From Bacteroidales bacterium (GTDB lineage: Bacteria; Bacteroidota; Bacteroidia; Bacteroidales; UBA7960): a DNA stretch of 40,522 bases. Both the position numbers and the translations under genes were made by a program. The stretch is from assembly GCA_007132585.1 (NCBI GenBank), contig SLOJ01000220.1, positions 1-40,522 of the forward strand, in the 5' to 3' direction. Position 1 is the stretch's first letter. Each line of letters begins with the position of its first letter. Of this stretch, positions 1 through 40,522 are shown one piece after another. The notes beneath the pieces were generated by a model. It had not been told where the DNA came from, ran no database searches, and was given only the letters and a program-made list of their open reading frames with translations.

Positions 1-25
1 ATAAAACAGAAGGGCAAAAATAAGA

Positions 26-60
26 AATCCCGGAAACATTATTTATGTTGATCCGGGATT
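26..60 (-). terminator. Intrinsic terminator of dnaA
   Basis: Hairpin AATCCCGGA-AACAT...ATGTT-GA-TCCGGGATT, followed on the minus strand by TCTTATTTTT, about 25 nt after the dnaA stop. Confidence 0.75.
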
Positions 61-83
61 AACTTTTCAAATAATTAAATTAC

Positions 84-1529
84 TTACATTTTAATCTTGA
101 TCATATTATCAAGTTCATCAAAATGTTTTTTAAAAGTACGATCAGTATCATAAAGATTTCTGACCGTTTTACAGGCATGTAAAACGGTTGCATGATCTTT
201 TTTACCCAGTTTGCTGCCAATGGCTGCCAGAGAATTCTTCGTGTAAGATTTAGAAAAAAACATGGCAAGTTGACGAGCCTGAACAATTTCTCTCTTTCGG
301 GTATTTGAGTTGATCTTTTCAATGGGAATATCGAAATACTCACCCACAACTTTCTGGATATATTCAATGGTAATCTCTCTGGGAGTGCTTTTTACAAACT
401 TTTGAATAATATTATTGGCCAGCTCCAGCGTTATTTCTTTTTTGTTCATGGATGATTGTGCAAGAATAGAAATAAGTGCACCTTCCATTTCCCTGATATT
501 GGATGAAATACTATTGGCTATTAATTCAACAACATTTTGTGGCATCTCAACGCCATCATTGTAGAGTTTCTTTTTCAGTATTGCAATTCTTGTTTCCAGG
601 TCAGGAACCTGAAGATCGGCCGATAAACCCCACTTAAATCTTGAAAGCAAACGTGGCTCAATTCCCTTCATTTCAACCGGGGGCTGATCAGAAGTAATAA
701 TAATTTGCTTTCCACTTTGATGTAGTTGATTGAAAATGTGGAAAAATACATCCTGTGTTTTGGGTTTTCCGGCAAGGGAGTGAATATCATCAACAATCAA
801 AACATCAATCATTTGATAAAAATGAATAAAATCATTTTGATTTGAGTTTTTCACCGCATCTATAAACTGATTGGTAAATTGTTCACATGATACATACAAA
901 ACCGTTTTATCGGAAAAATTATTTTTCACTTCAATGCCTATTGCATGTGCCAGGTGCGTTTTACCCAGTCCATTGGCACTGTAGAGCAATAAAGGGTTAA
1001 AGGCTGTTTTTCCCGGATTTTTTCCCACGGCAATACCTGCACTTCTTGCCAGGCGGTTGCAATCTCCCTGGATAAAGTTATCAAAATTGTAGCTTTCAAT
1101 AAGTTGCGGGTGAATATTGAGCTTTTTTAGTCCGGGGATAATGAAGGGATTAGGAACGGCCTTACCACTTTCTTTGTTTAAATCTAATGGCATAGTTACC
1201 GGGGGATTTTTCAGAGCTTTCTTATTCAAAGTAGGAGCATTTACCGTATATGGCCTGGAATGATTACTATGATTGCTGTCCATTATAATACTGTATTCCA
1301 ACCTGCCGTCACTGCCAAGTTCTTTTTTGATGGTTTTTTTGAGAAGCTCAATGTAATGCTCCTCAAGCCACTCATAAAAAAACTGGCTTGGAACCTGAAT
1401 TGTCAAAACTTTGTTGATAAGCCTGACAGGTTTAATGGGTACAAACCAGGTATTATAACTGTTTAGAGTAATATTGTCCTTTATAACACTAAGACATTTT
1501 GACCATACATCCAGGTGATTGCTCTCCAT
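84..1529 (-). CDS. dnaA: Chromosomal replication initiator DnaA
   Basis: N-terminal 'SYNTWF' domain I, AAA+ Walker A 'GLGKTHL', 'DVLIVDDI', 'RLLSRFKWGL', C-terminal 'KDHATVLHAC' DNA-binding helix. Confidence 0.98.
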   Translation of the reverse strand: MESNHLDVWSKCLSVIKDNITLNSYNTWFVPIKPVRLINKVLTIQVPSQFFYEWLEEHYIELLKKTIKKELGSDGRLEYSIIMDSNHSNHSRPYTVNAPTLNKKALKNPPVTMPLDLNKESGKAVPNPFIIPGLKKLNIHPQLIESYNFDNFIQGDCNRLARSAGIAVGKNPGKTAFNPLLLYSANGLGKTHLAHAIGIEVKNNFSDKTVLYVSCEQFTNQFIDAVKNSNQNDFIHFYQMIDVLIVDDIHSLAGKPKTQDVFFHIFNQLHQSGKQIIITSDQPPVEMKGIEPRLLSRFKWGLSADLQVPDLETRIAILKKKLYNDGVEMPQNVVELIANSISSNIREMEGALISILAQSSMNKKEITLELANNIIQKFVKSTPREITIEYIQKVVGEYFDIPIEKINSNTRKREIVQARQLAMFFSKSYTKNSLAAIGSKLGKKDHATVLHACKTVRNLYDTDRTFKKHFDELDNMIKIKM

Positions 1530-1669
1530 TTCTTCTAAAAATTTCTCAGAATTATATTAATTTTCTACAAATATTTTCCTTACTATTTGAAATTCAATAA
1601 TTAAGACAAAAAAGGATTTCCCCAATACTTTTTAACAAAAATTCAAAAAAAAAAGTTAATAAAAAAATT

Positions 1670-2611
1670 TTAAAGGTATTGATTTTCTAAAACTTTTGTT
1701 GTATTTGATTCGACGAAAATTTCTCCCGAATTTTTCTTAAAGTACAGATCCATGCGGCCTAATCTCACTCCTGCATATCCGGTTTGTCCGATGTGGACAA
1801 TTTTACCGGATGTGTTTTCTATTTGAGCCGGTGGATCTAATAATGTATGGGTATGTCCGCCTATTATTATATCTGTATATCTTGTTTTTTCAGCTATTAT
1901 CACATCACTAACCTTTCCTGTATTATATTTATAGCCCAGGTGAGACAGACAAATTACCAGATCGCAAGCCATATCTTCCTTGAGCAGCATTTCCATTCTG
2001 CGGGCAACTCTTACAGGATCAGTGTAAGTTGTGTTTCCATATAGATTTCTTCCTACCAAACCTTCCAGTTCAATTCCTAAACCATATACTCCTATTTTAA
2101 GGTTGCCTTTCTGAAAAATACGATACGTTTCTATCTTTCCATTAAGGATAGTTTGTGAAAAGTCATAATTGGAACTGATAAAAGGAAATCCTGCAAAGGG
2201 TAATACTTCATTAAGTCCATCCAGACCATTATCAAATTCATGATTCCCAATAGTTGATGCATCGTATCCCATTTTTGTCATAAGTCGTAATTCAGGTTCG
2301 CCTCCATAAATATTATAATAAGGCGTGCCCTGAAAAATATCACCTGCGTCAAGTAATAAGAGATGATTAACCTGATTTCTGATCTGCTGAATAAGTGCTG
2401 CCCTTCGTGCATAACCACCCATTAACGGAAAATTAGGATCATTGGCAGGGTAGGGATCAATACGGCTATGAGTATCGTTGGTATGCAGTATACAAAGGTG
2501 CTCAATTTCATTGTTACCCATAAGATGGAAAGGAATACCTGCACCCAATGCCACACTTCCTATTAAAGATGTTCTGACAAAATTTCGTCTGTTGATTTTA
2601 TTCAGGGTCAT
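1670..2611 (-). CDS. 5'-nucleotidase metallophosphoesterase subunit, Tat-exported
   Basis: 'NRRNFV' Tat motif; 'ILHTNDTHS', 'DAGD', 'GNHEFD', 'SHLG', 'GGHTH' calcineurin-like motifs. Confidence 0.92.
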   Translation of the reverse strand: MTLNKINRRNFVRTSLIGSVALGAGIPFHLMGNNEIEHLCILHTNDTHSRIDPYPANDPNFPLMGGYARRAALIQQIRNQVNHLLLLDAGDIFQGTPYYNIYGGEPELRLMTKMGYDASTIGNHEFDNGLDGLNEVLPFAGFPFISSNYDFSQTILNGKIETYRIFQKGNLKIGVYGLGIELEGLVGRNLYGNTTYTDPVRVARRMEMLLKEDMACDLVICLSHLGYKYNTGKVSDVIIAEKTRYTDIIIGGHTHTLLDPPAQIENTSGKIVHIGQTGYAGVRLGRMDLYFKKNSGEIFVESNTTKVLENQYL

Positions 2612-2702
2612 AGTTTTTTCTCCTTTCCAAAAAAGGAATAAGATTTTTTAAAAAAAAATTATATTATCAATAGCTGTCCGGCTATAAAAAAATTCTATTT
2701 TA

Positions 2703-3479
2703 TCAATTAATTAGAGTTATCCTGCCATCGAGTTCTGCCCGAATTTTTTCTCCTCTGTCATCAACTTGTTGCATATGCATAATAATAGCATCTCTTACAC
2801 GTATGCCGAGTAATTCATAATTTATTGGCTGTAGGAAAAAATTCATTAAATCTCCACCTCCTGCAAGGTAATCAGACGTTAAAACTTTATACGATCTGTT
2901 GATATCAAATTCTTCTTCTTGTATAAGCATCTCATAAGGCTCATCATCCTTTATGGTTAATCTTATACCGGATACCGGCATACCCCTCTCGGCTGCTGCA
3001 AGATATTCAAACAGCTGTCGTGTTTTTTGTCCGCTGATTGTAACAACAACCATTTCATTTTCAAATGGTAAAAGTTCAAATACTCGTTCATAGGTTATTT
3101 CTCCTTTGGGTAGCGGCACTCTGAGTCCACCATAGTTAAGCAGACAAAAGTCAATAGCTTTATCATCATCGGGTTGGTATAAATCCTTGCCTATATCAAA
3201 AACGAGATCTGCAACAAAATTATTAAGCAGGCCTTCAGGAGTTCCCCGCTCCATAACCTGGGCCGATTGAACAAGCACCCGGCTCATGTCAGCCTCAAGA
3301 GTTTCGCGGTATTCCCGGATTATTTTCTCCTGCTCAGTATCTTTTTCCGGAACATTAATGCTATCAAGCAATATCAATTCACCCTTAAGAGTGTATTGTT
3401 TCTGGTCAGTACCTCTGCAAGAAGCTAAAACTATTAGCCCCCATAGCAACAGCCACAGGGAAATCCGGGCATTAAGCAT
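2703..3479 (-). CDS. 5'-nucleotidase C-terminal (substrate-binding) domain lipoprotein
   Basis: Lipobox 'LASC'; 'NYGGLR', 'LLPFEN', 'TSDYLAGGGD' motifs; adjacent to the metallophosphoesterase half. Confidence 0.92.
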   Translation of the reverse strand: MLNARISLWLLLWGLIVLASCRGTDQKQYTLKGELILLDSINVPEKDTEQEKIIREYRETLEADMSRVLVQSAQVMERGTPEGLLNNFVADLVFDIGKDLYQPDDDKAIDFCLLNYGGLRVPLPKGEITYERVFELLPFENEMVVVTISGQKTRQLFEYLAAAERGMPVSGIRLTIKDDEPYEMLIQEEEFDINRSYKVLTSDYLAGGGDLMNFFLQPINYELLGIRVRDAIIMHMQQVDDRGEKIRAELDGRITLIN

Positions 3480-3718
3480 TTTTAAATTATTTTATTGAGA
3501 AGTTTAACTACAATGATAATACTAATTGAAATAAAAAACAACCTAAATTAACCAGATGATATAATTTAAAATTAATATACAGAAGCGTGTTTAAAAAAGT
3601 TGTCGCACAGATAAATTATGCTTATAATCAATAAGTTAAACGAAGATGAGCTAACATGTTACAAATCAGGCAGAATAGTGTAACTGATAAAAATTCAATG
3701 AGTTGTACGGGTTGATAT

Positions 3719-4330
3719 CTATAATGTATATTTATATGATATTGTTACGCCATAAATAGATTCGAAGATCTTTTTTACCTCATCTGCTTTATTTCGCCTT
3801 ACTTCAAAACTTAATTTACAACTCATTGCAAAATCATGTGAAATCTGGTTCAGACCGTAATCTTTAAGAACCTTCATGACCTGGTTCATCATGGGATATT
3901 CAAAATGAAGTTCATATACTTCTCTGATAAGCATTTCAAGGATGGTATTATTTTGTAAGGCATCTGCAGCAGCGGCTTTATATGCATTTATTAATCCACG
4001 CACTCCCAGTTTTGTTCCTCCAAAATACCTGACAACCACAATCAATACATTTGTAATATCATGAGATAGTATCTGCCCATAAATTGGTTTGCCTGCAGTA
4101 CCCGAAGGTTCACCATCATCGTTTATCCGGTAGGCATCGCGTGTAGGTCCCTGAGCCCATGCATAACAATGATGACGGGCATCATAATGTTTCTTTTTTA
4201 ATTCATCCAGAAAAAGTTTTATTTCTTCTTCGTTTTTTACCGGAAACACATAGGAAATGAACTTACTGCCTTTATCTTTATAAAGCCCTTCGCTTTTATA
4301 TTTCACAGTTCTGTAGGAATCGCTGAACAT
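3719..4330 (-). CDS. yigZ: YigZ/IMPACT family protein
   Basis: 'KGSKF', 'ARHHCYA', 'DDGEPSGTAGKPI', 'VVRYFGGTKLG' signature. Confidence 0.95.
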   Translation of the reverse strand: MFSDSYRTVKYKSEGLYKDKGSKFISYVFPVKNEEEIKLFLDELKKKHYDARHHCYAWAQGPTRDAYRINDDGEPSGTAGKPIYGQILSHDITNVLIVVVRYFGGTKLGVRGLINAYKAAAADALQNNTILEMLIREVYELHFEYPMMNQVMKVLKDYGLNQISHDFAMSCKLSFEVRRNKADEVKKIFESIYGVTISYKYTL

Positions 4331-4352
4331 AATTTTTTACTTTAAGTAGTTT

Positions 4353-5210
4353 TCAGGCAAAGGCAATGAATAATATGGTTAAGATTGCCAGGACAATTCC
4401 AAGCCAGTTTTTCCACCAAAGCTTCTCCTTGAAAATTACTAATCCGATAAGAGCTCCCATACTAACTATGCTTACATTAAATACAGGGAAAAATACACTG
4501 CTCTCAAAAACTGAAAGACCTTTCAGGAAAAAATAGGTTGAACTGAAATTAAAAAATCCTAGTAAAAACCCGGCAAGTAAATTACGTACCTCTAATCTGC
4601 GGCGGGTAATGTAAAGTTTCCTGATAAAAAAGGCAAACCCTATTATCAAAGAGAAAGTAAAGATTACGCCCAGAAACAATAAAAACTCCGCTTCAATATG
4701 AAATTTTTGCGCATGTTTCATTATGCTGTCATTACTTCCTGTACCCAGAAATAATATTAAAGGAAGAAAAATATACCTTTTATCCGGCTCTATGGGCTTG
4801 TCAGGTTTCTTGAATATCAGATAAAATGCCGGAAATGCGGTTATAATACCTGCAATTTTTAAAAAACTGATATGGTCACCGTAAATAAAGAACCCTATAG
4901 CAACAGGTATTATAACAGACATTTTGCTTGCTACAGCTGTAACAGCAACACCGGCTTTTTGAGCAGACTGGGCAAATATGAAAAATACCAGGATAAAAAG
5001 TACTCCGTTAATCATTGACCATGGAAACCATGGTTTAAGGTATAATTCAGAAAAAATTATTTCCTCTTCCCATATGAAAAAGCATAACAGGGCTGCAATC
5101 AGATAATTAGCAGTAATAGCCTGCAGGTTATCAATCTTTAATATGCTGAAAAGTCTGAATGTAACAATGATACACGAAGAAAAAAAAATGGCAAGTAGCA
5201 GGTATTGCAT
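4353..5210 (-). CDS. EamA/DMT family membrane transporter
   Basis: About 10 hydrophobic segments in two repeats, ending 'IFKEKL...GIVLAI'. Confidence 0.85.
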   Translation of the reverse strand: MQYLLLAIFFSSCIIVTFRLFSILKIDNLQAITANYLIAALLCFFIWEEEIIFSELYLKPWFPWSMINGVLFILVFFIFAQSAQKAGVAVTAVASKMSVIIPVAIGFFIYGDHISFLKIAGIITAFPAFYLIFKKPDKPIEPDKRYIFLPLILFLGTGSNDSIMKHAQKFHIEAEFLLFLGVIFTFSLIIGFAFFIRKLYITRRRLEVRNLLAGFLLGFFNFSSTYFFLKGLSVFESSVFFPVFNVSIVSMGALIGLVIFKEKLWWKNWLGIVLAILTILFIAFA

Positions 5211-5221
5211 GCTTCAGATTT

Positions 5222-6280
5222 TTACCATGAATTTTCAGGATTTTTAAAAAAATACAGAATTTCATTTCCTATCAAAGACATGTCGAAATTATCGTGAGGC
5301 AATGATGGTGCTCTCAAACCTTTGATAAAAAACTTATTTCCCTGGAATACCCTTGCTTCATCCCATAAATCTCGGGAAATAAAAGCTTGCAGAAGTTTCT
5401 GACCGCCCTCGATAATCACTGACTGAATGTCCTTTTCTGCCAATATTTTCAATATATTATCAAGAAATGCTTCTTCGGCAAAATCTGTTTGAATCCATTG
5501 TGTATTTTCTCTTGAAAAGTTTTTATTGTTATTGAAAACAATGGTTTTCTGGCTATTGTCGAAAAGGCTCAGCGAATCGGATAATGTGAGATTTTCGTCT
5601 AAAACGATACGCAAGGGTTGTTTTCCGCTCCAGTCTCTTACATTCAGCTTTGGATTGTCTTTGAGGGCAGTAATTGTTCCTACCATAATTGCCTGTTCTT
5701 CGGTTCTCCACTTATGAACCAGCATTCTTAATTTTTCGGAGGTAATCCAGGTGGGTCGGGCAGGGGTTCCGGGTAAACGTTCAATGTCAATAAGTGCATC
5801 TGCTGTTTGAGCCCATTTTAAAATTATATATGGTCTCTTTTTTTTATGAAATGTAAAGAAGCGTTTGTTGAGTAACATTGCCTGCTGGCGCAAAATACCT
5901 ACATCAACTTTCACTCCATGATTTCTGAGTATCGATATACCATTTCCGGCAACAGCATCATAAGGATCAATACTGGCAACTACCACATGAGGTATTTTGG
6001 TTTTAATAATTAAATCGGTACATGGTGGAGTTTTCCCCCAGTGACAACAAGGTTCAAGGCTAACATAGAGAGTTGATTTTTTGAGCAGATCTTTTTCCTT
6101 TACAGAGTTTATTGCGTTTACCTCGGCATGCGCTTTTCCATATTCCCTGTGATAGCCTTCTCCTATAATTCTGTCATTGTAAACTATAACACTACCAACC
6201 ATCGGGTTTGGTGCTGTCTTTCCCAAACCCTCTCTTGCCAGCTCAATGCAACGCTGCATGTAGAGTTCTTGTTGTATCAT
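5222..6280 (-). CDS. ribD: Riboflavin biosynthesis deaminase/reductase RibD
   Basis: 'PNPMVG', 'HAEVNA', 'LEPCCHWGKTPPC', 'IEGG' motifs. Confidence 0.97.
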   Translation of the reverse strand: MIQQELYMQRCIELAREGLGKTAPNPMVGSVIVYNDRIIGEGYHREYGKAHAEVNAINSVKEKDLLKKSTLYVSLEPCCHWGKTPPCTDLIIKTKIPHVVVASIDPYDAVAGNGISILRNHGVKVDVGILRQQAMLLNKRFFTFHKKKRPYIILKWAQTADALIDIERLPGTPARPTWITSEKLRMLVHKWRTEEQAIMVGTITALKDNPKLNVRDWSGKQPLRIVLDENLTLSDSLSLFDNSQKTIVFNNNKNFSRENTQWIQTDFAEEAFLDNILKILAEKDIQSVIIEGGQKLLQAFISRDLWDEARVFQGNKFFIKGLRAPSLPHDNFDMSLIGNEILYFFKNPENSW

Positions 6281-6312
6281 ATATAAAAAAAGCCTTTCAG
6301 GAAATAAAAGGC

Positions 6313-6320
6313 CAAAATTA
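6313..6320 (-). promoter_or_regulatory. Candidate Bacteroidota -7 promoter element for ribD-eamA-yigZ
   Basis: TAATTTTG on the minus strand, 33 nt upstream of the ribD start; matches TAnnTTTG. Confidence 0.5.
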
Positions 6321-6359
6321 CGATTTTATGAGGATAACAGATTAATAGTATTCTTTTTT

Positions 6360-9300
6360 TCAGTTGGTATGGATATTTACCGAATTGTTCCTGATATAGT
6401 CTTTTTGAATTTCTCTCAAAACTCTTACAATTTTTCTTGATTCATCATCCAGTTCACTACAAAGTGCTTCGAGCTTGTCAATATTGTTTTGCGAACGTGT
6501 AAGAAGCTGTATTTGGGTAATCAAATCCGATACTTCATTGAATCCAAGATAGCTGAAAGCTGGCTTTATTTTGTGTACCAGTTTGTTTAAAGTTGTAAGA
6601 TCTTTTTCGTAATAGGCCTCATTGACAGCAATCATTGCCCTGGGAATATCTTTAAGAAACCTGGATATGAGTGCCAGCGTACTTTCAAGATCGTCATCAA
6701 AAATAGAGGCAAGGGCATCCTTAATATGCTTCTTTACACTTTCGCTGTCATCTGCTATAATTTGCTCTTGCTTTATTTCATCGGCCTTTTTCTCAACAAA
6801 TTCAGTTTTCTGATTAATAACTGCACGGTTGATTTTATCAAACATTGTTTCCTGGTCGCTGGGCTTGGTAATATAATCATTCATACCAGCATCTAAAACC
6901 TTTTGCCTGGTTTCGGGAGTAACATCGGCAGTTAAAGCTATAATTGGTACATTATGGTTTGCCACACCGGTATTTTTATCACGAATTTTCTGTGCAGTTT
7001 CATAGCCGTCGAGTTCAGGCATGTGCAGATCCATAAGTACCAGATTGAAATTATCCTTTTTAAGCATTTCTATTGCCTGTAAACCATTATCAGCAACTTC
7101 CAGCTCAGCAAGCCATTTTTTCAGGAGCTTGGTAATTACATATTGATTCATCGTATCATCTTCTACCAGCAAAATCTTTACTCCTTTAAGGTTCTTTAAC
7201 CTGCCACCTGGTTTTCCCAATTCCTGAATATTAGGCTTTTCGCTTATTTTAAAGGGCAGATCAACCCAAAATGTAGAGCCCATGTCTTCTATGCTTTTTA
7301 CCCCTATTTCGCCGTTCAGCAGTTCGGTAAGCTTTTTACAAATGGCCAATCCCAGGCCTGTGCCACCAAACTTTCTTGCGGTATCTTTGGTGGCTTGTGT
7401 GTAAGATTCAAAAATACCCGAGAGTTGATCTTCCGGTATACCTTTACCGGTATCTGATACCGAAAATCTTATATTTACCTTATCATCATGCATGTTTATT
7501 ACTTTAACATCTATGCTTACATGCCCTTCACTGGTAAATTTTACCGCATTACTTAGTAAGTTTAAAAGTATTTGTCTTAATCTTGCAGGATCGCCCTTCA
7601 GAACTTTAGGTGCAGCAGGATCAATGTTTACATTCAGGTCTATTGCCTTTTCTCTGGCCTTAAAATCAAATGATTTACTTGATTCTTTCACCAGAGAAAT
7701 AACGTCAAAGTCGGTTTCTTCGAATTCAATCTTGCCCGCCTCGATCTTTGAAAAGTCAAGTACTTCATTGATTACTTCAAGTAAATGATCGGAAGAAAAC
7801 TTTATGGATCTCATATTATCGAGCAATTCTGACGAAAGATTGTTTTCATCGATAATCAGTTCTGCGAGCCCGATTATATTATTCAGGGGAGTACGTATTT
7901 CGTGACTCAGGTTGCTTATAAAAAAGCTTTTTACGCTGGTAGCTTCTTCGGCTGTTTCCTTTGCCTTCTGTAATTCACTTTCAATTTTCTTACTGTGGCT
8001 AATATCAAAAACAATTGAATATTTTATGTTTTTTCCTTTTAATCTTGCTTCACTTTCATATACTTCAACAGCTCTGGTTGTGTCATCACTAAGCTTATGG
8101 GTAAAATAGTAATATGCTCTGTCATCATTTTCAGCTGTTTTCATTTCTTTCTGGATCTCTTCTTCTGTCATTGCAAGTATATCACTCATATTTTTACCCA
8201 GAAGCGCATCCTTATCCCACCCATAATAATCAACCGAAGCTTCATTGGCATCCAGAATGTCACCCGTTTCAGCGTCCGATATTAAAATTACCGTTTTACT
8301 TTTTGCAAAAAGATTTTTAAATTTTATTTCATTTTCGCGCAACAGAATCTCGGCTTCTTTTCTTTCATTTACATCAGCATGGGTGCCAATGATACGCCAT
8401 GCATTATCGTTTGAATCCAGGATAAGGGTAAAAGAAGCCAGTATCCATTTATAGAAACCATCTTTACATTTCATCCTGTATTCTGTTTGAAAAGATGGAA
8501 AATTACCTGTTTCCAGGTTTTCGAGAATTCGCACAACTTTGGCTTTATCATCAGGATGAATAAGATCGGTCCATGATTCTTTAGTGTTTTTAATATCGGT
8601 TTCCTTATATCCCAGCATTTCTTTCCATTGCAATGACAAGTAAAGAGTTTCATCTTTAAGATCATAATCAAAGATGCCCTGTCCGGTAACAGCAATAATG
8701 TTTGCCAGTCTTTCGTGCGATTCGGAAAGTTCGTTGCTTTTATGTTTCTTTTCGGTTATATCTATTGCCGTGACAATAACAGCTGTTTTACCTTCTGCTT
8801 GTATACTTCTTGCTGAAAAATCAACCCATTTGCTTTCCTGGTGGCGTGTAACAATCTTCAAGTCGTTACGAAATGAATCCTTATTCTGATCTGTTATCAG
8901 ATCATCATTATTAAAAGTTTGCAAACTATCAGGATGCAGTATTTGAAAAACTTCCATTTTAAGAAGTTCCTTACGGTGATATCCGGTAAGAATTTCAAAA
9001 GAAGGATTAACATAAATGATCCTGTAATTTTGAAACACCATAATTGGCGAAGGGGAGGATTCAATGAGCCTTAAAAGCTTTTCATGATTGATGTGCGTTT
9101 TTTTTGATTTCTGAAGTGTCCTAATCCAAAAAAATGTTATAACAATTTGTACAACGATCAGTAAACCGACAAAAAATATGAAGTTTCCGTAATAGAAAGG
9201 CAGGTTTAAATCAGCAAGCAATTTAAATTCCGTAAGTAATGAATTGGTTTTCTGCAGAAAGTTTGTTAACGTAGTAAACCCATACATAACAGTTTCAACA

Positions 9301-9467
9301 GCAGAAATAGAGCTATTTACTGCTGAGCCTGATTGTTGAATCTCGCTGGTTACGCCTGAAATTTCTCCGGGGGAGGCAGAGGCAATGCCAGACTTAAGGT
9401 ATAAACCCAGATTAAAAACCAGAAACAGAGAAAAGATTGTAAAATTTAATGAAGGTAATCTTTTCAC
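6360..9467 (-). CDS. Membrane-anchored hybrid sensor kinase (TM, 3xPAS, HisKA, HATPase, REC, Hpt; ArcB/BarA-like layout)
   Basis: PAS motifs 'YVNPSF', 'IHPDD', 'DANEAS'; H-box 'SHEIRTPL'; 'NLLSNAVKFT', 'DTGKGI', 'GGTGLGL'; REC 'LLVEDD...LMDLHMP...KP'; Hpt 'VHKIKP'. The GTG start is uncertain. Confidence 0.93.
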   Translation of the reverse strand: MKRLPSLNFTIFSLFLVFNLGLYLKSGIASASPGEISGVTSEIQQSGSAVNSSISAVETVMYGFTTLTNFLQKTNSLLTEFKLLADLNLPFYYGNFIFFVGLLIVVQIVITFFWIRTLQKSKKTHINHEKLLRLIESSPSPIMVFQNYRIIYVNPSFEILTGYHRKELLKMEVFQILHPDSLQTFNNDDLITDQNKDSFRNDLKIVTRHQESKWVDFSARSIQAEGKTAVIVTAIDITEKKHKSNELSESHERLANIIAVTGQGIFDYDLKDETLYLSLQWKEMLGYKETDIKNTKESWTDLIHPDDKAKVVRILENLETGNFPSFQTEYRMKCKDGFYKWILASFTLILDSNDNAWRIIGTHADVNERKEAEILLRENEIKFKNLFAKSKTVILISDAETGDILDANEASVDYYGWDKDALLGKNMSDILAMTEEEIQKEMKTAENDDRAYYYFTHKLSDDTTRAVEVYESEARLKGKNIKYSIVFDISHSKKIESELQKAKETAEEATSVKSFFISNLSHEIRTPLNNIIGLAELIIDENNLSSELLDNMRSIKFSSDHLLEVINEVLDFSKIEAGKIEFEETDFDVISLVKESSKSFDFKAREKAIDLNVNIDPAAPKVLKGDPARLRQILLNLLSNAVKFTSEGHVSIDVKVINMHDDKVNIRFSVSDTGKGIPEDQLSGIFESYTQATKDTARKFGGTGLGLAICKKLTELLNGEIGVKSIEDMGSTFWVDLPFKISEKPNIQELGKPGGRLKNLKGVKILLVEDDTMNQYVITKLLKKWLAELEVADNGLQAIEMLKKDNFNLVLMDLHMPELDGYETAQKIRDKNTGVANHNVPIIALTADVTPETRQKVLDAGMNDYITKPSDQETMFDKINRAVINQKTEFVEKKADEIKQEQIIADDSESVKKHIKDALASIFDDDLESTLALISRFLKDIPRAMIAVNEAYYEKDLTTLNKLVHKIKPAFSYLGFNEVSDLITQIQLLTRSQNNIDKLEALCSELDDESRKIVRVLREIQKDYIRNNSVNIHTN

Positions 9468-9560
9468 CTTTTCTTTTTTTTATGTCTCCGAACTTACAAA
9501 AAAAATCTGTATAATTCGGAATAATGTTGTCGGATAAATAAATTTGTTCTATGAACGAAG

Positions 9561-9568
9561 CAAATATA
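9561..9568 (-). promoter_or_regulatory. Candidate -7 element for the PAS hybrid kinase
   Basis: TATATTTG(C) on the minus strand, about 95 nt upstream of the start. Confidence 0.45.
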
Positions 9569-9776
9569 GTAACAAAATATTACTATTCAAAGAAGAATCT
9601 GTCCTATAGGTAGTATTAAATTGTGGTTTAACCAACAATTCATTGCTATATAGCTAACCTTCAAATAAATACAGTGTCTGTTTTTGTTAAAATCTTTACT
9701 GACAATTGTTTATTTATATTAAGACTGATTATAAATAGGGATGTCAATGCGGTTTTAGGAAGAAAGATTACAGCAA

Positions 9777-10961
9777 TCAGATAAATTCCAGAGTTACTTC
9801 TTTAAGAAACTTTTCTTCGAGTAAAGAAGCTATTTTTTTTGCCACACTACGTCGAATTTCCAGTTCAACCGGCAGATTAGGGTCCTGATGGGCAACGTTT
9901 ATAGCTGTACCAATGCATAGGTATATTTCATCACTTTCAAGCAGCAGTTTAATAATGCTATCGGCAGGTCCCTTGCCCAGCTCCGTTCGATCATTATATT
10001 TTTCAAGTATTCCGGATACTTTGCTTAATGTAAGAATTCCTTCGGTAACAAGTTCAACTCCTTCCATATGAGAAATAGGGGGAAGATCGTGGTCATCAAA
10101 CTCAAGCGTATCCTCGATGGGAAGGTTTAGTTTTTCTGAAATAATATCGGCAGTAGTACCTCCGCAAATAATCTTTTTGCCTTTAAAGTCTTTAACTTTG
10201 TTACCCAGATACTCATCTTTTTCTTTATCAAATGGAGGCCCTGAGCAAAGAAGCAATTTTCTGGGCTCACGAAAGTACACCACAACAGTGCTTATGTCAT
10301 CTTTTGATTGATATTCATCATTAGTGTGGGCGCGGTTAACAATTACCGATGCAAGTTTTGTTGCCGAAATATCCGGATGAGATGTGATTTGAGATAATAC
10401 CATATCGCGTGTATTCTCCCATCCGAAACCAAGCAGGTATTTGCCTTTTCCCAGGCCGCTCTGAGTTATTCCATCTGTAAGCATTATTATCCGGTCCTCC
10501 TTTAATGCCTTGAATGAGCATGCTTGTATTTCATTACTCCTTTTATCCTGGCTGTCAATTTTTATGGTATGCCAGTCAGGCTTAAGTTCTTCTTCATTAC
10601 GCACAATAATGCATTGAGGATTATCATAATTGATTATGGTTGTTTGACCATTATCTTCAATATCAATAATAGTAAATGTGGCATAGCTTATTTTTCTTTC
10701 ACTGCAAACCGGAAGGGTATTCATAATGATTTCAGCAATTTTATGCACATCTTTATGTTCGGCAGTAAAATTTATTGCCATGGTGGCGGTAAGTGTGGCA
10801 AGCAAATTAGCTTTTACACCATGGCCCATCCCATCCGACAATACCACTACTGTTCTGTTCTCTTCCTTAATCTTTCGTGTAAGAAAAACATCTCCGCAAA
10901 TACGCTCACCGATATGGTTTTTCTGCAATACACCAACTTCTATGAAAAAGGAATTATCCAT
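9777..10961 (-). CDS. SpoIIE/PP2C-type Ser/Thr phosphatase of the sensory hydrogenase-associated (HfsC-like) type
   Basis: 'CGD', 'LSDGMGHG', 'TDGI', 'DDIS' metal-binding motifs plus the C-terminal 'GPP...KIICGGTTA...LVTEGILTL...AHQ' extension. Confidence 0.93.
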   Translation of the reverse strand: MDNSFFIEVGVLQKNHIGERICGDVFLTRKIKEENRTVVVLSDGMGHGVKANLLATLTATMAINFTAEHKDVHKIAEIIMNTLPVCSERKISYATFTIIDIEDNGQTTIINYDNPQCIIVRNEEELKPDWHTIKIDSQDKRSNEIQACSFKALKEDRIIMLTDGITQSGLGKGKYLLGFGWENTRDMVLSQITSHPDISATKLASVIVNRAHTNDEYQSKDDISTVVVYFREPRKLLLCSGPPFDKEKDEYLGNKVKDFKGKKIICGGTTADIISEKLNLPIEDTLEFDDHDLPPISHMEGVELVTEGILTLSKVSGILEKYNDRTELGKGPADSIIKLLLESDEIYLCIGTAINVAHQDPNLPVELEIRRSVAKKIASLLEEKFLKEVTLEFI

Positions 10962-11020
10962 GAAACAAAATTTGTTTAGATCTTTATTCTGAGATTGACT
11001 TTTTATGGTTTACAAAGAGA

Positions 11021-12877
11021 TTAGTCATTTTTCTTAACCTTTTTGTAGGTTTCTATGATAGAGTTGAGCATTTTTTCGGTACTTGATGCACCCTCACCCA
11101 GAGAAAAAGCTATCTGTTGTACCATCTTCAGGTTTTCGTCAATTACCTCGGTTACCCGGTTAATAATCTCCTCTTGTCTTACTTCGGCCACATACATATC
11201 GCGGAAAACAGCTCCCGCAATTTTATTGGGCTTTAGCGAGAAAACGCTTATGTTCAGTAACCCTTCATTAAAGTTTATATCTCTTCCGAGAATATTTTCA
11301 TCCTTCTGAAGCACGTAATTGAAAAGGTTGTAAATATTATAGGGTAGTAGTGTTTTTAAATCCGCTCCAATGAGTCCGGGTATTACTTCATTTATCATTT
11401 CGGCATCTTCACCTAAAGTATTAATAAATGAACTGTTTGATTCAATCACTTTAAGATTCTCATCAACAATAACCACAGCCGATGGAAGGTTATGCAACAG
11501 TGAAGAAATGGTTTCTGACTGGGTTTTTATTTTTTGATTATCTGTTTTAAGAAGTTTTTCATTTTCTTCCAGTTCCTTCCGGTTTTTTCTTAGCTTTTCA
11601 TTGTTGGCTTTTAGCGTTTTAATGAAATCCTGTTTGTTTTTAAGTGAATAGGTCAGGCACGTATCGGGTTTAGCCAGGCCTTGACTAACAGAAACGGCAA
11701 AATCGCGGCAGCTTCTGAACCCACAGGCGTTGCAAGATGATTTTTCATCAACTGATTTATCAACAGACTTAAGTATTTCTTCAATTTTTTCATCTGAAGG
11801 AATTTCAAGTCGTTGATCATCTGAGGTGAATGTCCGTGAAAGATCAAGATCTGAGAAGTAACTCATATCTTTTTCCCATTTTTTCTTATCAAAATTTTTC
11901 AACCTTTTTTTGGCATAGTCGATCACAAGTGTTTTCCTCAAAAACTTTCGGTTATCGGGTGTGGTTCCCGGGCCCATAAGACAGCCTTTATTGTAAAACA
12001 AATTGAAGTGTTTTTTCAATACTTCGGGTCCCTGACTGAATTCATCGATGGCATCCATTATATTAAATTTTCCATCGGTAGTAAGCACTGGTGATTCCAT
12101 CATATTTTCCGATATACCAGCAGCAGTTAAAATACCCTTACTCAGGGGGTAAAGTGATCCAAGATAACCTATGGGCTCATCAAAATCAGAATATTCAACC
12201 GTTGATTCCTTTATGTTTTTCTCATGAAACATTTGCCGCAATTCATGGAAAGTAAGCACTGCATCCACTTTTCTATTTCCTTTATGTCTGTTTGCTTCAT
12301 CTTTTGCCGAAACACATGGACCGATATAAACTACTCCAATATCAAGGCCAAATTTCTTTCTTACTACCATGGCAGTGGCCGTCATAGGTGTTACAATCGG
12401 ACTTAGATTGGTTGCCATTTCAGGATAAAATTTCTCTACATAAGACACAATTGACGGGCAATTTGCACTGATGTAATACTTTCCTTTAAAATTCGTAAAC
12501 AATTTATGGTATTCTTTTGCCACCAGATCTACACCAAATGAAACTTCATTCACGTAATTAAAACCCAGGGTTCGTATCATGTCTACGAATCTTATGTAAT
12601 CGGTAATATCAGGAAATTCACCACTGATGCTTGGATCAACAATTGCAGCTATCTTTTTTTCTGATTCAAGAAGTTTGAACGTGTCAGCGATTGAACTGGC
12701 GTATGATACGGCATTTACTGGGCAAACATTTAAACAGCTTCCGCATCCTATGCATCTGTCATGGTTAATCTCAGGGTTTTCATTATGTTTCGATACTGTA
12801 ATGGCCTGTACAGGACAAGCCCTGATACATGCATGGGATTGGTTACATTTTTCAAGATCAATATTTATCAGTTGCAT
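11021..12877 (-). CDS. Group C (sensory, HydS/HfsB-like) [FeFe]-hydrogenase-like protein with ferredoxin, FeS, coiled-coil and PAS domains; H-cluster motifs degenerate
   Basis: N-terminal CxxSxxCxxxCP and CxxCxxCxxxCP; L1 'ISANCPSIV', L2 'GPCVSAKDE', L3 'LFYNKGCLMGPG'; 'CNACGFRSC...C' FeS domain; PAS 'LPSAVVIVDENLKVIESNSSF'. Confidence 0.88.
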   Translation of the reverse strand: MQLINIDLEKCNQSHACIRACPVQAITVSKHNENPEINHDRCIGCGSCLNVCPVNAVSYASSIADTFKLLESEKKIAAIVDPSISGEFPDITDYIRFVDMIRTLGFNYVNEVSFGVDLVAKEYHKLFTNFKGKYYISANCPSIVSYVEKFYPEMATNLSPIVTPMTATAMVVRKKFGLDIGVVYIGPCVSAKDEANRHKGNRKVDAVLTFHELRQMFHEKNIKESTVEYSDFDEPIGYLGSLYPLSKGILTAAGISENMMESPVLTTDGKFNIMDAIDEFSQGPEVLKKHFNLFYNKGCLMGPGTTPDNRKFLRKTLVIDYAKKRLKNFDKKKWEKDMSYFSDLDLSRTFTSDDQRLEIPSDEKIEEILKSVDKSVDEKSSCNACGFRSCRDFAVSVSQGLAKPDTCLTYSLKNKQDFIKTLKANNEKLRKNRKELEENEKLLKTDNQKIKTQSETISSLLHNLPSAVVIVDENLKVIESNSSFINTLGEDAEMINEVIPGLIGADLKTLLPYNIYNLFNYVLQKDENILGRDINFNEGLLNISVFSLKPNKIAGAVFRDMYVAEVRQEEIINRVTEVIDENLKMVQQIAFSLGEGASSTEKMLNSIIETYKKVKKND

Positions 12878-12911
12878 GTTTTTTACTTTACCTGGTTTAA
12901 GCTGAAGTAAT

Positions 12912-13184
12912 TTATGATGATGAAGAATTTAAAAGTTTCTCTGCCAGCAAATCGGTAAGATTTTCATCATTTACATTGATAATTACTTCTTCATTGATTT
13001 TCATAACAGGTCCTTTATCGCATTTCGACATGCAATGTGCGCCTTTGAGAGTTACCTCGTCTTCCAGTTTTTGTTCTTTCAAAAAATCCTGGATCATGCG
13101 CACAAGATTTCTGTTGCCCCTCGAGAAACAACTACTTCCCATGCATATGACTATTGTGTGAGGTTTTTGGGTCATGATATCCAT
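12912..13184 (-). CDS. Thioredoxin-like [2Fe-2S] ferredoxin (HfsA-like)
   Basis: 'ICMGSSCFSRG' and 'HCMSKCDKGP' motifs; first gene of the ferredoxin-HydS-phosphatase operon. Confidence 0.92.
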   Translation of the reverse strand: MDIMTQKPHTIVICMGSSCFSRGNRNLVRMIQDFLKEQKLEDEVTLKGAHCMSKCDKGPVMKINEEVIINVNDENLTDLLAEKLLNSSSS

Positions 13185-13229
13185 TTATTTTTCAGCTTCT
13201 GAAAAGCTTTTTTCTTTCAATCTGAAATG

Positions 13230-13237
13230 CAAATTTA
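13230..13237 (-). promoter_or_regulatory. Candidate -7 element for the hfsABC-like operon
   Basis: TAAATTTG(C) on the minus strand, 46 nt upstream of the start; an alternative TATTTTTG lies at 13283-13290. Confidence 0.45.
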
Positions 13238-13429
13238 TTTCCTGGAATATCAGAATTGAAGTATCTGTTTTCTATTTAAGAACAAAAATAAAGATTTGTA
13301 ATGATATAAGAGGTTAATTTGGTAACATCTTAAGCTTTATGTTGCTTCTTCATAATTAATCTAAATAACATTAAGCATTTTATCCTGATTATATGCCAGT
13401 TACATTAGGTCCAGAAGTTATTTTTTGGT

Positions 13430-13437
13430 TATATTTG
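13430..13437 (+). promoter_or_regulatory. Candidate -7 element for the hydCBA-kinase-rex operon
   Basis: TATATTTG matches TAnnTTTG, about 110 nt upstream of hydC. Confidence 0.5.
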
Positions 13438-13519
13438 TGGTTATGGAAAACAGGGTTATTTCGTGTTAAAGCAATAAAAAATCAAAAATTTTTTTTATTT
13501 CCCTGATTTGTTCCTATTA

Positions 13520-13537
13520 TTGTTAAAAAATTAGCAG
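13520..13537 (+). promoter_or_regulatory. Putative Rex operator
   Basis: TTGTTAA-AAAA-TTAGCAG, a 12/14 match to TTGTTAA-N4-TTAACAA, ending 8 nt before the hydC ATG; rex is in the same operon. Confidence 0.6.
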
Positions 13538-13545
13538 CCTAAATC

Positions 13546-14028
13546 ATGGACACTAAATTAAGTTCCATTTTTGAAAATTATCCCAATAAACAAAGGGATG
13601 ATCTCATACCTCTTTTGCACAGCATTCAGGATCAGTTTGGCTATTTATCGGAAGAGTTTATCATTGAAGTAGGCAATTATCTTAATATTTCGGTAAATAA
13701 AATTTATGGTGTTGCTACCTTTTATGATAATTTTCGTTTTGGCCCCAAAGGTAAGTTTCATATAAGACTTTGTCACGGTACTGCCTGTCATGTTGCTGGT
13801 TCTTCAAATATTCTTTCAGAACTGGAAAAACTTCTCCGAATAAGCAATGGAGAAACAGACAAAAACGGTTTGTTTAGCCTTGAAGTTGTTTCTTGTATAG
13901 GCGCCTGTGGACTGGCACCACTGATTGAGATCAACGAAGAATATTTCTCACAATTAACAACCGAATCCTTAAAAGACATTCTGAACCATTTCAGGGAAAA
14001 CCATAATAGTATTTATGAAGATCAATGA
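13546..14028 (+). CDS. hydC: HydC/NuoE-like [2Fe-2S] subunit of a multimeric hydrogenase-like complex
   Basis: 'IYGVATFY', 'LCHGTACHV', 'SCIGACGLAP'; overlaps the hydB start. Confidence 0.93.
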   Translation: MDTKLSSIFENYPNKQRDDLIPLLHSIQDQFGYLSEEFIIEVGNYLNISVNKIYGVATFYDNFRFGPKGKFHIRLCHGTACHVAGSSNILSELEKLLRISNGETDKNGLFSLEVVSCIGACGLAPLIEINEEYFSQLTTESLKDILNHFRENHNSIYEDQ

Positions 14029-15964
14029 TCGAAATGCGGTAAAAGAATTCCTCGTAAAAAAGGTTTTAAGAAATCCTGATCGTGATAAGGATACTGATAT
14101 CAGTAAACAACTCTCTCAGATAGGTCGCGACAGGATAACAAAACCACTCATTTATGTGGGTACATCTACCTGTGCTATTGCAGCAGGTGCTCAGAAAACA
14201 CATGATGCAATTGCAAAATACCTTACTGATTCGCATCATGATGTTGATCTTGTAAAAGGAGGTTGTGTGGGTTTTTGTAAAGCAGAACCATTGGTTGATG
14301 TCCAGTTGCCTGGTAAAGCACGCATTTCTTTCGGAAATATCAAAGCAGATATGGTTCCTGAGCTGCTGGATGAGATACTGAATAATCATGTGCCAACTGA
14401 TATGGTGCTTGGGCAATACCGAAGTGCTGTTCATCAGCCATGGGATAACGTATATTTCCTTGATGAGCTTGATTTTAACAAGCATCAGAAAAAAATACTG
14501 ATGGCTAATTGTGGCATCATTGATCCGGTTTCAGTTTCAGAATACATTGCAAGGGGGGGCTATCAGGCATTTGCAGATACCATAACCCGATATACGCCTT
14601 CGCAGGTATGTGATCTGGTTGAAGAAAGCATGCTTGCGGGTAGAGGAGGAGGTGCTTATATTGCAGGTAAAAAGTGGAAAATATCGCTCAATACGGTCAG
14701 CGATCAAAAGTATTTTGTTTGCAATGCAGTTGAAAGCGACCCCGGTAGTTACATGAATCGGGTAATAATGGAAAGTGATCCGCACCAGCTTATTGAAGCT
14801 ATCCTTATAGCATCATATGCTATTGGAGCTTCCAAAGCTTTTATTTTTACCCGTCGCGAGTTTCCCCTTGCCATTGAACGGTTAAATCAAGCTCTTAAGG
14901 AAGCCGATGAATATGGTGTTCTGGGACATAATATTTTTGATTCGGGTGTAAATATTGACATTGTAGTAAAGGAGGGAGCGCGAGCCTTTGTTTGTGGTGA
15001 AGAAACAGCACTTAATAACAGTATCGAAGGAAAACGTGCAATGCCGGTTTCCAAACCACCATTTCCGGCCATAAAAGGTTTATGGAATAAACCTACCATA
15101 GTAAATAACCTTGAAACGATTATCAATGTGCCTATGATCATGAAAAATGGTCCTGATTGGTTTAAAGGCATTGGCAATGAGAAAAGCAAGGGAACAAAAT
15201 TGTTTACATTAAGTGGTAAGGTAAAAAACTATGGCACTATCGAAGTGGAGATGGGAATTAGTTTCAGAGATATAGTATACAAAATTGGTGGTGGTATAAA
15301 AGATAAGCAGGATTTTAAAGCTATTATACTGGGAATTAACAGTGGTAGTTATGTAACAGAAAAAACACTGGATACCTTAGTTGACTTTGATGCACTGAAA
15401 CAAATCGGATCTGCCCTTGGAAGCGGTGCATGTGTTGTTGTTGACAAGAACTCCTGTATGCTGGATCTTGCCAAGTTTTTTACACGGTTTTTTAAAAATG
15501 AAAGTTGTGGAAAGTGTATTCCATGTCGCGAGGGAACCGCACGTATGCTTGAAATAGTTGAAACAGCTACCCGTAAACCTGAAAAAGAAAATTCTTTTCA
15601 AACCCTTGAACGCTTTAAAGGAATTATGCAGTTAAAGGGTATGGCTGACGTTATGAAGGATACCAGCCTGTGTTCGCTCGGAAAATCTGCTCCAAATGCT
15701 ATACTGAATACCCTTGCCAATTTTAAGTCGGAATTTGATGCACATGTTTTTGAAAGAAAATGTCCGGCAGGTGTTTGCCGCGATTTAAAAACCTACACGA
15801 TAGATGTTGATATGTGCACAGGATGCACTGCATGTTTTAAAAAGTGTCCGGTAGATGCAATTATAGGCACGCCAAGGCAACCACATTTTATTGTTCAGGA
15901 TAAATGCATTGCCTGCAATGCATGTTATGAGGTATGTAAGTTTAATGCTGTATTAGTGGAATAA
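14015..15964 (+). CDS. hydB: HydB/NuoF-like flavin/FeS subunit with divergent FMN/NAD loops
   Basis: N-terminal Trx-like domain, 'GRGGG', 'AFVCGEETAL', 'ESCGKCIPCREG...LCSLG', 'H...CPAGVC', two C-terminal [4Fe-4S] motifs. Confidence 0.92.
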   Translation: MKINDRNAVKEFLVKKVLRNPDRDKDTDISKQLSQIGRDRITKPLIYVGTSTCAIAAGAQKTHDAIAKYLTDSHHDVDLVKGGCVGFCKAEPLVDVQLPGKARISFGNIKADMVPELLDEILNNHVPTDMVLGQYRSAVHQPWDNVYFLDELDFNKHQKKILMANCGIIDPVSVSEYIARGGYQAFADTITRYTPSQVCDLVEESMLAGRGGGAYIAGKKWKISLNTVSDQKYFVCNAVESDPGSYMNRVIMESDPHQLIEAILIASYAIGASKAFIFTRREFPLAIERLNQALKEADEYGVLGHNIFDSGVNIDIVVKEGARAFVCGEETALNNSIEGKRAMPVSKPPFPAIKGLWNKPTIVNNLETIINVPMIMKNGPDWFKGIGNEKSKGTKLFTLSGKVKNYGTIEVEMGISFRDIVYKIGGGIKDKQDFKAIILGINSGSYVTEKTLDTLVDFDALKQIGSALGSGACVVVDKNSCMLDLAKFFTRFFKNESCGKCIPCREGTARMLEIVETATRKPEKENSFQTLERFKGIMQLKGMADVMKDTSLCSLGKSAPNAILNTLANFKSEFDAHVFERKCPAGVCRDLKTYTIDVDMCTGCTACFKKCPVDAIIGTPRQPHFIVQDKCIACNACYEVCKFNAVLVE

Positions 15965-15977
15965 TTTTAATCCGTAT

Positions 15978-17699
15978 ATGAGTTTTAACATTCAAGTAAA
16001 TAACAAACCTGTTGAGGTACACGAAGGTGAAATACTATTGAATGCCTTGCGCAGAAATGGTATTAAAATTCCTACTTTGTGCTATATGCATGGTTTTACG
16101 CCATCCGGTGCCTGCAGACTATGCGTCGTGGAGATAGATGGGAAAAGAGATCTTGTAACGTCCTGCGCTTATCCCGTTGAACCGGAAATGGTTGTAAAAA
16201 CCAATTCTGCAAGGGTAATAAAAGCCAGAAAGTCACTGGTAGAAATGTTGCTTTCCAATCATCCCGATGATTGCTTGTATTGCGAGCGCAACGGTAATTG
16301 CGAATTGCAATGGCTTGCCGAAGAAATGAATATTAAAGAGAGAAAATATTTCAGCAGCAAGCGTTCTGATAAACGTGATCATTCCAGCCCGAGTGTTTAT
16401 CGCGATCCTGCAAAGTGTATTCTTTGCAGCAGATGTGTAAGGGTTTGTGAAGAAGTTCAACTGGTTACAGCTATAGAGTTTATTTCCAGGGCTGATAAAA
16501 CTTCTGTAAATTCAGCTTTCAGCAAAGGACTCAATATTTCAAGTTGTATCAATTGCGGACAATGTATAATGGTTTGCCCTACCGGGGCACTTGTTGATAT
16601 TTCTCATATTGAGAAGGTGCAATCTGCTCTGGCAAGTGACAAAAAATACCCTGTAGCTTTTTTGTCACCCGCTTTTGTGGCATCCGTGTCCGATCATTTC
16701 AATTTAAAACCCTCTGATAAACCTGCAGGATTAATTATTGCAGCATTAAAAAATATGGGTTTCAGAAAAGTTTATGATCTGGGTTGGGCAGTGGATATGA
16801 ATATTCACCTTGAAGCTTCGCTATTGCTGGAAAGGAGTAAGAAAAAAGATACTGTTACTCCATTGTTTTCTTCCTGTTGTCCTGCCTGGATTAAATACGC
16901 TGAAGAATTTGTTCCGGAAATGATCTCCGATATCTCAACGGTTAAATCGCCTCAACAGTTGATGGGTTATATAGTTAAGAATCACGAAAAAGCTGAGGCA
17001 GAAAAGAAAAAACAGCAGCTATATACAGTTTCCCTGATGGCTTGTGTTGCCAATAAATTTGAAGGCTCAAGGGAGGGAAATACACGTAAGGGTGAATCGG
17101 AAGTTGATGCTACTTTAACCATCAGGGAGTTTCTGAAAATGCTGCGTAGTTATGGCATAAACTTACTTCGCTTTGATCCGGTTATCGCTGATAATCCTTT
17201 TGATCACTCATCTGCAGCCGGCTATCAGGTATCTTATTCAGGGGGTAAAGCTGAAGCCGTAGCCATGCATTTAAATCATCTGATAAACGGAGAGAAAAAA
17301 AACGGGCCTAAATTCACCCCACCTAAAAATCCCGGTAGTAAAAAAGAAGTTAAACTTTCAATTGGAAAACAGGAGTTTGGTTTTGCATGGGTAAGCGGAA
17401 TAGGAGAAGCACAAAAATATTTTGATCAGCTTGTAACTGAAAAAAGAAAAGACATTCATTACGTAGAGGTAATGGCTTGTCCGGGCGGTTGCGCTGGAGG
17501 AGGAGGACAACCCGTTTATTATTTCCAGGATAAACACAAAGCACGCAAAAAAACAGGTCAGGATCTTGAAAAAAGTCTAAAATCCCGAAAACCATCCCAA
17601 AACATACATATGTTGGAGTATTTGAATGTTCGTTTGGCTCGCAAAGAAGAAAAAGATGTATTACAAACCCGCTTCAAACAAAGAGATGTGATAAAATAA
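15978..17699 (+). CDS. hydA: HydA-like group A [FeFe]-hydrogenase subunit with a divergent active-site pocket
   Basis: [2Fe-2S] 'PTLC...GACRLC...TSC', His-ligated 'HPDDCLYCERNGNC', 2x[4Fe-4S]; L1 'FSSCCPAW', L2 'MACVANKFE', L3 'EVMACPGGCAGGGGQP'. Confidence 0.9.
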   Translation: MSFNIQVNNKPVEVHEGEILLNALRRNGIKIPTLCYMHGFTPSGACRLCVVEIDGKRDLVTSCAYPVEPEMVVKTNSARVIKARKSLVEMLLSNHPDDCLYCERNGNCELQWLAEEMNIKERKYFSSKRSDKRDHSSPSVYRDPAKCILCSRCVRVCEEVQLVTAIEFISRADKTSVNSAFSKGLNISSCINCGQCIMVCPTGALVDISHIEKVQSALASDKKYPVAFLSPAFVASVSDHFNLKPSDKPAGLIIAALKNMGFRKVYDLGWAVDMNIHLEASLLLERSKKKDTVTPLFSSCCPAWIKYAEEFVPEMISDISTVKSPQQLMGYIVKNHEKAEAEKKKQQLYTVSLMACVANKFEGSREGNTRKGESEVDATLTIREFLKMLRSYGINLLRFDPVIADNPFDHSSAAGYQVSYSGGKAEAVAMHLNHLINGEKKNGPKFTPPKNPGSKKEVKLSIGKQEFGFAWVSGIGEAQKYFDQLVTEKRKDIHYVEVMACPGGCAGGGGQPVYYFQDKHKARKKTGQDLEKSLKSRKPSQNIHMLEYLNVRLARKEEKDVLQTRFKQRDVIK

Positions 17700-17748
17700 A
17701 CAGGCGAAATTATCTGCGGGTAATTTTTATAAACTAGGTATAGCATAT

Positions 17749-19785
17749 ATGGATCTTCAACAAAAAAATCAATTTATTTATACGGTTAAAGACCGTTGTA
17801 AGGTTTGCTATACATGTGTAAGAGAATGTCCTGCCAAAGCCATTCGAATCGTTAACGGGCAGGCTGAAATAATTGCAACAAGGTGTATTGCTTGTGGTAA
17901 TTGTGTTAAGGTTTGCAACAGAGATGCCAAAATGTTTTCCTTTGCAATTGACAGGGTTAAAAAGCTTATAAAAAGCGAAGATAAGGTGGCTGCAATTATT
18001 GCTCCCAGCGTGGCAGGTGAGTTTATTGATATTTCAGATTACCAAACCCTTGTGGGGATGATAAGAATGCTTGGATTCGACCATGTTAATGAAGTTGCTT
18101 TTGGTGCCGAGCTGGTTGCAGATAAATATAAAGAACTGCTCAGGAAAGATCAGAAACAAACCTTTATTTCAACAAGTTGTCCGGCAATAGTATCTTATGT
18201 TGAAAAGCATCATCCACAGATAGTTAAATCACTTGCTCCTATTGTATCTCCAATGATTGCTACTGCCAGGGTACTGCATGATATACATGGCAATGATTTA
18301 AAGATTGTGTTTATTGGTCCGTGCATAGCAAAAAAAAATGAAGCAGCCCTCGGGCAATTTAAAGAAATGGTGCACGAAGTGATTTCTTTTACCGAGCTAA
18401 GAAGAATGTTTGATGAGAAAAACATAAACCCCGAACATCCTGATATTGTACCATCAGAATTTGATCAGCCCATAGCAGGTAAAGGTTCGGTTTTTCCAAT
18501 AAGCGGGGGTATGTTGCAAACCGTTGACCTGGAAGAAGATTTTCTCAATGGAGAAATTGTTGTTGCAGAAGGCAGGCAGGATATTATTGAAGTACTGAAA
18601 GAATTTGAAGAGGGGTATCTTGAAGCCAAATTATTCGATTTGCTTTGTTGCAACGGTTGTATGAATGGTCCGGGAATGAGTAGTCGTCAGAAGTTTTTTC
18701 TTAAAAGAAAAAACATCAGCAATTTTGCAAAAAGACAATTTGACCGGCTTGATCAGGCTGAATGGGAGAAAAATAAAAAGAAATACTCTAATATAAAGCT
18801 TGATAGATATTTTATAGCCGATGACCAACGATATCCTTCAAACTTTTCAGAAGAAGAGATAAATAAGGTTAAAGAAAAACTGGGTATTAAAGGGCAGGAT
18901 GATGAACTTAACTGCACTGCTTGCGGATATGATACTTGCCATGAACACGCGGTAGCTATTTTGAAAGGAATTGCTGAAACAGAAATGTGCCTGCCTTATA
19001 CTATTGATAAGCTACATAAATACATTACCGATCTAGATGTTTCCAATAAAAAACTGGCATCTACCCAAGATGCTCTCAAGCAATCTGAAAAACTGGCATC
19101 AATGGGCCAGTTGGCTGCCGGTATTGCCCATGAGGTCAATAATCCCCTGGGGGTGGTAATCATGTACGCTCATCTTTTACTTGATGAAATAGAGCCCGAT
19201 TCACCTCATTACAGAGACCTAAAGCTTATTGTTGATCAGGCTGACCGGTGCAAGAAAATTGTGGGCGGATTACTTAACTTTGCAAGAAAAAGCAAGGTAA
19301 ATATTACTGAGGTAAAAATCAGATCGCTCATTAAAAATAGTTTGAAGGCTGTAATGATGCCTTCAAACGTTGATTTAAACATAGAACTGGATACCCCCCA
19401 GGAATTTATTGCCTGCGATCATGATCAAATGGTTCAGGTATTTTCAAACCTTGCAAAAAATGCAGTGGATGCTATGCCCGATGGTGGCGAATTGCTTGTA
19501 AAAGTTGAAGATGATCCCAATATCACCGGAGGCTTGGTATTTACAGTCAAAGATACAGGCACCGGTATTTCTCCTGAAAACCTGGAGAAGATGTTTGAAC
19601 CCTTTTTCACCACTAAAGAAGATGGAAAAGGAACCGGTTTAGGTTTGCCAATCATGTATGGTATTGTAAAAATGCATAAGGGAAATATCAAGGTTGATTC
19701 AAACACTGATCCGGAGAAAGGACCCTGCGGAACCAGCTTTTATGTTAGCCTTCCCGGAGTACCGGAAAAAATTAATGCACATTGA
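17749..19785 (+). CDS. Sensory [FeFe]-hydrogenase-histidine kinase fusion (group C, kinase-linked)
   Basis: 2x[4Fe-4S]; L1 'ISTSCPAIV', L2 'GPCIAKKNE', L3 'DLLCCNGCMNGPG'; FeS 'CTACGYDTC...MC'; NtrB-type H-box 'AHEVNNPL', 'DTGTGI', 'FEPFFTTK', 'GTGLGL'. Confidence 0.93.
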   Translation: MDLQQKNQFIYTVKDRCKVCYTCVRECPAKAIRIVNGQAEIIATRCIACGNCVKVCNRDAKMFSFAIDRVKKLIKSEDKVAAIIAPSVAGEFIDISDYQTLVGMIRMLGFDHVNEVAFGAELVADKYKELLRKDQKQTFISTSCPAIVSYVEKHHPQIVKSLAPIVSPMIATARVLHDIHGNDLKIVFIGPCIAKKNEAALGQFKEMVHEVISFTELRRMFDEKNINPEHPDIVPSEFDQPIAGKGSVFPISGGMLQTVDLEEDFLNGEIVVAEGRQDIIEVLKEFEEGYLEAKLFDLLCCNGCMNGPGMSSRQKFFLKRKNISNFAKRQFDRLDQAEWEKNKKKYSNIKLDRYFIADDQRYPSNFSEEEINKVKEKLGIKGQDDELNCTACGYDTCHEHAVAILKGIAETEMCLPYTIDKLHKYITDLDVSNKKLASTQDALKQSEKLASMGQLAAGIAHEVNNPLGVVIMYAHLLLDEIEPDSPHYRDLKLIVDQADRCKKIVGGLLNFARKSKVNITEVKIRSLIKNSLKAVMMPSNVDLNIELDTPQEFIACDHDQMVQVFSNLAKNAVDAMPDGGELLVKVEDDPNITGGLVFTVKDTGTGISPENLEKMFEPFFTTKEDGKGTGLGLPIMYGIVKMHKGNIKVDSNTDPEKGPCGTSFYVSLPGVPEKINAH

Positions 19786-19807
19786 TGACTGATAAAAAAA
19801 TACAGGT

Positions 19808-20206
19808 ATGCTTAAAATTGAGAAAAAGAAGATTTTACTGGTTGATGATGATCCTGATTATCTCTTTCAGCTTACCATAGCACTGGAAGATATGGGTTTT
19901 GAAGTAATTGCAGCACAAACTCAGCAGGAAGCTGAAAATATTGTTGACAAAATGAAACCTGATCTGGCCATTCTTGATTTAATGATGGAAAATCAGGATA
20001 CTGGATTTATCCTTTGCCATCTGATAAAAAATAAATATCCTGATGTGCCCATCATCATCGCCTCGGCTGTTACAGCTGAAACAGGATTGTTGTTTGATGT
20101 TGAATCGGAAGAAGATCGTCAGTGGATCAAAGCAGATCTTTTTCTTGATAAAGGCATAAGAAATGACCAGCTTCAAAAGGAAATCAATAAATTGCTCAAA
20201 ATATAA
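19808..20206 (+). CDS. Single-domain response regulator (receiver only)
   Basis: 'ILLVDDD', 'ILDLMM' phosphoacceptor, 'SA', conserved Lys in 'LDKG'; no output domain. Confidence 0.92.
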   Translation: MLKIEKKKILLVDDDPDYLFQLTIALEDMGFEVIAAQTQQEAENIVDKMKPDLAILDLMMENQDTGFILCHLIKNKYPDVPIIIASAVTAETGLLFDVESEEDRQWIKADLFLDKGIRNDQLQKEINKLLKI

Positions 20207-20209
20207 GCA

Positions 20210-21331
20210 ATGGGAAAGCTAAATCTGCTTGTGGTTGATGATGAACCAGGAATCAGAAGTGGTATAAAACGTATTCTGGAAAGTTTCTCGGTAAGCTATC
20301 CTTTCATGGATGAAGACTTCGAATTTGATGTGCTGGAAGCCGAAACCGGAGAGGAAGCCATTGAGTTACTTGATAATTACTTGTTTGATATTGTGCTGCT
20401 TGATAACAAACTACCCGGGATTCAAGGGGTTGAAGTACTTGAGTATATTAAAAGTCAAAGTATTGATGCCATAGTGGTAATGATTACTTCATATGCATCG
20501 CTTGATCTGGCGGTAAAAGCAACCAAAAGCGGGGCTTATGATTTTGTGCCAAAACCGTTTACACCCAAAGAATTGAGAAGTTGTCTTGAGAATATTGCCA
20601 AGCAATTGTTTCTTAGGCGAATGACTCAAAAACTGCAGGTAGAAGGTAAACAAATAAGATTTCAGTTTCTATCAGTCCTTTCGCATGAATTAAAATCACC
20701 TATCAATGCCATTGAAGGGTATCTTAATCTCATGGAAACAAAAAAGAAGGGCGAAAAGATTGATGATTATGCCGAAATGATTCAGCGTTCTTTGGCAAGG
20801 GTGCAGGATATGAGAGATTTGATAATGGACCTGCTTGATTTTACGAAAATCGAATCAGGTAAAAAACAGCGTAACATAAAACCTGTTTATTTGTCTGAAA
20901 TAGCTCGTCAGGCTATTGACTTGATTCAACCGCTTTGTATCCAGAAAGACATTGATATACATTTGAATTGTAATGAAAAAATAACACTTAAAGCAGATCG
21001 TCAGGAACTCGATATAATTCTCAATAACCTGCTTTCAAACGCAGTAAAATACAATAAACAGAATGGGCGTATCGACCTTACGCTAAAAAAGGAGAAAGAT
21101 GAGGTAGTACTTAATGTAAGTGATACAGGTATTGGGATGGAAAAGGAAGATATAGACAAGCTTTTTGAAGATTTTGTGCGCATAAAAAGTGAACAAACAA
21201 AAAATATAAGCGGTACAGGATTAGGTTTATCCCTGGTGAAAAAAATCGCCGATCTCTACAATGCAAAAATTCAGGTAGAAAGTGAACCGGGAAGTGGAAG
21301 CACATTTACAATCAGGTTTCCGGGAAATTAA
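20210..21331 (+). CDS. Cytoplasmic REC-HisKA-HATPase hybrid kinase
   Basis: N-terminal receiver 'VVDDE...LLDNKLP...PKPF'; 'SHELKSPI', 'NLLSNAVKYN', 'DTGIG', 'GTGLGL'. Confidence 0.94.
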   Translation: MGKLNLLVVDDEPGIRSGIKRILESFSVSYPFMDEDFEFDVLEAETGEEAIELLDNYLFDIVLLDNKLPGIQGVEVLEYIKSQSIDAIVVMITSYASLDLAVKATKSGAYDFVPKPFTPKELRSCLENIAKQLFLRRMTQKLQVEGKQIRFQFLSVLSHELKSPINAIEGYLNLMETKKKGEKIDDYAEMIQRSLARVQDMRDLIMDLLDFTKIESGKKQRNIKPVYLSEIARQAIDLIQPLCIQKDIDIHLNCNEKITLKADRQELDIILNNLLSNAVKYNKQNGRIDLTLKKEKDEVVLNVSDTGIGMEKEDIDKLFEDFVRIKSEQTKNISGTGLGLSLVKKIADLYNAKIQVESEPGSGSTFTIRFPGN

Positions 21332-21353
21332 TTATAAATATTATTTATACCAA

Positions 21354-21992
21354 ATGGACCCACAAAAAAGTAAAGATCTTCCAGGAAAGACCATTGAACG
21401 TCTTAGCCAATACAGGAGAATTCTTTTTAACAGTATAAACGAGGGTAAAGTAAATGTATATTCACATGAGCTTGCCCGCATGATGAATCTTACTCCCGTG
21501 CAGGTACGTCGTGATCTTATGTTGATCGGGTATTCGGGTAGCCAGAGCAAAGGCTATGTGATAAAAGATCTCATCAGCCTTATCGGTAAGATCATTGACA
21601 GTGATGAACCGCAGAAAGTGGCCATTGTTGGTATGGGTAACCTGGGGCGGGCAATAACAAGTTATTTCTCCGGTAAAAGAGAACGTTTATCAATTGTTGC
21701 AGCTTTTGATAACGATATGCAAAAAGCCAATCGCATTATAGCAGGTGTTCCGTGTCATCATGTAAACAAACTAAATGAAATACTTCCGGCTGAAGGTATA
21801 AAAATTGCAATACTTACATTAGCGCCGGAAGCAACCAATGAAGTGGCTAAAATGCTTTTTGATGCAGGAATAAAGGGAATTCTTAATTATACATCAGTAC
21901 CCCTTACAGTTCCCGAAGGAGTATTTCTGGAGGAATATGATATTGTTACTTCTCTTGAAAAGCTGGCGTTCTTGGTTAAACAGGATATGTAA
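21354..21992 (+). CDS. rex: Redox-sensing (NADH/NAD+) transcriptional repressor Rex
   Basis: 'TIERLSQY', 'QVRRDL...G..G...KGY' winged HTH; Rossmann 'VGMGNLGRA', 'GILNY'. Start moved to ATG 21354 because the longer ORF overlaps the upstream kinase. Confidence 0.96.
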   Translation: MDPQKSKDLPGKTIERLSQYRRILFNSINEGKVNVYSHELARMMNLTPVQVRRDLMLIGYSGSQSKGYVIKDLISLIGKIIDSDEPQKVAIVGMGNLGRAITSYFSGKRERLSIVAAFDNDMQKANRIIAGVPCHHVNKLNEILPAEGIKIAILTLAPEATNEVAKMLFDAGIKGILNYTSVPLTVPEGVFLEEYDIVTSLEKLAFLVKQDM

Positions 21993-22030
21993 GTTCATTA
22001 ACTTTTTTATAACAAAAACAGATGTAAAAA

Positions 22031-22951
22031 ATGAAAGTTTTTCATGATTCACAGGAAGCGAAGGAACATGTAAAAAATACTGTTGTTACTACAGGCTCTT
22101 TTGACGGCGTGCATATTGGTCATAAAGTTATTATTGAAAGATTGAAACAAATTGCTAATGAAATAGAAGGTGAGTCAACCCTGGTGACTTTCCACCCACA
22201 TCCGCGAAAAGTATTATACCCTGAGCAAAAAGATCTTAAACTTATCAATTCTCAGGATGAGAAAATCAAACTGCTTGCTAAAACAGGACTCGACAACCTT
22301 GTGATTATACCCTTTTCAAAAGAATTTTCAAAAACAACATCTCATGATTTTATAACCGATATCTTAATTGGTCAGCTAAAAGCCAAAGTTATAATCGTAG
22401 GTCAAAATCATCATTTTGGACACAACCGGTCAGGTGATTACTCATATTTGTACAAGTTAAGCCAGGATCTTGGTTTCAGGGTAGAGGATATTCCTTTACA
22501 GGATATTGAAAATGAAACGGTCAGTTCTACAAAGATCCGCAAGGCTTTACTGGAAGGAAACATTATGAGAGCAAACGCTTACCTTGATCACCAGTATATC
22601 ATTCGTGGAATTTTTTGCGATTCGCCGGAATCAGACGATTTGAAAAATCAAAAATTTTTCAGAATTTATAACAGAGAAGAAGAAAAACTTATACCACCTC
22701 CCGGCATTTATGCAACAAGCACGGTATGCAGCGATGAGTATCTTAAATCTATGAGTATTATAAGAGAAGATCATAGCGGAAAGCGTATTGTAGATACTAC
22801 TCTTTTATATGATAATGTTTTGCTTCATGACGTAAGGGTTACAATCTTTTTTTATAAAAGAATTAAAGGTCAGGAAGCCTTTGTGGAAGGTGAAATTAAT
22901 GAATCAGAACTTAAAGATGCAATAGAGGATGTTGACGAATTACTCTATTAA
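22031..22951 (+). CDS. ribF: RibF-like FAD synthetase (FMN adenylyltransferase intact, riboflavin kinase domain degenerate)
   Basis: 'GSFDGVHIGH', 'TFHPHP', 'HHFG', 'VSSTKIR'; the C-terminal domain lacks GxPTAN. Confidence 0.85.
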   Translation: MKVFHDSQEAKEHVKNTVVTTGSFDGVHIGHKVIIERLKQIANEIEGESTLVTFHPHPRKVLYPEQKDLKLINSQDEKIKLLAKTGLDNLVIIPFSKEFSKTTSHDFITDILIGQLKAKVIIVGQNHHFGHNRSGDYSYLYKLSQDLGFRVEDIPLQDIENETVSSTKIRKALLEGNIMRANAYLDHQYIIRGIFCDSPESDDLKNQKFFRIYNREEEKLIPPPGIYATSTVCSDEYLKSMSIIREDHSGKRIVDTTLLYDNVLLHDVRVTIFFYKRIKGQEAFVEGEINESELKDAIEDVDELLY

Positions 22952-22971
22952 TTGCAATCAGAACAGCCAGA

Positions 22972-23769
22972 ATGACAATGAACCAAAAAAGTAATCTGAA
23001 AGTAACTTTCCTGGGAACCGGCACATCGACCGGTGTTCCGGTTGTGGCATGCGATTGCAATGTTTGTAGAAGTAATGATCATCGCGATCACAGATTACGT
23101 ACATCGGTTATGGTTCAAATAAAAGGGCATAATTATATAATTGACTGCGGACCCGATTTTCGCTATCAAATGATTCGTGAAAAAGTAGAAGATATATCTG
23201 CAATAATTTTTACACATGGACACCGCGACCACATTGCAGGACTCGACGATGTAAGAGCTTTCAACTATGTGCTTAACAAAACAGTTGATGTATATGCCAG
23301 TGAAGAAGTAATGAATTCTATCAGGCGTGAATTTCCCTATATCTTTACCGAAAAAAGATTCTTTGGGGCTCCCCAACTAAATTTTCATATAATTGATAAC
23401 AATAAATTCAGGGTAGATGATGTGGAGATTACCCCTATTGAAGTACTACATCATAAATTAAAAGTATTTGGTTTTCGAATTAAGAATTTCTCCTATGTAA
23501 CTGATGCAAGTTATATATCAGAAGAAGAAAAGCAAAAGATAAAAGGATCAGATATACTTGTAATTAACGCCCTCAGAAAATCAAAGCATATTTCTCATTT
23601 TTCGCTTCAGGAAGCAATTGATATAATCAAAGAAATAAAACCCAGAAAAGCATATATTACTCATTTAAGCCACTTTATAGGACTTCATAAAAGCATTGAA
23701 CAAAACTTACCCGAGAATATTTTTCTGGCTTATGACGGATTAAGGGTTGAAATGGATACTGCCGATTAA
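22972..23769 (+). CDS. MBL-fold metallohydrolase, PhnP-like
   Basis: 'LGTGTSTGVP..CDCNVC', 'THGHRDH', 'YVTD', 'THLSH'. Confidence 0.92.
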   Translation: MTMNQKSNLKVTFLGTGTSTGVPVVACDCNVCRSNDHRDHRLRTSVMVQIKGHNYIIDCGPDFRYQMIREKVEDISAIIFTHGHRDHIAGLDDVRAFNYVLNKTVDVYASEEVMNSIRREFPYIFTEKRFFGAPQLNFHIIDNNKFRVDDVEITPIEVLHHKLKVFGFRIKNFSYVTDASYISEEEKQKIKGSDILVINALRKSKHISHFSLQEAIDIIKEIKPRKAYITHLSHFIGLHKSIEQNLPENIFLAYDGLRVEMDTAD

Positions 23770-23884
23770 GAATAAATTTAACAGGAAATAAGTATTGATT
23801 ATAACCCAGGAGAAATATATCCGAAACGTTTAGAAAATAAGGTAATCTGGCCAAAAAAAGTTATAATGTTGCCTTAAATTTCCG

Positions 23885-23892
23885 TATTTTTG
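23885..23892 (+). promoter_or_regulatory. Candidate -7 element for hydG operon
   Basis: TATTTTTG ending 28 nt before the hydG ATG. Confidence 0.55.
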
Positions 23893-23920
23893 TACTATAA
23901 TTACCGAAATAACGATAATC

Positions 23921-25348
23921 ATGATATACCGCCCTGAAAATTACAGTATTAAGGATCAAAGGATGAAGCCATTCATTGATCCTGATGAAATCTGGAATTT
24001 TATCAATACAGCAAAAGGAGATAAAAGCCGGATCAGGGAGATTATAAAAGCTTCTCTTAATAAAAAACGATTATCATTAGAGGAAACAGCCATACTGCTT
24101 AATGCTGATGATCCTGAATTAATTGAAGAGATCAAAGAGGGAGCGCGCACACTTAAGGAGAGGGTTTATGGCGAAAGGATTGTACTTTTTGCCCCGCTTT
24201 ATGTGGGCGACCTTTGCACAAACAATTGCCAGTATTGTGGTTTCAGAGCCGAAAATAAAGGCATGAAGCGTATTACTTTAAGTCGTGAAGAACTCATTGG
24301 TGAAACCACTGCACTTATTGATCAGGGCCATAAACGATTAATTCTTGTTTACGGTGAACATCCGAAATATTCTGCCGATTTTATTGCGGAAACCGTAAAG
24401 ATTGTTTATAGCGTAAAACATGATAATGGTGAAATACGAAGAGTAAATATAAATGCCGCTCCGTTTGACATAAATGGTTTTCGCACCATAAAAGATTCAG
24501 GTATAGGCACTTTCCAGATCTTCCAGGAAACTTACCACGAACCCACTTACCAGAAAGTACACCTTGGTGGAATTAAAAGAAATTACGACTGGCGCCTTAC
24601 ATCGCTTGATCGTGCCCAGGAAGCTGGTATTGATGATGTAGGTATAGGTGCACTTTTCGGACTCTATGACTGGCGGTTTGAGGTACTTGGGCTCGTTAGG
24701 CATGTAAACCACTTTGAAGCTGTTTATAAAGTGGGGCCGCATACTATTAGTTTTCCAAGGATTCAAAATGCTCTCTCACTTAATATTGATAAAGATCATC
24801 TTGTAAAGGATGATGAATTTGTAAGACTGGTATCTATTCTGCGGCTGGCAGTGCCTTATACGGGTATGATACTCACTGCACGAGAGCCACACCACATTCG
24901 CGATCAGATATTAAGGTTCGGGGTATCGCAAATTGATGGAGGAACAAACCTTGAACTGGGTGGCTATAGCAAAGAAAAAAAAGACACCCAGGATCTTACC
25001 ATGGAGCAGTTTCAAATAAACGACAACCGCTCTTTGAATGAGATTATGGATGAGCTGATCAAAACAGGATATATACCATCATTTTGCACTGCATGTTACA
25101 GGCTTGGACGCACAGGTGAGCATTTCATGGAATTTTCTGTTCCGGGTTTTATCAAAAGGTTTTGTTCACCCAATGCCTTGCTTACCCTGGCAGAGTATCT
25201 TGAAGACTATGCGCCAACAGATACCAAAGAAAATGGCTATAAACTAATTAACCAGAAAATATCTCAACTGGCTCAGCACCAAAATGTAGATAAGCTTAAA
25301 GAAAAAGTTCAGTTGGTTAAAAATGGTAAACGTGATTTGTATTTCTGA
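23921..25348 (+). CDS. hydG: [FeFe]-hydrogenase maturase HydG (radical SAM)
   Basis: 'FAPLY..DLCTNNCQYC' radical SAM motif, 'FQETY', 'HTISFPR', C-terminal auxiliary cluster 'SFCTACYR...FC' absent from ThiH, ending 'KRDLYF'. Confidence 0.96.
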   Translation: MIYRPENYSIKDQRMKPFIDPDEIWNFINTAKGDKSRIREIIKASLNKKRLSLEETAILLNADDPELIEEIKEGARTLKERVYGERIVLFAPLYVGDLCTNNCQYCGFRAENKGMKRITLSREELIGETTALIDQGHKRLILVYGEHPKYSADFIAETVKIVYSVKHDNGEIRRVNINAAPFDINGFRTIKDSGIGTFQIFQETYHEPTYQKVHLGGIKRNYDWRLTSLDRAQEAGIDDVGIGALFGLYDWRFEVLGLVRHVNHFEAVYKVGPHTISFPRIQNALSLNIDKDHLVKDDEFVRLVSILRLAVPYTGMILTAREPHHIRDQILRFGVSQIDGGTNLELGGYSKEKKDTQDLTMEQFQINDNRSLNEIMDELIKTGYIPSFCTACYRLGRTGEHFMEFSVPGFIKRFCSPNALLTLAEYLEDYAPTDTKENGYKLINQKISQLAQHQNVDKLKEKVQLVKNGKRDLYF

Positions 25349-25377
25349 TTCATCATAAATATTCAAAAAGACCGGAT

Positions 25378-25644
25378 ATGCAACAGTCAAGAATAATGGG
25401 AATAATGGTTTACGACCGCATAAAAGAAGCGGGTAAAACACAGGAAGTGCTTAGCAAATATGCTACCGCTATACGCACCAGACTAGGGTTTCATGAACTT
25501 TCAAGAGATGTATGCAGCAGGGTGGGAAACATCATCCTTGTTTTACAGGGTGATCCTAAAATCTGGAATGAACTTCAAACAGAATTGGAAGACATTGGAG
25601 GGGTAGAGGTTCAAATCATGAAATTTAAAAACTCCGGGAAATAA
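25378..25644 (+). CDS. Small ACT-like protein, TM1266-like (putative iron-only hydrogenase system regulator)
   Basis: 88 aa; 'GIMVYDR...QEVLSKY...IRTRLGFHE...GNIILVL...IGGVEV'; directly after hydG. Confidence 0.7.
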   Translation: MQQSRIMGIMVYDRIKEAGKTQEVLSKYATAIRTRLGFHELSRDVCSRVGNIILVLQGDPKIWNELQTELEDIGGVEVQIMKFKNSGK

Positions 25645-25688
25645 TTTATTTTTAATTCAGGAAGCAACAAACCAAATCATTTACAATC

Positions 25689-25940
25689 ATGGATCAACTT
25701 GTGATTTTAGGCTTAATGGTGAAAGAAAAGGAAAAGCATGCGGTGCGCCTTCAGGATGTATTTACCAAATACGGATGTAGTATAAAAACCCGGCTGGGGC
25801 TAAACGAACTGGATATTCCCGAGGCAGGAGATGCAGGCCTGATTATACTTGAATTAATGGGTGATATTGAAGAATGTGGTCGGCTGGAAAATGAATTACA
25901 TGCCATAGATGGCGTAAAAGTGCGGAAAATGACTTTTTAA
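25689..25940 (+). CDS. Second small ACT-like TM1266-like paralogue
   Basis: 83 aa; 'QDVFTKYGCSIKTRLGLNE...GLIILEL...IDGVKV', clearly homologous to the preceding ORF. Confidence 0.72.
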   Translation: MDQLVILGLMVKEKEKHAVRLQDVFTKYGCSIKTRLGLNELDIPEAGDAGLIILELMGDIEECGRLENELHAIDGVKVRKMTF

Positions 25941-25992
25941 AAAATGTCAGAATTATCCATATTTATATAAATTTATTATTTAATTCCAAGCA

Positions 25993-26403
25993 ATGGCTAA
26001 AATTGTTCATCTTTCAGAAGCCGCCTCATTGGCAATACATTCCATGGTGCTTATAGCAAAATCCGATTCGCATATCAATGTAAACATGATAGCCCAGGAG
26101 ATGGGTGCATCAAGGAATCATCTTGCCAAAGTACTGCAACTATTGGTAAAATATAACTACCTGAAATCTGTAAGGGGACCAAGCGGAGGATTTGTACTTA
26201 ATGTGCATCCTTCTGAAATTACTCTTCTTGATATTTATCAGGCCATTGAAGGAAAAATTGAAACCCCGGAATGCCCGCTTGATCGGCAGGTATGCCCTTT
26301 TGATAAGTGTCTCCTGGGGGGCATGGTAAAAGATGTTACTGAGCAGTTCAAAACCTATTTCGAAGGGCAAACGCTGGAAAAATTCATAAATGAACCTTAT
26401 TGA
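25993..26403 (+). CDS. Rrf2 family transcriptional regulator with three C-terminal Cys (Fe-S binding type)
   Basis: 'SRNHLAKVLQ.L', 'SVRGPSGGF', 'ITLLDIYQAIEG', 'CPLDRQVCPFDKC'. Confidence 0.94.
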   Translation: MAKIVHLSEAASLAIHSMVLIAKSDSHINVNMIAQEMGASRNHLAKVLQLLVKYNYLKSVRGPSGGFVLNVHPSEITLLDIYQAIEGKIETPECPLDRQVCPFDKCLLGGMVKDVTEQFKTYFEGQTLEKFINEPY

Positions 26404-26541
26404 TCAGGCTTTGTAAGTTTTTGCTCTCCTTTTCAAACATATTATTTTTTAAATTTCAGAAAAAATTTTTATACCCGATTAAACTTCTTCCAATTTTGAT
26501 CATCAAAGAACCATAATCATAATATTAACCCAAAAAAATTG

Positions 26542-27042
26542 ATGAAAAAAAAAAAAAAAAAAATTTTTGTAATTGCACTCGTATTCTTTTTTGCATTAAA
26601 TATTGATGCATTTGCACAACGCAGCCCCAGGGGCAATCATGATGGTGCACGTATGTGTCTTGATATTCCTGAACTAACACAGGAACAGGAAACTAAAATC
26701 AAGGCCATCCGAACAAAGAGGTTGAATGAAGCAACAACCCACAGAGCTCAGATGGATGAACTGAGAGCACAAAAAAGAACACTTCGTCTGGCCGCAAATC
26801 CTGACATGAATGAAATTGAAAAAGTAATTGATCAAATGGCCGGTTTAAGAGCTGAGCATATGAAAGCCAGTGAAACTCACCACCAGAGCATCAGAGAGAT
26901 CCTTACTCCTGAGCAAAGAACATTTTTCGACAGCCGCACAGCAAATCGTCCCCGCTTTGAGCAGAGAAACATGAGAAGAGGACAGGCTACACGTGGCGAA
27001 GGTCGTTACAATGATCAAAGACCTCGTGGCAGAAGAAGGTAG
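26542..27042 (+). CDS. Spy/CpxP-family periplasmic chaperone-like protein
   Basis: Signal peptide ending 'AFA-Q'; two LTxEQ motifs ('LTQEQ', 'LTPEQ'); Arg/Gly-rich tail. Confidence 0.85.
   Translation: MKKKKKKIFVIALVFFFALNIDAFAQRSPRGNHDGARMCLDIPELTQEQETKIKAIRTKRLNEATTHRAQMDELRAQKRTLRLAANPDMNEIEKVIDQMAGLRAEHMKASETHHQSIREILTPEQRTFFDSRTANRPRFEQRNMRRGQATRGEGRYNDQRPRGRRR
26545..26563 (+). repeat. A19 homopolymer immediately after the start codon
   Basis: 19 consecutive A residues counted in the sequence. Confidence 0.9.
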
Positions 27043-27081
27043 ATTAAAGAGTTCTTTATTCAATTTTTGTTTTAATACCCG

Positions 27082-27110
27082 AAAGCCCGTTTTTGCGGGC
27101 TTTTTTATTT
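27082..27110 (+). terminator. Intrinsic terminator after the spy-like gene
   Basis: AAAGCCCG-TTTTTG-CGGGCTTT followed by TTTATTT. Confidence 0.88.
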
Positions 27111-27132
27111 ATGTCAGATGGAATGAAATGAA

Positions 27133-27140
27133 TAACTTTG
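27133..27140 (+). promoter_or_regulatory. Candidate -7 element for the porin gene
   Basis: TAACTTTG(C) ending 22 nt before the ATG. Confidence 0.6.
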
Positions 27141-27162
27141 CCGCTTCAAACAAGTATGAAAT

Positions 27163-28392
27163 ATGAAAAAGATACTTTTTATTTCCGTGCTGCTAATTTT
27201 TTCCATCAATACCTTAAAAGCAGGAGAGGGCCCGGTTAATATTAAACCATATGGTTACATTAGTTATGAAATAATATATGATACATACCGCTCGCTCGAT
27301 ACCCGCGATGGAGAGCTTTATCTGTTCCCGAAAAAACCTGAATATGATATCAATGGCAACGATATAAACAAAAGGAGCAAGTTTAATATGTTGTCAGTTC
27401 ACTCACGTTTTGGAGTGGATGTCAAAGGTCCGGAAATTTTGGGTGCCAAAACCTCCGGTAAAATTGAAACAGACTTTTTTGGTACCCGGCAGGACCTTGT
27501 CAGGATGCTAAGACTTCGACAAGCCTTTATTCGTATGAATTGGGAAAACTCTGAACTGATATTGGGAAATACTTTTCATCCGGCTTTCGTACTGGATTGT
27601 TTTCCGCAAACTATTTCATTTGCAGCGGCTGTACCTTTTCATCCTTTAAACCGATCACCTCAATTACGTATCACACAAAATATTTCAGATAAGATTACCG
27701 GTTCGTTATCTTTTCTTGTACATGGATATCATAAAAGTGCCGGCCCCGAAGACCAGCAAAGGAATTCAGGTTTACCGGAATCTGTTATGCAATTGCGTTT
27801 TGAACCCTCATCAGGGTTTTTGGCAGGAATAACAGCAGGATATAAATTTTTATCTCCCCGAGATATTACTAACGGAGGTGAAGCGACAAAAAAAACCATC
27901 GGATCGTACATTCTTCAGGCATTTTCAAGAATTACAACTTCAAATGTTGATATAAAACTTGAAGGAATTTTTGGAGAAAATCTCACCCATTTTATTATGA
28001 TTGGTGGTTACGGGGCAAGAGGTACATCAGAAACCATTGACTGGAACAGTGATTATGATTATTCAAACTTACGAACACTATCAGTTTGGGCAGATATAGA
28101 AACAGATTTTGCCGGTTTTGACTGGGGAATATTTACCGGTTACACTGAAAATCTGGGTTCAAAACACCTGTATACTCCAATTGCAGGATTATCGCGTTAC
28201 GATGATCTTCATTTTCTTTTCAGAATATCTCCAAGAGTTCTTTATAAAGAAGGAAATATGAGCTTTGGTGCTGAGTATTCTTTCTATAATGCAGTATATG
28301 CCGAAGATTTTGACGCATACGGCAAACCTTCGGTATCTATGGATCCAGCGATCAACAATCACATATTATTAATGGCCCGTTACATTTTCTGA
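27163..28392 (+). CDS. Outer-membrane beta-barrel protein, DcaP-like porin
   Basis: Signal peptide, 'SRFG', 'IETDFFG', 'LRLRQAF', alternating beta-strands, C-terminal 'ARYIF'. Confidence 0.72.
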   Translation: MKKILFISVLLIFSINTLKAGEGPVNIKPYGYISYEIIYDTYRSLDTRDGELYLFPKKPEYDINGNDINKRSKFNMLSVHSRFGVDVKGPEILGAKTSGKIETDFFGTRQDLVRMLRLRQAFIRMNWENSELILGNTFHPAFVLDCFPQTISFAAAVPFHPLNRSPQLRITQNISDKITGSLSFLVHGYHKSAGPEDQQRNSGLPESVMQLRFEPSSGFLAGITAGYKFLSPRDITNGGEATKKTIGSYILQAFSRITTSNVDIKLEGIFGENLTHFIMIGGYGARGTSETIDWNSDYDYSNLRTLSVWADIETDFAGFDWGIFTGYTENLGSKHLYTPIAGLSRYDDLHFLFRISPRVLYKEGNMSFGAEYSFYNAVYAEDFDAYGKPSVSMDPAINNHILLMARYIF

Positions 28393-28404
28393 TCATTGAA
28401 AATC

Positions 28405-29508
28405 CTAAACAGATTGAAGTAACCTGGGAATTAATTCTACCAATTCATTGTATTTGAGATTTCTGGCCACAATGGTACCATCAGGACCAATAAGAACATT
28501 TTGAGGTATGCTGCGAACAACATATTCACTTGCCGGCCCACTCCTCCAACCTTCCAGATCACTCACCTGTGGCCAGTTTAACTCATCTTCTTCAATGCCT
28601 TTCACCCAGGCATCATGATTTCTGTCAAGCGAAACACCAATTATTTCAAAACCTTTTGAATCAATTTCATTGTATGCTTTAACAAGATTCGGATTTTCTA
28701 CCCTGCAATAGGGGCACCACGATGCCCAAAAGCTAAGCAAAACATATTTACCCCTGTAATCGGATAGTGAAATCTCATTCCCATCCGGATCGGGGAGGGT
28801 AAAATCAATTGCAGGTTCTCCGATAGCCACTCTTTCAAGGTCGGTAACCCGACCTGCCAGGTCATCATAATATCTTGATCCGGCGAGTTTTGTATCAAAA
28901 ATATCAAGTATTTCCTGCAGTTCTTCATGGTCCAGGCCATGACTCAATTGCCTTATAGCAATAAATACTGCAGCCGGTTGATCGGAATACTGGTTTACGT
29001 AATCCAATATTGCCTGCTTTCTTAGTCTTTCAGTTTCCTCATAACGTTCCCGAAGCTGATCGGCAAGCAACTCATTATTTTCTTCCACTGCTTTACGGAT
29101 TTCTTCCTGGTCAAACCGAAGTCTTTCATCAAAGGGCTGCACAACATCATCCAGACCGGTAAAGATTTCGTGAGACTTTGAACCACTTACCTGATATTGC
29201 GAAGGATTTTCGGCGTCGATGTCAACTTCTATGTCTGTATTTTCAACAAACAACGCAAGACGACTGGCAACTCCATCAATATTCAGGTAAAATATCTCAG
29301 GATGTTTTATTTCTCCAGAGAAACTAAAATTTCCGTTTTGAACTTCAGCTGAATCCATATTTACCATTAATCCGTCAACTCTGTCTTGCAGGTATACCTT
29401 CCCATTTTCAAGTCCGCTTATTGAACCATTAATGGTAAATGATTCCTGTGGTTTTGGCTGGCAGGCAAAAACGGCTGCAGCCATGATAATGATCCATATT
29501 TTTTTCAT
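28405..29508 (-). CDS. TlpA-family thiol-disulfide oxidoreductase lipoprotein (DUF4369 + AhpC/TSA)
   Basis: Lipobox 'FAC', 'FWASWCPYCRVENP', 'GVSLD', 'SIPQNVLI'. Confidence 0.93.
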   Translation of the reverse strand: MKKIWIIIMAAAVFACQPKPQESFTINGSISGLENGKVYLQDRVDGLMVNMDSAEVQNGNFSFSGEIKHPEIFYLNIDGVASRLALFVENTDIEVDIDAENPSQYQVSGSKSHEIFTGLDDVVQPFDERLRFDQEEIRKAVEENNELLADQLRERYEETERLRKQAILDYVNQYSDQPAAVFIAIRQLSHGLDHEELQEILDIFDTKLAGSRYYDDLAGRVTDLERVAIGEPAIDFTLPDPDGNEISLSDYRGKYVLLSFWASWCPYCRVENPNLVKAYNEIDSKGFEIIGVSLDRNHDAWVKGIEEDELNWPQVSDLEGWRSGPASEYVVRSIPQNVLIGPDGTIVARNLKYNELVELIPRLLQSV

Positions 29509-29513
29509 GGTGT

Positions 29514-31025
29514 TTATTTTTGATTTGTATGAATAATTTGATTAAATATTTCATCATTATTATCTGCTTTGCGTGTAAAAAGACTTACCAGCCAGGTTAC
29601 CAGAAAAGCAAGGATAAATGCAGGCACAAGCTCATATATCCATTCTTTAAGAAAATCTACCCGAACCCATATCATTACAGTAACTGCACCGGTAATTATT
29701 CCGGAAATTACACCTGCTTGGGTAACATTTTTCCAGTATAATGCGAGTATTGATGTGGGCCCGAAGGCAGCTCCAAGTCCTGCCCATGCAAAAAGCACCA
29801 GCCAGAATACCAGTTGCTCTGCTACAAAACCCAGCATCAATGCCAATATTACAAGGAAAACTACAAACCATCGACTGATATAAACAAGTTTTCGCTGCGA
29901 AAGTTCCTTGTGCCGGTAAATCATCTTCTCATAGATGTCCCTTACCAGGGCAGATGCAGCAACAAGAAGCTGTGAATCGGCTGTTGACATGATGGCTGCA
30001 AAAATTGAAGCTATAACCACACCGAACATAATAGGATGGAGGTGCTCGCCTGCAAGGGTGGGATAAAGGTTTTCAGGATCTGCACCTGGCAGAAAACTCA
30101 GATCAGGAAAGTATATTCTTCCGGCCATTCCCGTTGCCAATGCTCCCAATGCCATAAGAATATTGGCTCCTGTACCTACCATGGCAGTCATTTTCAGCTT
30201 TGCCGGATTTTTTATTGACATATAACGGGCAATAATATGCGGATTTCCTACCGAACCCAGCCCGATCCCCAAAAACCCGATCAAGGCCCCGGCTGATAGT
30301 GCAAATGCACCGGTAAACCGACCTCCTTCGGTGGGTATAAGTGAAGCTTGTTCATAAAATTCACCAAATCCTCCCAAATGTATAATTGTAATAATTGGCA
30401 AAACTATCAGTGCAATAATCATAATAAACCCCTGTATGGTATCTGTTACACTTACTGCAAGAAAACCACCCACCACAGTATAAAATAAGATGATAACAGC
30501 AGTTAGCAGCAGGCCCTGGGTTTGTGTCATTTGAAAACCGGCACTGAAGGTTTTTCCACCGGCAACAAATTGTGCTGAAACATAGGCCAGCATAAAAATG
30601 ATAATAATTACTGCCACCACAGTTCGTATGGTCCCTGATTTATCTCCAAATCGTTCTTCAAAAAAGTCGGGTATTGTAATACAGTCAAGTTTTTCGCTAA
30701 ACCTTCTGATTCGTGGGGCATAAAAGAAAAAAAGAAAAAATTCAGCTGTAATATAACCAGCTGCAGCCCACAAAGCTGATAATCCAATTGTGTAAGCCAT
30801 TCCGGTAAACCCCAGCAATAGCCAGGCGCTGCGGCCACTTACTACTGCCGACAGAGCCACCACCAGCATATTCATTTTACGTCCACCAATAAAGAAATTG
30901 CTTATTCCCTGTGATGAAAACCTTGCAGCCAGAACACCCACAATTACTATAAGTAAAAGATAGCCAATGAATGCACTTAATGCATAATTGTCAACATGAA
31001 GCACCAGGCTTTGAACTTCTTCCAT
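29514..31025 (-). CDS. putP: Sodium/proline symporter (SSS family)
   Basis: 'FFIGGR', 'SAWLLLG', 'GGFLAVSVTD', 'GNPHI..RYM', 'AAIMSTADSQLL', 'FAWAGLGAAFGP'. Start is ATG 31025 or TTG 31049. Confidence 0.92.
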   Translation of the reverse strand: MEEVQSLVLHVDNYALSAFIGYLLLIVIVGVLAARFSSQGISNFFIGGRKMNMLVVALSAVVSGRSAWLLLGFTGMAYTIGLSALWAAAGYITAEFFLFFFYAPRIRRFSEKLDCITIPDFFEERFGDKSGTIRTVVAVIIIIFMLAYVSAQFVAGGKTFSAGFQMTQTQGLLLTAVIILFYTVVGGFLAVSVTDTIQGFIMIIALIVLPIITIIHLGGFGEFYEQASLIPTEGGRFTGAFALSAGALIGFLGIGLGSVGNPHIIARYMSIKNPAKLKMTAMVGTGANILMALGALATGMAGRIYFPDLSFLPGADPENLYPTLAGEHLHPIMFGVVIASIFAAIMSTADSQLLVAASALVRDIYEKMIYRHKELSQRKLVYISRWFVVFLVILALMLGFVAEQLVFWLVLFAWAGLGAAFGPTSILALYWKNVTQAGVISGIITGAVTVMIWVRVDFLKEWIYELVPAFILAFLVTWLVSLFTRKADNNDEIFNQIIHTNQK

Positions 31026-31091
31026 GCATAATTGATTTTGGTTTGCCAAATAAACAACTAAAATACATAATTATTCCGGTAGGACGCAAAC

Positions 31092-31850
31092 CTAAATCAC
31101 CTCAAGTGTTTCTTTTTTTACCCATCCAACATTACCATCGGGTAAACCAATTTCCAGCCATTCTCCAATACCATTTCTTATATAAACTTTTGTGCCTTCA
31201 TGCACAAGAAAAAGGTCAGGGCTCTGCGGAGAAGGAGAACTCTTTGCAGAAACTCTTGGATTCATAATAACAGCTTCATTGTCGGCTGTAAGTCTGTTAT
31301 ATTGTTTTTGGGCAAAAATAAATGAAAATACTGTAAGAAATAATAAAAATACTGCTGTATAAAAAGAAGCCTTTTTTACACCACGGGTGCGCGAAAATAG
31401 ATATAAAGCGGTAAGAGAAAGAAATATAAAGAGCAGAATAATGGAAGTAATACCCCATCCTGTAGCTGACTGTATCTTAATGATATTTTGCCACCATCTT
31501 TCATAAAATAGCTTCGGGCGTTCATCTATACGATCTACTATTCTGTTTCTGGTAATTTGCAGGTTGTGTAAAATATTATCATTAACTGGATCAAGCCTGA
31601 GGGCTCTCTCGTAATGCAAAATCGCAGGCCCTAACCGATTGTTTTTAAAATAGGCATTACCCAGATTGTAATGTAGTTCTGAAGCTACAAATCCTTGTTC
31701 AAGAACCTGTTCGTATAACTCTGCAGCATATGAATATTCACTACGGGCATATGCTTCGTTGGCTTCTGCAATGAGCTGATCAGGGGTTTGAGGGTAAACC
31801 AATATACCTGCAAATGAAAAAAATAAAAATATCAGTATTGTTCTTTTCAT
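31092..31850 (-). CDS. batE: BatE (TPR + SH3)
   Basis: 'YNLGNAYFK...AILHYERA' TPR, two TM segments, 'HEGTKV...GWV' SH3; start moved to ATG 31850. Confidence 0.93.
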   Translation of the reverse strand: MKRTILIFLFFSFAGILVYPQTPDQLIAEANEAYARSEYSYAAELYEQVLEQGFVASELHYNLGNAYFKNNRLGPAILHYERALRLDPVNDNILHNLQITRNRIVDRIDERPKLFYERWWQNIIKIQSATGWGITSIILLFIFLSLTALYLFSRTRGVKKASFYTAVFLLFLTVFSFIFAQKQYNRLTADNEAVIMNPRVSAKSSPSPQSPDLFLVHEGTKVYIRNGIGEWLEIGLPDGNVGWVKKETLEVI

Positions 31851-31857
31851 AAATGTT

Positions 31858-33696
31858 TTATTTCTTTTTGCTACGTAACTCTTTTTCAATAGTAACAATG
31901 GTTTGCAGGGCTTTATTATAAATTTCAGCCATACGGTTTTCTTTTTTACCGGGCGCAAAGCGGGCAAACTCCGTATCATTTAATGTACTCATAAATTTAT
32001 CGGAGAGTTCCTGGGGTACCTTTTGCGATTTAAAAGCGCCTGATACAGTTTCTTTATTGAGAATTGAAACAGGAATACTTAGTTTATCGGAAAGATAACC
32101 CCATAATGCCTTAAAAATCTCATCATAAAATTCATTTTCCTGCTTTTTATCCAGATAATTTTTTGCCAGTTTTAGTCTTTTTCTGGCCAACTTTTCAGCT
32201 TTCTTATTTCGTAAAAGCTGTTGGTTGCTTTGAAGCTTAATATAGTTTCTCCGGTAAATAAGGAAAAAGATAAACAGAGTAAACGGTATAATAATTAATA
32301 AAAAGAATAAACGACTCCCATAAAAGACATCTGCCTGACGGAATAATTTTACAGGTCCGGTGTATATATATCTGATATCGGTAGCAATTTGTCTGATATC
32401 TTCCTGGTTAATGGTTCCAGGTTCGGTCCCCGGAGAAGCAACATCACCACTCACAAATAGTGTAAATTCTGGGGTGGTTTTACTAACATATTTACTGCTT
32501 GTGGGGTCAAAGTAAACAAAATTAAAAGGTTGTATTATAAACTCACCACTGGTACGTGGAATCATAAGGTAGTCAAAAGTTCTTGACCCCGATACGCCTG
32601 CAGTAGTATTTCTGATATTATCATTTATATTTGGATCAAAAACTTCCAGGTTGGCCGGAAAATTAAAATCAGGTTTCCCAAGCATGCGCATATTCCCTTT
32701 GCCCGAAACGTTTACCTTCAAATTTACAGCATCATTGGGGTTAACTTCTGTAGCAGAAATATCAGCCGATACATCAAAATCAGTACCTACCATGCCGGTA
32801 AATGCCGCAGGGCGGTTTTGCACAGGCAAAGGTTTTACGTTAAGTTTAATTGTGTTGGAAGAAACAGTTTGTCTGATTTGCCGCTGATCAAAAGGAGACC
32901 CGCCAAAAAATTCATCAAAAAGGCTTTGGCGTCTGCGTTGTCCGGGCAAATTGATAACCATATCCACTTCAAGTGGTTCAATGGAAATCTCACCGCTCCT
33001 TTGGGCAAATAGAGCTACTCTTCTTATTTCTGCTACTCTGTATGTTTCTCCATTTATCGTCTGTGTGCGTGTTTGGGGAGAACCGGTTTGGGTAAGATTT
33101 TCTGACCAGAAACCTCTGTAGGAGGGAAGCTTTTCAACGTTGTATTGACTAACTCCCACTTTCGTTACTATCTCATAAGTGATAATTACCTGTTCACCCT
33201 GGTAAGGGTTCATATTATTTGCTGATGCTCTGATAAATATATCCCGGGCTGTAACCCCGTTTTCATCCTGTGTTCTGCTTTGGCCGGGATCGGGATCGGT
33301 TGTTTGGGGTGGTGTTGCAGCTGCTCCCACATTGATATTATTGGAATTGGAACGATATGTATTTCCGTCAACCTGCACGGTAGCAGGTTGTATGGTTTGG
33401 GTTCCTTCACGGGTTGCTTCTAAAATATAAGTATATGAAACAGACTCTGTGCGGGTTGTTTGGCCGTTAATGATTTGCATGGATGTACTTGATGACTGGC
33501 TGGGTCCGGATAGTACCCTGAAACCTTCAAAAGAAGGTGCGGTAAAATCCGATGGCCGGGCATTTATCTGGAAAGTAACACGAAAACGCTCGCCTACTGC
33601 AACATTGGCAGGGGCAGAGGCTGTAAACTCAATGTCATCTGCTTTACCTGCTGTTGACCAAAATAGTACAACTATCAAAAAAAATATCTTTTGCAT
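31858..33696 (-). CDS. batD: BatD
   Basis: Signal peptide, 'GPSQSSSTSMQIING', BatD repeats, TM segment, 'FARFAP' tail; operon position. Confidence 0.93.
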   Translation of the reverse strand: MQKIFFLIVVLFWSTAGKADDIEFTASAPANVAVGERFRVTFQINARPSDFTAPSFEGFRVLSGPSQSSSTSMQIINGQTTRTESVSYTYILEATREGTQTIQPATVQVDGNTYRSNSNNINVGAAATPPQTTDPDPGQSRTQDENGVTARDIFIRASANNMNPYQGEQVIITYEIVTKVGVSQYNVEKLPSYRGFWSENLTQTGSPQTRTQTINGETYRVAEIRRVALFAQRSGEISIEPLEVDMVINLPGQRRRQSLFDEFFGGSPFDQRQIRQTVSSNTIKLNVKPLPVQNRPAAFTGMVGTDFDVSADISATEVNPNDAVNLKVNVSGKGNMRMLGKPDFNFPANLEVFDPNINDNIRNTTAGVSGSRTFDYLMIPRTSGEFIIQPFNFVYFDPTSSKYVSKTTPEFTLFVSGDVASPGTEPGTINQEDIRQIATDIRYIYTGPVKLFRQADVFYGSRLFFLLIIIPFTLFIFFLIYRRNYIKLQSNQQLLRNKKAEKLARKRLKLAKNYLDKKQENEFYDEIFKALWGYLSDKLSIPVSILNKETVSGAFKSQKVPQELSDKFMSTLNDTEFARFAPGKKENRMAEIYNKALQTIVTIEKELRSKKK

Positions 33697-33708
33697 AGGT
33701 TTAATTTT

Positions 33709-34413
33709 TTACCATTCTCTAACCGGTCTTTGCGGTATTGCCTGCTTTTCTTCTCTTTCAATTTTCTCCTGTATCTCCTGTTCCTGCTGATTCAGTGCAT
33801 CAAGTATTCGTTGTGCATCCTCAGGGGAGATCTGATCGGGTCTGGGTTGTGGTTGCTCTTGTTGTTCCTGCTGGTCATCTTCTCCCTCCTGCGGTTGCTC
33901 CTGGTCGTCCTGTTGATCATCCTGATCATCTTCACCATCCTGATCCTGCTGCTGTTGTTGTTGTTCCTGTTCCTGCAACATCTTCATTGCCGTAGCCAGA
34001 TTAAACCGGGTGTCATTGTCATCAGGTCTTATACGAAGTGAGTTTTTGTAAGCATCAATACCTTCGCTTATTTGCTGATTGCCCAGGAGTGCATTACCCA
34101 GATTGTGATATACATCGGCACGTCTGTTATCCGAAATGTCTGATTGTACTATACCTTCCAGAATATTGGAAGCTTCATCGTACCGACCCTGCTTGTATAA
34201 TGAATTTGCCAGGTTATATAAAGCTTTAATATTACCCGGATCTTCTTCCAAAGCTTTTCTGTAATTCATTTCAGCATCCGAATAATTTTCATTCTTATAC
34301 TCGCGGTTTCCTTTTCTCAAATCAGGATTGACATTTTGCGATAATGTATTCACACTAAATAAAAAGAAAGATAGTAAAAAAAGAATGATATGTCCAGAAG
34401 TTTTGTTTTTCAT
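33709..34413 (-). CDS. batC: BatC (TPR protein with Q/D-rich linker)
   Basis: TPRs 'YNLANSLYKQ', 'HNLGN', Q/D-rich linker, 'AQRILDAL', terminal Trp. Confidence 0.92.
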   Translation of the reverse strand: MKNKTSGHIILFLLSFFLFSVNTLSQNVNPDLRKGNREYKNENYSDAEMNYRKALEEDPGNIKALYNLANSLYKQGRYDEASNILEGIVQSDISDNRRADVYHNLGNALLGNQQISEGIDAYKNSLRIRPDDNDTRFNLATAMKMLQEQEQQQQQQDQDGEDDQDDQQDDQEQPQEGEDDQQEQQEQPQPRPDQISPEDAQRILDALNQQEQEIQEKIEREEKQAIPQRPVREW

Positions 34414-34469
34414 AAGGTTTATTTCATGAAAATGTATAACTAATCGTTTTTAAATATTTTACTTCGACA

Positions 34470-35510
34470 TTACGATATATCAAAGAGTTTTATTTTGTTA
34501 AGCCATTTACTTTTTCTTTCAAAAATCAAAAATTCAACAAGAAAGAAAATCAGGGCCAGAGCAATAAAGTAATGAAACCTGCTTTCGTATTCAGCAAAAC
34601 GAGTAGTTTCATATTCCTGTTGTTCCATCAATCTGATTTCTTCAAGAATTTTATTGAGTCCCAGATCAGGGCCGGTGCCTGTTTGAAACACACCGCCAGT
34701 TTGTTGGGCAATATTTCGCAGCATCGGTTCATCAAATCTGCTTACCACGGTATTTCCTTCATTGTCTCTGAGAAAACCACTCAACTGACCGCCACGGTAT
34801 ACCGGAATGGGTGCTCCCCGGGAAGTACCAATTCCAACAGTATGAATCATTATTCCCATATCAGATGCCCTGCGGGCAACAGATAAAGGGTCGTCCTGAT
34901 GGTTTTCTCCATCCGATACAAGTATTATAACCCTGCTTTTATCATCCTGATTCGCAAATGTTGCAATGCTTCTTTCCAGGGCACTGCCGATGGCAGTTCC
35001 CTGTACCTGCACAGTTTCAGTATTTACTGTTCTCAATATCATTCTTGCCGCATCCAGATCAGAGGTAATGGGTACCTGTGTTACAGCCGATCCGGCAAAG
35101 ACAACCAGTCCTACCCGGTCATTTTCCAACTGATCAATCAAACGTGATACAGCATGTTTTGCTCTATCCATACGATTGGGACGAATATCTTCAGCAAGCA
35201 TACTGCGGCTTACATCAAGGGCAATCACAATGTCAATTCCTTTGCTGCGGGCTTCTTCGGTTTTAAACCCTATTTGCGGGTTTACTGCAGCCATAATGAG
35301 TGATGAGAAACCAAGTGTAAACAATATAAACCTGAGCCAGGGCCTTGCACTGGAACGCATCGGAAGCATACGGGCAATCAATTGCCCATGGCCTAACTTT
35401 TTTATTCTTCTGCTAGTGACGTAAACAGCCCTGAGAAATATTAAAAGCAGGACAGGTAAAAAAGCAAATAAAATAAAATATTCTTGATTTTCAAACCTCA
35501 GTATATCCAT
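34470..35510 (-). CDS. batB: BatB (VWA domain)
   Basis: MIDAS 'DVSRSM', 'PNR', 'SDGENH', 'G..IP'. Confidence 0.93.
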   Translation of the reverse strand: MDILRFENQEYFILFAFLPVLLLIFLRAVYVTSRRIKKLGHGQLIARMLPMRSSARPWLRFILFTLGFSSLIMAAVNPQIGFKTEEARSKGIDIVIALDVSRSMLAEDIRPNRMDRAKHAVSRLIDQLENDRVGLVVFAGSAVTQVPITSDLDAARMILRTVNTETVQVQGTAIGSALERSIATFANQDDKSRVIILVSDGENHQDDPLSVARRASDMGIMIHTVGIGTSRGAPIPVYRGGQLSGFLRDNEGNTVVSRFDEPMLRNIAQQTGGVFQTGTGPDLGLNKILEEIRLMEQQEYETTRFAEYESRFHYFIALALIFFLVEFLIFERKSKWLNKIKLFDIS

Positions 35511-35539
35511 ATCTGAATATATTCTTTAAGTAAAGTGTT

Positions 35540-36535
35540 TTAAGTTGTAACTCTTAGCCACGTATTTCTCAATAAAAAATCAAACCCTGCCAAAATGAGA
35601 GCCAATAAAATCAATGGTAAATATTCGTCAGTTTTTCTTGAAAATTCAATTACATCTATTTTGGAGCGTTCCAGTTGATCAATCTCTTTGTATATTTCAC
35701 TAAGTGCAGTTTGATTATCAGCCCAAAAGTAAATACCACCGGTCATTTCTGCTATTTCCTGCAAAAGGGCTTCATCGACAGGAATTTCCACTTCGCGATA
35801 TTGCTTACCAAAAGGTGTTTGAAATGGATAGGGGACCGGACCTGTACTTCCAACTCCCACGGTATATACCCTTATATTGTACATTTGAGCAATTTCTGCA
35901 GCAGTAAGCGGATCAATTGCTCCTGCATTATTTATACCATCGGTTAGCAAAATAACAACCTTGCTTATGGCATCACTTTCTCTTAATCTGTTAATGGCCG
36001 TGGCAAGACCATCACCAATGGCAGTACCATCTTCAACCATACCGGTATGCACACTTTTCAATAAATCTTTTAACAATACATGATCAGTAGTTAATGGCAC
36101 CATGGTAAAACTTTCCCCGCTAAAAATGGTTAAACCGATTCTATCGCCGGGGCGCATGTTCACGAATTCAATGGCAGTTTCTTTGGCAGCTTCCATCCTG
36201 TTGGGTTTAAAGTCTTCGGCAAGCATAGAGCCTGAAATATCAAGAGAAACGACAATATCAATACCCTCAATGGTAACATCGCGTGTTCGGGAAGTTGATT
36301 GTGGTCGGGCCAGCGCAACGATAAGCAGAGCAAAAACAAGTATTCTTAACACAAAAGGCAGGTGCAGAAAATATAACCGAAAGCTTTTATTTACATTCTT
36401 CATAAATCCCGAATGTGAATACTGCATCTCAGAATGCTGATATTTGTTTCGCCAGATGTAATATCCCACGAGTAAAGGAATTACCAGAAGAAAATAAAGA
36501 AACGGTTGATATGCAAATGTAATTTCGCTAAACAT
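35540..36535 (-). CDS. batA: BatA (VWA domain)
   Basis: 'ALARPQ', MIDAS 'DISGSM', 'DGTAIGDGLA', 'LLTDG'. Start is ATG 36535 or GTG 36541. Confidence 0.94.
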   Translation of the reverse strand: MFSEITFAYQPFLYFLLVIPLLVGYYIWRNKYQHSEMQYSHSGFMKNVNKSFRLYFLHLPFVLRILVFALLIVALARPQSTSRTRDVTIEGIDIVVSLDISGSMLAEDFKPNRMEAAKETAIEFVNMRPGDRIGLTIFSGESFTMVPLTTDHVLLKDLLKSVHTGMVEDGTAIGDGLATAINRLRESDAISKVVILLTDGINNAGAIDPLTAAEIAQMYNIRVYTVGVGSTGPVPYPFQTPFGKQYREVEIPVDEALLQEIAEMTGGIYFWADNQTALSEIYKEIDQLERSKIDVIEFSRKTDEYLPLILLALILAGFDFLLRNTWLRVTT

Positions 36536-36604
36536 TTTCACTATTCAGTTTACAAAAATTGATCTTTAAATAAAAATTCTTTGATGGCTTAATTTCTTAC
36601 CAAA

Positions 36605-37555
36605 TCAGTCACTATTTTTGGTTTCTTCTTCTCTGACCCGTGTAAGATTTACAAACTCAAAAGCACTTTCAAGTGATTTTTCATTTTCCTGGCCCCCGGG
36701 AGCGTGTTTGGCAAATTTCACAAGGTCTGCCAATTGTAAACATTCACTGAGTATTTCTTCAGATTCTTTTGATATTTGTTCGCTCCTGAATGATTCCATT
36801 ACTTCCGAACTTGTCATTTCCATGGCATTTATATTGAAACGTTTTTCAATATAATGCCGGAGAATATCGGTTAATTCACTGTGGTATTCCTTAATTTTAC
36901 CCTGTTGCCATAGTTTACGTGCTTTTAACTTTTCAAGGCTGCTTATTGCAGCGATATGAGCGGGTATATCGGGTTTTTCCCAGATAGTTGCAGGTTTTTC
37001 TACCGTTTTTCTTCGACGCAAATAAAGAAGAAGTGCTGTAATTACCAGTGCCAGAGCAATACTTCCCAAAGCCCAGGGTAATACCTCTCTGAAAGTCACT
37101 GGTGCTGAGATGATGGTTTTTATGTCTTTCAACTCTGTATATTCATCAATGAGAAATTCATCTACTTCAAGCAACAAAGGTTCACTTTCTGCTTCAAGGG
37201 TATCGGTAGCGGATAGGAATCGGAATATGATAGGCTCAATGGGATGAAATCCCTCTTCCCATGAAGTAACTGTTAAAGAGCGTCTAAAGTGTTTCTGGCT
37301 TTGCTCAGCAGCTTCAAGTGAATCCGTTTGGCCATGGTTGAGAATTTCAATAACAGGACTTATCTGTTCATTGAAAACGGGCATTTCCAGTTTCAAACTA
37401 TCCGGATATTTTATATCAAAAACAAGCTGCACCGGTTCACCCATGAAGATTTTCTGAGGCTCAATGCTGCTTGTTATCTGTTGTGCTTTTACTGATGGAT
37501 GCAATAAAAACAAAACAAGTAATAAAAGAATATATCTGAATTCAGGAATTTTCAT
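36605..37555 (-). CDS. Bat-operon single-pass membrane protein (conserved hypothetical between DUF58 and batA)
   Basis: Signal peptide, TM segment, 'EYHSELTDILRHYIE', 'EMTSSE', 'ADLVKFAK'. Confidence 0.85.
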   Translation of the reverse strand: MKIPEFRYILLLLVLFLLHPSVKAQQITSSIEPQKIFMGEPVQLVFDIKYPDSLKLEMPVFNEQISPVIEILNHGQTDSLEAAEQSQKHFRRSLTVTSWEEGFHPIEPIIFRFLSATDTLEAESEPLLLEVDEFLIDEYTELKDIKTIISAPVTFREVLPWALGSIALALVITALLLYLRRRKTVEKPATIWEKPDIPAHIAAISSLEKLKARKLWQQGKIKEYHSELTDILRHYIEKRFNINAMEMTSSEVMESFRSEQISKESEEILSECLQLADLVKFAKHAPGGQENEKSLESAFEFVNLTRVREEETKNSD

Positions 37556-37599
37556 ATTCCGATCATTTTTTCTCCGGGTAAAAAGTAATTATGCATGAA

Positions 37600-38469
37600 T
37601 TATTGAATACGTCTCTTAAATAAAGCTATCAATGGCGGAACATAGTCCTGCCCAGTGCTGATAGATGTAAGATCAACCGAAGCCTTGGTAAATGTATTTT
37701 TCAGGAACTTCTCATGGTTCATTTTCCATCTTTTAAGATTTTCCCTGAAACTTTTACTTGATGTATCTGCCCAGATCATTTTCCCGCTTTCTGCATCACG
37801 GATCTTCATCAAGCCAACAGCGGGTATTCCACTCTCCAGGGGATCGTAAATACGGATACCCACCAGATCATGTTTTTTTGCAACAATTGATAATGCATCA
37901 TCAAATCCTTTGTCCTGCATATCGGAAATAAGAAAAGCTACCGACTTTTTCTTGATAACATTTCTCATGTATTTAAGAGCTCCTGCAATATCAGTGCCTT
38001 GTTCAGCAGGTTTAAAGTCAATTAATTCTCTGATTATTCTCAAAATGTGAGTTGTTCCTTTTTTGGGAGGAATAAACTTTTCTATGGTGCTGCTAAAAAA
38101 AATCACACCTACTTTATCATTATTATTTATGGCAGAAAAAGCAAGTACCGCAGCTATTTCGGTGATCATTTCCTCTTTAAGTTGTTTTTGAGAACCGAAT
38201 TCATTGGATCCGCTCACATCAATCAGCAGCATTACAGTAAGCTCACGTTCTTCTTCAAAAACTTTCACATATGGGTGATTGAACCGAGCTGTTACATTCC
38301 AGTCAATTGATCTTATATCATCACCAAACTGATATTCGCGTACTTCAGTAAAAGCCATTCCTCGGCCCTTGAAAGCGCTTTGATAGTTTCCGGCAAAGAC
38401 CTGGTTGGAAATACCCCTGGTTTTTATTTCAATTTTCCGTACCTTTTTTATCAGTTCTTTGGTTTCCAT
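37600..38469 (-). CDS. DUF58 family protein (VWA-like)
   Basis: 'FKGRGMAFTEVREYQFGDDIRSIDWNVTAR', 'DVSGS'. Confidence 0.95.
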   Translation of the reverse strand: METKELIKKVRKIEIKTRGISNQVFAGNYQSAFKGRGMAFTEVREYQFGDDIRSIDWNVTARFNHPYVKVFEEERELTVMLLIDVSGSNEFGSQKQLKEEMITEIAAVLAFSAINNNDKVGVIFFSSTIEKFIPPKKGTTHILRIIRELIDFKPAEQGTDIAGALKYMRNVIKKKSVAFLISDMQDKGFDDALSIVAKKHDLVGIRIYDPLESGIPAVGLMKIRDAESGKMIWADTSSKSFRENLKRWKMNHEKFLKNTFTKASVDLTSISTGQDYVPPLIALFKRRIQ

Positions 38470-38473
38470 ATGA

Positions 38474-39457
<984 letters not shown>

Positions 39458-39491
39458 AATTGTTATTGAGTTATTTTGTGAAGATGTGCTG

Positions 39492-39499
39492 CAAAAATA
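39492..39499 (-). promoter_or_regulatory. Candidate -7 element of the moxR-bat operon
   Basis: TATTTTTG(C) on the minus strand, 35 nt upstream of the moxR ATG. Confidence 0.6.
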
Positions 39500-39837
39500 G
39501 GTTTTGCATAGCCTAAACAGATTTTTTTATAGTTAATATATGTTAAAGTTACGGTTAAAAAATTTAAGTGAAATATTTCTAAAAATATTGGTAATAATAT
39601 CGTATACATTAATTATGATTTTAAATTAGATGAAATTGAAAAGTACCTTCATTCAAAAAAAGTTGAAAATCTTTCCCTGGCTGGAATAAACAGAAATATT
39701 TATATAATCAGTTTAACGGAAAATATTTTTCAGAATCACAAAAGGTGAATGCATTATAAGTAAATTTCTAATCACAGATGATTAGATTTAGTAAATTAGC
39801 AAAGAATTAAAAATGTAACACAAAAAAAAACTTTCAA

Positions 39838-40452
39838 ATGATGAAAAAAATTTTACCCCATCTTGCTTTTGCTTTAACACTGTTGATTTTTGCAAACTGC
39901 GGCCAGCGGCAACCCACATCTGAAGAAACAACACTTCCCGAAACCGAAAATCTGGAATCCGAAGTGCATCAGGCATTTTTTGATAATCTGAGAACACTGT
40001 GCGGACAATCCTTTAAAGGAGAGCAGGTATACAGAAGCCATCATGGCGAAAGCTGGGCCGGCCGCGAAATGATCATGCATGTTAGTGTTTGCGAGAACAA
40101 TCAAATACACATTCCTTTTCATGTGGATGATGATCACTCACGAACCTGGATGTTTTTGAATGAAGAAGGTAAGCTAAGGTTCAGGCATCAACATTTACAT
40201 GATGATGGTACCCATGAAGAAGGATCAATGTATGGAGGATATGCCAATGACCAGGGTAATGCATTTGTGCAATATTTTCCTGCTGATGAATATACAGCAC
40301 AGGTTATTGAAGATGGTGGTGGAAATATATGGACTGTAAGTTTATTAAATCCAAATCCTCCGTATGATGTTATGACTGTTTTTTCTTACAGACTTGATCG
40401 TGATGGTGAAAAACGTTTTGAAATTGTTTTTGACATTACAAACCCCATCTGA
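39838..40452 (+). CDS. Hypothetical lipoprotein
   Basis: Signal peptide with lipobox-like 'FANC'; 'LCG', 'SRTW', His-rich 'RHQHLHDDG', 'MYGG'. Confidence 0.75.
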   Translation: MMKKILPHLAFALTLLIFANCGQRQPTSEETTLPETENLESEVHQAFFDNLRTLCGQSFKGEQVYRSHHGESWAGREMIMHVSVCENNQIHIPFHVDDDHSRTWMFLNEEGKLRFRHQHLHDDGTHEEGSMYGGYANDQGNAFVQYFPADEYTAQVIEDGGGNIWTVSLLNPNPPYDVMTVFSYRLDRDGEKRFEIVFDITNPI

Positions 40453-40522
40453 AAAAGATAGTTTTCGTTGAGATAATTGAGTGAGATAAATATTTCAATC
40501 TGTAAACCAATGATTTATAAAA

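Follow-up and report, generated by a model that had tools for sequence, protein, structure and literature searches.

A conserved hydrogenase island of a Bacteroidales family, with remodelled HydABC active sites and a putative role in H2 and redox signalling

Introduction

HoxBC is a regulatory [NiFe]-hydrogenase of low activity with HoxJ as its partner kinase. Of the hfs genes, hfsA codes for a small Fe-S protein and hfsC for a PP2C phosphatase. The HfsB protein regulates a hydrogenase and the fermentation balance, and a link to Rex has been discussed (PMC5707799, PMC12288451). HydS proteins with kinase or phosphatase signalling are reported from Ruminococcus albus and Thermoanaerobacterium (PMC5707799), and group C hydrogenases with PAS or kinase domains are reported beside A3 HydABC in Hydrogenedentota (PMC11406978). 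That sensory and bifurcating hydrogenases can be encoded side by side is established. Since both arrangements have been described, the novelty claimed for the present locus in its initial annotation has to be narrowed.

Results

Gene organization of the island

The window, that is, the whole 40,522-nt stretch of Bacteroidales DNA analysed here, carries two divergent arms that flank one 361-nt gap (Table 1). ORF coordinates and Pfam matches reproduced the initially proposed gene map of the arms exactly, and every island domain was confirmed by Pfam except PAS. The rex gene starts at GTG 21282 or, more likely, at ATG 21354; the NF003995 alignment begins at residue 29. Neither a DNA-binding response regulator nor, by ORF map and Pfam, an extra catalytic subunit gene is found among the island genes. 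The H-cluster maturase gene hydG lies 2 kb downstream of the island, with ribF and an MBL-fold gene in between.

Table 1. Features of the island and its surroundings, in window coordinates
Feature	Position	Strand	Evidence and remarks
Hybrid sensor kinase, 1035 aa	6360..9467	-	2 PAS, HisKA, HATPase and REC by Pfam
SpoIIE/PP2C-type Ser/Thr phosphatase	9777..10961	-	PF07228, 61.6 bits
HPAS (H-domain protein)	11021..12877	-	PF02906, 134.8 bits; PF04060
Thioredoxin-like [2Fe-2S] ferredoxin, 90 aa	12912..13184	-	PF01257, 47.5 bits
Divergent control region, 361 nt	13185..13545	.	sequence inspection
Imperfect palindrome, 19 bp	13356..13374	+	14/19 positions self-complementary
hydC, NuoE-like [2Fe-2S] subunit	13546..14028	+	PF01257, 167 bits
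hydB, NuoF-like	14015..15964	+	14-nt overlap with hydC; best PDB matches are HydB/NfnB chains
hydA, group-A-like large subunit	15978..17699	+	13-nt gap after hydB; Pfam, 213 bits
HHK, H-domain histidine kinase	17749..19785	+	49-nt gap after hydA; Pfam
REC, single-domain response regulator	19808..20206	+	PF00072
REC-HisKA-HATPase hybrid kinase	20210..21331	+	Pfam
rex, NADH/NAD+-sensing repressor	21282..21992	+	NF003995, 199.9 bits (cut-off 126)
hydG, H-cluster maturase (context)	23921..25348	+	TIGR03955, 509.9 bits (cut-off 312)

Conservation of the island and its wide-clade counterpart

The gene order of the island was found again in related Bacteroidales MAGs, in full in 19 loci (L080 counted) and on additional partial contigs. 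Of 77 genomes in the window's family, 66 have an HPAS orthologue, representing nine of 11 genera, and the island is a conserved trait of this sediment Bacteroidales family. In most full-length island loci the left arm terminates in a hybrid kinase, and a homologue of ~915-1090 aa occupies the same place in loci L007, L010, L011, L013, L015-L021, and L023. The single-domain REC protein is 73-100% identical across island loci, and the REC-HisKA-HATPase kinase is syntenic in island and wide-clade loci. Wherever both are present (73 loci), the hydA and kinase genes are neighbours. The rex gene is present in island-type loci and missing from the wide-clade blastp gene strings. These comparisons show an ancestral operon of hydC-hydB-hydA, H-domain kinase, REC, and REC-kinase that encodes a canonical HydABC and is spread widely through Bacteroidales. 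In the window's family this operon acquired rex and the divergent ferredoxin/H-domain-PAS/PP2C arm.

The wide-clade form is evidently a regulated enzyme operon, and four of nine wide-clade genomes are without any other H-domain gene. Canonical hydrogenases, sought elsewhere in the island-bearing genomes as the initial annotation had proposed, were found in each of the 17 island-type genomes checked (at least one canonical HydA), where separate canonical HydABC loci are present. Against Pfam PF02906, island-type HydA scores 209-246 bits and canonical HydA 307-335 bits.

HydA: altered surroundings of the H-cluster

HydA was aligned with CpI and three HydA structures, and its positions are given in CpI numbering. 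The pocket residues described for [FeFe]-hydrogenase are K358, A230, I268, P354, F417, and V423, and the proton path runs R286-E282-S319-E279-C299 (PMC10147833). In the island clade, E282 is retained in one of 30 sequences (wide clade 49/49), F417 in 0/30 (wide clade 47/47) and A230 in 0/30 (wide clade 49/49), and V423 is replaced by Lys in 30/30. K358, the L2 Lys, is Lys in all 48 wide-clade sequences, whereas the island clade has Asn in 19, Glu in two, and Lys in nine, with at least four losses on the tree; the window's own HydA has Asn at this position and Ala at P354. Pocket and proton-path positions that are invariant in the wide clade vary freely in the island clade. The equivalent Lys of CrHydA1, K228, is reported to be extremely well conserved, and its variants fail H-cluster assembly (PMC9516953). 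Loss of E282 is no proof of inactivity, since sensory HydS is described as lacking the classical proton path yet still turning over H2 slowly (PMC10055695).

Island HydA retains C299, the four cluster Cys (five H-cluster-motif Cys in all), M353, M497, and E279, and all Fe-S ligands of HydABC are kept. The window's HydA falls below the curated group-A cut-offs (TIGR02512, 334 against 406; NF040763, 536 against 765), as do the L025 and L080 orthologues under both NCBIfam models, whereas one wide-clade HydA and two canonical HydA controls score above them. Pfam returned no small-subunit-domain match for HydA.

The dN/dS of HydABC is 0.05-0.10, with hydA in the same range; the island HydABC is under purifying selection and is not decaying. 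Island-clade sequences have a median HydA/HHK distance ratio of 1.51, compared to 0.77 in the wide clade. Measured against the adjacent kinase, the remodelled HydABC subsequently evolved at roughly double the rate, still under purifying selection. The stem of the island clade on the tree measures 0.67 substitutions per site. The link between island type and remodelling represents one or two evolutionary events, not 32 independent ones.

HydB and HydC

HydB has the complete architecture of the bifurcating type, and its flavin/NAD(H) pocket is remodelled. Its substitutions, in A. mobile HydB numbering, are D196V, G198S, A202S, F203Y, D205N, and G280R, together with an altered GGPSGGC stretch; the altered motifs occur in 27/27 island sequences and the canonical state in 46/46 wide-clade sequences. 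D196, of the NADE motif, is invariant in all solved relatives aligned and is Val in the island. Replacements affect 49 of the 277 positions that are invariant in the wide clade. Of the Cys/His columns, 25/26 are retained in HydB, and all six conserved ones of HydC are retained in 24/24 sequences.

Judged from these alignments, both active sites of HydABC have been remodelled with the Fe-S wiring left intact. The initial annotation had called HydABC degenerate. That it is atypical holds at both catalytic sites, and extends beyond what had been claimed (HydB motifs; HydA E282, F417, A230, and V423), but degenerate is the wrong term because the replacement residues are themselves invariant, as in HydB. 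Invariant new HydB residues would fit changed specificity as well as lost specificity.

The kinase-fused H-domain

HHK consists of a 2x[4Fe-4S] domain, an H-domain, a 4-Cys motif, HisKA, and HATPase, and its H-box is visible in the sequence. The H-domain has the four cluster Cys and the Lys, with C299 replaced by Ser and M353 by Gly. These motifs are conserved in 73 sequences, the exception being the Cys499 equivalent in one (L031), and they match the sensory pattern reported for TmHydS (PMC10055695). HHK is likely an H2 sensor kinase. Among the three H-domains of the locus, it alone has the full H-cluster signature; their motif states bear out the initial statement that only the kinase-fused domain keeps all H-cluster Cys and the L2 Lys, although the window's HydA lacks just the Lys and no Cys.

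The left arm: HPAS, phosphatase, and ferredoxin

HPAS comprises a 2x[4Fe-4S] domain, an H-domain, a 4-Cys FeS motif, a coiled coil, and a PAS-like C-terminus. Set against 150 aligned representatives, its H-cluster site is incomplete: Ala stands in place of the Lys, and the third cluster Cys has given way to Asn, Asp, or His. In the HK-type relatives the loop is one residue shorter, which places the third cluster Cys three residues ahead of the last Cys; the window's HPAS has Asn at this position. Of 22 orthologues, 21 show these motif states, the exception being L080, which retains the Cys; dN/dS is 0.025-0.056. Clear homology links the C-terminal module to the C-termini of ~575-aa HydS-like proteins. 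Of the proposed H-domain-PAS protein, the H-domain and the homologous C-terminal module were thus recovered, but the PAS match stayed sub-threshold (E 0.0006-0.006 in 4/4 members tested).

The phosphatase has a PP2C-type domain (residues 34-230), whose metal-binding residues D43/G44, D163/G164, and D221/D222 do not vary among 22 sequences, and a conserved C-terminal domain (~235-394) with no match in Atlas or PDB; its dN/dS is 0.03-0.08. The ferredoxin has four Cys (Cx4C...Cx3C), and its gene is under the weakest constraint in the island (dN/dS 0.08-0.27).

The divergent control region

There is one candidate Bacteroidetes-type -7 box for each strand (minus, ~13283-13290; plus, ~13433-13440), and the conserved 10-mers of the intergenic region take in both. 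An exact copy of the 19-bp palindrome is present in 18 of 24 island intergenic regions, mostly 157-174 nt upstream of hydC. With up to two mismatches it occurs in 19/29 island loci, 0/49 wide-clade loci, and neither of L078 and L080, and the 2.38-Mb genome has a single exact copy. It is a candidate operator common to both promoters.

Discussion

Interpretation of the island

We give about an even chance to the reading that the island forms an H2/redox signalling hub, passed on vertically within one Bacteroidales family and centred on a hydrogenase that has turned into a pseudo-enzyme. Because its active sites are rewritten yet conserved, HydABC may have become part of a sensor. The kinase-fused H-domain would bind H2 and set autophosphorylation, signalling to REC and the REC-kinase. 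The remodelled HydABC would have lost the role of a high-turnover hydrogenase, its Asn/Glu HydA variants being probably unable to hold the [2Fe] subcluster, and might be a redox-active accessory from which the sensors read ferredoxin/electron status, or which sets that status for them. Together with the small ferredoxin, the PAS-linked pseudo-H-domain could sense redox state via its remaining Fe-S clusters and gate the PP2C phosphatase. Rex would add an NADH/NAD+ input, and Rex or another factor may act at the conserved 19-bp element between both promoters. Probable targets of the hub are the canonical hydrogenases encoded at other loci of the genome.

It was initially suggested that the locus may be purely sensory, which goes beyond what the sequences show: HydABC retains its Fe-S ligands, and HydA C299 and the four cluster Cys, the Lys persists in nine of 30 sequences, and hydG is close by. 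The retained C299, cluster Cys, M353, M497, and E279, with K358 in those nine, are expected if an H-cluster is still bound, and along with hydG and the wide-clade operon, evidently a regulated enzyme, they count against the hub reading. So do the lack of a DNA-binding response regulator, the fit of the invariant HydB residues to a changed specificity, and the small number of events, one or two, behind the link of island type to remodelling.

It is possible, if on balance doubtful, that the island HydABC still functions as a hydrogenase, either electron-bifurcating or linked to NAD(P)H, whose bias, affinity, or use of nucleotides has shifted. It would then be a third isoenzyme, and the surrounding kinases, PP2C, and Rex would regulate its own operon, as presumably in the wide clade. 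The invariant HydB residues are what a functional pocket would show, and strong purifying selection, the retained ligands and Cys, the proximity of hydG, and the pairing of the same regulators with a canonical enzyme in the wide clade point the same way. Near-identical short hydA and hydB contigs in a metatranscriptome library are weak evidence, since such libraries can contain DNA. Such an enzyme would, however, have to function with K358, whose equivalent is reported necessary for H-cluster assembly (PMC9516953), replaced in 21/30 sequences, with E282, F417, and A230 all but gone, with the NADE-motif Asp of HydB changed to Val, and with a HydA that scores under curated family cut-offs and varies freely at pocket and proton-path positions invariant in the wide clade.

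We consider it unlikely that HydABC belongs to a different Bfu-family oxidoreductase or kinase-coupled complex, in which HydA would be an Fe-S conduit and the kinase H-domain a docked, H2-reactive 'T' subunit. NiFe-HydABCSL provides a precedent for a HydA homologue without H-cluster (PMC9304861), group C proteins beside BfuABC have been termed 'BfuT' (PMC11406978), the Fe-S wiring is intact, and hydA adjoins the kinase gene throughout (49 nt apart here), but a mere conduit would not need the H-cluster Cys that HydA retains, and the island lacks extra catalytic subunit genes.

That the odd residues reflect lineage-specific decay or assembly or sequencing error is scarcely credible even for a window from an 83.6%-complete, 257-contig MAG, and is refuted by conserved motif states across 21 to 30 orthologues from independent MAGs (which are not due to chance) and by conserved gene order and low dN/dS in place of the dN/dS near 1 and missing synteny that decay would predict. 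Intact ORFs, and DNA contigs of several public runs that match the window with few differences, also speak against it.

Comparison with known systems

HoxBC/HoxJ of Ralstonia eutropha resembles the proposed role of the island as a hydrogenase-derived H2 sensor with a histidine kinase (PMC5707799), but its enzyme class is unrelated and it is without a flavoprotein module; the likeness is a functional analogy only. NiFe-HydABCSL of Acetomicrobium mobile shares the HydABC-type core and a HydA homologue without catalytic H-cluster (PMC9304861); there the H-cluster is absent outright and NiFe subunits catalyse, whereas the island keeps the Cys ligands and has no such subunits nearby. BfuABC sub-types IV/V with 'BfuT' of Hydrogenedentota likewise place a group C PAS/histidine-kinase protein beside A3 hydABC, but BfuABC is treated as a bifurcating hydrogenase, and the available text of that source reports no remodelled BfuA/BfuB active sites, dual arms, or rex (PMC11406978). 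Hfs of Thermoanaerobacterium also has an H-domain/PAS protein, HfsB, in the four-gene hfsABCD operon (PMC5707799, PMC12288451). In a comparison by description, its fourth gene, hfsD, is an active hydrogenase, whereas the island arm has none and faces a hydCBA-kinase operon.

HydS of Thermotoga maritima and R. albus shares with the island proteins the H-domain, the N-terminal 2x[4Fe-4S] domain, the extra 4-Cys motif, a C-terminal signalling domain, and the replacement of C299 and M353, and it is encoded beside a bifurcating hydrogenase with proposed Ser/Thr kinase or phosphatase partners (PMC10055695, PMC5707799). The island differs in encoding a pair of these proteins, a histidine-kinase fusion and a PAS-linked form, and in the HPAS protein, which is without the cluster Cys and Lys that typical ~575-aa HydS-like proteins among the 150 aligned both have. 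It differs also in the neighbouring HydABC, which in the island is remodelled.

Gene organization of the island

The window corresponds to contig C17 in a MAG of 2.38 Mb that comprises 257 contigs and is 83.6% complete. An ORF list and Pfam searches reproduced exactly the gene map of the initial annotation, a kinase/phosphatase signalling island of two divergent arms containing three [FeFe]-hydrogenase domains, and extended its left arm to a PAS-PAS-kinase-REC protein. For rex, the NCBIfam alignment begins at residue 29, and the more probable start codon is the ATG at 21354; the protein scores 199.9 bits against NF003995 (cut-off 126), with both the wHTH (PF06971) and Rossmann (PF02629) domains matched. 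Profile searches of the PDB with the PP2C phosphatase gave weak RsbX/SpoIIE matches confined to its N-terminal half, and its highly conserved C-terminal domain (residues ~235-394) had no Pfam or PDB match and fell only into unnamed Atlas clusters.

Riboflavin/FAD genes bracket the island: upstream stands a ribD-like gene, and just past rex is ribF, encoding FAD synthetase. They may be linked to the changed flavin site in HydB, or be a coincidence. Downstream of hydG lies a gene for an iron-dependent regulator of the Rrf2 family. In the window's MAG no hydF was found above cut-off and hydE is present only as a contig-edge fragment, neither of which carries meaning in an assembly of this completeness.

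Features of the island and its neighbours in the window, and matching contigs of a metatranscriptome library
Feature	Coordinates	Strand	Basis or remark
ribD-like gene	5222-6280		upstream of the island
PAS-PAS-kinase-REC protein, 1035 aa	6360-9467	minus	extends the left arm
SpoIIE/PP2C phosphatase	9777-10961	minus	ORF and Pfam
HPAS, 618 aa (2x[4Fe-4S] domain, H-domain, 4-Cys "FeS" motif)	11021-12877	minus	ORF and Pfam
Thioredoxin-like [2Fe-2S] ferredoxin, 90 aa	12912-13184	minus	ORF and Pfam
Gap between divergent arms	361 nt		
19-bp imperfect palindrome	13356-13374		between divergent promoters
hydC	13546-14028	plus	ORF and Pfam
hydB, 649 aa	14015-15964	plus	ORF and Pfam
hydA, 573 aa	15978-17699	plus	ORF and Pfam
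HHK	17749-19785	plus	ORF and Pfam
REC	19808-20206	plus	ORF and Pfam
REC-kinase	20210-21331	plus	ORF and Pfam
rex	likelier start 21354, end 21992	plus	ORF and Pfam
ribF	22031-22951		downstream of rex
MBL-fold gene			downstream of ribF
hydG	23921-25348	plus	downstream of MBL-fold gene
Rrf2-family regulator	25993-26403		
RNA-library contig, HPAS	11402-11572		
RNA-library contigs, hydB	14184-14323; 14581-14745		
RNA-library contig, hydA	16010-16215		
RNA-library contig, REC	19831-19995		
RNA-library contig, rex	21718-21986		

Distribution and conserved synteny

A HydA scan identified 80 loci, every one from a Bacteroidota MAG except one from Ignavibacteria, and BLASTP of ten window proteins against the ORFs of each locus sorted them into three groups. 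In the island clade (L007-L035) the same ten-gene order is complete in 18 loci and cut by contig ends in others; the conserved synteny and shared substitutions that the initial annotation proposed to look for were found here, in other Bacteroidota MAGs. The wide clade, with 49 loci, has hydC-hydB-hydA followed by genes for the H-domain histidine kinase (HHK), REC, and REC-kinase, and BLASTP of the left-arm proteins and Rex found nothing in the flanks of these 49 loci. The third group consists of L078 and L080, which are island-type and branch deeply; L080 also has the complete ten-gene order. An orthologue of the PAS-linked H-domain protein (HPAS) of the left arm occurs in 66 of the 77 genomes and nine of the 11 genera of the window's GTDB family (at least 61% identity, fragments counted). 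At least half of the window's sampled words were found in each of seven public metagenome DNA runs, which sample soda lakes, salt lakes, and alkaline sediments.

Most wide-clade loci between L036 and L077 have a gene for a REC-only protein with a short extension ~0.5 kb upstream of hydC (e.g., L046:6897-7400), and L069 encodes a double-REC protein at that position. No DNA-binding or recognizable output domain is present in the upstream REC genes of the wide clade in either arrangement.

HydA combines intact cluster ligands with a remodelled active site

The window HydA was aligned to CpI, whose numbering is used here, and to three solved HydA chains. It keeps C299, C300, C355, C499, and C503, with P354 replaced by Ala and K358 by Asn; further changes are E282 to Leu, A230 to Ser, F417 to Val, and V423 to Lys. 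The same positions were compared between 30 island-clade and 49 wide-clade sequences. In L078 and L080, C299 is Ala, E279 is Leu, and K358 is Ala or Gly. The L015 protein (L015:9983-11713), with Asp at the proton-relay position, is the sole exception to C299 among island-clade HydA.

Residues at HydA positions (CpI numbering) in the two clades
Position	Island clade	Wide clade
A230	kept 0/30 (Ser in 29)	49/49
I268-equivalent	Leu, Met, or Gln	Thr 49/49
E282	kept 1/30	49/49
S319	kept 21/30	49/49
K358 (L2 Lys, distal-CN contact)	Asn 19, Glu 2, Lys 9	Lys 48/48
F417	kept 0/30	47/47
V423	Lys 30/30	Val 46/47

Island HydA has the four H-cluster Cys of group A3 (C300, C355, C499, C503) and C299, and departs from that group at the L2 Lys, in the proton path E279-S319-E282-R286, and in the pocket formed by A230, F417, and V423. 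All 17 columns of accessory Fe-S ligands are retained in at least 29 of the 30 sequences. Mutagenesis of these H-cluster-site residues was reportedly carried out by Knörzer et al. in 2012. Exactly the positions compared here are named, as distal-CN contacts, cavity wall, and proton path, in passages of PMC10147833, and passages of PMC9516953 describe the K358-equivalent Lys as extremely well conserved and its variants as blocking H-cluster assembly. The complex could still be an active hydrogenase with altered properties, a reading that sits well with the retained ligands and poorly with the altered CN contact and proton path, and which we consider somewhat unlikely.

The three island-type HydA proteins scored fall below the NCBIfam cut-offs of both TIGR02512 (group A) and NF040763 (NADH-dependent group A6), whereas the controls exceed both. 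PF02256, the small-subunit domain, reaches 80 bits in the wide-clade L046 HydA and 26 bits in L025, and was undetected in the window HydA.

NCBIfam bit scores of HydA proteins (cut-offs: TIGR02512, 406; NF040763, 765)
HydA	TIGR02512	NF040763	Outcome
Window	334	536	below both
L025	341	571	below both
L080	350	565	below both
L046, wide clade (control)	509	829	above both
L097 first HydA, canonical (control)	514	873	above both
L097 second HydA, canonical (control)	537	903	above both

The flavin site of HydB is rewritten

By Pfam, the genes follow the hydC-hydB-hydA arrangement and HydB is full length, with N-terminal [2Fe-2S] and C-terminal 2x[4Fe-4S] domains; the window protein aligns over its full length with the HydB chains of 7q4v, 8a6t, and 7p5h. 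All 27 island-clade sequences carry the flavin/NAD(H) motif changes D196V, G198S, A202S, F203Y, D205N, and G280R (A. mobile HydB numbering), among which D196 is, going by complex I structures, a probable flavin-binding residue. The motifs are canonical in 46 of 46 wide-clade HydB sequences and in solved HydB, NfnB, and NuoF chains, and the GGPSGGC stretch is likewise rewritten in the island clade. The wide clade has 277 HydB positions with an invariance of 95% or more; the island clade keeps 184 of them and replaces 49, most of the replacements being a new invariant residue. Cys/His columns are kept at 25 of 26 positions in HydB and at six of six in HydC, the lost column, C446Y, lying inside the GGPSGGC stretch and outside any cluster motif; the Fe-S cluster ligands of group A3 HydABC are thus present across all three subunits.

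Passages of PMC9304861 describe A202 and M204 as conserved, Bfu-family-specific HydB residues, and report a HydA homologue without an H-cluster inside a Bfu complex. The island HydABC might by analogy have been repurposed as a Bfu-type or kinase-docked complex, which we regard as quite improbable.

Kinase-linked and PAS-linked H-domains

HHK keeps the four cluster Cys and the Lys, with C299 replaced by Ser and M353 by Gly, and also carries a further 4-Cys motif plus an output domain for signalling, the features that define group C (sensory) [FeFe]-hydrogenases. Its substitution pattern is like that given for sensory enzymes in passages of PMC10055695, which also state that H-cluster ligands and CN-bonding residues are conserved in such enzymes. 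HPAS lacks this conservation, which characterizes HydS/HfsB-type proteins: in 21 of 22 HPAS sequences Ala stands at the Lys position and Asn, Asp, or His (Asn in the window) takes the place of the Cys499-equivalent. The class labels of the initial annotation are uncertain, since PAS-fused and kinase-fused forms are both placed in C3 in passages of PMC11406978.

HPAS was aligned with 150 representatives from a 1.84-billion-protein library, which supplied outgroups where the homologue search had given only generically named close relatives. The nearest outgroup families (40-56% identity) retain the Cys499-equivalent and have lost the Lys, and the ~575-aa HydS-like representatives typically retain both the third cluster Cys and the Lys. 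The L3 loop of HK-type and HPAS-type proteins is one residue shorter than in the ~575-aa proteins, so that their third cluster Cys lies three residues ahead of the last Cys. The C-terminus of HPAS shows clear homology to that of the HydS-like representatives; Pfam PAS and PAS_8 score 17-20 bits on it, under the gathering score, in four of four members, and a sequence search of the PDB gave nothing useful.

Three HPAS relatives (P0125, P0136, P0144) have lost most H-cluster Cys, with Asp, Glu, or Leu at the L1/L2 positions and the L3 Cys absent, which points, at the level of sequence, to a putative wider family of pseudo-hydrogenase sensors.

Selection and phylogeny

Pairwise NG86 estimates of dN/dS are 0.05-0.10 for hydA (at dS 0.5-1.4) and 0.03-0.08 for hydB and the kinase gene. 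The HydABC that the initial annotation had called degenerate is, given these values and the kept Fe-S ligands, remodelled and not decayed, and decay is excluded. Pseudogenization or assembly error as the source of the odd residues is ruled out by the conserved loci and motif states together with purifying selection.

A HydA tree of 81 sequences was built with IQ-TREE in quick mode under LG+G4 and rooted with three Firmicute-like HydA proteins. It recovers a monophyletic island clade (SH-aLRT 100) whose stem measures 0.67 substitutions per site. The clade joins L078 and L080 with SH-aLRT 89, a node to be read with a warning of long-branch attraction. The L2 Lys was lost at least four times on this tree. 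Median HydA/HHK distance ratios are 1.51 in the island clade (276 pairs, 24 loci) versus 0.77 in the wide clade (820 pairs, 41 loci), and median HydB/HHK ratios are 1.17 versus 0.78, the pairs being non-independent in both comparisons.

Other hydrogenases in the same genomes

The initial annotation had suggested looking for a canonical hydABC elsewhere in the genome. PF02906 was searched in 17 genomes of the island type, namely that of the window, G001-G005, and G010-G020: all 17 have at least one further HydA at 307-335 bits, and 14 have two, while island HydA scores 209-246 bits. In nine wide-clade genomes the kinase-adjacent HydA scores 307-329 bits, and in four of these (G007, G008, G009, G025) this HydA and the kinase are the sole H-domain genes. 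The simplest history would be that the hydCBA-kinase operon is ancestral, that in this family other hydrogenases took over bulk H2 metabolism, and that the old HydABC was then kept for a different role under continued constraint.

An extra locus in G005 consists of hydC, a short hydB (385 aa), hydA, rex, a 459-aa HydS-like gene, PHP, HATPase, a full-length hydB, and a second hydA. Its first part is present in the window's genome, split between C188:3858-6654 and C19:2-4191. In the HydA encoded there, Ser replaces the second Cys of the L1 motif; this is normal, since the active A. woodii HydA1 (7q4v_A) shares that Ser. This second, Firmicute-like hydrogenase locus is also seen at L097:3687-16805 in the same order, with a short hydB of ~390 aa and a HydS-like H-domain gene of ~460 aa. 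Its rex is a second one, besides that of the island.

Control region and expression

The 19-bp palindrome in the gap between the arms recurs without mismatch in 18 of 24 island intergenic regions, mostly 157-174 nt upstream of hydC, and present with up to two mismatches in 19 of the 29 island-clade loci. Seven of the ten loci without it (L008, L012, L022, L026, L028-L030) end before the region, and in L023, L024, and L032 the region is present but diverged at the element. At up to two mismatches it was found in none of the 49 wide-clade loci and in neither L078 nor L080. It is flanked by two candidate -7 boxes of the Bacteroidetes type and has a single exact copy in the window's genome. The sole near copy there (two mismatches, C251:2114) precedes a citrate-synthase-like ORF by 11 nt, with an isocitrate-dehydrogenase-like ORF before it and an aconitase-like ORF beyond.

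A window scan with the 18-nt Firmicute-type Rex consensus gave four matches at up to three mismatches versus 5.6 expected by chance, none in the control region; the match at 13569 falls within hydC. The 19-bp element is unlike the Firmicute Rex box in sequence, and the obvious candidate for binding this putative operator is the island's own Rex.

A metatranscriptome library prepared from the sample behind one of these DNA runs contains short contigs with 0-1 differences to the island. These matches are only a weak hint of transcription because such libraries can contain DNA, and parts of the island without contigs are no sign of silence.

Discussion

The gene map, the conserved motif states, purifying selection, the shift in relative rate, the family scores under cut-off beside passing controls, and the presence of canonical hydrogenases in the same genomes are direct results. 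The reading that we favour, and which we hold to be about evenly balanced between right and wrong, is that HHK acts as an H2 sensor, that the remodelled HydABC serves as a low- or non-catalytic redox accessory, that HPAS detects redox state via its Fe-S clusters and gates the PP2C phosphatase, and that Rex works at the 19-bp element.

H2 and redox sensing by fermenters is still mostly inferred from gene neighbourhoods. The loci provide a natural series, from the canonical hydCBA-kinase operon through Lys-keeping island variants to those with Asn, Glu, Ala, or Gly, along which the catalytic constraints on a bifurcating hydrogenase are relaxed while the Fe-S wiring and neighbouring sensors are retained. 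If HydABC is part of a sensor, it would be an [FeFe] example of an enzyme turned regulator, and its natural variants would allow tests of what the distal-CN Lys, proton path, and Bfu flavin pocket do; should it instead remain active, residues held to be essential are replaceable in nature. Either way, metagenome HydA counts can take in proteins other than ordinary hydrogenases.

In the main texts of CC-licensed PMC and bioRxiv papers we found no description of this Bacteroidales island and no report of a conserved rewriting of both HydABC active sites, of a PAS-linked H-domain without a cluster Cys, of the private 19-bp element, or of natural replacement of the L2 Lys (K358), for which Hydrogenedentota/Bfu supplementary alignments might show similar cases. 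Sensory group C genes that encode PAS or kinase domains and neighbour A3 hydABC are described in passages of PMC11406978, and kinase/phosphatase signalling by the HydS and Hfs systems, with a link to Rex, in passages of PMC5707799 and PMC12288451.

A more far-reaching and decidedly tentative proposal, which we think unlikely, is that a bifurcating [FeFe]-hydrogenase has become a signalling pseudo-enzyme, HydABC and HHK forming one redox-wired complex to which the second arm and Rex are added. The H-cluster of HHK would read H2, the HydABC scaffold would read ferredoxin and nucleotide status, and the mix would set phosphorylation, with the pseudo-hydrogenase/PP2C arm and the dedicated Rex closing the loop on a private 19-bp operator. 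Such a HydABC-HHK complex would be the [FeFe] counterpart of the HoxBC-HoxJ sensor.

Follow-up and report, generated by a model that had tools for sequence, protein, structure and literature searches.

The mechanism by which enzymes of the HydABC/Bfu type bifurcate electrons with a single FMN is still argued. Cryo-EM papers placed bifurcation at the flavin together with the two clusters next to it, and rely on the sequence elements AFM, Phe and GGPSG to separate bifurcating from non-bifurcating enzymes. In the relevant passages of two papers these elements are used as marks of bifurcating enzymes, which upholds the initial annotation of the locus described here, where AFM and GGPSG had been named as literature signatures (Losey et al., 2020, PMC7311640; Feng et al., 2022, PMC8880783). 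The bifurcating systems used for comparison are the HydABC complexes of T. maritima, A. woodii and T. kivui, NiFe-HydABCSL, NfnABC and StnABC (PDB 7p5h, 7q4v, 8a6t, 7t2r, 9bp5/9n5u, 8oh5). The roles of the residues contacting FMN and NAD(H) were taken from structures and mutagenesis as given in parts of four papers (PMC8880783, PMC11829005, PMC11677225, PMC10671435); in the passages on FdsB, Lys157 was reported to be essential and Glu259 to select NAD over NADP (PMC10671435). The sensor-linked operon layout has been in print since 2024. The BfuABC-T clusters ("sub-type V", the two-bfuT Bacteroidota variant) encode a HydS-like protein upstream, hydCBA and a kinase-fused HydS downstream, and the passages of that paper on gene order, H-cluster motifs and Fe-S domains mention no change in the flavin pocket of BfuB (PMC11406978). 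In literature searches, no description of the HydB pocket variant presented below was found; the supplements of PMC7311640, PMC8880783 and PMC11406978 hold larger alignments, which might contain such sequences.

The window, i.e., the whole stretch of 40,522 nucleotides of Bacteroidales DNA that was analysed, contains a hydC-hydB-hydA operon with the gene order of bifurcating HydABC systems and with the surroundings of the BfuABC-T clusters (Table 1). Its hydB encodes a full-length HydB/BfuB of the bifurcating type. Pfam analyses revealed the domain set of NuoF/Nqo1, consisting of Complex1_51K, SLBB and NADH_4Fe-4S, together with a C-terminal 2x[4Fe-4S] domain (bit scores, with curated cut-offs in brackets: PF01512 129.5 (31.2), PF10589 86.4 (23.5), PF22461 27.4 (27)), and both extra Fe-S regions of bifurcating BfuB/HydB, the N-terminal [2Fe-2S] and the C-terminal 2x[4Fe-4S] domain, are present. 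The AF2 model has the BfuB fold with a pLDDT of 90.4 and a TM-score of 0.8-0.93 to solved BfuB/HydB chains in Foldseek, and its blocks of lowest confidence include residues 321-330 and 341-350 (pLDDT 67-68). The solved bifurcating chains are matched with sequence E-values of 1e-149 to 1e-177 and with 38-47% identity in Foldseek.

Table 1. Coordinates of the hydCBA operon, of the regions of HydB and of the neighbouring genes in the window.
Feature	Position	Strand	Remarks
SpoIIE/PP2C phosphatase	9777-10961		follows second HydS-like protein
Second HydS-like protein	11021..12877	-	
90-aa thioredoxin-like [2Fe-2S] protein	12912-13184		precedes second HydS-like protein
hydC, NuoE-like [2Fe-2S]	13546..14028	+	overlaps hydB start; Pfam
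hydB/bfuB, NuoF-type flavoprotein subunit, remodelled FMN/NAD(H) pocket	14015..15964	+	649 aa; Pfam, HMMER alignment
HydB, N-terminal thioredoxin-like [2Fe-2S] domain	14165..14278	+	C53, C84, C88 kept
HydB, loop 1, Gly-rich, residues 206-223	14630..14683	+	first Arg of GLRGRGG is A208; GRGG, aromatic 215, K220 kept
HydB, loop 2, residues 236-249, CNAVESDPGSYMNR	14720..14761	+	D239V, A245S, F246Y, D248N; N237, E240, D242 kept
HydB, strand FIFTRREF, residues 276-283	14840..14863	+	Y278F, Y283F; R280, E282 kept
HydB, loop 3, residues 321-351, GARAFVCGEETAL...KRAMPVSKPPFP	14975..15067	+	G323R, G342A; F325, E329, E330, K347, F350 kept
HydB, loop 4, SLBB domain, residues 440-445	15332..15349	+	GGPSGG to GINSGS
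HydB, loop 5, residues 468-472	15416..15430	+	MGSGG to LGSGA
HydB, flavin-adjacent [4Fe-4S] cluster	15506..15673	+	C498, C501, C504, C553 kept
HydB, C-terminal 2x[4Fe-4S] ferredoxin-like domain	15815..15937	+	8/8 Cys (601-611, 631-641) kept
hydA, [FeFe] hydrogenase subunit	15978..17699	+	Pfam
HydS-type sensory hydrogenase domain fused to histidine kinase	17749..19785	+	
Receiver protein, receiver-kinase, Rex, RibF	19808..22951	+	syntenic with operon in related loci

HydB shares length class, domain order, Fe-S ligand columns and FMN/NAD(H) contact residues with electron-bifurcating HydB/BfuB, whereas all five loops around FMN and NAD(H) carry substitutions. The loop sequences quoted in the initial annotation were found as given, i.e., MLAGRGGGAYIAG from residue 206 (nt 14630), CNAVESDPGSYMNR from residue 236 (nt 14720), GARAF from residue 321 (nt 14975) and GINSGS from residue 440 (nt 15332), and HMMER alignment to the solved NfnB, HydB and StnB chains returned the same canonical counterparts, GLRGRGGAGFPTG, CNADEGDPGAFMDR, GAGAF and GGPSGG. 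Beyond the motifs noticed earlier, the fifth loop is changed from MGSGG to LGSGA (residue 468) and a neighbouring strand carries Y278F and Y283F. A set of 106 sequences of the variant clade (P0099, 501 aa, left out) was compared with 57 canonical sequences drawn from P0111-P0274 by GGPSG, PG[AE][FY]M and a length of at least 560 aa. D239V, Y278F, Y283F, G323R, G342A, AFM to SYM, GGPSG to GINSG, MGSGG to LGSGA and the loss of the first Arg of GLRGRGG set the variant apart from bifurcating HydB; these residues are absent from the three solved chains displayed residue by residue (NfnB, HydB, StnB) and from the 57 canonical sequences, a set itself picked on two of the motifs. The concern that such variants might be common in verified active HydB proteins thus does not apply to these chains and sequences. 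The Fe-S columns, defined as Cys/His at least 85% conserved among the 57 canonical sequences, are all kept (17 of 17), both in this HydB and in at least 94% of the 106 clade members, in agreement with the proposal that the Fe-S wire is intact.

Concerning the marks of bifurcation, two of the three published ones (AFM and GGPSG) are replaced in the predicted HydB protein. Position 245 (T. maritima position 232, the first of AFM), at which Ala or Glu is expected, is Ser in 100% of the 106 clade sequences, and I441 and N442 of GINSG replace the SLBB motif GGPSG in 100%. M247 (T. maritima position 234) is the Met of the bifurcating type in 106/106, and F325 (T. maritima position 367), the Phe instead of Tyr before VCGEE, is found in 102/106. 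The variant resembles non-bifurcating HydB as described in passages on S. aciditrophicus HydAB and S. wolfei Hyd1ABC in having Ser at the Ala/Glu position and no GGPSG, but it has Met and Phe where Lys/Ser/Ala and Tyr are given for those enzymes, and unlike the short non-bifurcating HydB it keeps the N-terminal [2Fe-2S] and the C-terminal 2x[4Fe-4S] domains (PMC7311640). A single one of four features of non-bifurcating NADH-dependent HydB is found (Ser245), whereas M247, F325 and the full Fe-S set oppose such an assignment. NuoF/Nqo1 of complex I and FdsB share the flavin-binding fold and the contact residues, but are without the extra Fe-S domains, possess Tyr/Lys in place of the Phe/Met of HydB and have neither Arg323 nor Val239.

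In an alignment of the query with the 120 homologue clusters listed, the variant loops are present in all of P0005-P0110 (106 clusters, 55-95% identity), and the canonical loops in P0111-P0124 (14 clusters, 53-56%). Eight of the twelve clade-discriminating positions are located in the five loops; without the positions used for picking the canonical sequences, five of nine discriminating positions lie in the loops vs 61 of 631 others (Fisher one-sided p = 9e-4), and because of this concentration the substitutions in HydB are not chance drift. Purifying selection within the clade acts more strongly on the five loops than on the remainder of HydB, with a pN/pS of 0.10 vs 0.25 elsewhere (26 clade genes; synonymous sites saturated, pS approximately 0.78). 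The clade is monophyletic (support 1.0) on a long stem of 0.29 substitutions per site and was found in one GTDB family only: the exact loop-2 motif occurred in three of 401 genomes sampled across the order, all in this family (f1), and, among the matches listed, 66 of the 77 family genomes contain a match of at least 55% identity. Four loci from genera of the family that are devoid of the variant (L069, L070, L074, L075) show the sister state, a fully canonical HydB and HydA beside the same HydS-kinase neighbour as the variant loci. The 35 related records retrieved are all MAGs. A canonical HydB paralogue is encoded elsewhere in the own genome and in 10/10 variant-bearing relatives checked.

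HydA is changed as well. The H-cluster Cys ligands and the P3 motif are intact here, while the P2 motif MACVANKFE (nt 17037-17063) contains Asn in place of the canonical Lys. Among the 44 unique variant loci this position is N in 23 and K in 16, the others having S, E or A, and by this distribution the Lys next to the H-cluster has repeatedly been lost (27 of 43 loci with data). As HydB is remodelled in 44/44 loci and HydA carries Asn in 23/44, the HydB change is older and broader, and the K-to-N change of HydA is, on this distribution, nested within the HydB-variant clade and younger; the suggestion that both subunits changed in parallel is only partly borne out. HydA also evolves faster, with identities of 52-77% across most loci vs 63-89% for HydB. 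The fast evolution of HydA and the repeated loss of the Lys are consistent with a complex that has ceased to act as an ordinary hydrogenase. HydC was searched for fixed changes specific to the clade and none were found; the canonical group was defined here by an identity below 55% and wrongly contained the variant loci L071 and L072.

The residues known to contact the cofactors in NuoF/Nqo1-type proteins are present in HydB, i.e., the Lys, the Asn, the Glu/Asp triad, the start of the GEE helix, two aromatics and NN..T. K220, N237, E240, D242, R210, G211, G212, E329, E330, K347, N364, N365, T368, R280 and E282 are each present in 102-106 of the 106 sequences of the clade, and the aromatics at 215 and 350 (Y215 and F350 here) vary only between Tyr and Phe. 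E330, the NAD-selecting Glu, is present in 106/106 and is replaced by Ser in 7/57 canonical sequences. D239 (Asp94 in Thermus/Aquifex numbering), which we take to be a contact of the flavin ribityl chain, is lost. What appears remodelled is the shell around the two redox-active rings, isoalloxazine and nicotinamide (D239V, Y278F, Y283F, G323R, AFM to SYM, GGPSG to GINSG). The positions of R323, I441 and N442 relative to FMN and nicotinamide are deduced from the topology of the strands and from published accounts, and part of the pocket could be occupied by a bulky Arg or Ile.

With moderate confidence, the gene is understood as a working, neofunctionalised HydB of a sensor-linked HydCBA, which would have originated once, in one Bacteroidales family, from a canonical ancestor of the bifurcating type. 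Since the FMN and ADP-ribose scaffold is unchanged, binding of FMN and NAD(H), and not of NADP(H), is most likely kept, and the site is read as retuned, not lost; it is the retention of the cofactors and the kind of functional change that we infer here. Of the earlier statement that flavin or nucleotide binding is altered or lost, the first half accords with the changes in the five loops, but the second does not fit the kept contacts and the stronger constraint on the loops. In the rebuilt shell, Val-Phe-Phe replaces the polar Asp-Tyr-Tyr where the Rossmann-like sheet has its C-terminal edge, the strand next to it has gained an Arg (G323R), two of the three bifurcation marks are swapped and the nicotinamide-contacting loop is altered (MGSGG to LGSGA). 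This may have altered the redox properties of the flavin, the geometry of hydride transfer or the gating between FMN and the two clusters next to it, so that the coupling of NADH, ferredoxin and H2 would differ from that of the canonical HydABC found at another locus of these genomes. FMN binding and NADH oxidation by HydB are candidate activities, as is bifurcation or confurcation with NADH and ferredoxin by the variant complex.

This natural and strongly selected variant, in which the whole Fe-S architecture and the reported direct contacts are kept while two of three marks are replaced, could help to test how HydABC/Bfu enzymes split electron pairs, with the canonical paralogue of the same genomes as internal control. 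Normal behaviour of the variant complex would mean that the published marks lack diagnostic value. In this family, pipelines that label every such operon as bifurcating hydrogenase may assign more function than is warranted.

It is unlikely that the flavin/nicotinamide site is plugged or lost and that HydB serves as an Fe-S wire in a complex without NAD(H), e.g., a ferredoxin-only or electron-relaying module. Changes in 5/5 loops, the loss of Asp239, the entry of a long Arg and Ile into strands and loops lining the pocket with every Fe-S ligand kept, the missing HydA Lys and the low model confidence at 321-330 and 341-350 are compatible with this possibility, but the FMN, ribose and adenine contacts are kept, although a disused site would be expected to lose K220, E330 and the aromatics that stack on the adenine. 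The loops are also more constrained than the remainder of HydB, from which it follows that the pocket is not in disuse. The strong conservation indicates a pocket in use; that FMN and NADH are its ligands does not follow from that.

Wherever the flank of a related locus is long enough, the operon is found with two HydS-type sensors, kinases, receivers and Rex on either side. This location, the canonical HydB elsewhere in the own genome and in the relatives checked, the drift of HydA at the H-cluster Lys and a second lineage in which, beside the same sensors, the pocket of HydB is rewritten and HydA is degenerate (L030, L031, L033, L036) would fit a low-turnover module for redox/H2 sensing that acts on the adjacent HydS-kinase, PP2C and Rex circuitry and not as metabolic hydrogenase. 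However, these sensor genes also neighbour canonical HydABC operons (L032, L069, L070, L074, L075), hence the context alone is no indicator of a sensor, and the H-cluster Cys ligands and the P3 motif of HydA are intact here; the proposal is considered unlikely. To our knowledge, no sensory HydABC has been described. A further scenario, to which a similarly low probability is given, combines these elements: HydABC of the family would no longer be a metabolic bifurcating enzyme, the HydB pocket would have been rebuilt first in a burst, the H-cluster Lys would then have become dispensable and been lost several times, and the Fe-S chain would join two retuned ends as a redox/H2 signal-processing complex for HydS and Rex, with the second lineage having independently taken the same route.

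A switch of the pocket to a different hydride partner, be it NADP(H), some further dinucleotide or FAD instead of FMN, is very unlikely. The net charge became more positive (D239V, D248N, G323R), partly offset by R208A, which could favour an extra phosphate, and in most related loci ribF, encoding FAD synthetase, occupies a syntenic position downstream of rex; the second divergent group shows this synteny as well, and the gene order may have been inherited. The Glu of FdsB at which, according to the passages on that protein, an exchange confers NADP activity corresponds to E330, kept in 106/106 clade sequences (PMC10671435), and a switch to NADP(H) was judged unlikely for this reason. A decaying pseudogene or an assembly artefact, for which nothing but the unusual motifs would speak, was rejected with near certainty, as the frame is open over 649 aa, identical motifs occur in the 44 unique loci from independent assemblies, the gene is under purifying selection and DNA contigs of three runs cover hydB with few differences. 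In one RNA library, short contigs of low depth, identical or nearly so, match hydB (14184-14323, 14581-14745) and hydA (16010-16215); these may stem from DNA carry-over and support transcription weakly. The genome also has a distinct gene for the short, non-bifurcating type of HydB (L003).

HydB of the window (649 residues) is arranged in the order N-terminal [2Fe-2S], flavin domain, SLBB, [4Fe-4S] and C-terminal 2x[4Fe-4S], and judged from its sequence it has the full domain set of a bifurcating-type BfuB. Among solved chains its top matches are NfnB, HydB and StnB (E-values 1e-149 to 1e-177), and a ligand-free AF2 model with a pLDDT of 90.4 has a TM of 0.8-0.93 to BfuB/HydB chains. The loop substitutions listed in the initial annotation were recovered in HMMER alignments with the solved chains, in which MLAGRGGGAYIAG is aligned with GLRGRGGAGFPTG in loop 1, CNAVESDPGSYMNR with CNADEGDPGAFMDR in loop 2, GARAF with GAGAF in loop 3 and GINSGS with GGPSGG in the SLBB loop; a fifth loop is altered too, with LGSGA in place of MGSGG. 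Exactly these five loops (residues 206-223, 236-249, 321-351, 440-445 and 468-472) are described as wrapping FMN and NAD(H) (Feng et al., 2022, PMC8880783). The Fe-S motifs, reported as intact from the first, keep 17 of the 17 Cys/His columns conserved in canonical, GGPSG-type sequences. That AFM and GGPSG serve as signatures of bifurcating enzymes also holds, as both are named so together with the Phe before VCGEE (Feng et al., 2022, PMC8880783), with underlying criteria in Losey et al. (2020, PMC7311640). HydB carries three of the five published marks of the bifurcating type and one of the four of the non-bifurcating type, and would by these criteria be classified as neither.

The remodelling of the pocket is a fixed clade character. 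Variant loops were found in 106 of the best 120 homologue clusters (P0005-P0110, 55-95% identity), and the next 14 clusters (53-56% identity) have canonical loops. The 106 clade sequences were compared with 57 canonical ones, picked by GGPSG, PG[AE][FY]M and length, and positions were called discriminating if at least 90% of the clade share one residue and at least 80% of the canonical set another. This resulted in twelve positions, D239V, A245S, D248N, Y278F, Y283F, G323R, G342A, L408T, G441I, P442N, M468L and P562A, of which eight lie inside the five loops (75 of 649 residues) and three are circular with the choice of the canonical set; with the circular positions removed, five of nine discriminating positions fall in the loops, compared with 61 of 631 other positions (p = 9e-4). 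Position 208 is Arg in 56 of the 57 canonical sequences and a varying small residue in the clade. A wider sample was drawn from 1.8 billion proteins clustered at 50% identity; in the columns listed for its 150 cluster representatives, Val239 and Ile-Asn441-442 occur only in a 170-aa clade fragment and Arg at the G323 column in this fragment and one other protein. For 26 clade genes pN/pS is 0.10 in the loops versus 0.25 elsewhere, with synonymous sites saturated (pS ~0.78). Decay of HydB was ruled out by the recurrence of the same loops across the 106 clusters and by the low pN/pS of the 26 clade genes.

A tree of 115 sequences recovers the clade with support 1.0, on a stem 0.29 substitutions per site long, and nests it in a well-supported group (0.989) that also contains canonical Bacteroidota sequences, with unsupported immediate sister relations (0.09 and 0.25). 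Of 401 genomes drawn from across the order, three match the back-translated NAVESDPGSYMNR pattern, and all three belong to one family, in which a search gave a match in 76 of 77 genomes and none in the remaining one. Among the matches listed, identity is at least 55% in 66 genomes (five with partial genes), 50-52% in seven (two genera, g241 and g243) and only 46-48% in three. Four loci from the 50-52% group have fully canonical HydB and HydA next to the same HydS-kinase, and the remodelling therefore looks, among the matches listed, like in-place divergence of a sensor-linked operon inside the family. A canonical HydB (~590 aa) is present elsewhere in the genome of the window, at a contig end, and in all ten variant-bearing relatives checked, from three genera. 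The genome furthermore encodes a third hydrogenase module (L003, G000:C188, 943-3649) of NuoE-like, short NuoF-like and HydA subunits; its NuoF-like subunit (385 aa) shows the non-bifurcating marks TFK, GAY and GGASG, and its HydA has the P1 form TSCSPGW, as in solved A. woodii HydA.

Within the pocket, the cofactor-contact residues are kept in the clade. These are K220, whose counterpart in FdsB is a Lys essential for nicotinamide-cofactor binding, and E330, the counterpart of a Glu that holds the 2'-hydroxyl of the adenosine and keeps NADP out (PMC10671435), the FMN-binding Asn and Glu and two adenine-sandwiching aromatics (PMC8880783; PMC11829005), and the Glu-Ser-Glu/Asp triad near the nicotinamide with the Gly-rich loop (PMC11677225; PMC6560083). 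As all 106 clade sequences have Glu at position 330 (Ser in 7 of 57 canonical ones), NAD(H) rather than NADP(H) is the expected nucleotide. We infer that the changed residues form a shell around the rings: in a sheet with strands ordered 4-1-2-3 (PMC11677225), D239 at the end of strand 1, Y278, R280, E282 and Y283 at that of strand 2, and G323 and F325 at that of strand 3 would be neighbours at the FMN-binding edge. The concerted change of Asp-Tyr-Tyr to Val-Phe-Phe would remove one hydrogen-bonded set, and a new cation would be provided from strand 3. Asp94 of complex I, the counterpart of D239, contacts the flavin ribityl. In HydC, clade-specific fixed changes were sought and none was seen.

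With contacts kept and shell changed, variant HydB is probably a specialised paralogue whose FMN/NAD(H) site is retuned yet still functional, a reading we favour with some reserve. A site that is plugged or lost would fit the altered loops, stands against the retained contacts and is considered unlikely. Equally doubtful is that the whole complex, with its HydS-kinase neighbour, serves signalling instead of metabolism, which may overlap with a retuned site. That the altered pocket takes another hydride partner, next to a fully kept E330, is improbable. Literature searches gave no description of the pocket variant, the supplementary data of the three papers closest to the subject not included.

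The proposal that HydA changed in parallel with HydB, co-occurring with its Lys-to-Asn exchange, stands in part. Across 44 unique variant loci, all with the HydB change, the H-cluster Lys position (HydA residue 359) is Asn in 23, Lys in 16, Ser in two, Glu and Ala in one each and not covered in one; all six canonical-HydB loci with an adjacent motif-covering HydA have Lys. The HydB change is therefore common to all variant loci, and the loss of the HydA Lys came later and happened repeatedly. Of the genes in the block, hydA shows the lowest conservation (52-77% versus 63-89% for HydB in most loci). In HydA of the window the P2 motif MACVANKFE (nt 17037-17063) has Ala for Pro besides Asn359, P1 is SSCCPAW, whereas canonical family relatives have TSCCP, and in IHLEASLLLER (nt 16803-16835) Leu replaces two of the Glu residues found in the canonical ..EE.aE.. 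segment when aligned with T. kivui and T. maritima HydA; one of these Glu is part of the proton path. Two variant loci (L052, L068) have SSDCPAW, in which Asp replaces the proton-relay Cys. L071 and L072 (G031, G173) form a deep branch of the variant clade, with AARAY/AAKAY, ISGEE or VSGEE (Cys327 to Ser) and GINSN/GINSK in HydB and Ser at the HydA Lys position; a HydS-kinase between hydA and the receiver gene was not found in these two loci.

In a second divergent Bacteroidales lineage of sensor-linked HydABC, Asp239 of HydB is replaced by Arg, Lys or Gln, with xPGAF (x = D/E/I) for GAGAF and GGMVG, GGVSG or GGPLG for GGPSG, and in its HydA the proton-relay Cys is replaced by His or Ala and the H-cluster Lys by Ala, Met or Arg. 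Rewritten HydB and degenerate HydA are thus coupled twice. Similar forms are found among the 50%-cluster representatives (P0127, P0128, P0155, P0159, P0170).

Features of the hydrogenase island and loci of the second divergent lineage
Feature	Coordinates	Strand	Remark
90-aa thioredoxin-like [2Fe-2S] protein	12912-13184	-	upstream of operon
hydC, NuoE-like [2Fe-2S]	13546-14028	+	operon with hydB, hydA and the HydS-kinase
hydB, 649 aa	14015-15964	+	
hydA, [FeFe] hydrogenase	15978-17699	+	
HydS-type sensory hydrogenase domain fused to histidine kinase	17749-19785	+	
Second HydS-like protein; SpoIIE/PP2C phosphatase; PAS-kinase-receiver hybrid		-	upstream of operon
Receiver, receiver-kinase, Rex, RibF			downstream of operon
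ribF (FAD synthetase)	22031-22951		after rex
ribD	5222-6280	-	
Divergent Bacteroidales sensor-linked HydABC	L030 6962-10671; L031 2-3288; L033 6959-10635; L036 6611-10562		second lineage

The layout of two HydS-type genes and Rex was already in print in 2024 (PMC11406978). The 90-aa protein corresponds to no more than the C-terminal half of a NuoE-type thioredoxin-like [2Fe-2S] fold; its gene comes first in the divergent HydS2-PP2C operon and keeps this place in related loci. ribF follows rex (41-90% identity) in nearly every related locus whose flank is long enough, the second lineage included; the order may be inherited or may be connected with the supply of flavin. Near the island, a 475-aa radical SAM and BATS-domain protein (23921-25348, +) is a candidate H-cluster maturase (HydG/HydE type) or ThiH/BioB-like enzyme. 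DNA runs containing the stretch are labelled as soda lake, salt lake or alkali sediment metagenomes, and a few short, low-depth contigs in one RNA library match hydB and hydA, a weak hint of transcription.

Follow-up and report, generated by a model that had tools for sequence, protein, structure and literature searches.

The hydA* gene of a soda-lake Bacteroidales genome appears, on the evidence of its sequence, to be an intact, selected gene for the H-cluster subunit of an electron-bifurcating hydrogenase. Its product belongs to a protein family, here called the 'Lys423' family, which the aligned residues define by an invariant lysine at the position of V423 in CpI together with A230S, A419Y, M424A and the loss of E282, K358N being one labile position in it. 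We lean towards reading HydA* as a hydrogenase that bears the cofactor in a rebuilt second coordination sphere and not as a cofactor-less pseudo-hydrogenase, which we consider unlikely, because Cys299 (with some natural Cys-to-Asp exchanges), Met353, Met497 and Glu279 are conserved. An earlier note on this DNA had seen K358N as the key change and had suggested that the protein might lack the diiron cofactor. The substitutions that it described, their location in the pocket and its view that the gene is not decaying but has a new function stood up, while the emphasis on K358N had to be given up and the cofactor-less interpretation is no longer the favoured one.

The hydA* gene and its operon

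The window, i.e., the whole stretch of 40,522 nucleotides that was analysed, carries hydA* in the following surroundings:

9777-10961, minus strand: PP2C phosphatase, part of a divergent unit (9777-13184)
11021-12877, minus strand: second HydS-like sensor, divergent unit
12912-13184, minus strand: thioredoxin-like [2Fe-2S] protein, divergent unit
13546-14028, plus strand: hydC, NuoE-like, [2Fe-2S] (Pfam 2Fe-2S_thioredx, 167 bits)
14015-15964, plus strand: hydB, NuoF-like, 649 aa, with an N-terminal Cys-bearing domain and two C-terminal [4Fe-4S] clusters, bifurcating Bfu type
15978-17699, plus strand: hydA*, M3-type HydA-like subunit, 573 aa, 'Lys423' family, Asn358 subclade
16650-17504, plus strand: H-domain of HydA*, residues 225-509 (Fe_hyd_lg_C match)
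17749-19785, plus strand: sensory HydS-like [FeFe] domain fused to a histidine kinase (Fer4, Fe_hyd_lg_C, FeS, HisKA, HATPase_c)
19808-20206, plus strand: single-domain response regulator (Pfam, synteny)
20210-21331, plus strand: hybrid receiver-histidine kinase (Pfam, synteny)
21282-21992, plus strand: Rex-like redox-sensing repressor (Put_DNA-bind_N, CoA_binding)
23921-25348, plus strand: hydG, H-cluster maturase (TIGR03955, 510 bits against a cut-off of 312)

In the conserved cluster hydC-hydB-hydA-hydS·HK-RR-HK-hydG, hydA* occupies the place that a canonical HydA takes in other loci. The HydS-like/kinase gene is syntenic in nearly all loci compared, hydG lies downstream in those loci that extend that far, and the divergent unit occurs in family-type loci and in L088 and L090. 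A two-sensor gene arrangement is ascribed in PMC11406978 to the cultured Bacteroidota Perlabentimonas gracilis, Tenuifilum thalassicum and Williamwhitmania taraxaci. The partner subunits keep their cluster ligands: all four Cys columns of HydC are retained in family and canonical loci, and 22 of the 23 conserved Cys columns of HydB are common to both.

The reading frame starts with ATG and is open throughout its full length. The protein matches Pfam Fer2_4, NADH-G_4Fe-4S_3, Fer4 and Fe_hyd_lg_C (213 bits), and its domain order, a [2Fe-2S], a His-ligated [4Fe-4S] and two further [4Fe-4S] clusters followed by the H-domain, is the M3 layout of bifurcating group A. The same Pfam search gave no FeS, PAS or kinase domain and no C-terminal Fe_hyd_SSU, which is present in the canonical HydA of the same genome. 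HydA* scores below the curated cut-offs for both group A6 and group A (536 bits with NCBIfam FeFe_hydrog_A6, NF040763, cut-off 765; 390 with NF040762, cut-off 900; 334 with TIGR02512, cut-off 405.95). The closest solved structure is 8a6t_A HydA1 (417 bits) and, judged by the AF2 model (pLDDT 91.8; TM 0.91 to 8a6t_A and 0.89-0.91 to CpI), the fold is intact.

Selection on hydA* is purifying, with dN/dS of 0.049-0.10 in 8/8 close pairs, and the gene is conserved across 120 relatives, in line with the earlier note, which argued for a new function and against decay. Compared with canonical HydA (0.019-0.039, 5 pairs), dN/dS is raised about 2-3-fold. Likewise, hydA* shows the lowest conservation within the operon in family loci, with a mean pairwise identity of 0.685 versus 0.77 for HydB and HydC, whereas HydA equals HydB at 0.70 in canonical loci; in this comparison the label 'K' comprises nine Lys loci and two Glu loci (L037, L043), as it does in the family tree, and the label 'third' includes the partial canonical L091 (broken frame) and L095 and L096 (contig ends). 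A decaying duplicate, or an Asn codon created by assembly or sequencing, is scarcely credible. The source genome is indeed a fragmented MAG (257 contigs, 83.6% complete) and AAT is one base away from a Lys codon, but the frame is open and under the purifying selection given above. Moreover, Asn359 is not a sequencing error, since 54 of the best 120 of 7998 scored matches, from many assemblies, have Asn at this position and the DNA contigs of three public runs span 17052-17054 with no difference listed there. Within the limits of sequence data, this explanation is refuted.

Three contigs of the metatranscriptome X10 match the operon with 0-1 differences, one of 206 nt at 16010-16215 in hydA* and two of 159 and 167 nt inside hydB; they may stem from DNA carry-over and are no evidence of transcription, nor does the lack of RNA coverage elsewhere carry any meaning.

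A canonical HydA is also encoded in the window's own genome, and two are found in each of 5/5 other family genomes. H2 metabolism is thus independent of HydA*, as each family genome examined has a canonical HydA. All five of the other family genomes encode HydE and HydF. In the window's own genome, a fragment of hydE begins with the first bases of contig C31, and HydF gave no match above the cut-off. The latter is most likely an assembly gap, because hydE is cut at the start of C31 and hydF directly adjoins hydE in 4/5 of the related genomes.

The remodelled pocket and the Lys423 family

CpI numbering was checked on chains 9rj9_A and 6gm1_A, whose index equals CpI numbering, and is consistent with the PDB variant titles E279Q, E282A/D/Q, R286A, C299A/D and S319A. 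The motifs of the H-domain, all on the plus strand, are:

16665-16679: SPAFV, corresponding to CpI A230-P231-S232-V233-R234, proximal CN surroundings; A230S, S232A, V233F, R234V
16794-16835: DMNIHLEASLLLER, proton-pathway helix; E279 and R286 retained, E282 replaced by Leu (16821-16823)
16869-16889: L1 motif SSCCPAW, with the proton relay C299 and the cluster ligand C300
17037-17063: L2 motif MACVANKFE; P354 replaced by Ala and K358 by Asn; C355, K359 and E361 retained
17223-17258: YQVSYSGGKAEA, corresponding to CpI A415-A426; F417V, A419Y, V423K (AAA, 17247-17249), M424A
17466-17513: L3 motif EVMACPGGCAGGGGQP, with M497, C499 and C503

In the numbering of HydA* itself, S230, A232, F233 and V234 stand for CpI A230, S232, V233 and R234, L282 for E282, A355 for P354, N359 for K358 (codon AAT, 17052-17054), and V418, S419, Y420, S421, K424 and A425 for F417, G418, A419, T420, V423 and M424. 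K360 and E362 are the retained K359 and E361; P231, E279, R286, C299, C300, S319, S323, P324, Q325, M353, C355, M497, C499 and C503 are also kept. HydA* therefore retains C299 of the proton relay as well as all four cysteines of the H-cluster, C300, C355, C499 and C503, and the ligands of the [2Fe-2S], the His-ligated [4Fe-4S] and the two further [4Fe-4S] clusters lie in invariant or nearly invariant columns of an 87-sequence alignment, so the retention of accessory and H-cluster ligands that had been claimed is borne out. The pocket substitutions are likewise real, being supported by alignments without gaps against CpI and HydA of known structure, and include the L2 motif and the loss of the E282 equivalent as first described. 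The proton-transfer pathway C299-E279-S319-E282-R286 is incomplete, with Leu at E282 and the other four residues present.

HydA* lacks Lys358, the distal CN contact of group A, and has Asn359 in its place. An alignment shifted so that K360 would occupy this position was ruled out: the stretch C355-E361 is free of gaps against 8a6t_A, 7p5h_A, 7q4v_A and CpI, and K360 falls in a column without variation across 87/87 aligned sequences, canonical enzymes among them, and hence is the unshifted equivalent of K359. In the secondary structure of the AF2 model, N359 and K360 start helix 358-364 and K424 starts helix 423-437. V423 presumably sits in the 'plug' loop adjoining the maturation channel. According to PMC10147833, the substituted residues line the [2Fe] cavity or contact the distal CN, V423 being a cavity residue.

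The bifurcating HydA of 8a6t (T. kivui HydA1), 7p5h (T. maritima) and 7q4v (A. woodii), all [FeFe] group A3 with M3 architecture, share with HydA* the domain order and fold (417, 363 and 347 bits; TM 0.91, 0.87 and 0.92), HydB and HydC partners with all clusters, the H-cluster cysteines and C299, E279, S319, R286, M353 and M497. However, HydA* is only 32-37% identical to them (Foldseek) and differs by K358N, P354A, V423K, M424A, F417V, A419Y, A230S, S232A and E282L. Canonical Bacteroidota HydA (loci L046-L087, L089 and L092-L094) have the same synteny and a similar length (~574 aa) but are 41-47% identical to HydA* and carry the motifs APAISV, ADLTIMEESAELIxR, TSCCP, MPCTAKKFE, SGGVMEA and LLHT.

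The HydA* family is a discrete Bacteroidota group, the best 120 of 7998 scored matches being 54-92% identical; the counts given for it are based on these 120 and thus describe the nearest relatives and are no census. The whole family forms a single cluster at 50%, and relatives beyond it are at most 41% identical. Its clade has a support of 100 and a stem of 0.5 changes per column in a tree that retained 20 of the 46 canonical loci and left out rows shorter than 500 aa or with X; 'rep' sequences that group with the family there sit on long branches, and no sister-group relationship is drawn from them. Among the best 120 matches, Lys at the V423 position is found in 120, Ser at A230 in 119, Ala at M424 in 117 and Tyr at A419 in 114. 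E282 is gone from 115 of these 120 (Leu 51, Gln 28, Ile 16, Asn 6, Glu retained in 5). Residues associated with [2Fe] chemistry are retained in the same set: C300 and the other three H-cluster cysteines in 120/120, E279 in 118, M497 in 115, C299 in 111 (Asp 7, Asn 2) and M353 in 97; all five M497A/E changes fall in members with C299D. In the main texts of the open literature searched, no naturally occurring HydA of group A is described that lacks Lys358 or carries Lys423; the H-cluster motif logos of PMC11406978 (Fig. S7) and the HydDB alignments might be places to find one.

Position 358 and the diiron cofactor

The earlier note took K358N for the defining change, which does not agree with the family pattern. 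Among the best 120 of 7998 matches, position 358 is Lys in 65, Asn in 54 and Glu in 1, with at least 11 switches in a FastTree phylogeny built without the L2 columns, while it is Lys in 46/46 canonical syntenic loci. From these alignments, the lability appears confined to the Lys423 family. The change from LHT to LQT at the C-terminus carries no meaning either, since the nearest relatives have LLT at 92% and LHT at 91% identity. The ten scattered Asn members have no co-substitution in common with the Asn clade, and the pocket of that clade shows no Lys, Arg or His of its own that could compensate, gains of this kind being confined to residues 133, 135, 398, 461, 480 and 486.

Read against the observed family membership, residue statistics, synteny, selection and co-occurrence, HydA* would be the H-cluster subunit of a Bfu-type HydABC that couples NADH and reduced ferredoxin to H+/H2. 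Lys may have been fixed at 423 on the family stem together with A230S, A419Y, M424A, the loss of the aromatic residue at F417 and the loss of E282. In this Lys423 background the otherwise essential Lys358 would have become dispensable and would then have been exchanged for Asn repeatedly, including in the subclade of the window. Lys423 could supply a charge or a hydrogen bond near the distal iron in place of Lys358, acting either in the uptake of the [2Fe] precursor or in holding the distal ligand. The diiron cofactor made by HydEFG would still be assembled and H2 still turned over, possibly with altered bias, affinity, rate or inhibitor tolerance and with a non-canonical outer proton route. 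We hypothesize more tentatively that the lysine anchoring the distal-iron ligands has moved from 358 to 423, on another wall of the pocket; in our judgement, this is rather doubtful.

Engineered proteins that bear on the same positions and the same question as the natural K358N and A230S point in both directions. According to the review PMC11376134, the distal-CN residue, called 'arginine' there, yields an inactive protein without [2Fe] IR and EPR signals when changed to Asn, which matches the inactivity of K-to-N variants mentioned in the earlier note. PMC9516953 reports that K228 variants fail to assemble the H-cluster, and the distal-CN lysine is therefore hard to study; it describes the CN-contact residues as strictly conserved throughout the known [FeFe]-hydrogenase subclasses. 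The same paper states that CrHydA1 A94S, the engineered equivalent of A230S, still takes up a cofactor and that a mono-cyanide cofactor is active in CrHydA1, thus the distal CN-Lys bond would be dispensable for catalysis as such. The engineered Asn variant has a canonical background without Lys423, whereas the natural proteins have about nine further pocket changes. This variant without the [2Fe] site reportedly originates from Knörzer et al. 2012.

The engineered Asn and K228 variants speak against the reading that we favour and for an explanation, improbable in our view, in which the Asn358 proteins have no metal sites beyond the accessory clusters and the [4Fe-4S]H cubane. They would conduct electrons for HydBC or act as its partner in redox sensing, perhaps with output to the adjacent sensor kinase, and H2 chemistry would be left to the canonical paralogues. 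The four cysteines and the fold would be equally compatible with such a protein. It also fits that the Asn clade is less strict in both regions that contact CN (P231 is Pro in 28/44; S232 is Ala in 28 and Gly in 10; P354 is Pro in 27/44; P324 is His in 5 and Q325 His in 8), that E282 is lost, that HydA* evolves faster than its neighbour genes and canonical HydA, and that canonical HydA paralogues occur in its own genome and in 5/5 others. On the other hand, the same clade conserves C299 (41/44, Asp in 2), M497 (44/44), M353 (36/44), E279 (43/44), S319 (43/44) and R286 (38/44), and its mean entropy is 0.53 at 31 pocket sites versus 1.00 at all sites. Taking constraint on the residues that serve the diiron site as the criterion, the Asn clade is still constrained, contrary to a cofactor-less type. 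C299, M353 and M497 are not required for the fold, since the cofactor-binding sensory groups C and D do without them (PMC8163306). Moreover, at least 11 interchanges of Lys and Asn without accompanying changes are hard to fit with repeated loss of the cofactor under pocket constraint, and a Bfu core whose NADH and ferredoxin modules are intact would be left without a third substrate.

The comparison with eukaryotic Nar1, by which HydA* would carry only [4Fe-4S]H, is accordingly not favoured in view of the residues conserved in the Asn clade. Proteins of the Nar1/NARF type have the HydA fold and Fe-S clusters but no diiron site, and are monomeric cytosolic Fe-S assembly factors. To our knowledge, they lack the C299, M353 and M497 pocket. 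HydA*, in contrast, is encoded in a bacterial HydABC operon near hydG.

For the putative sensory hydrogenases TmHydS (group C) and TamHydS (group D), PMC8163306 describes remodelled pockets and an incomplete proton pathway, yet a bound H-cluster and low activity; in groups C and D, C299 and the whole proton pathway are lost and M353 and M497 replaced, in an M2-type architecture with a C-terminal Cx2Cx4Cx16C and an optional PAS or kinase domain. It is conceivable, though quite improbable, that HydA* bears the cofactor and is essentially non-catalytic, a slow, high-affinity H2-binding module resembling HydS that sets the flavin/ferredoxin redox state of HydBC or signals to the HydS-kinase relay, with no metabolic flux. 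The broken outer proton pathway, with E282 lost in 115/120 and S319 replaced by Ala in 38/65 Lys-type members among the best 120 of 7998 matches, is consistent with this, as are the absence of a proton pathway in sensory enzymes (PMC8163306), the tight linkage of the operon to two or three sensory hydrogenases, a phosphorelay and Rex, and the canonical paralogues available to carry flux. However, HydA* falls outside the definition of sensory groups C and D, as C299, E279, S319, R286, M353 and M497 are present; C299, E279, M353 and M497 are lost by the sensory groups according to PMC8163306. Unlike TmHydS and TamHydS, HydA* retains C299, M353 and M497 and is altered at 358, 423, 417, 419, 230 and 282. 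The full M3 architecture, the complete bifurcating HydBC and the lack of a PAS domain, a kinase domain or the C-terminal Cx2Cx4Cx16C of HydS also argue against it. We still prefer to read HydA* as a hydrogenase that binds the cofactor within a rebuilt second sphere.

Significance for [FeFe]-hydrogenases of Bacteroidota

The Lys423 family is a natural exception to the strictly conserved distal-CN lysine, which is optional here (65 Lys, 54 Asn and 1 Glu among the best 120 matches). HydA* is a natural test of the role of the pocket lysine, because Lys358 is lost and an invariant Lys is present elsewhere in the pocket. If the lysine had indeed been relocated, the way in which [2Fe] is inserted and held would differ; CO and CN might have changed places, for example, or the distal iron might adopt a different rotamer, or the ligand set might be altered. 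Such an H-cluster environment would be new and have a reactivity of its own, and it would allow the role of Lys358 to be studied without loss of the cofactor. If the cofactor is bound, HydA* would show how a second sphere can be rebuilt, and the family would offer matched natural Lys/Asn pairs for studying cofactor insertion, rotated distal-iron geometry and inhibitor tolerance. If it is not bound, a bacterial hydrogenase-like protein would be kept within a bifurcating complex, and the function of that complex would be in question. In both cases, the soda-lake Bacteroidales proteins that are automatically called 'group A hydrogenase' outnumber the proven H2-evolving enzymes.

Pocket and fold of HydA*

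HydA*, the 573-residue product of the ORF at 15978-17699 (+), comes from a bin of 2.38 Mb in 257 contigs (83.6% complete) and has the full M3 architecture, i.e., Fer2_4, the NADH-G 4Fe-4S region, a 2x[4Fe-4S] ferredoxin domain, and Fe_hyd_lg_C (213 bits) in Pfam. It scores under the cut-off of the NCBIfam hydrogenase models (A6, 536 vs 765; clostridial, 390 vs 900; group A, 334 vs 405.95), and its top solved relatives are HydA of the bifurcating HydABC of T. kivui (417 bits), T. maritima (363), and A. woodii (347), then the reference hydrogenase CpI (~300). The AlphaFold2 model made from an 87-sequence alignment (pLDDT 91.8, pTM 0.91) superposes on bifurcating HydA and CpI structures with TM 0.87-0.92.

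Residue numbering was anchored on CpI chains in which chain index and CpI number coincide; the deposited variants E279Q, E282A/D/Q, R286A, C299A/D, and S319A agree with it in their titles. Every residue change listed in the earlier note is real in the alignment to these chains:

17037-17063 (+), L2 motif MACVANKFE: P354A and K358N, Asn codon AAT at 17052-17054
SPAFV, surroundings of the proximal CN: A230S, S232A, V233F, R234V
F417-M424 loop, YQVSYSGGKAEA: F417V, G418S, A419Y, T420S, V423K, M424A
Proton pathway: CpI E282 replaced by Leu

The C-terminal change of LHT to LQT carries no meaning, because relatives 91-92% identical have LHT or LLT. Retained are the four H-cluster cysteines, C299, E279, S319, R286, S323, P324, Q325, M353, M497, and all accessory-cluster ligands. 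The stretch C355-E361 aligns free of gaps, and the column of the remaining lysine, K360, is invariant in 87/87 aligned sequences, canonical ones included, so K360 is the equivalent of K359 and its candidacy as a displaced K358 is ruled out; the alignment that the earlier note had named as a refutation is thus not what the data give. The Asn codon is covered by contigs of three public DNA runs with no difference listed. Window positions 13546-19785 have near-identical DNA in metagenome runs labelled as soda lake, salt lake, and alkali sediment, which belong to no fewer than two named studies and to others, and one metatranscriptome gave three short exact or near-exact contigs in hydB and the 5' part of hydA*, which are not proof of transcription.

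Passages of PMC10147833 describe the distal CN as closely contacted by K358, P324, and Q325, and the cavity as formed by S323, I268, A230, P231, S232, P354, F417, and V423; six of these 11 positions differ in HydA*. The statement in the earlier note that engineered Lys-to-Asn variants lose activity finds its counterpart in part of the review PMC11376134, where Asn in place of the residue beside the distal CN, named 'arginine' there, gave an inactive enzyme with no [2Fe] IR or EPR signals. Excerpts of PMC9516953 count the CN-contact residues among the few with strict conservation across every known subclass and state that the H-cluster fails to assemble in K228 variants. The same excerpts report activity of CrHydA1 with a mono-cyanide cofactor, so catalysis proper does not require the distal CN-Lys bond. 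According to sections of PMC8163306, the H-cluster is still bound in sensory groups C and D despite loss of C299, M353, M497, and the proton pathway.

The 'Lys423' family and position 358

The family counts rest on the best 120 of 7998 scored hits and on 80 loci; trees were inferred by quick ML or FastTree. These 120 relatives are 54-92% identical to HydA*, and all named proteins among them are labelled as Bacteroidales MAG proteins. They form a single cluster in a library clustered at 50% identity, with the next relatives at most 41% identical, and one clade in the quick ML tree (support 100*, stem 0.5 changes per column), in which the window sequence lies inside an Asn clade of 18 rows (support 100*).

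Residues at CpI positions in the family (n = 120)
423: Lys 120
230: Ser 119
419: Tyr 114
424: Ala 117
359: Lys 120
361: Glu 120
300, 355, 499, 503: Cys 120 each
282: L 51, Q 28, I 16, N 6, E 5
358: K 65, N 54, E 1

We consider the sequence facts solid. V423 is presumably part of the 'plug' loop at the maturation channel. The near-invariant A230S (Ser 119/120) is at the same position as CrHydA1 A94S, a variant that still takes up a cofactor (PMC9516953, in part).

Judged from the aligned members, K358N is not a defining trait of the family. Position 358 requires at least 11 state changes in a FastTree built without the L2 columns, and ten Asn members dispersed among Lys-type sequences have no other substitution in common with the main Asn clade. 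Unlike the family, canonical syntenic loci have Lys in 46/46. Lys is also found in 59 of 72 more remote cluster representatives in which the L2 and L3 motifs could be recognised; two of the other 13 are false pattern matches, and most of the remaining 11 are likewise non-canonical and are without C299 or M353 as well. In the main texts of the open-access papers searched, no natural group-A HydA without Lys358 or with Lys423 is described.

Residues in Lys-type members (n = 65) and in the Asn clade (n = 44)
P231: Lys type 64; Asn clade 28
S232: Lys type 63; Asn clade A 28, G 10
P354: Lys type 65; Asn clade 27
P324 / Q325: Lys type 61 each; Asn clade His in 5 / His in 8
S319: Lys type Ala in 38; Asn clade Ser 43
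R286: Lys type 29; Asn clade 38
C299: Lys type 60, Asp in 5; Asn clade 41, Asp in 2
M497: Lys type 60; Asn clade 44

Lys-type members thus keep the cyanide contacts and have often lost S319 and R286; in the Asn clade both cyanide-contact regions are loosened, and S319, R286, C299, and M497 are kept. Conservation in the family is far stronger at the 31 pocket and pathway positions than elsewhere, with mean entropy 0.53 in the Asn clade (average site 1.00) and 0.40 in Lys-type members (average site 1.06).

Cys299 is replaced by Asp in seven of the 120 family members (P0070, P0076, P0082, P0094, P0100, also P0022 and P0046) and by Asn in two. Met497 is Ala or Glu in five of these seven Asp proteins and unchanged in every other member, i.e., the two changes are coupled, around the amine-bridgehead position. 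To our knowledge, Asp is the sole replacement of Cys299 with activity retained in model enzymes. CpI C299D structures are deposited in the PDB, and Asp is among the studied Cys299 replacements listed in part of a review.

Operon, partners and paralogues

The 80 loci were fetched from species-representative genomes, all Bacteroidota MAGs, and share a conserved cluster of hydC-hydB-hydA, a fusion of HydS-like sensory hydrogenase and histidine kinase, a single-domain response regulator, a hybrid kinase, and hydG.

L046-L087, L089, L092-L094: canonical hydA; APAISV, ADLTIMEESAELIxR, TSCCP, MPCTAKKFE, SGGVMEA, LLHT
L017-L045: hydA of the 'Lys423' family at the same position
L088, L090: third, more degenerate HydA type in two-sensor synteny; ISACP (C299A), TPCTGAKFE (M353T, K358A), SGGLAE, L3 ending GGGL

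Occupying the same slot, HydA* is the positional counterpart of the canonical bifurcating HydA. Genes for a Rex-like repressor, FAD synthetase (RibF), and a metallo-beta-lactamase fold lie between the kinase genes and hydG (21282-23769 +); this set occurs only in family-type loci and L088/L090 and is absent from canonical-type loci. Family-type loci also have a divergent unit (9777-13184 - in the window) that encodes a PP2C phosphatase and a small thioredoxin-like [2Fe-2S] protein and includes, at 11021-12877, a second HydS-like gene. The latter has L2 PCVSAKDE with Ala at 358 and a single Cys in the L3 region (NKGCLMGPG), so its product may lack full H-cluster binding.

The module at 17749-21331 (+) encodes the HydS-like [FeFe] domain-histidine kinase, the single-domain response regulator, and the receiver-kinase hybrid, with no DNA-binding output encoded in the cluster. 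It lies 3' of hydA in nearly all 80 loci, canonical ones too, usually with hydG next; the sensor keeps Lys358 (PCIAKKNE) and has Ser for C299 and Gly for M353. Sensory genes flanking the operon on both sides are noted for three cultured Bacteroidota, without comment on the pocket, in portions of PMC11406978.

The window's HydB is of the long bifurcating form, and family and canonical loci have in common 22/23 conserved Cys columns in HydB and 4/4 in HydC. At HydB residue 446 (gene at 14015-15964), Cys is found in 100% of 45 canonical-locus and 0/28 family-locus proteins; the window has Tyr. The window carries hydG (510 bits), a hydE fragment starts contig C31 of the same genome, and hydF had no match in the bin (83.6% complete); HydE and HydF are present in 5/5 other family genomes.

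A canonical HydA in the window's genome is broken over overlapping contig ends (C188:5647-6654 (+) and C19:3127-4191 (-); loci L005/L001), with ADLTIMEEGTELLTR, MPCTAKKYE, TGGVMEA, and a small-subunit-like tail. Its L1, TSCSPGW, has Ser in place of C300, like that of A. woodii HydA1. The gene upstream encodes a short, 393-aa NuoF-like HydB that lacks the additional Fe-S domains, suggesting a non-bifurcating type, and a second Rex lies downstream. The five other family genomes have two canonical HydA copies each (323-332 bits) besides the family copy (209-234 bits).

Selection and function

The dN/dS of hydA* is 0.049-0.10 in 8/8 close pairs; hydA* is thus not a decaying gene, as the earlier note had argued from the full-length ORF with its selective Cys retention. 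Its dN/dS is ~2-3x that of canonical hydA (0.019-0.039, five pairs with usable dS) and the highest of the operon in most pairs. Mean pairwise identity at Asn-type loci is 0.685 for HydA*, 0.77 for HydB and HydC, and 0.80 for the sensor kinase; at canonical loci it is 0.70 for both HydA and HydB.

The faster evolution, the loss of E282, the loosened cyanide contacts of the Asn clade, and the canonical paralogues all argue for the electron or sensor module without cofactor proposed earlier, as do the engineered-variant data, whose 'arginine' variant we take to be originally K358N/K228N. We nevertheless find such a module rather unlikely, since constraint persists on C299 (or Asp), E279, M353, and M497, residues that would make little sense except next to a diiron site whose bridgehead is an amine, and HydBC forms a complete core. 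These features lead us to favour, with some caution, a subunit that carries the cofactor and is active on H2, though with altered properties; a module with cofactor but an essentially regulatory role seems improbable.

The simplest account of the facts would be a two-step order, in which a new lysine was fixed at 423 together with the repacked F417-M424 loop and Ser230, and Lys358, no longer essential, was then swapped for Asn many times. Several other ~40%-identical representatives of M3 length lack Lys358 plus C299 or M353 (P0126, P0130, P0132, P0145, P0147, and others), and P0124 is of the third HydA type of L088 and L090. Together with that third type, these representatives suggest that remodelled HydA subunits are widespread.
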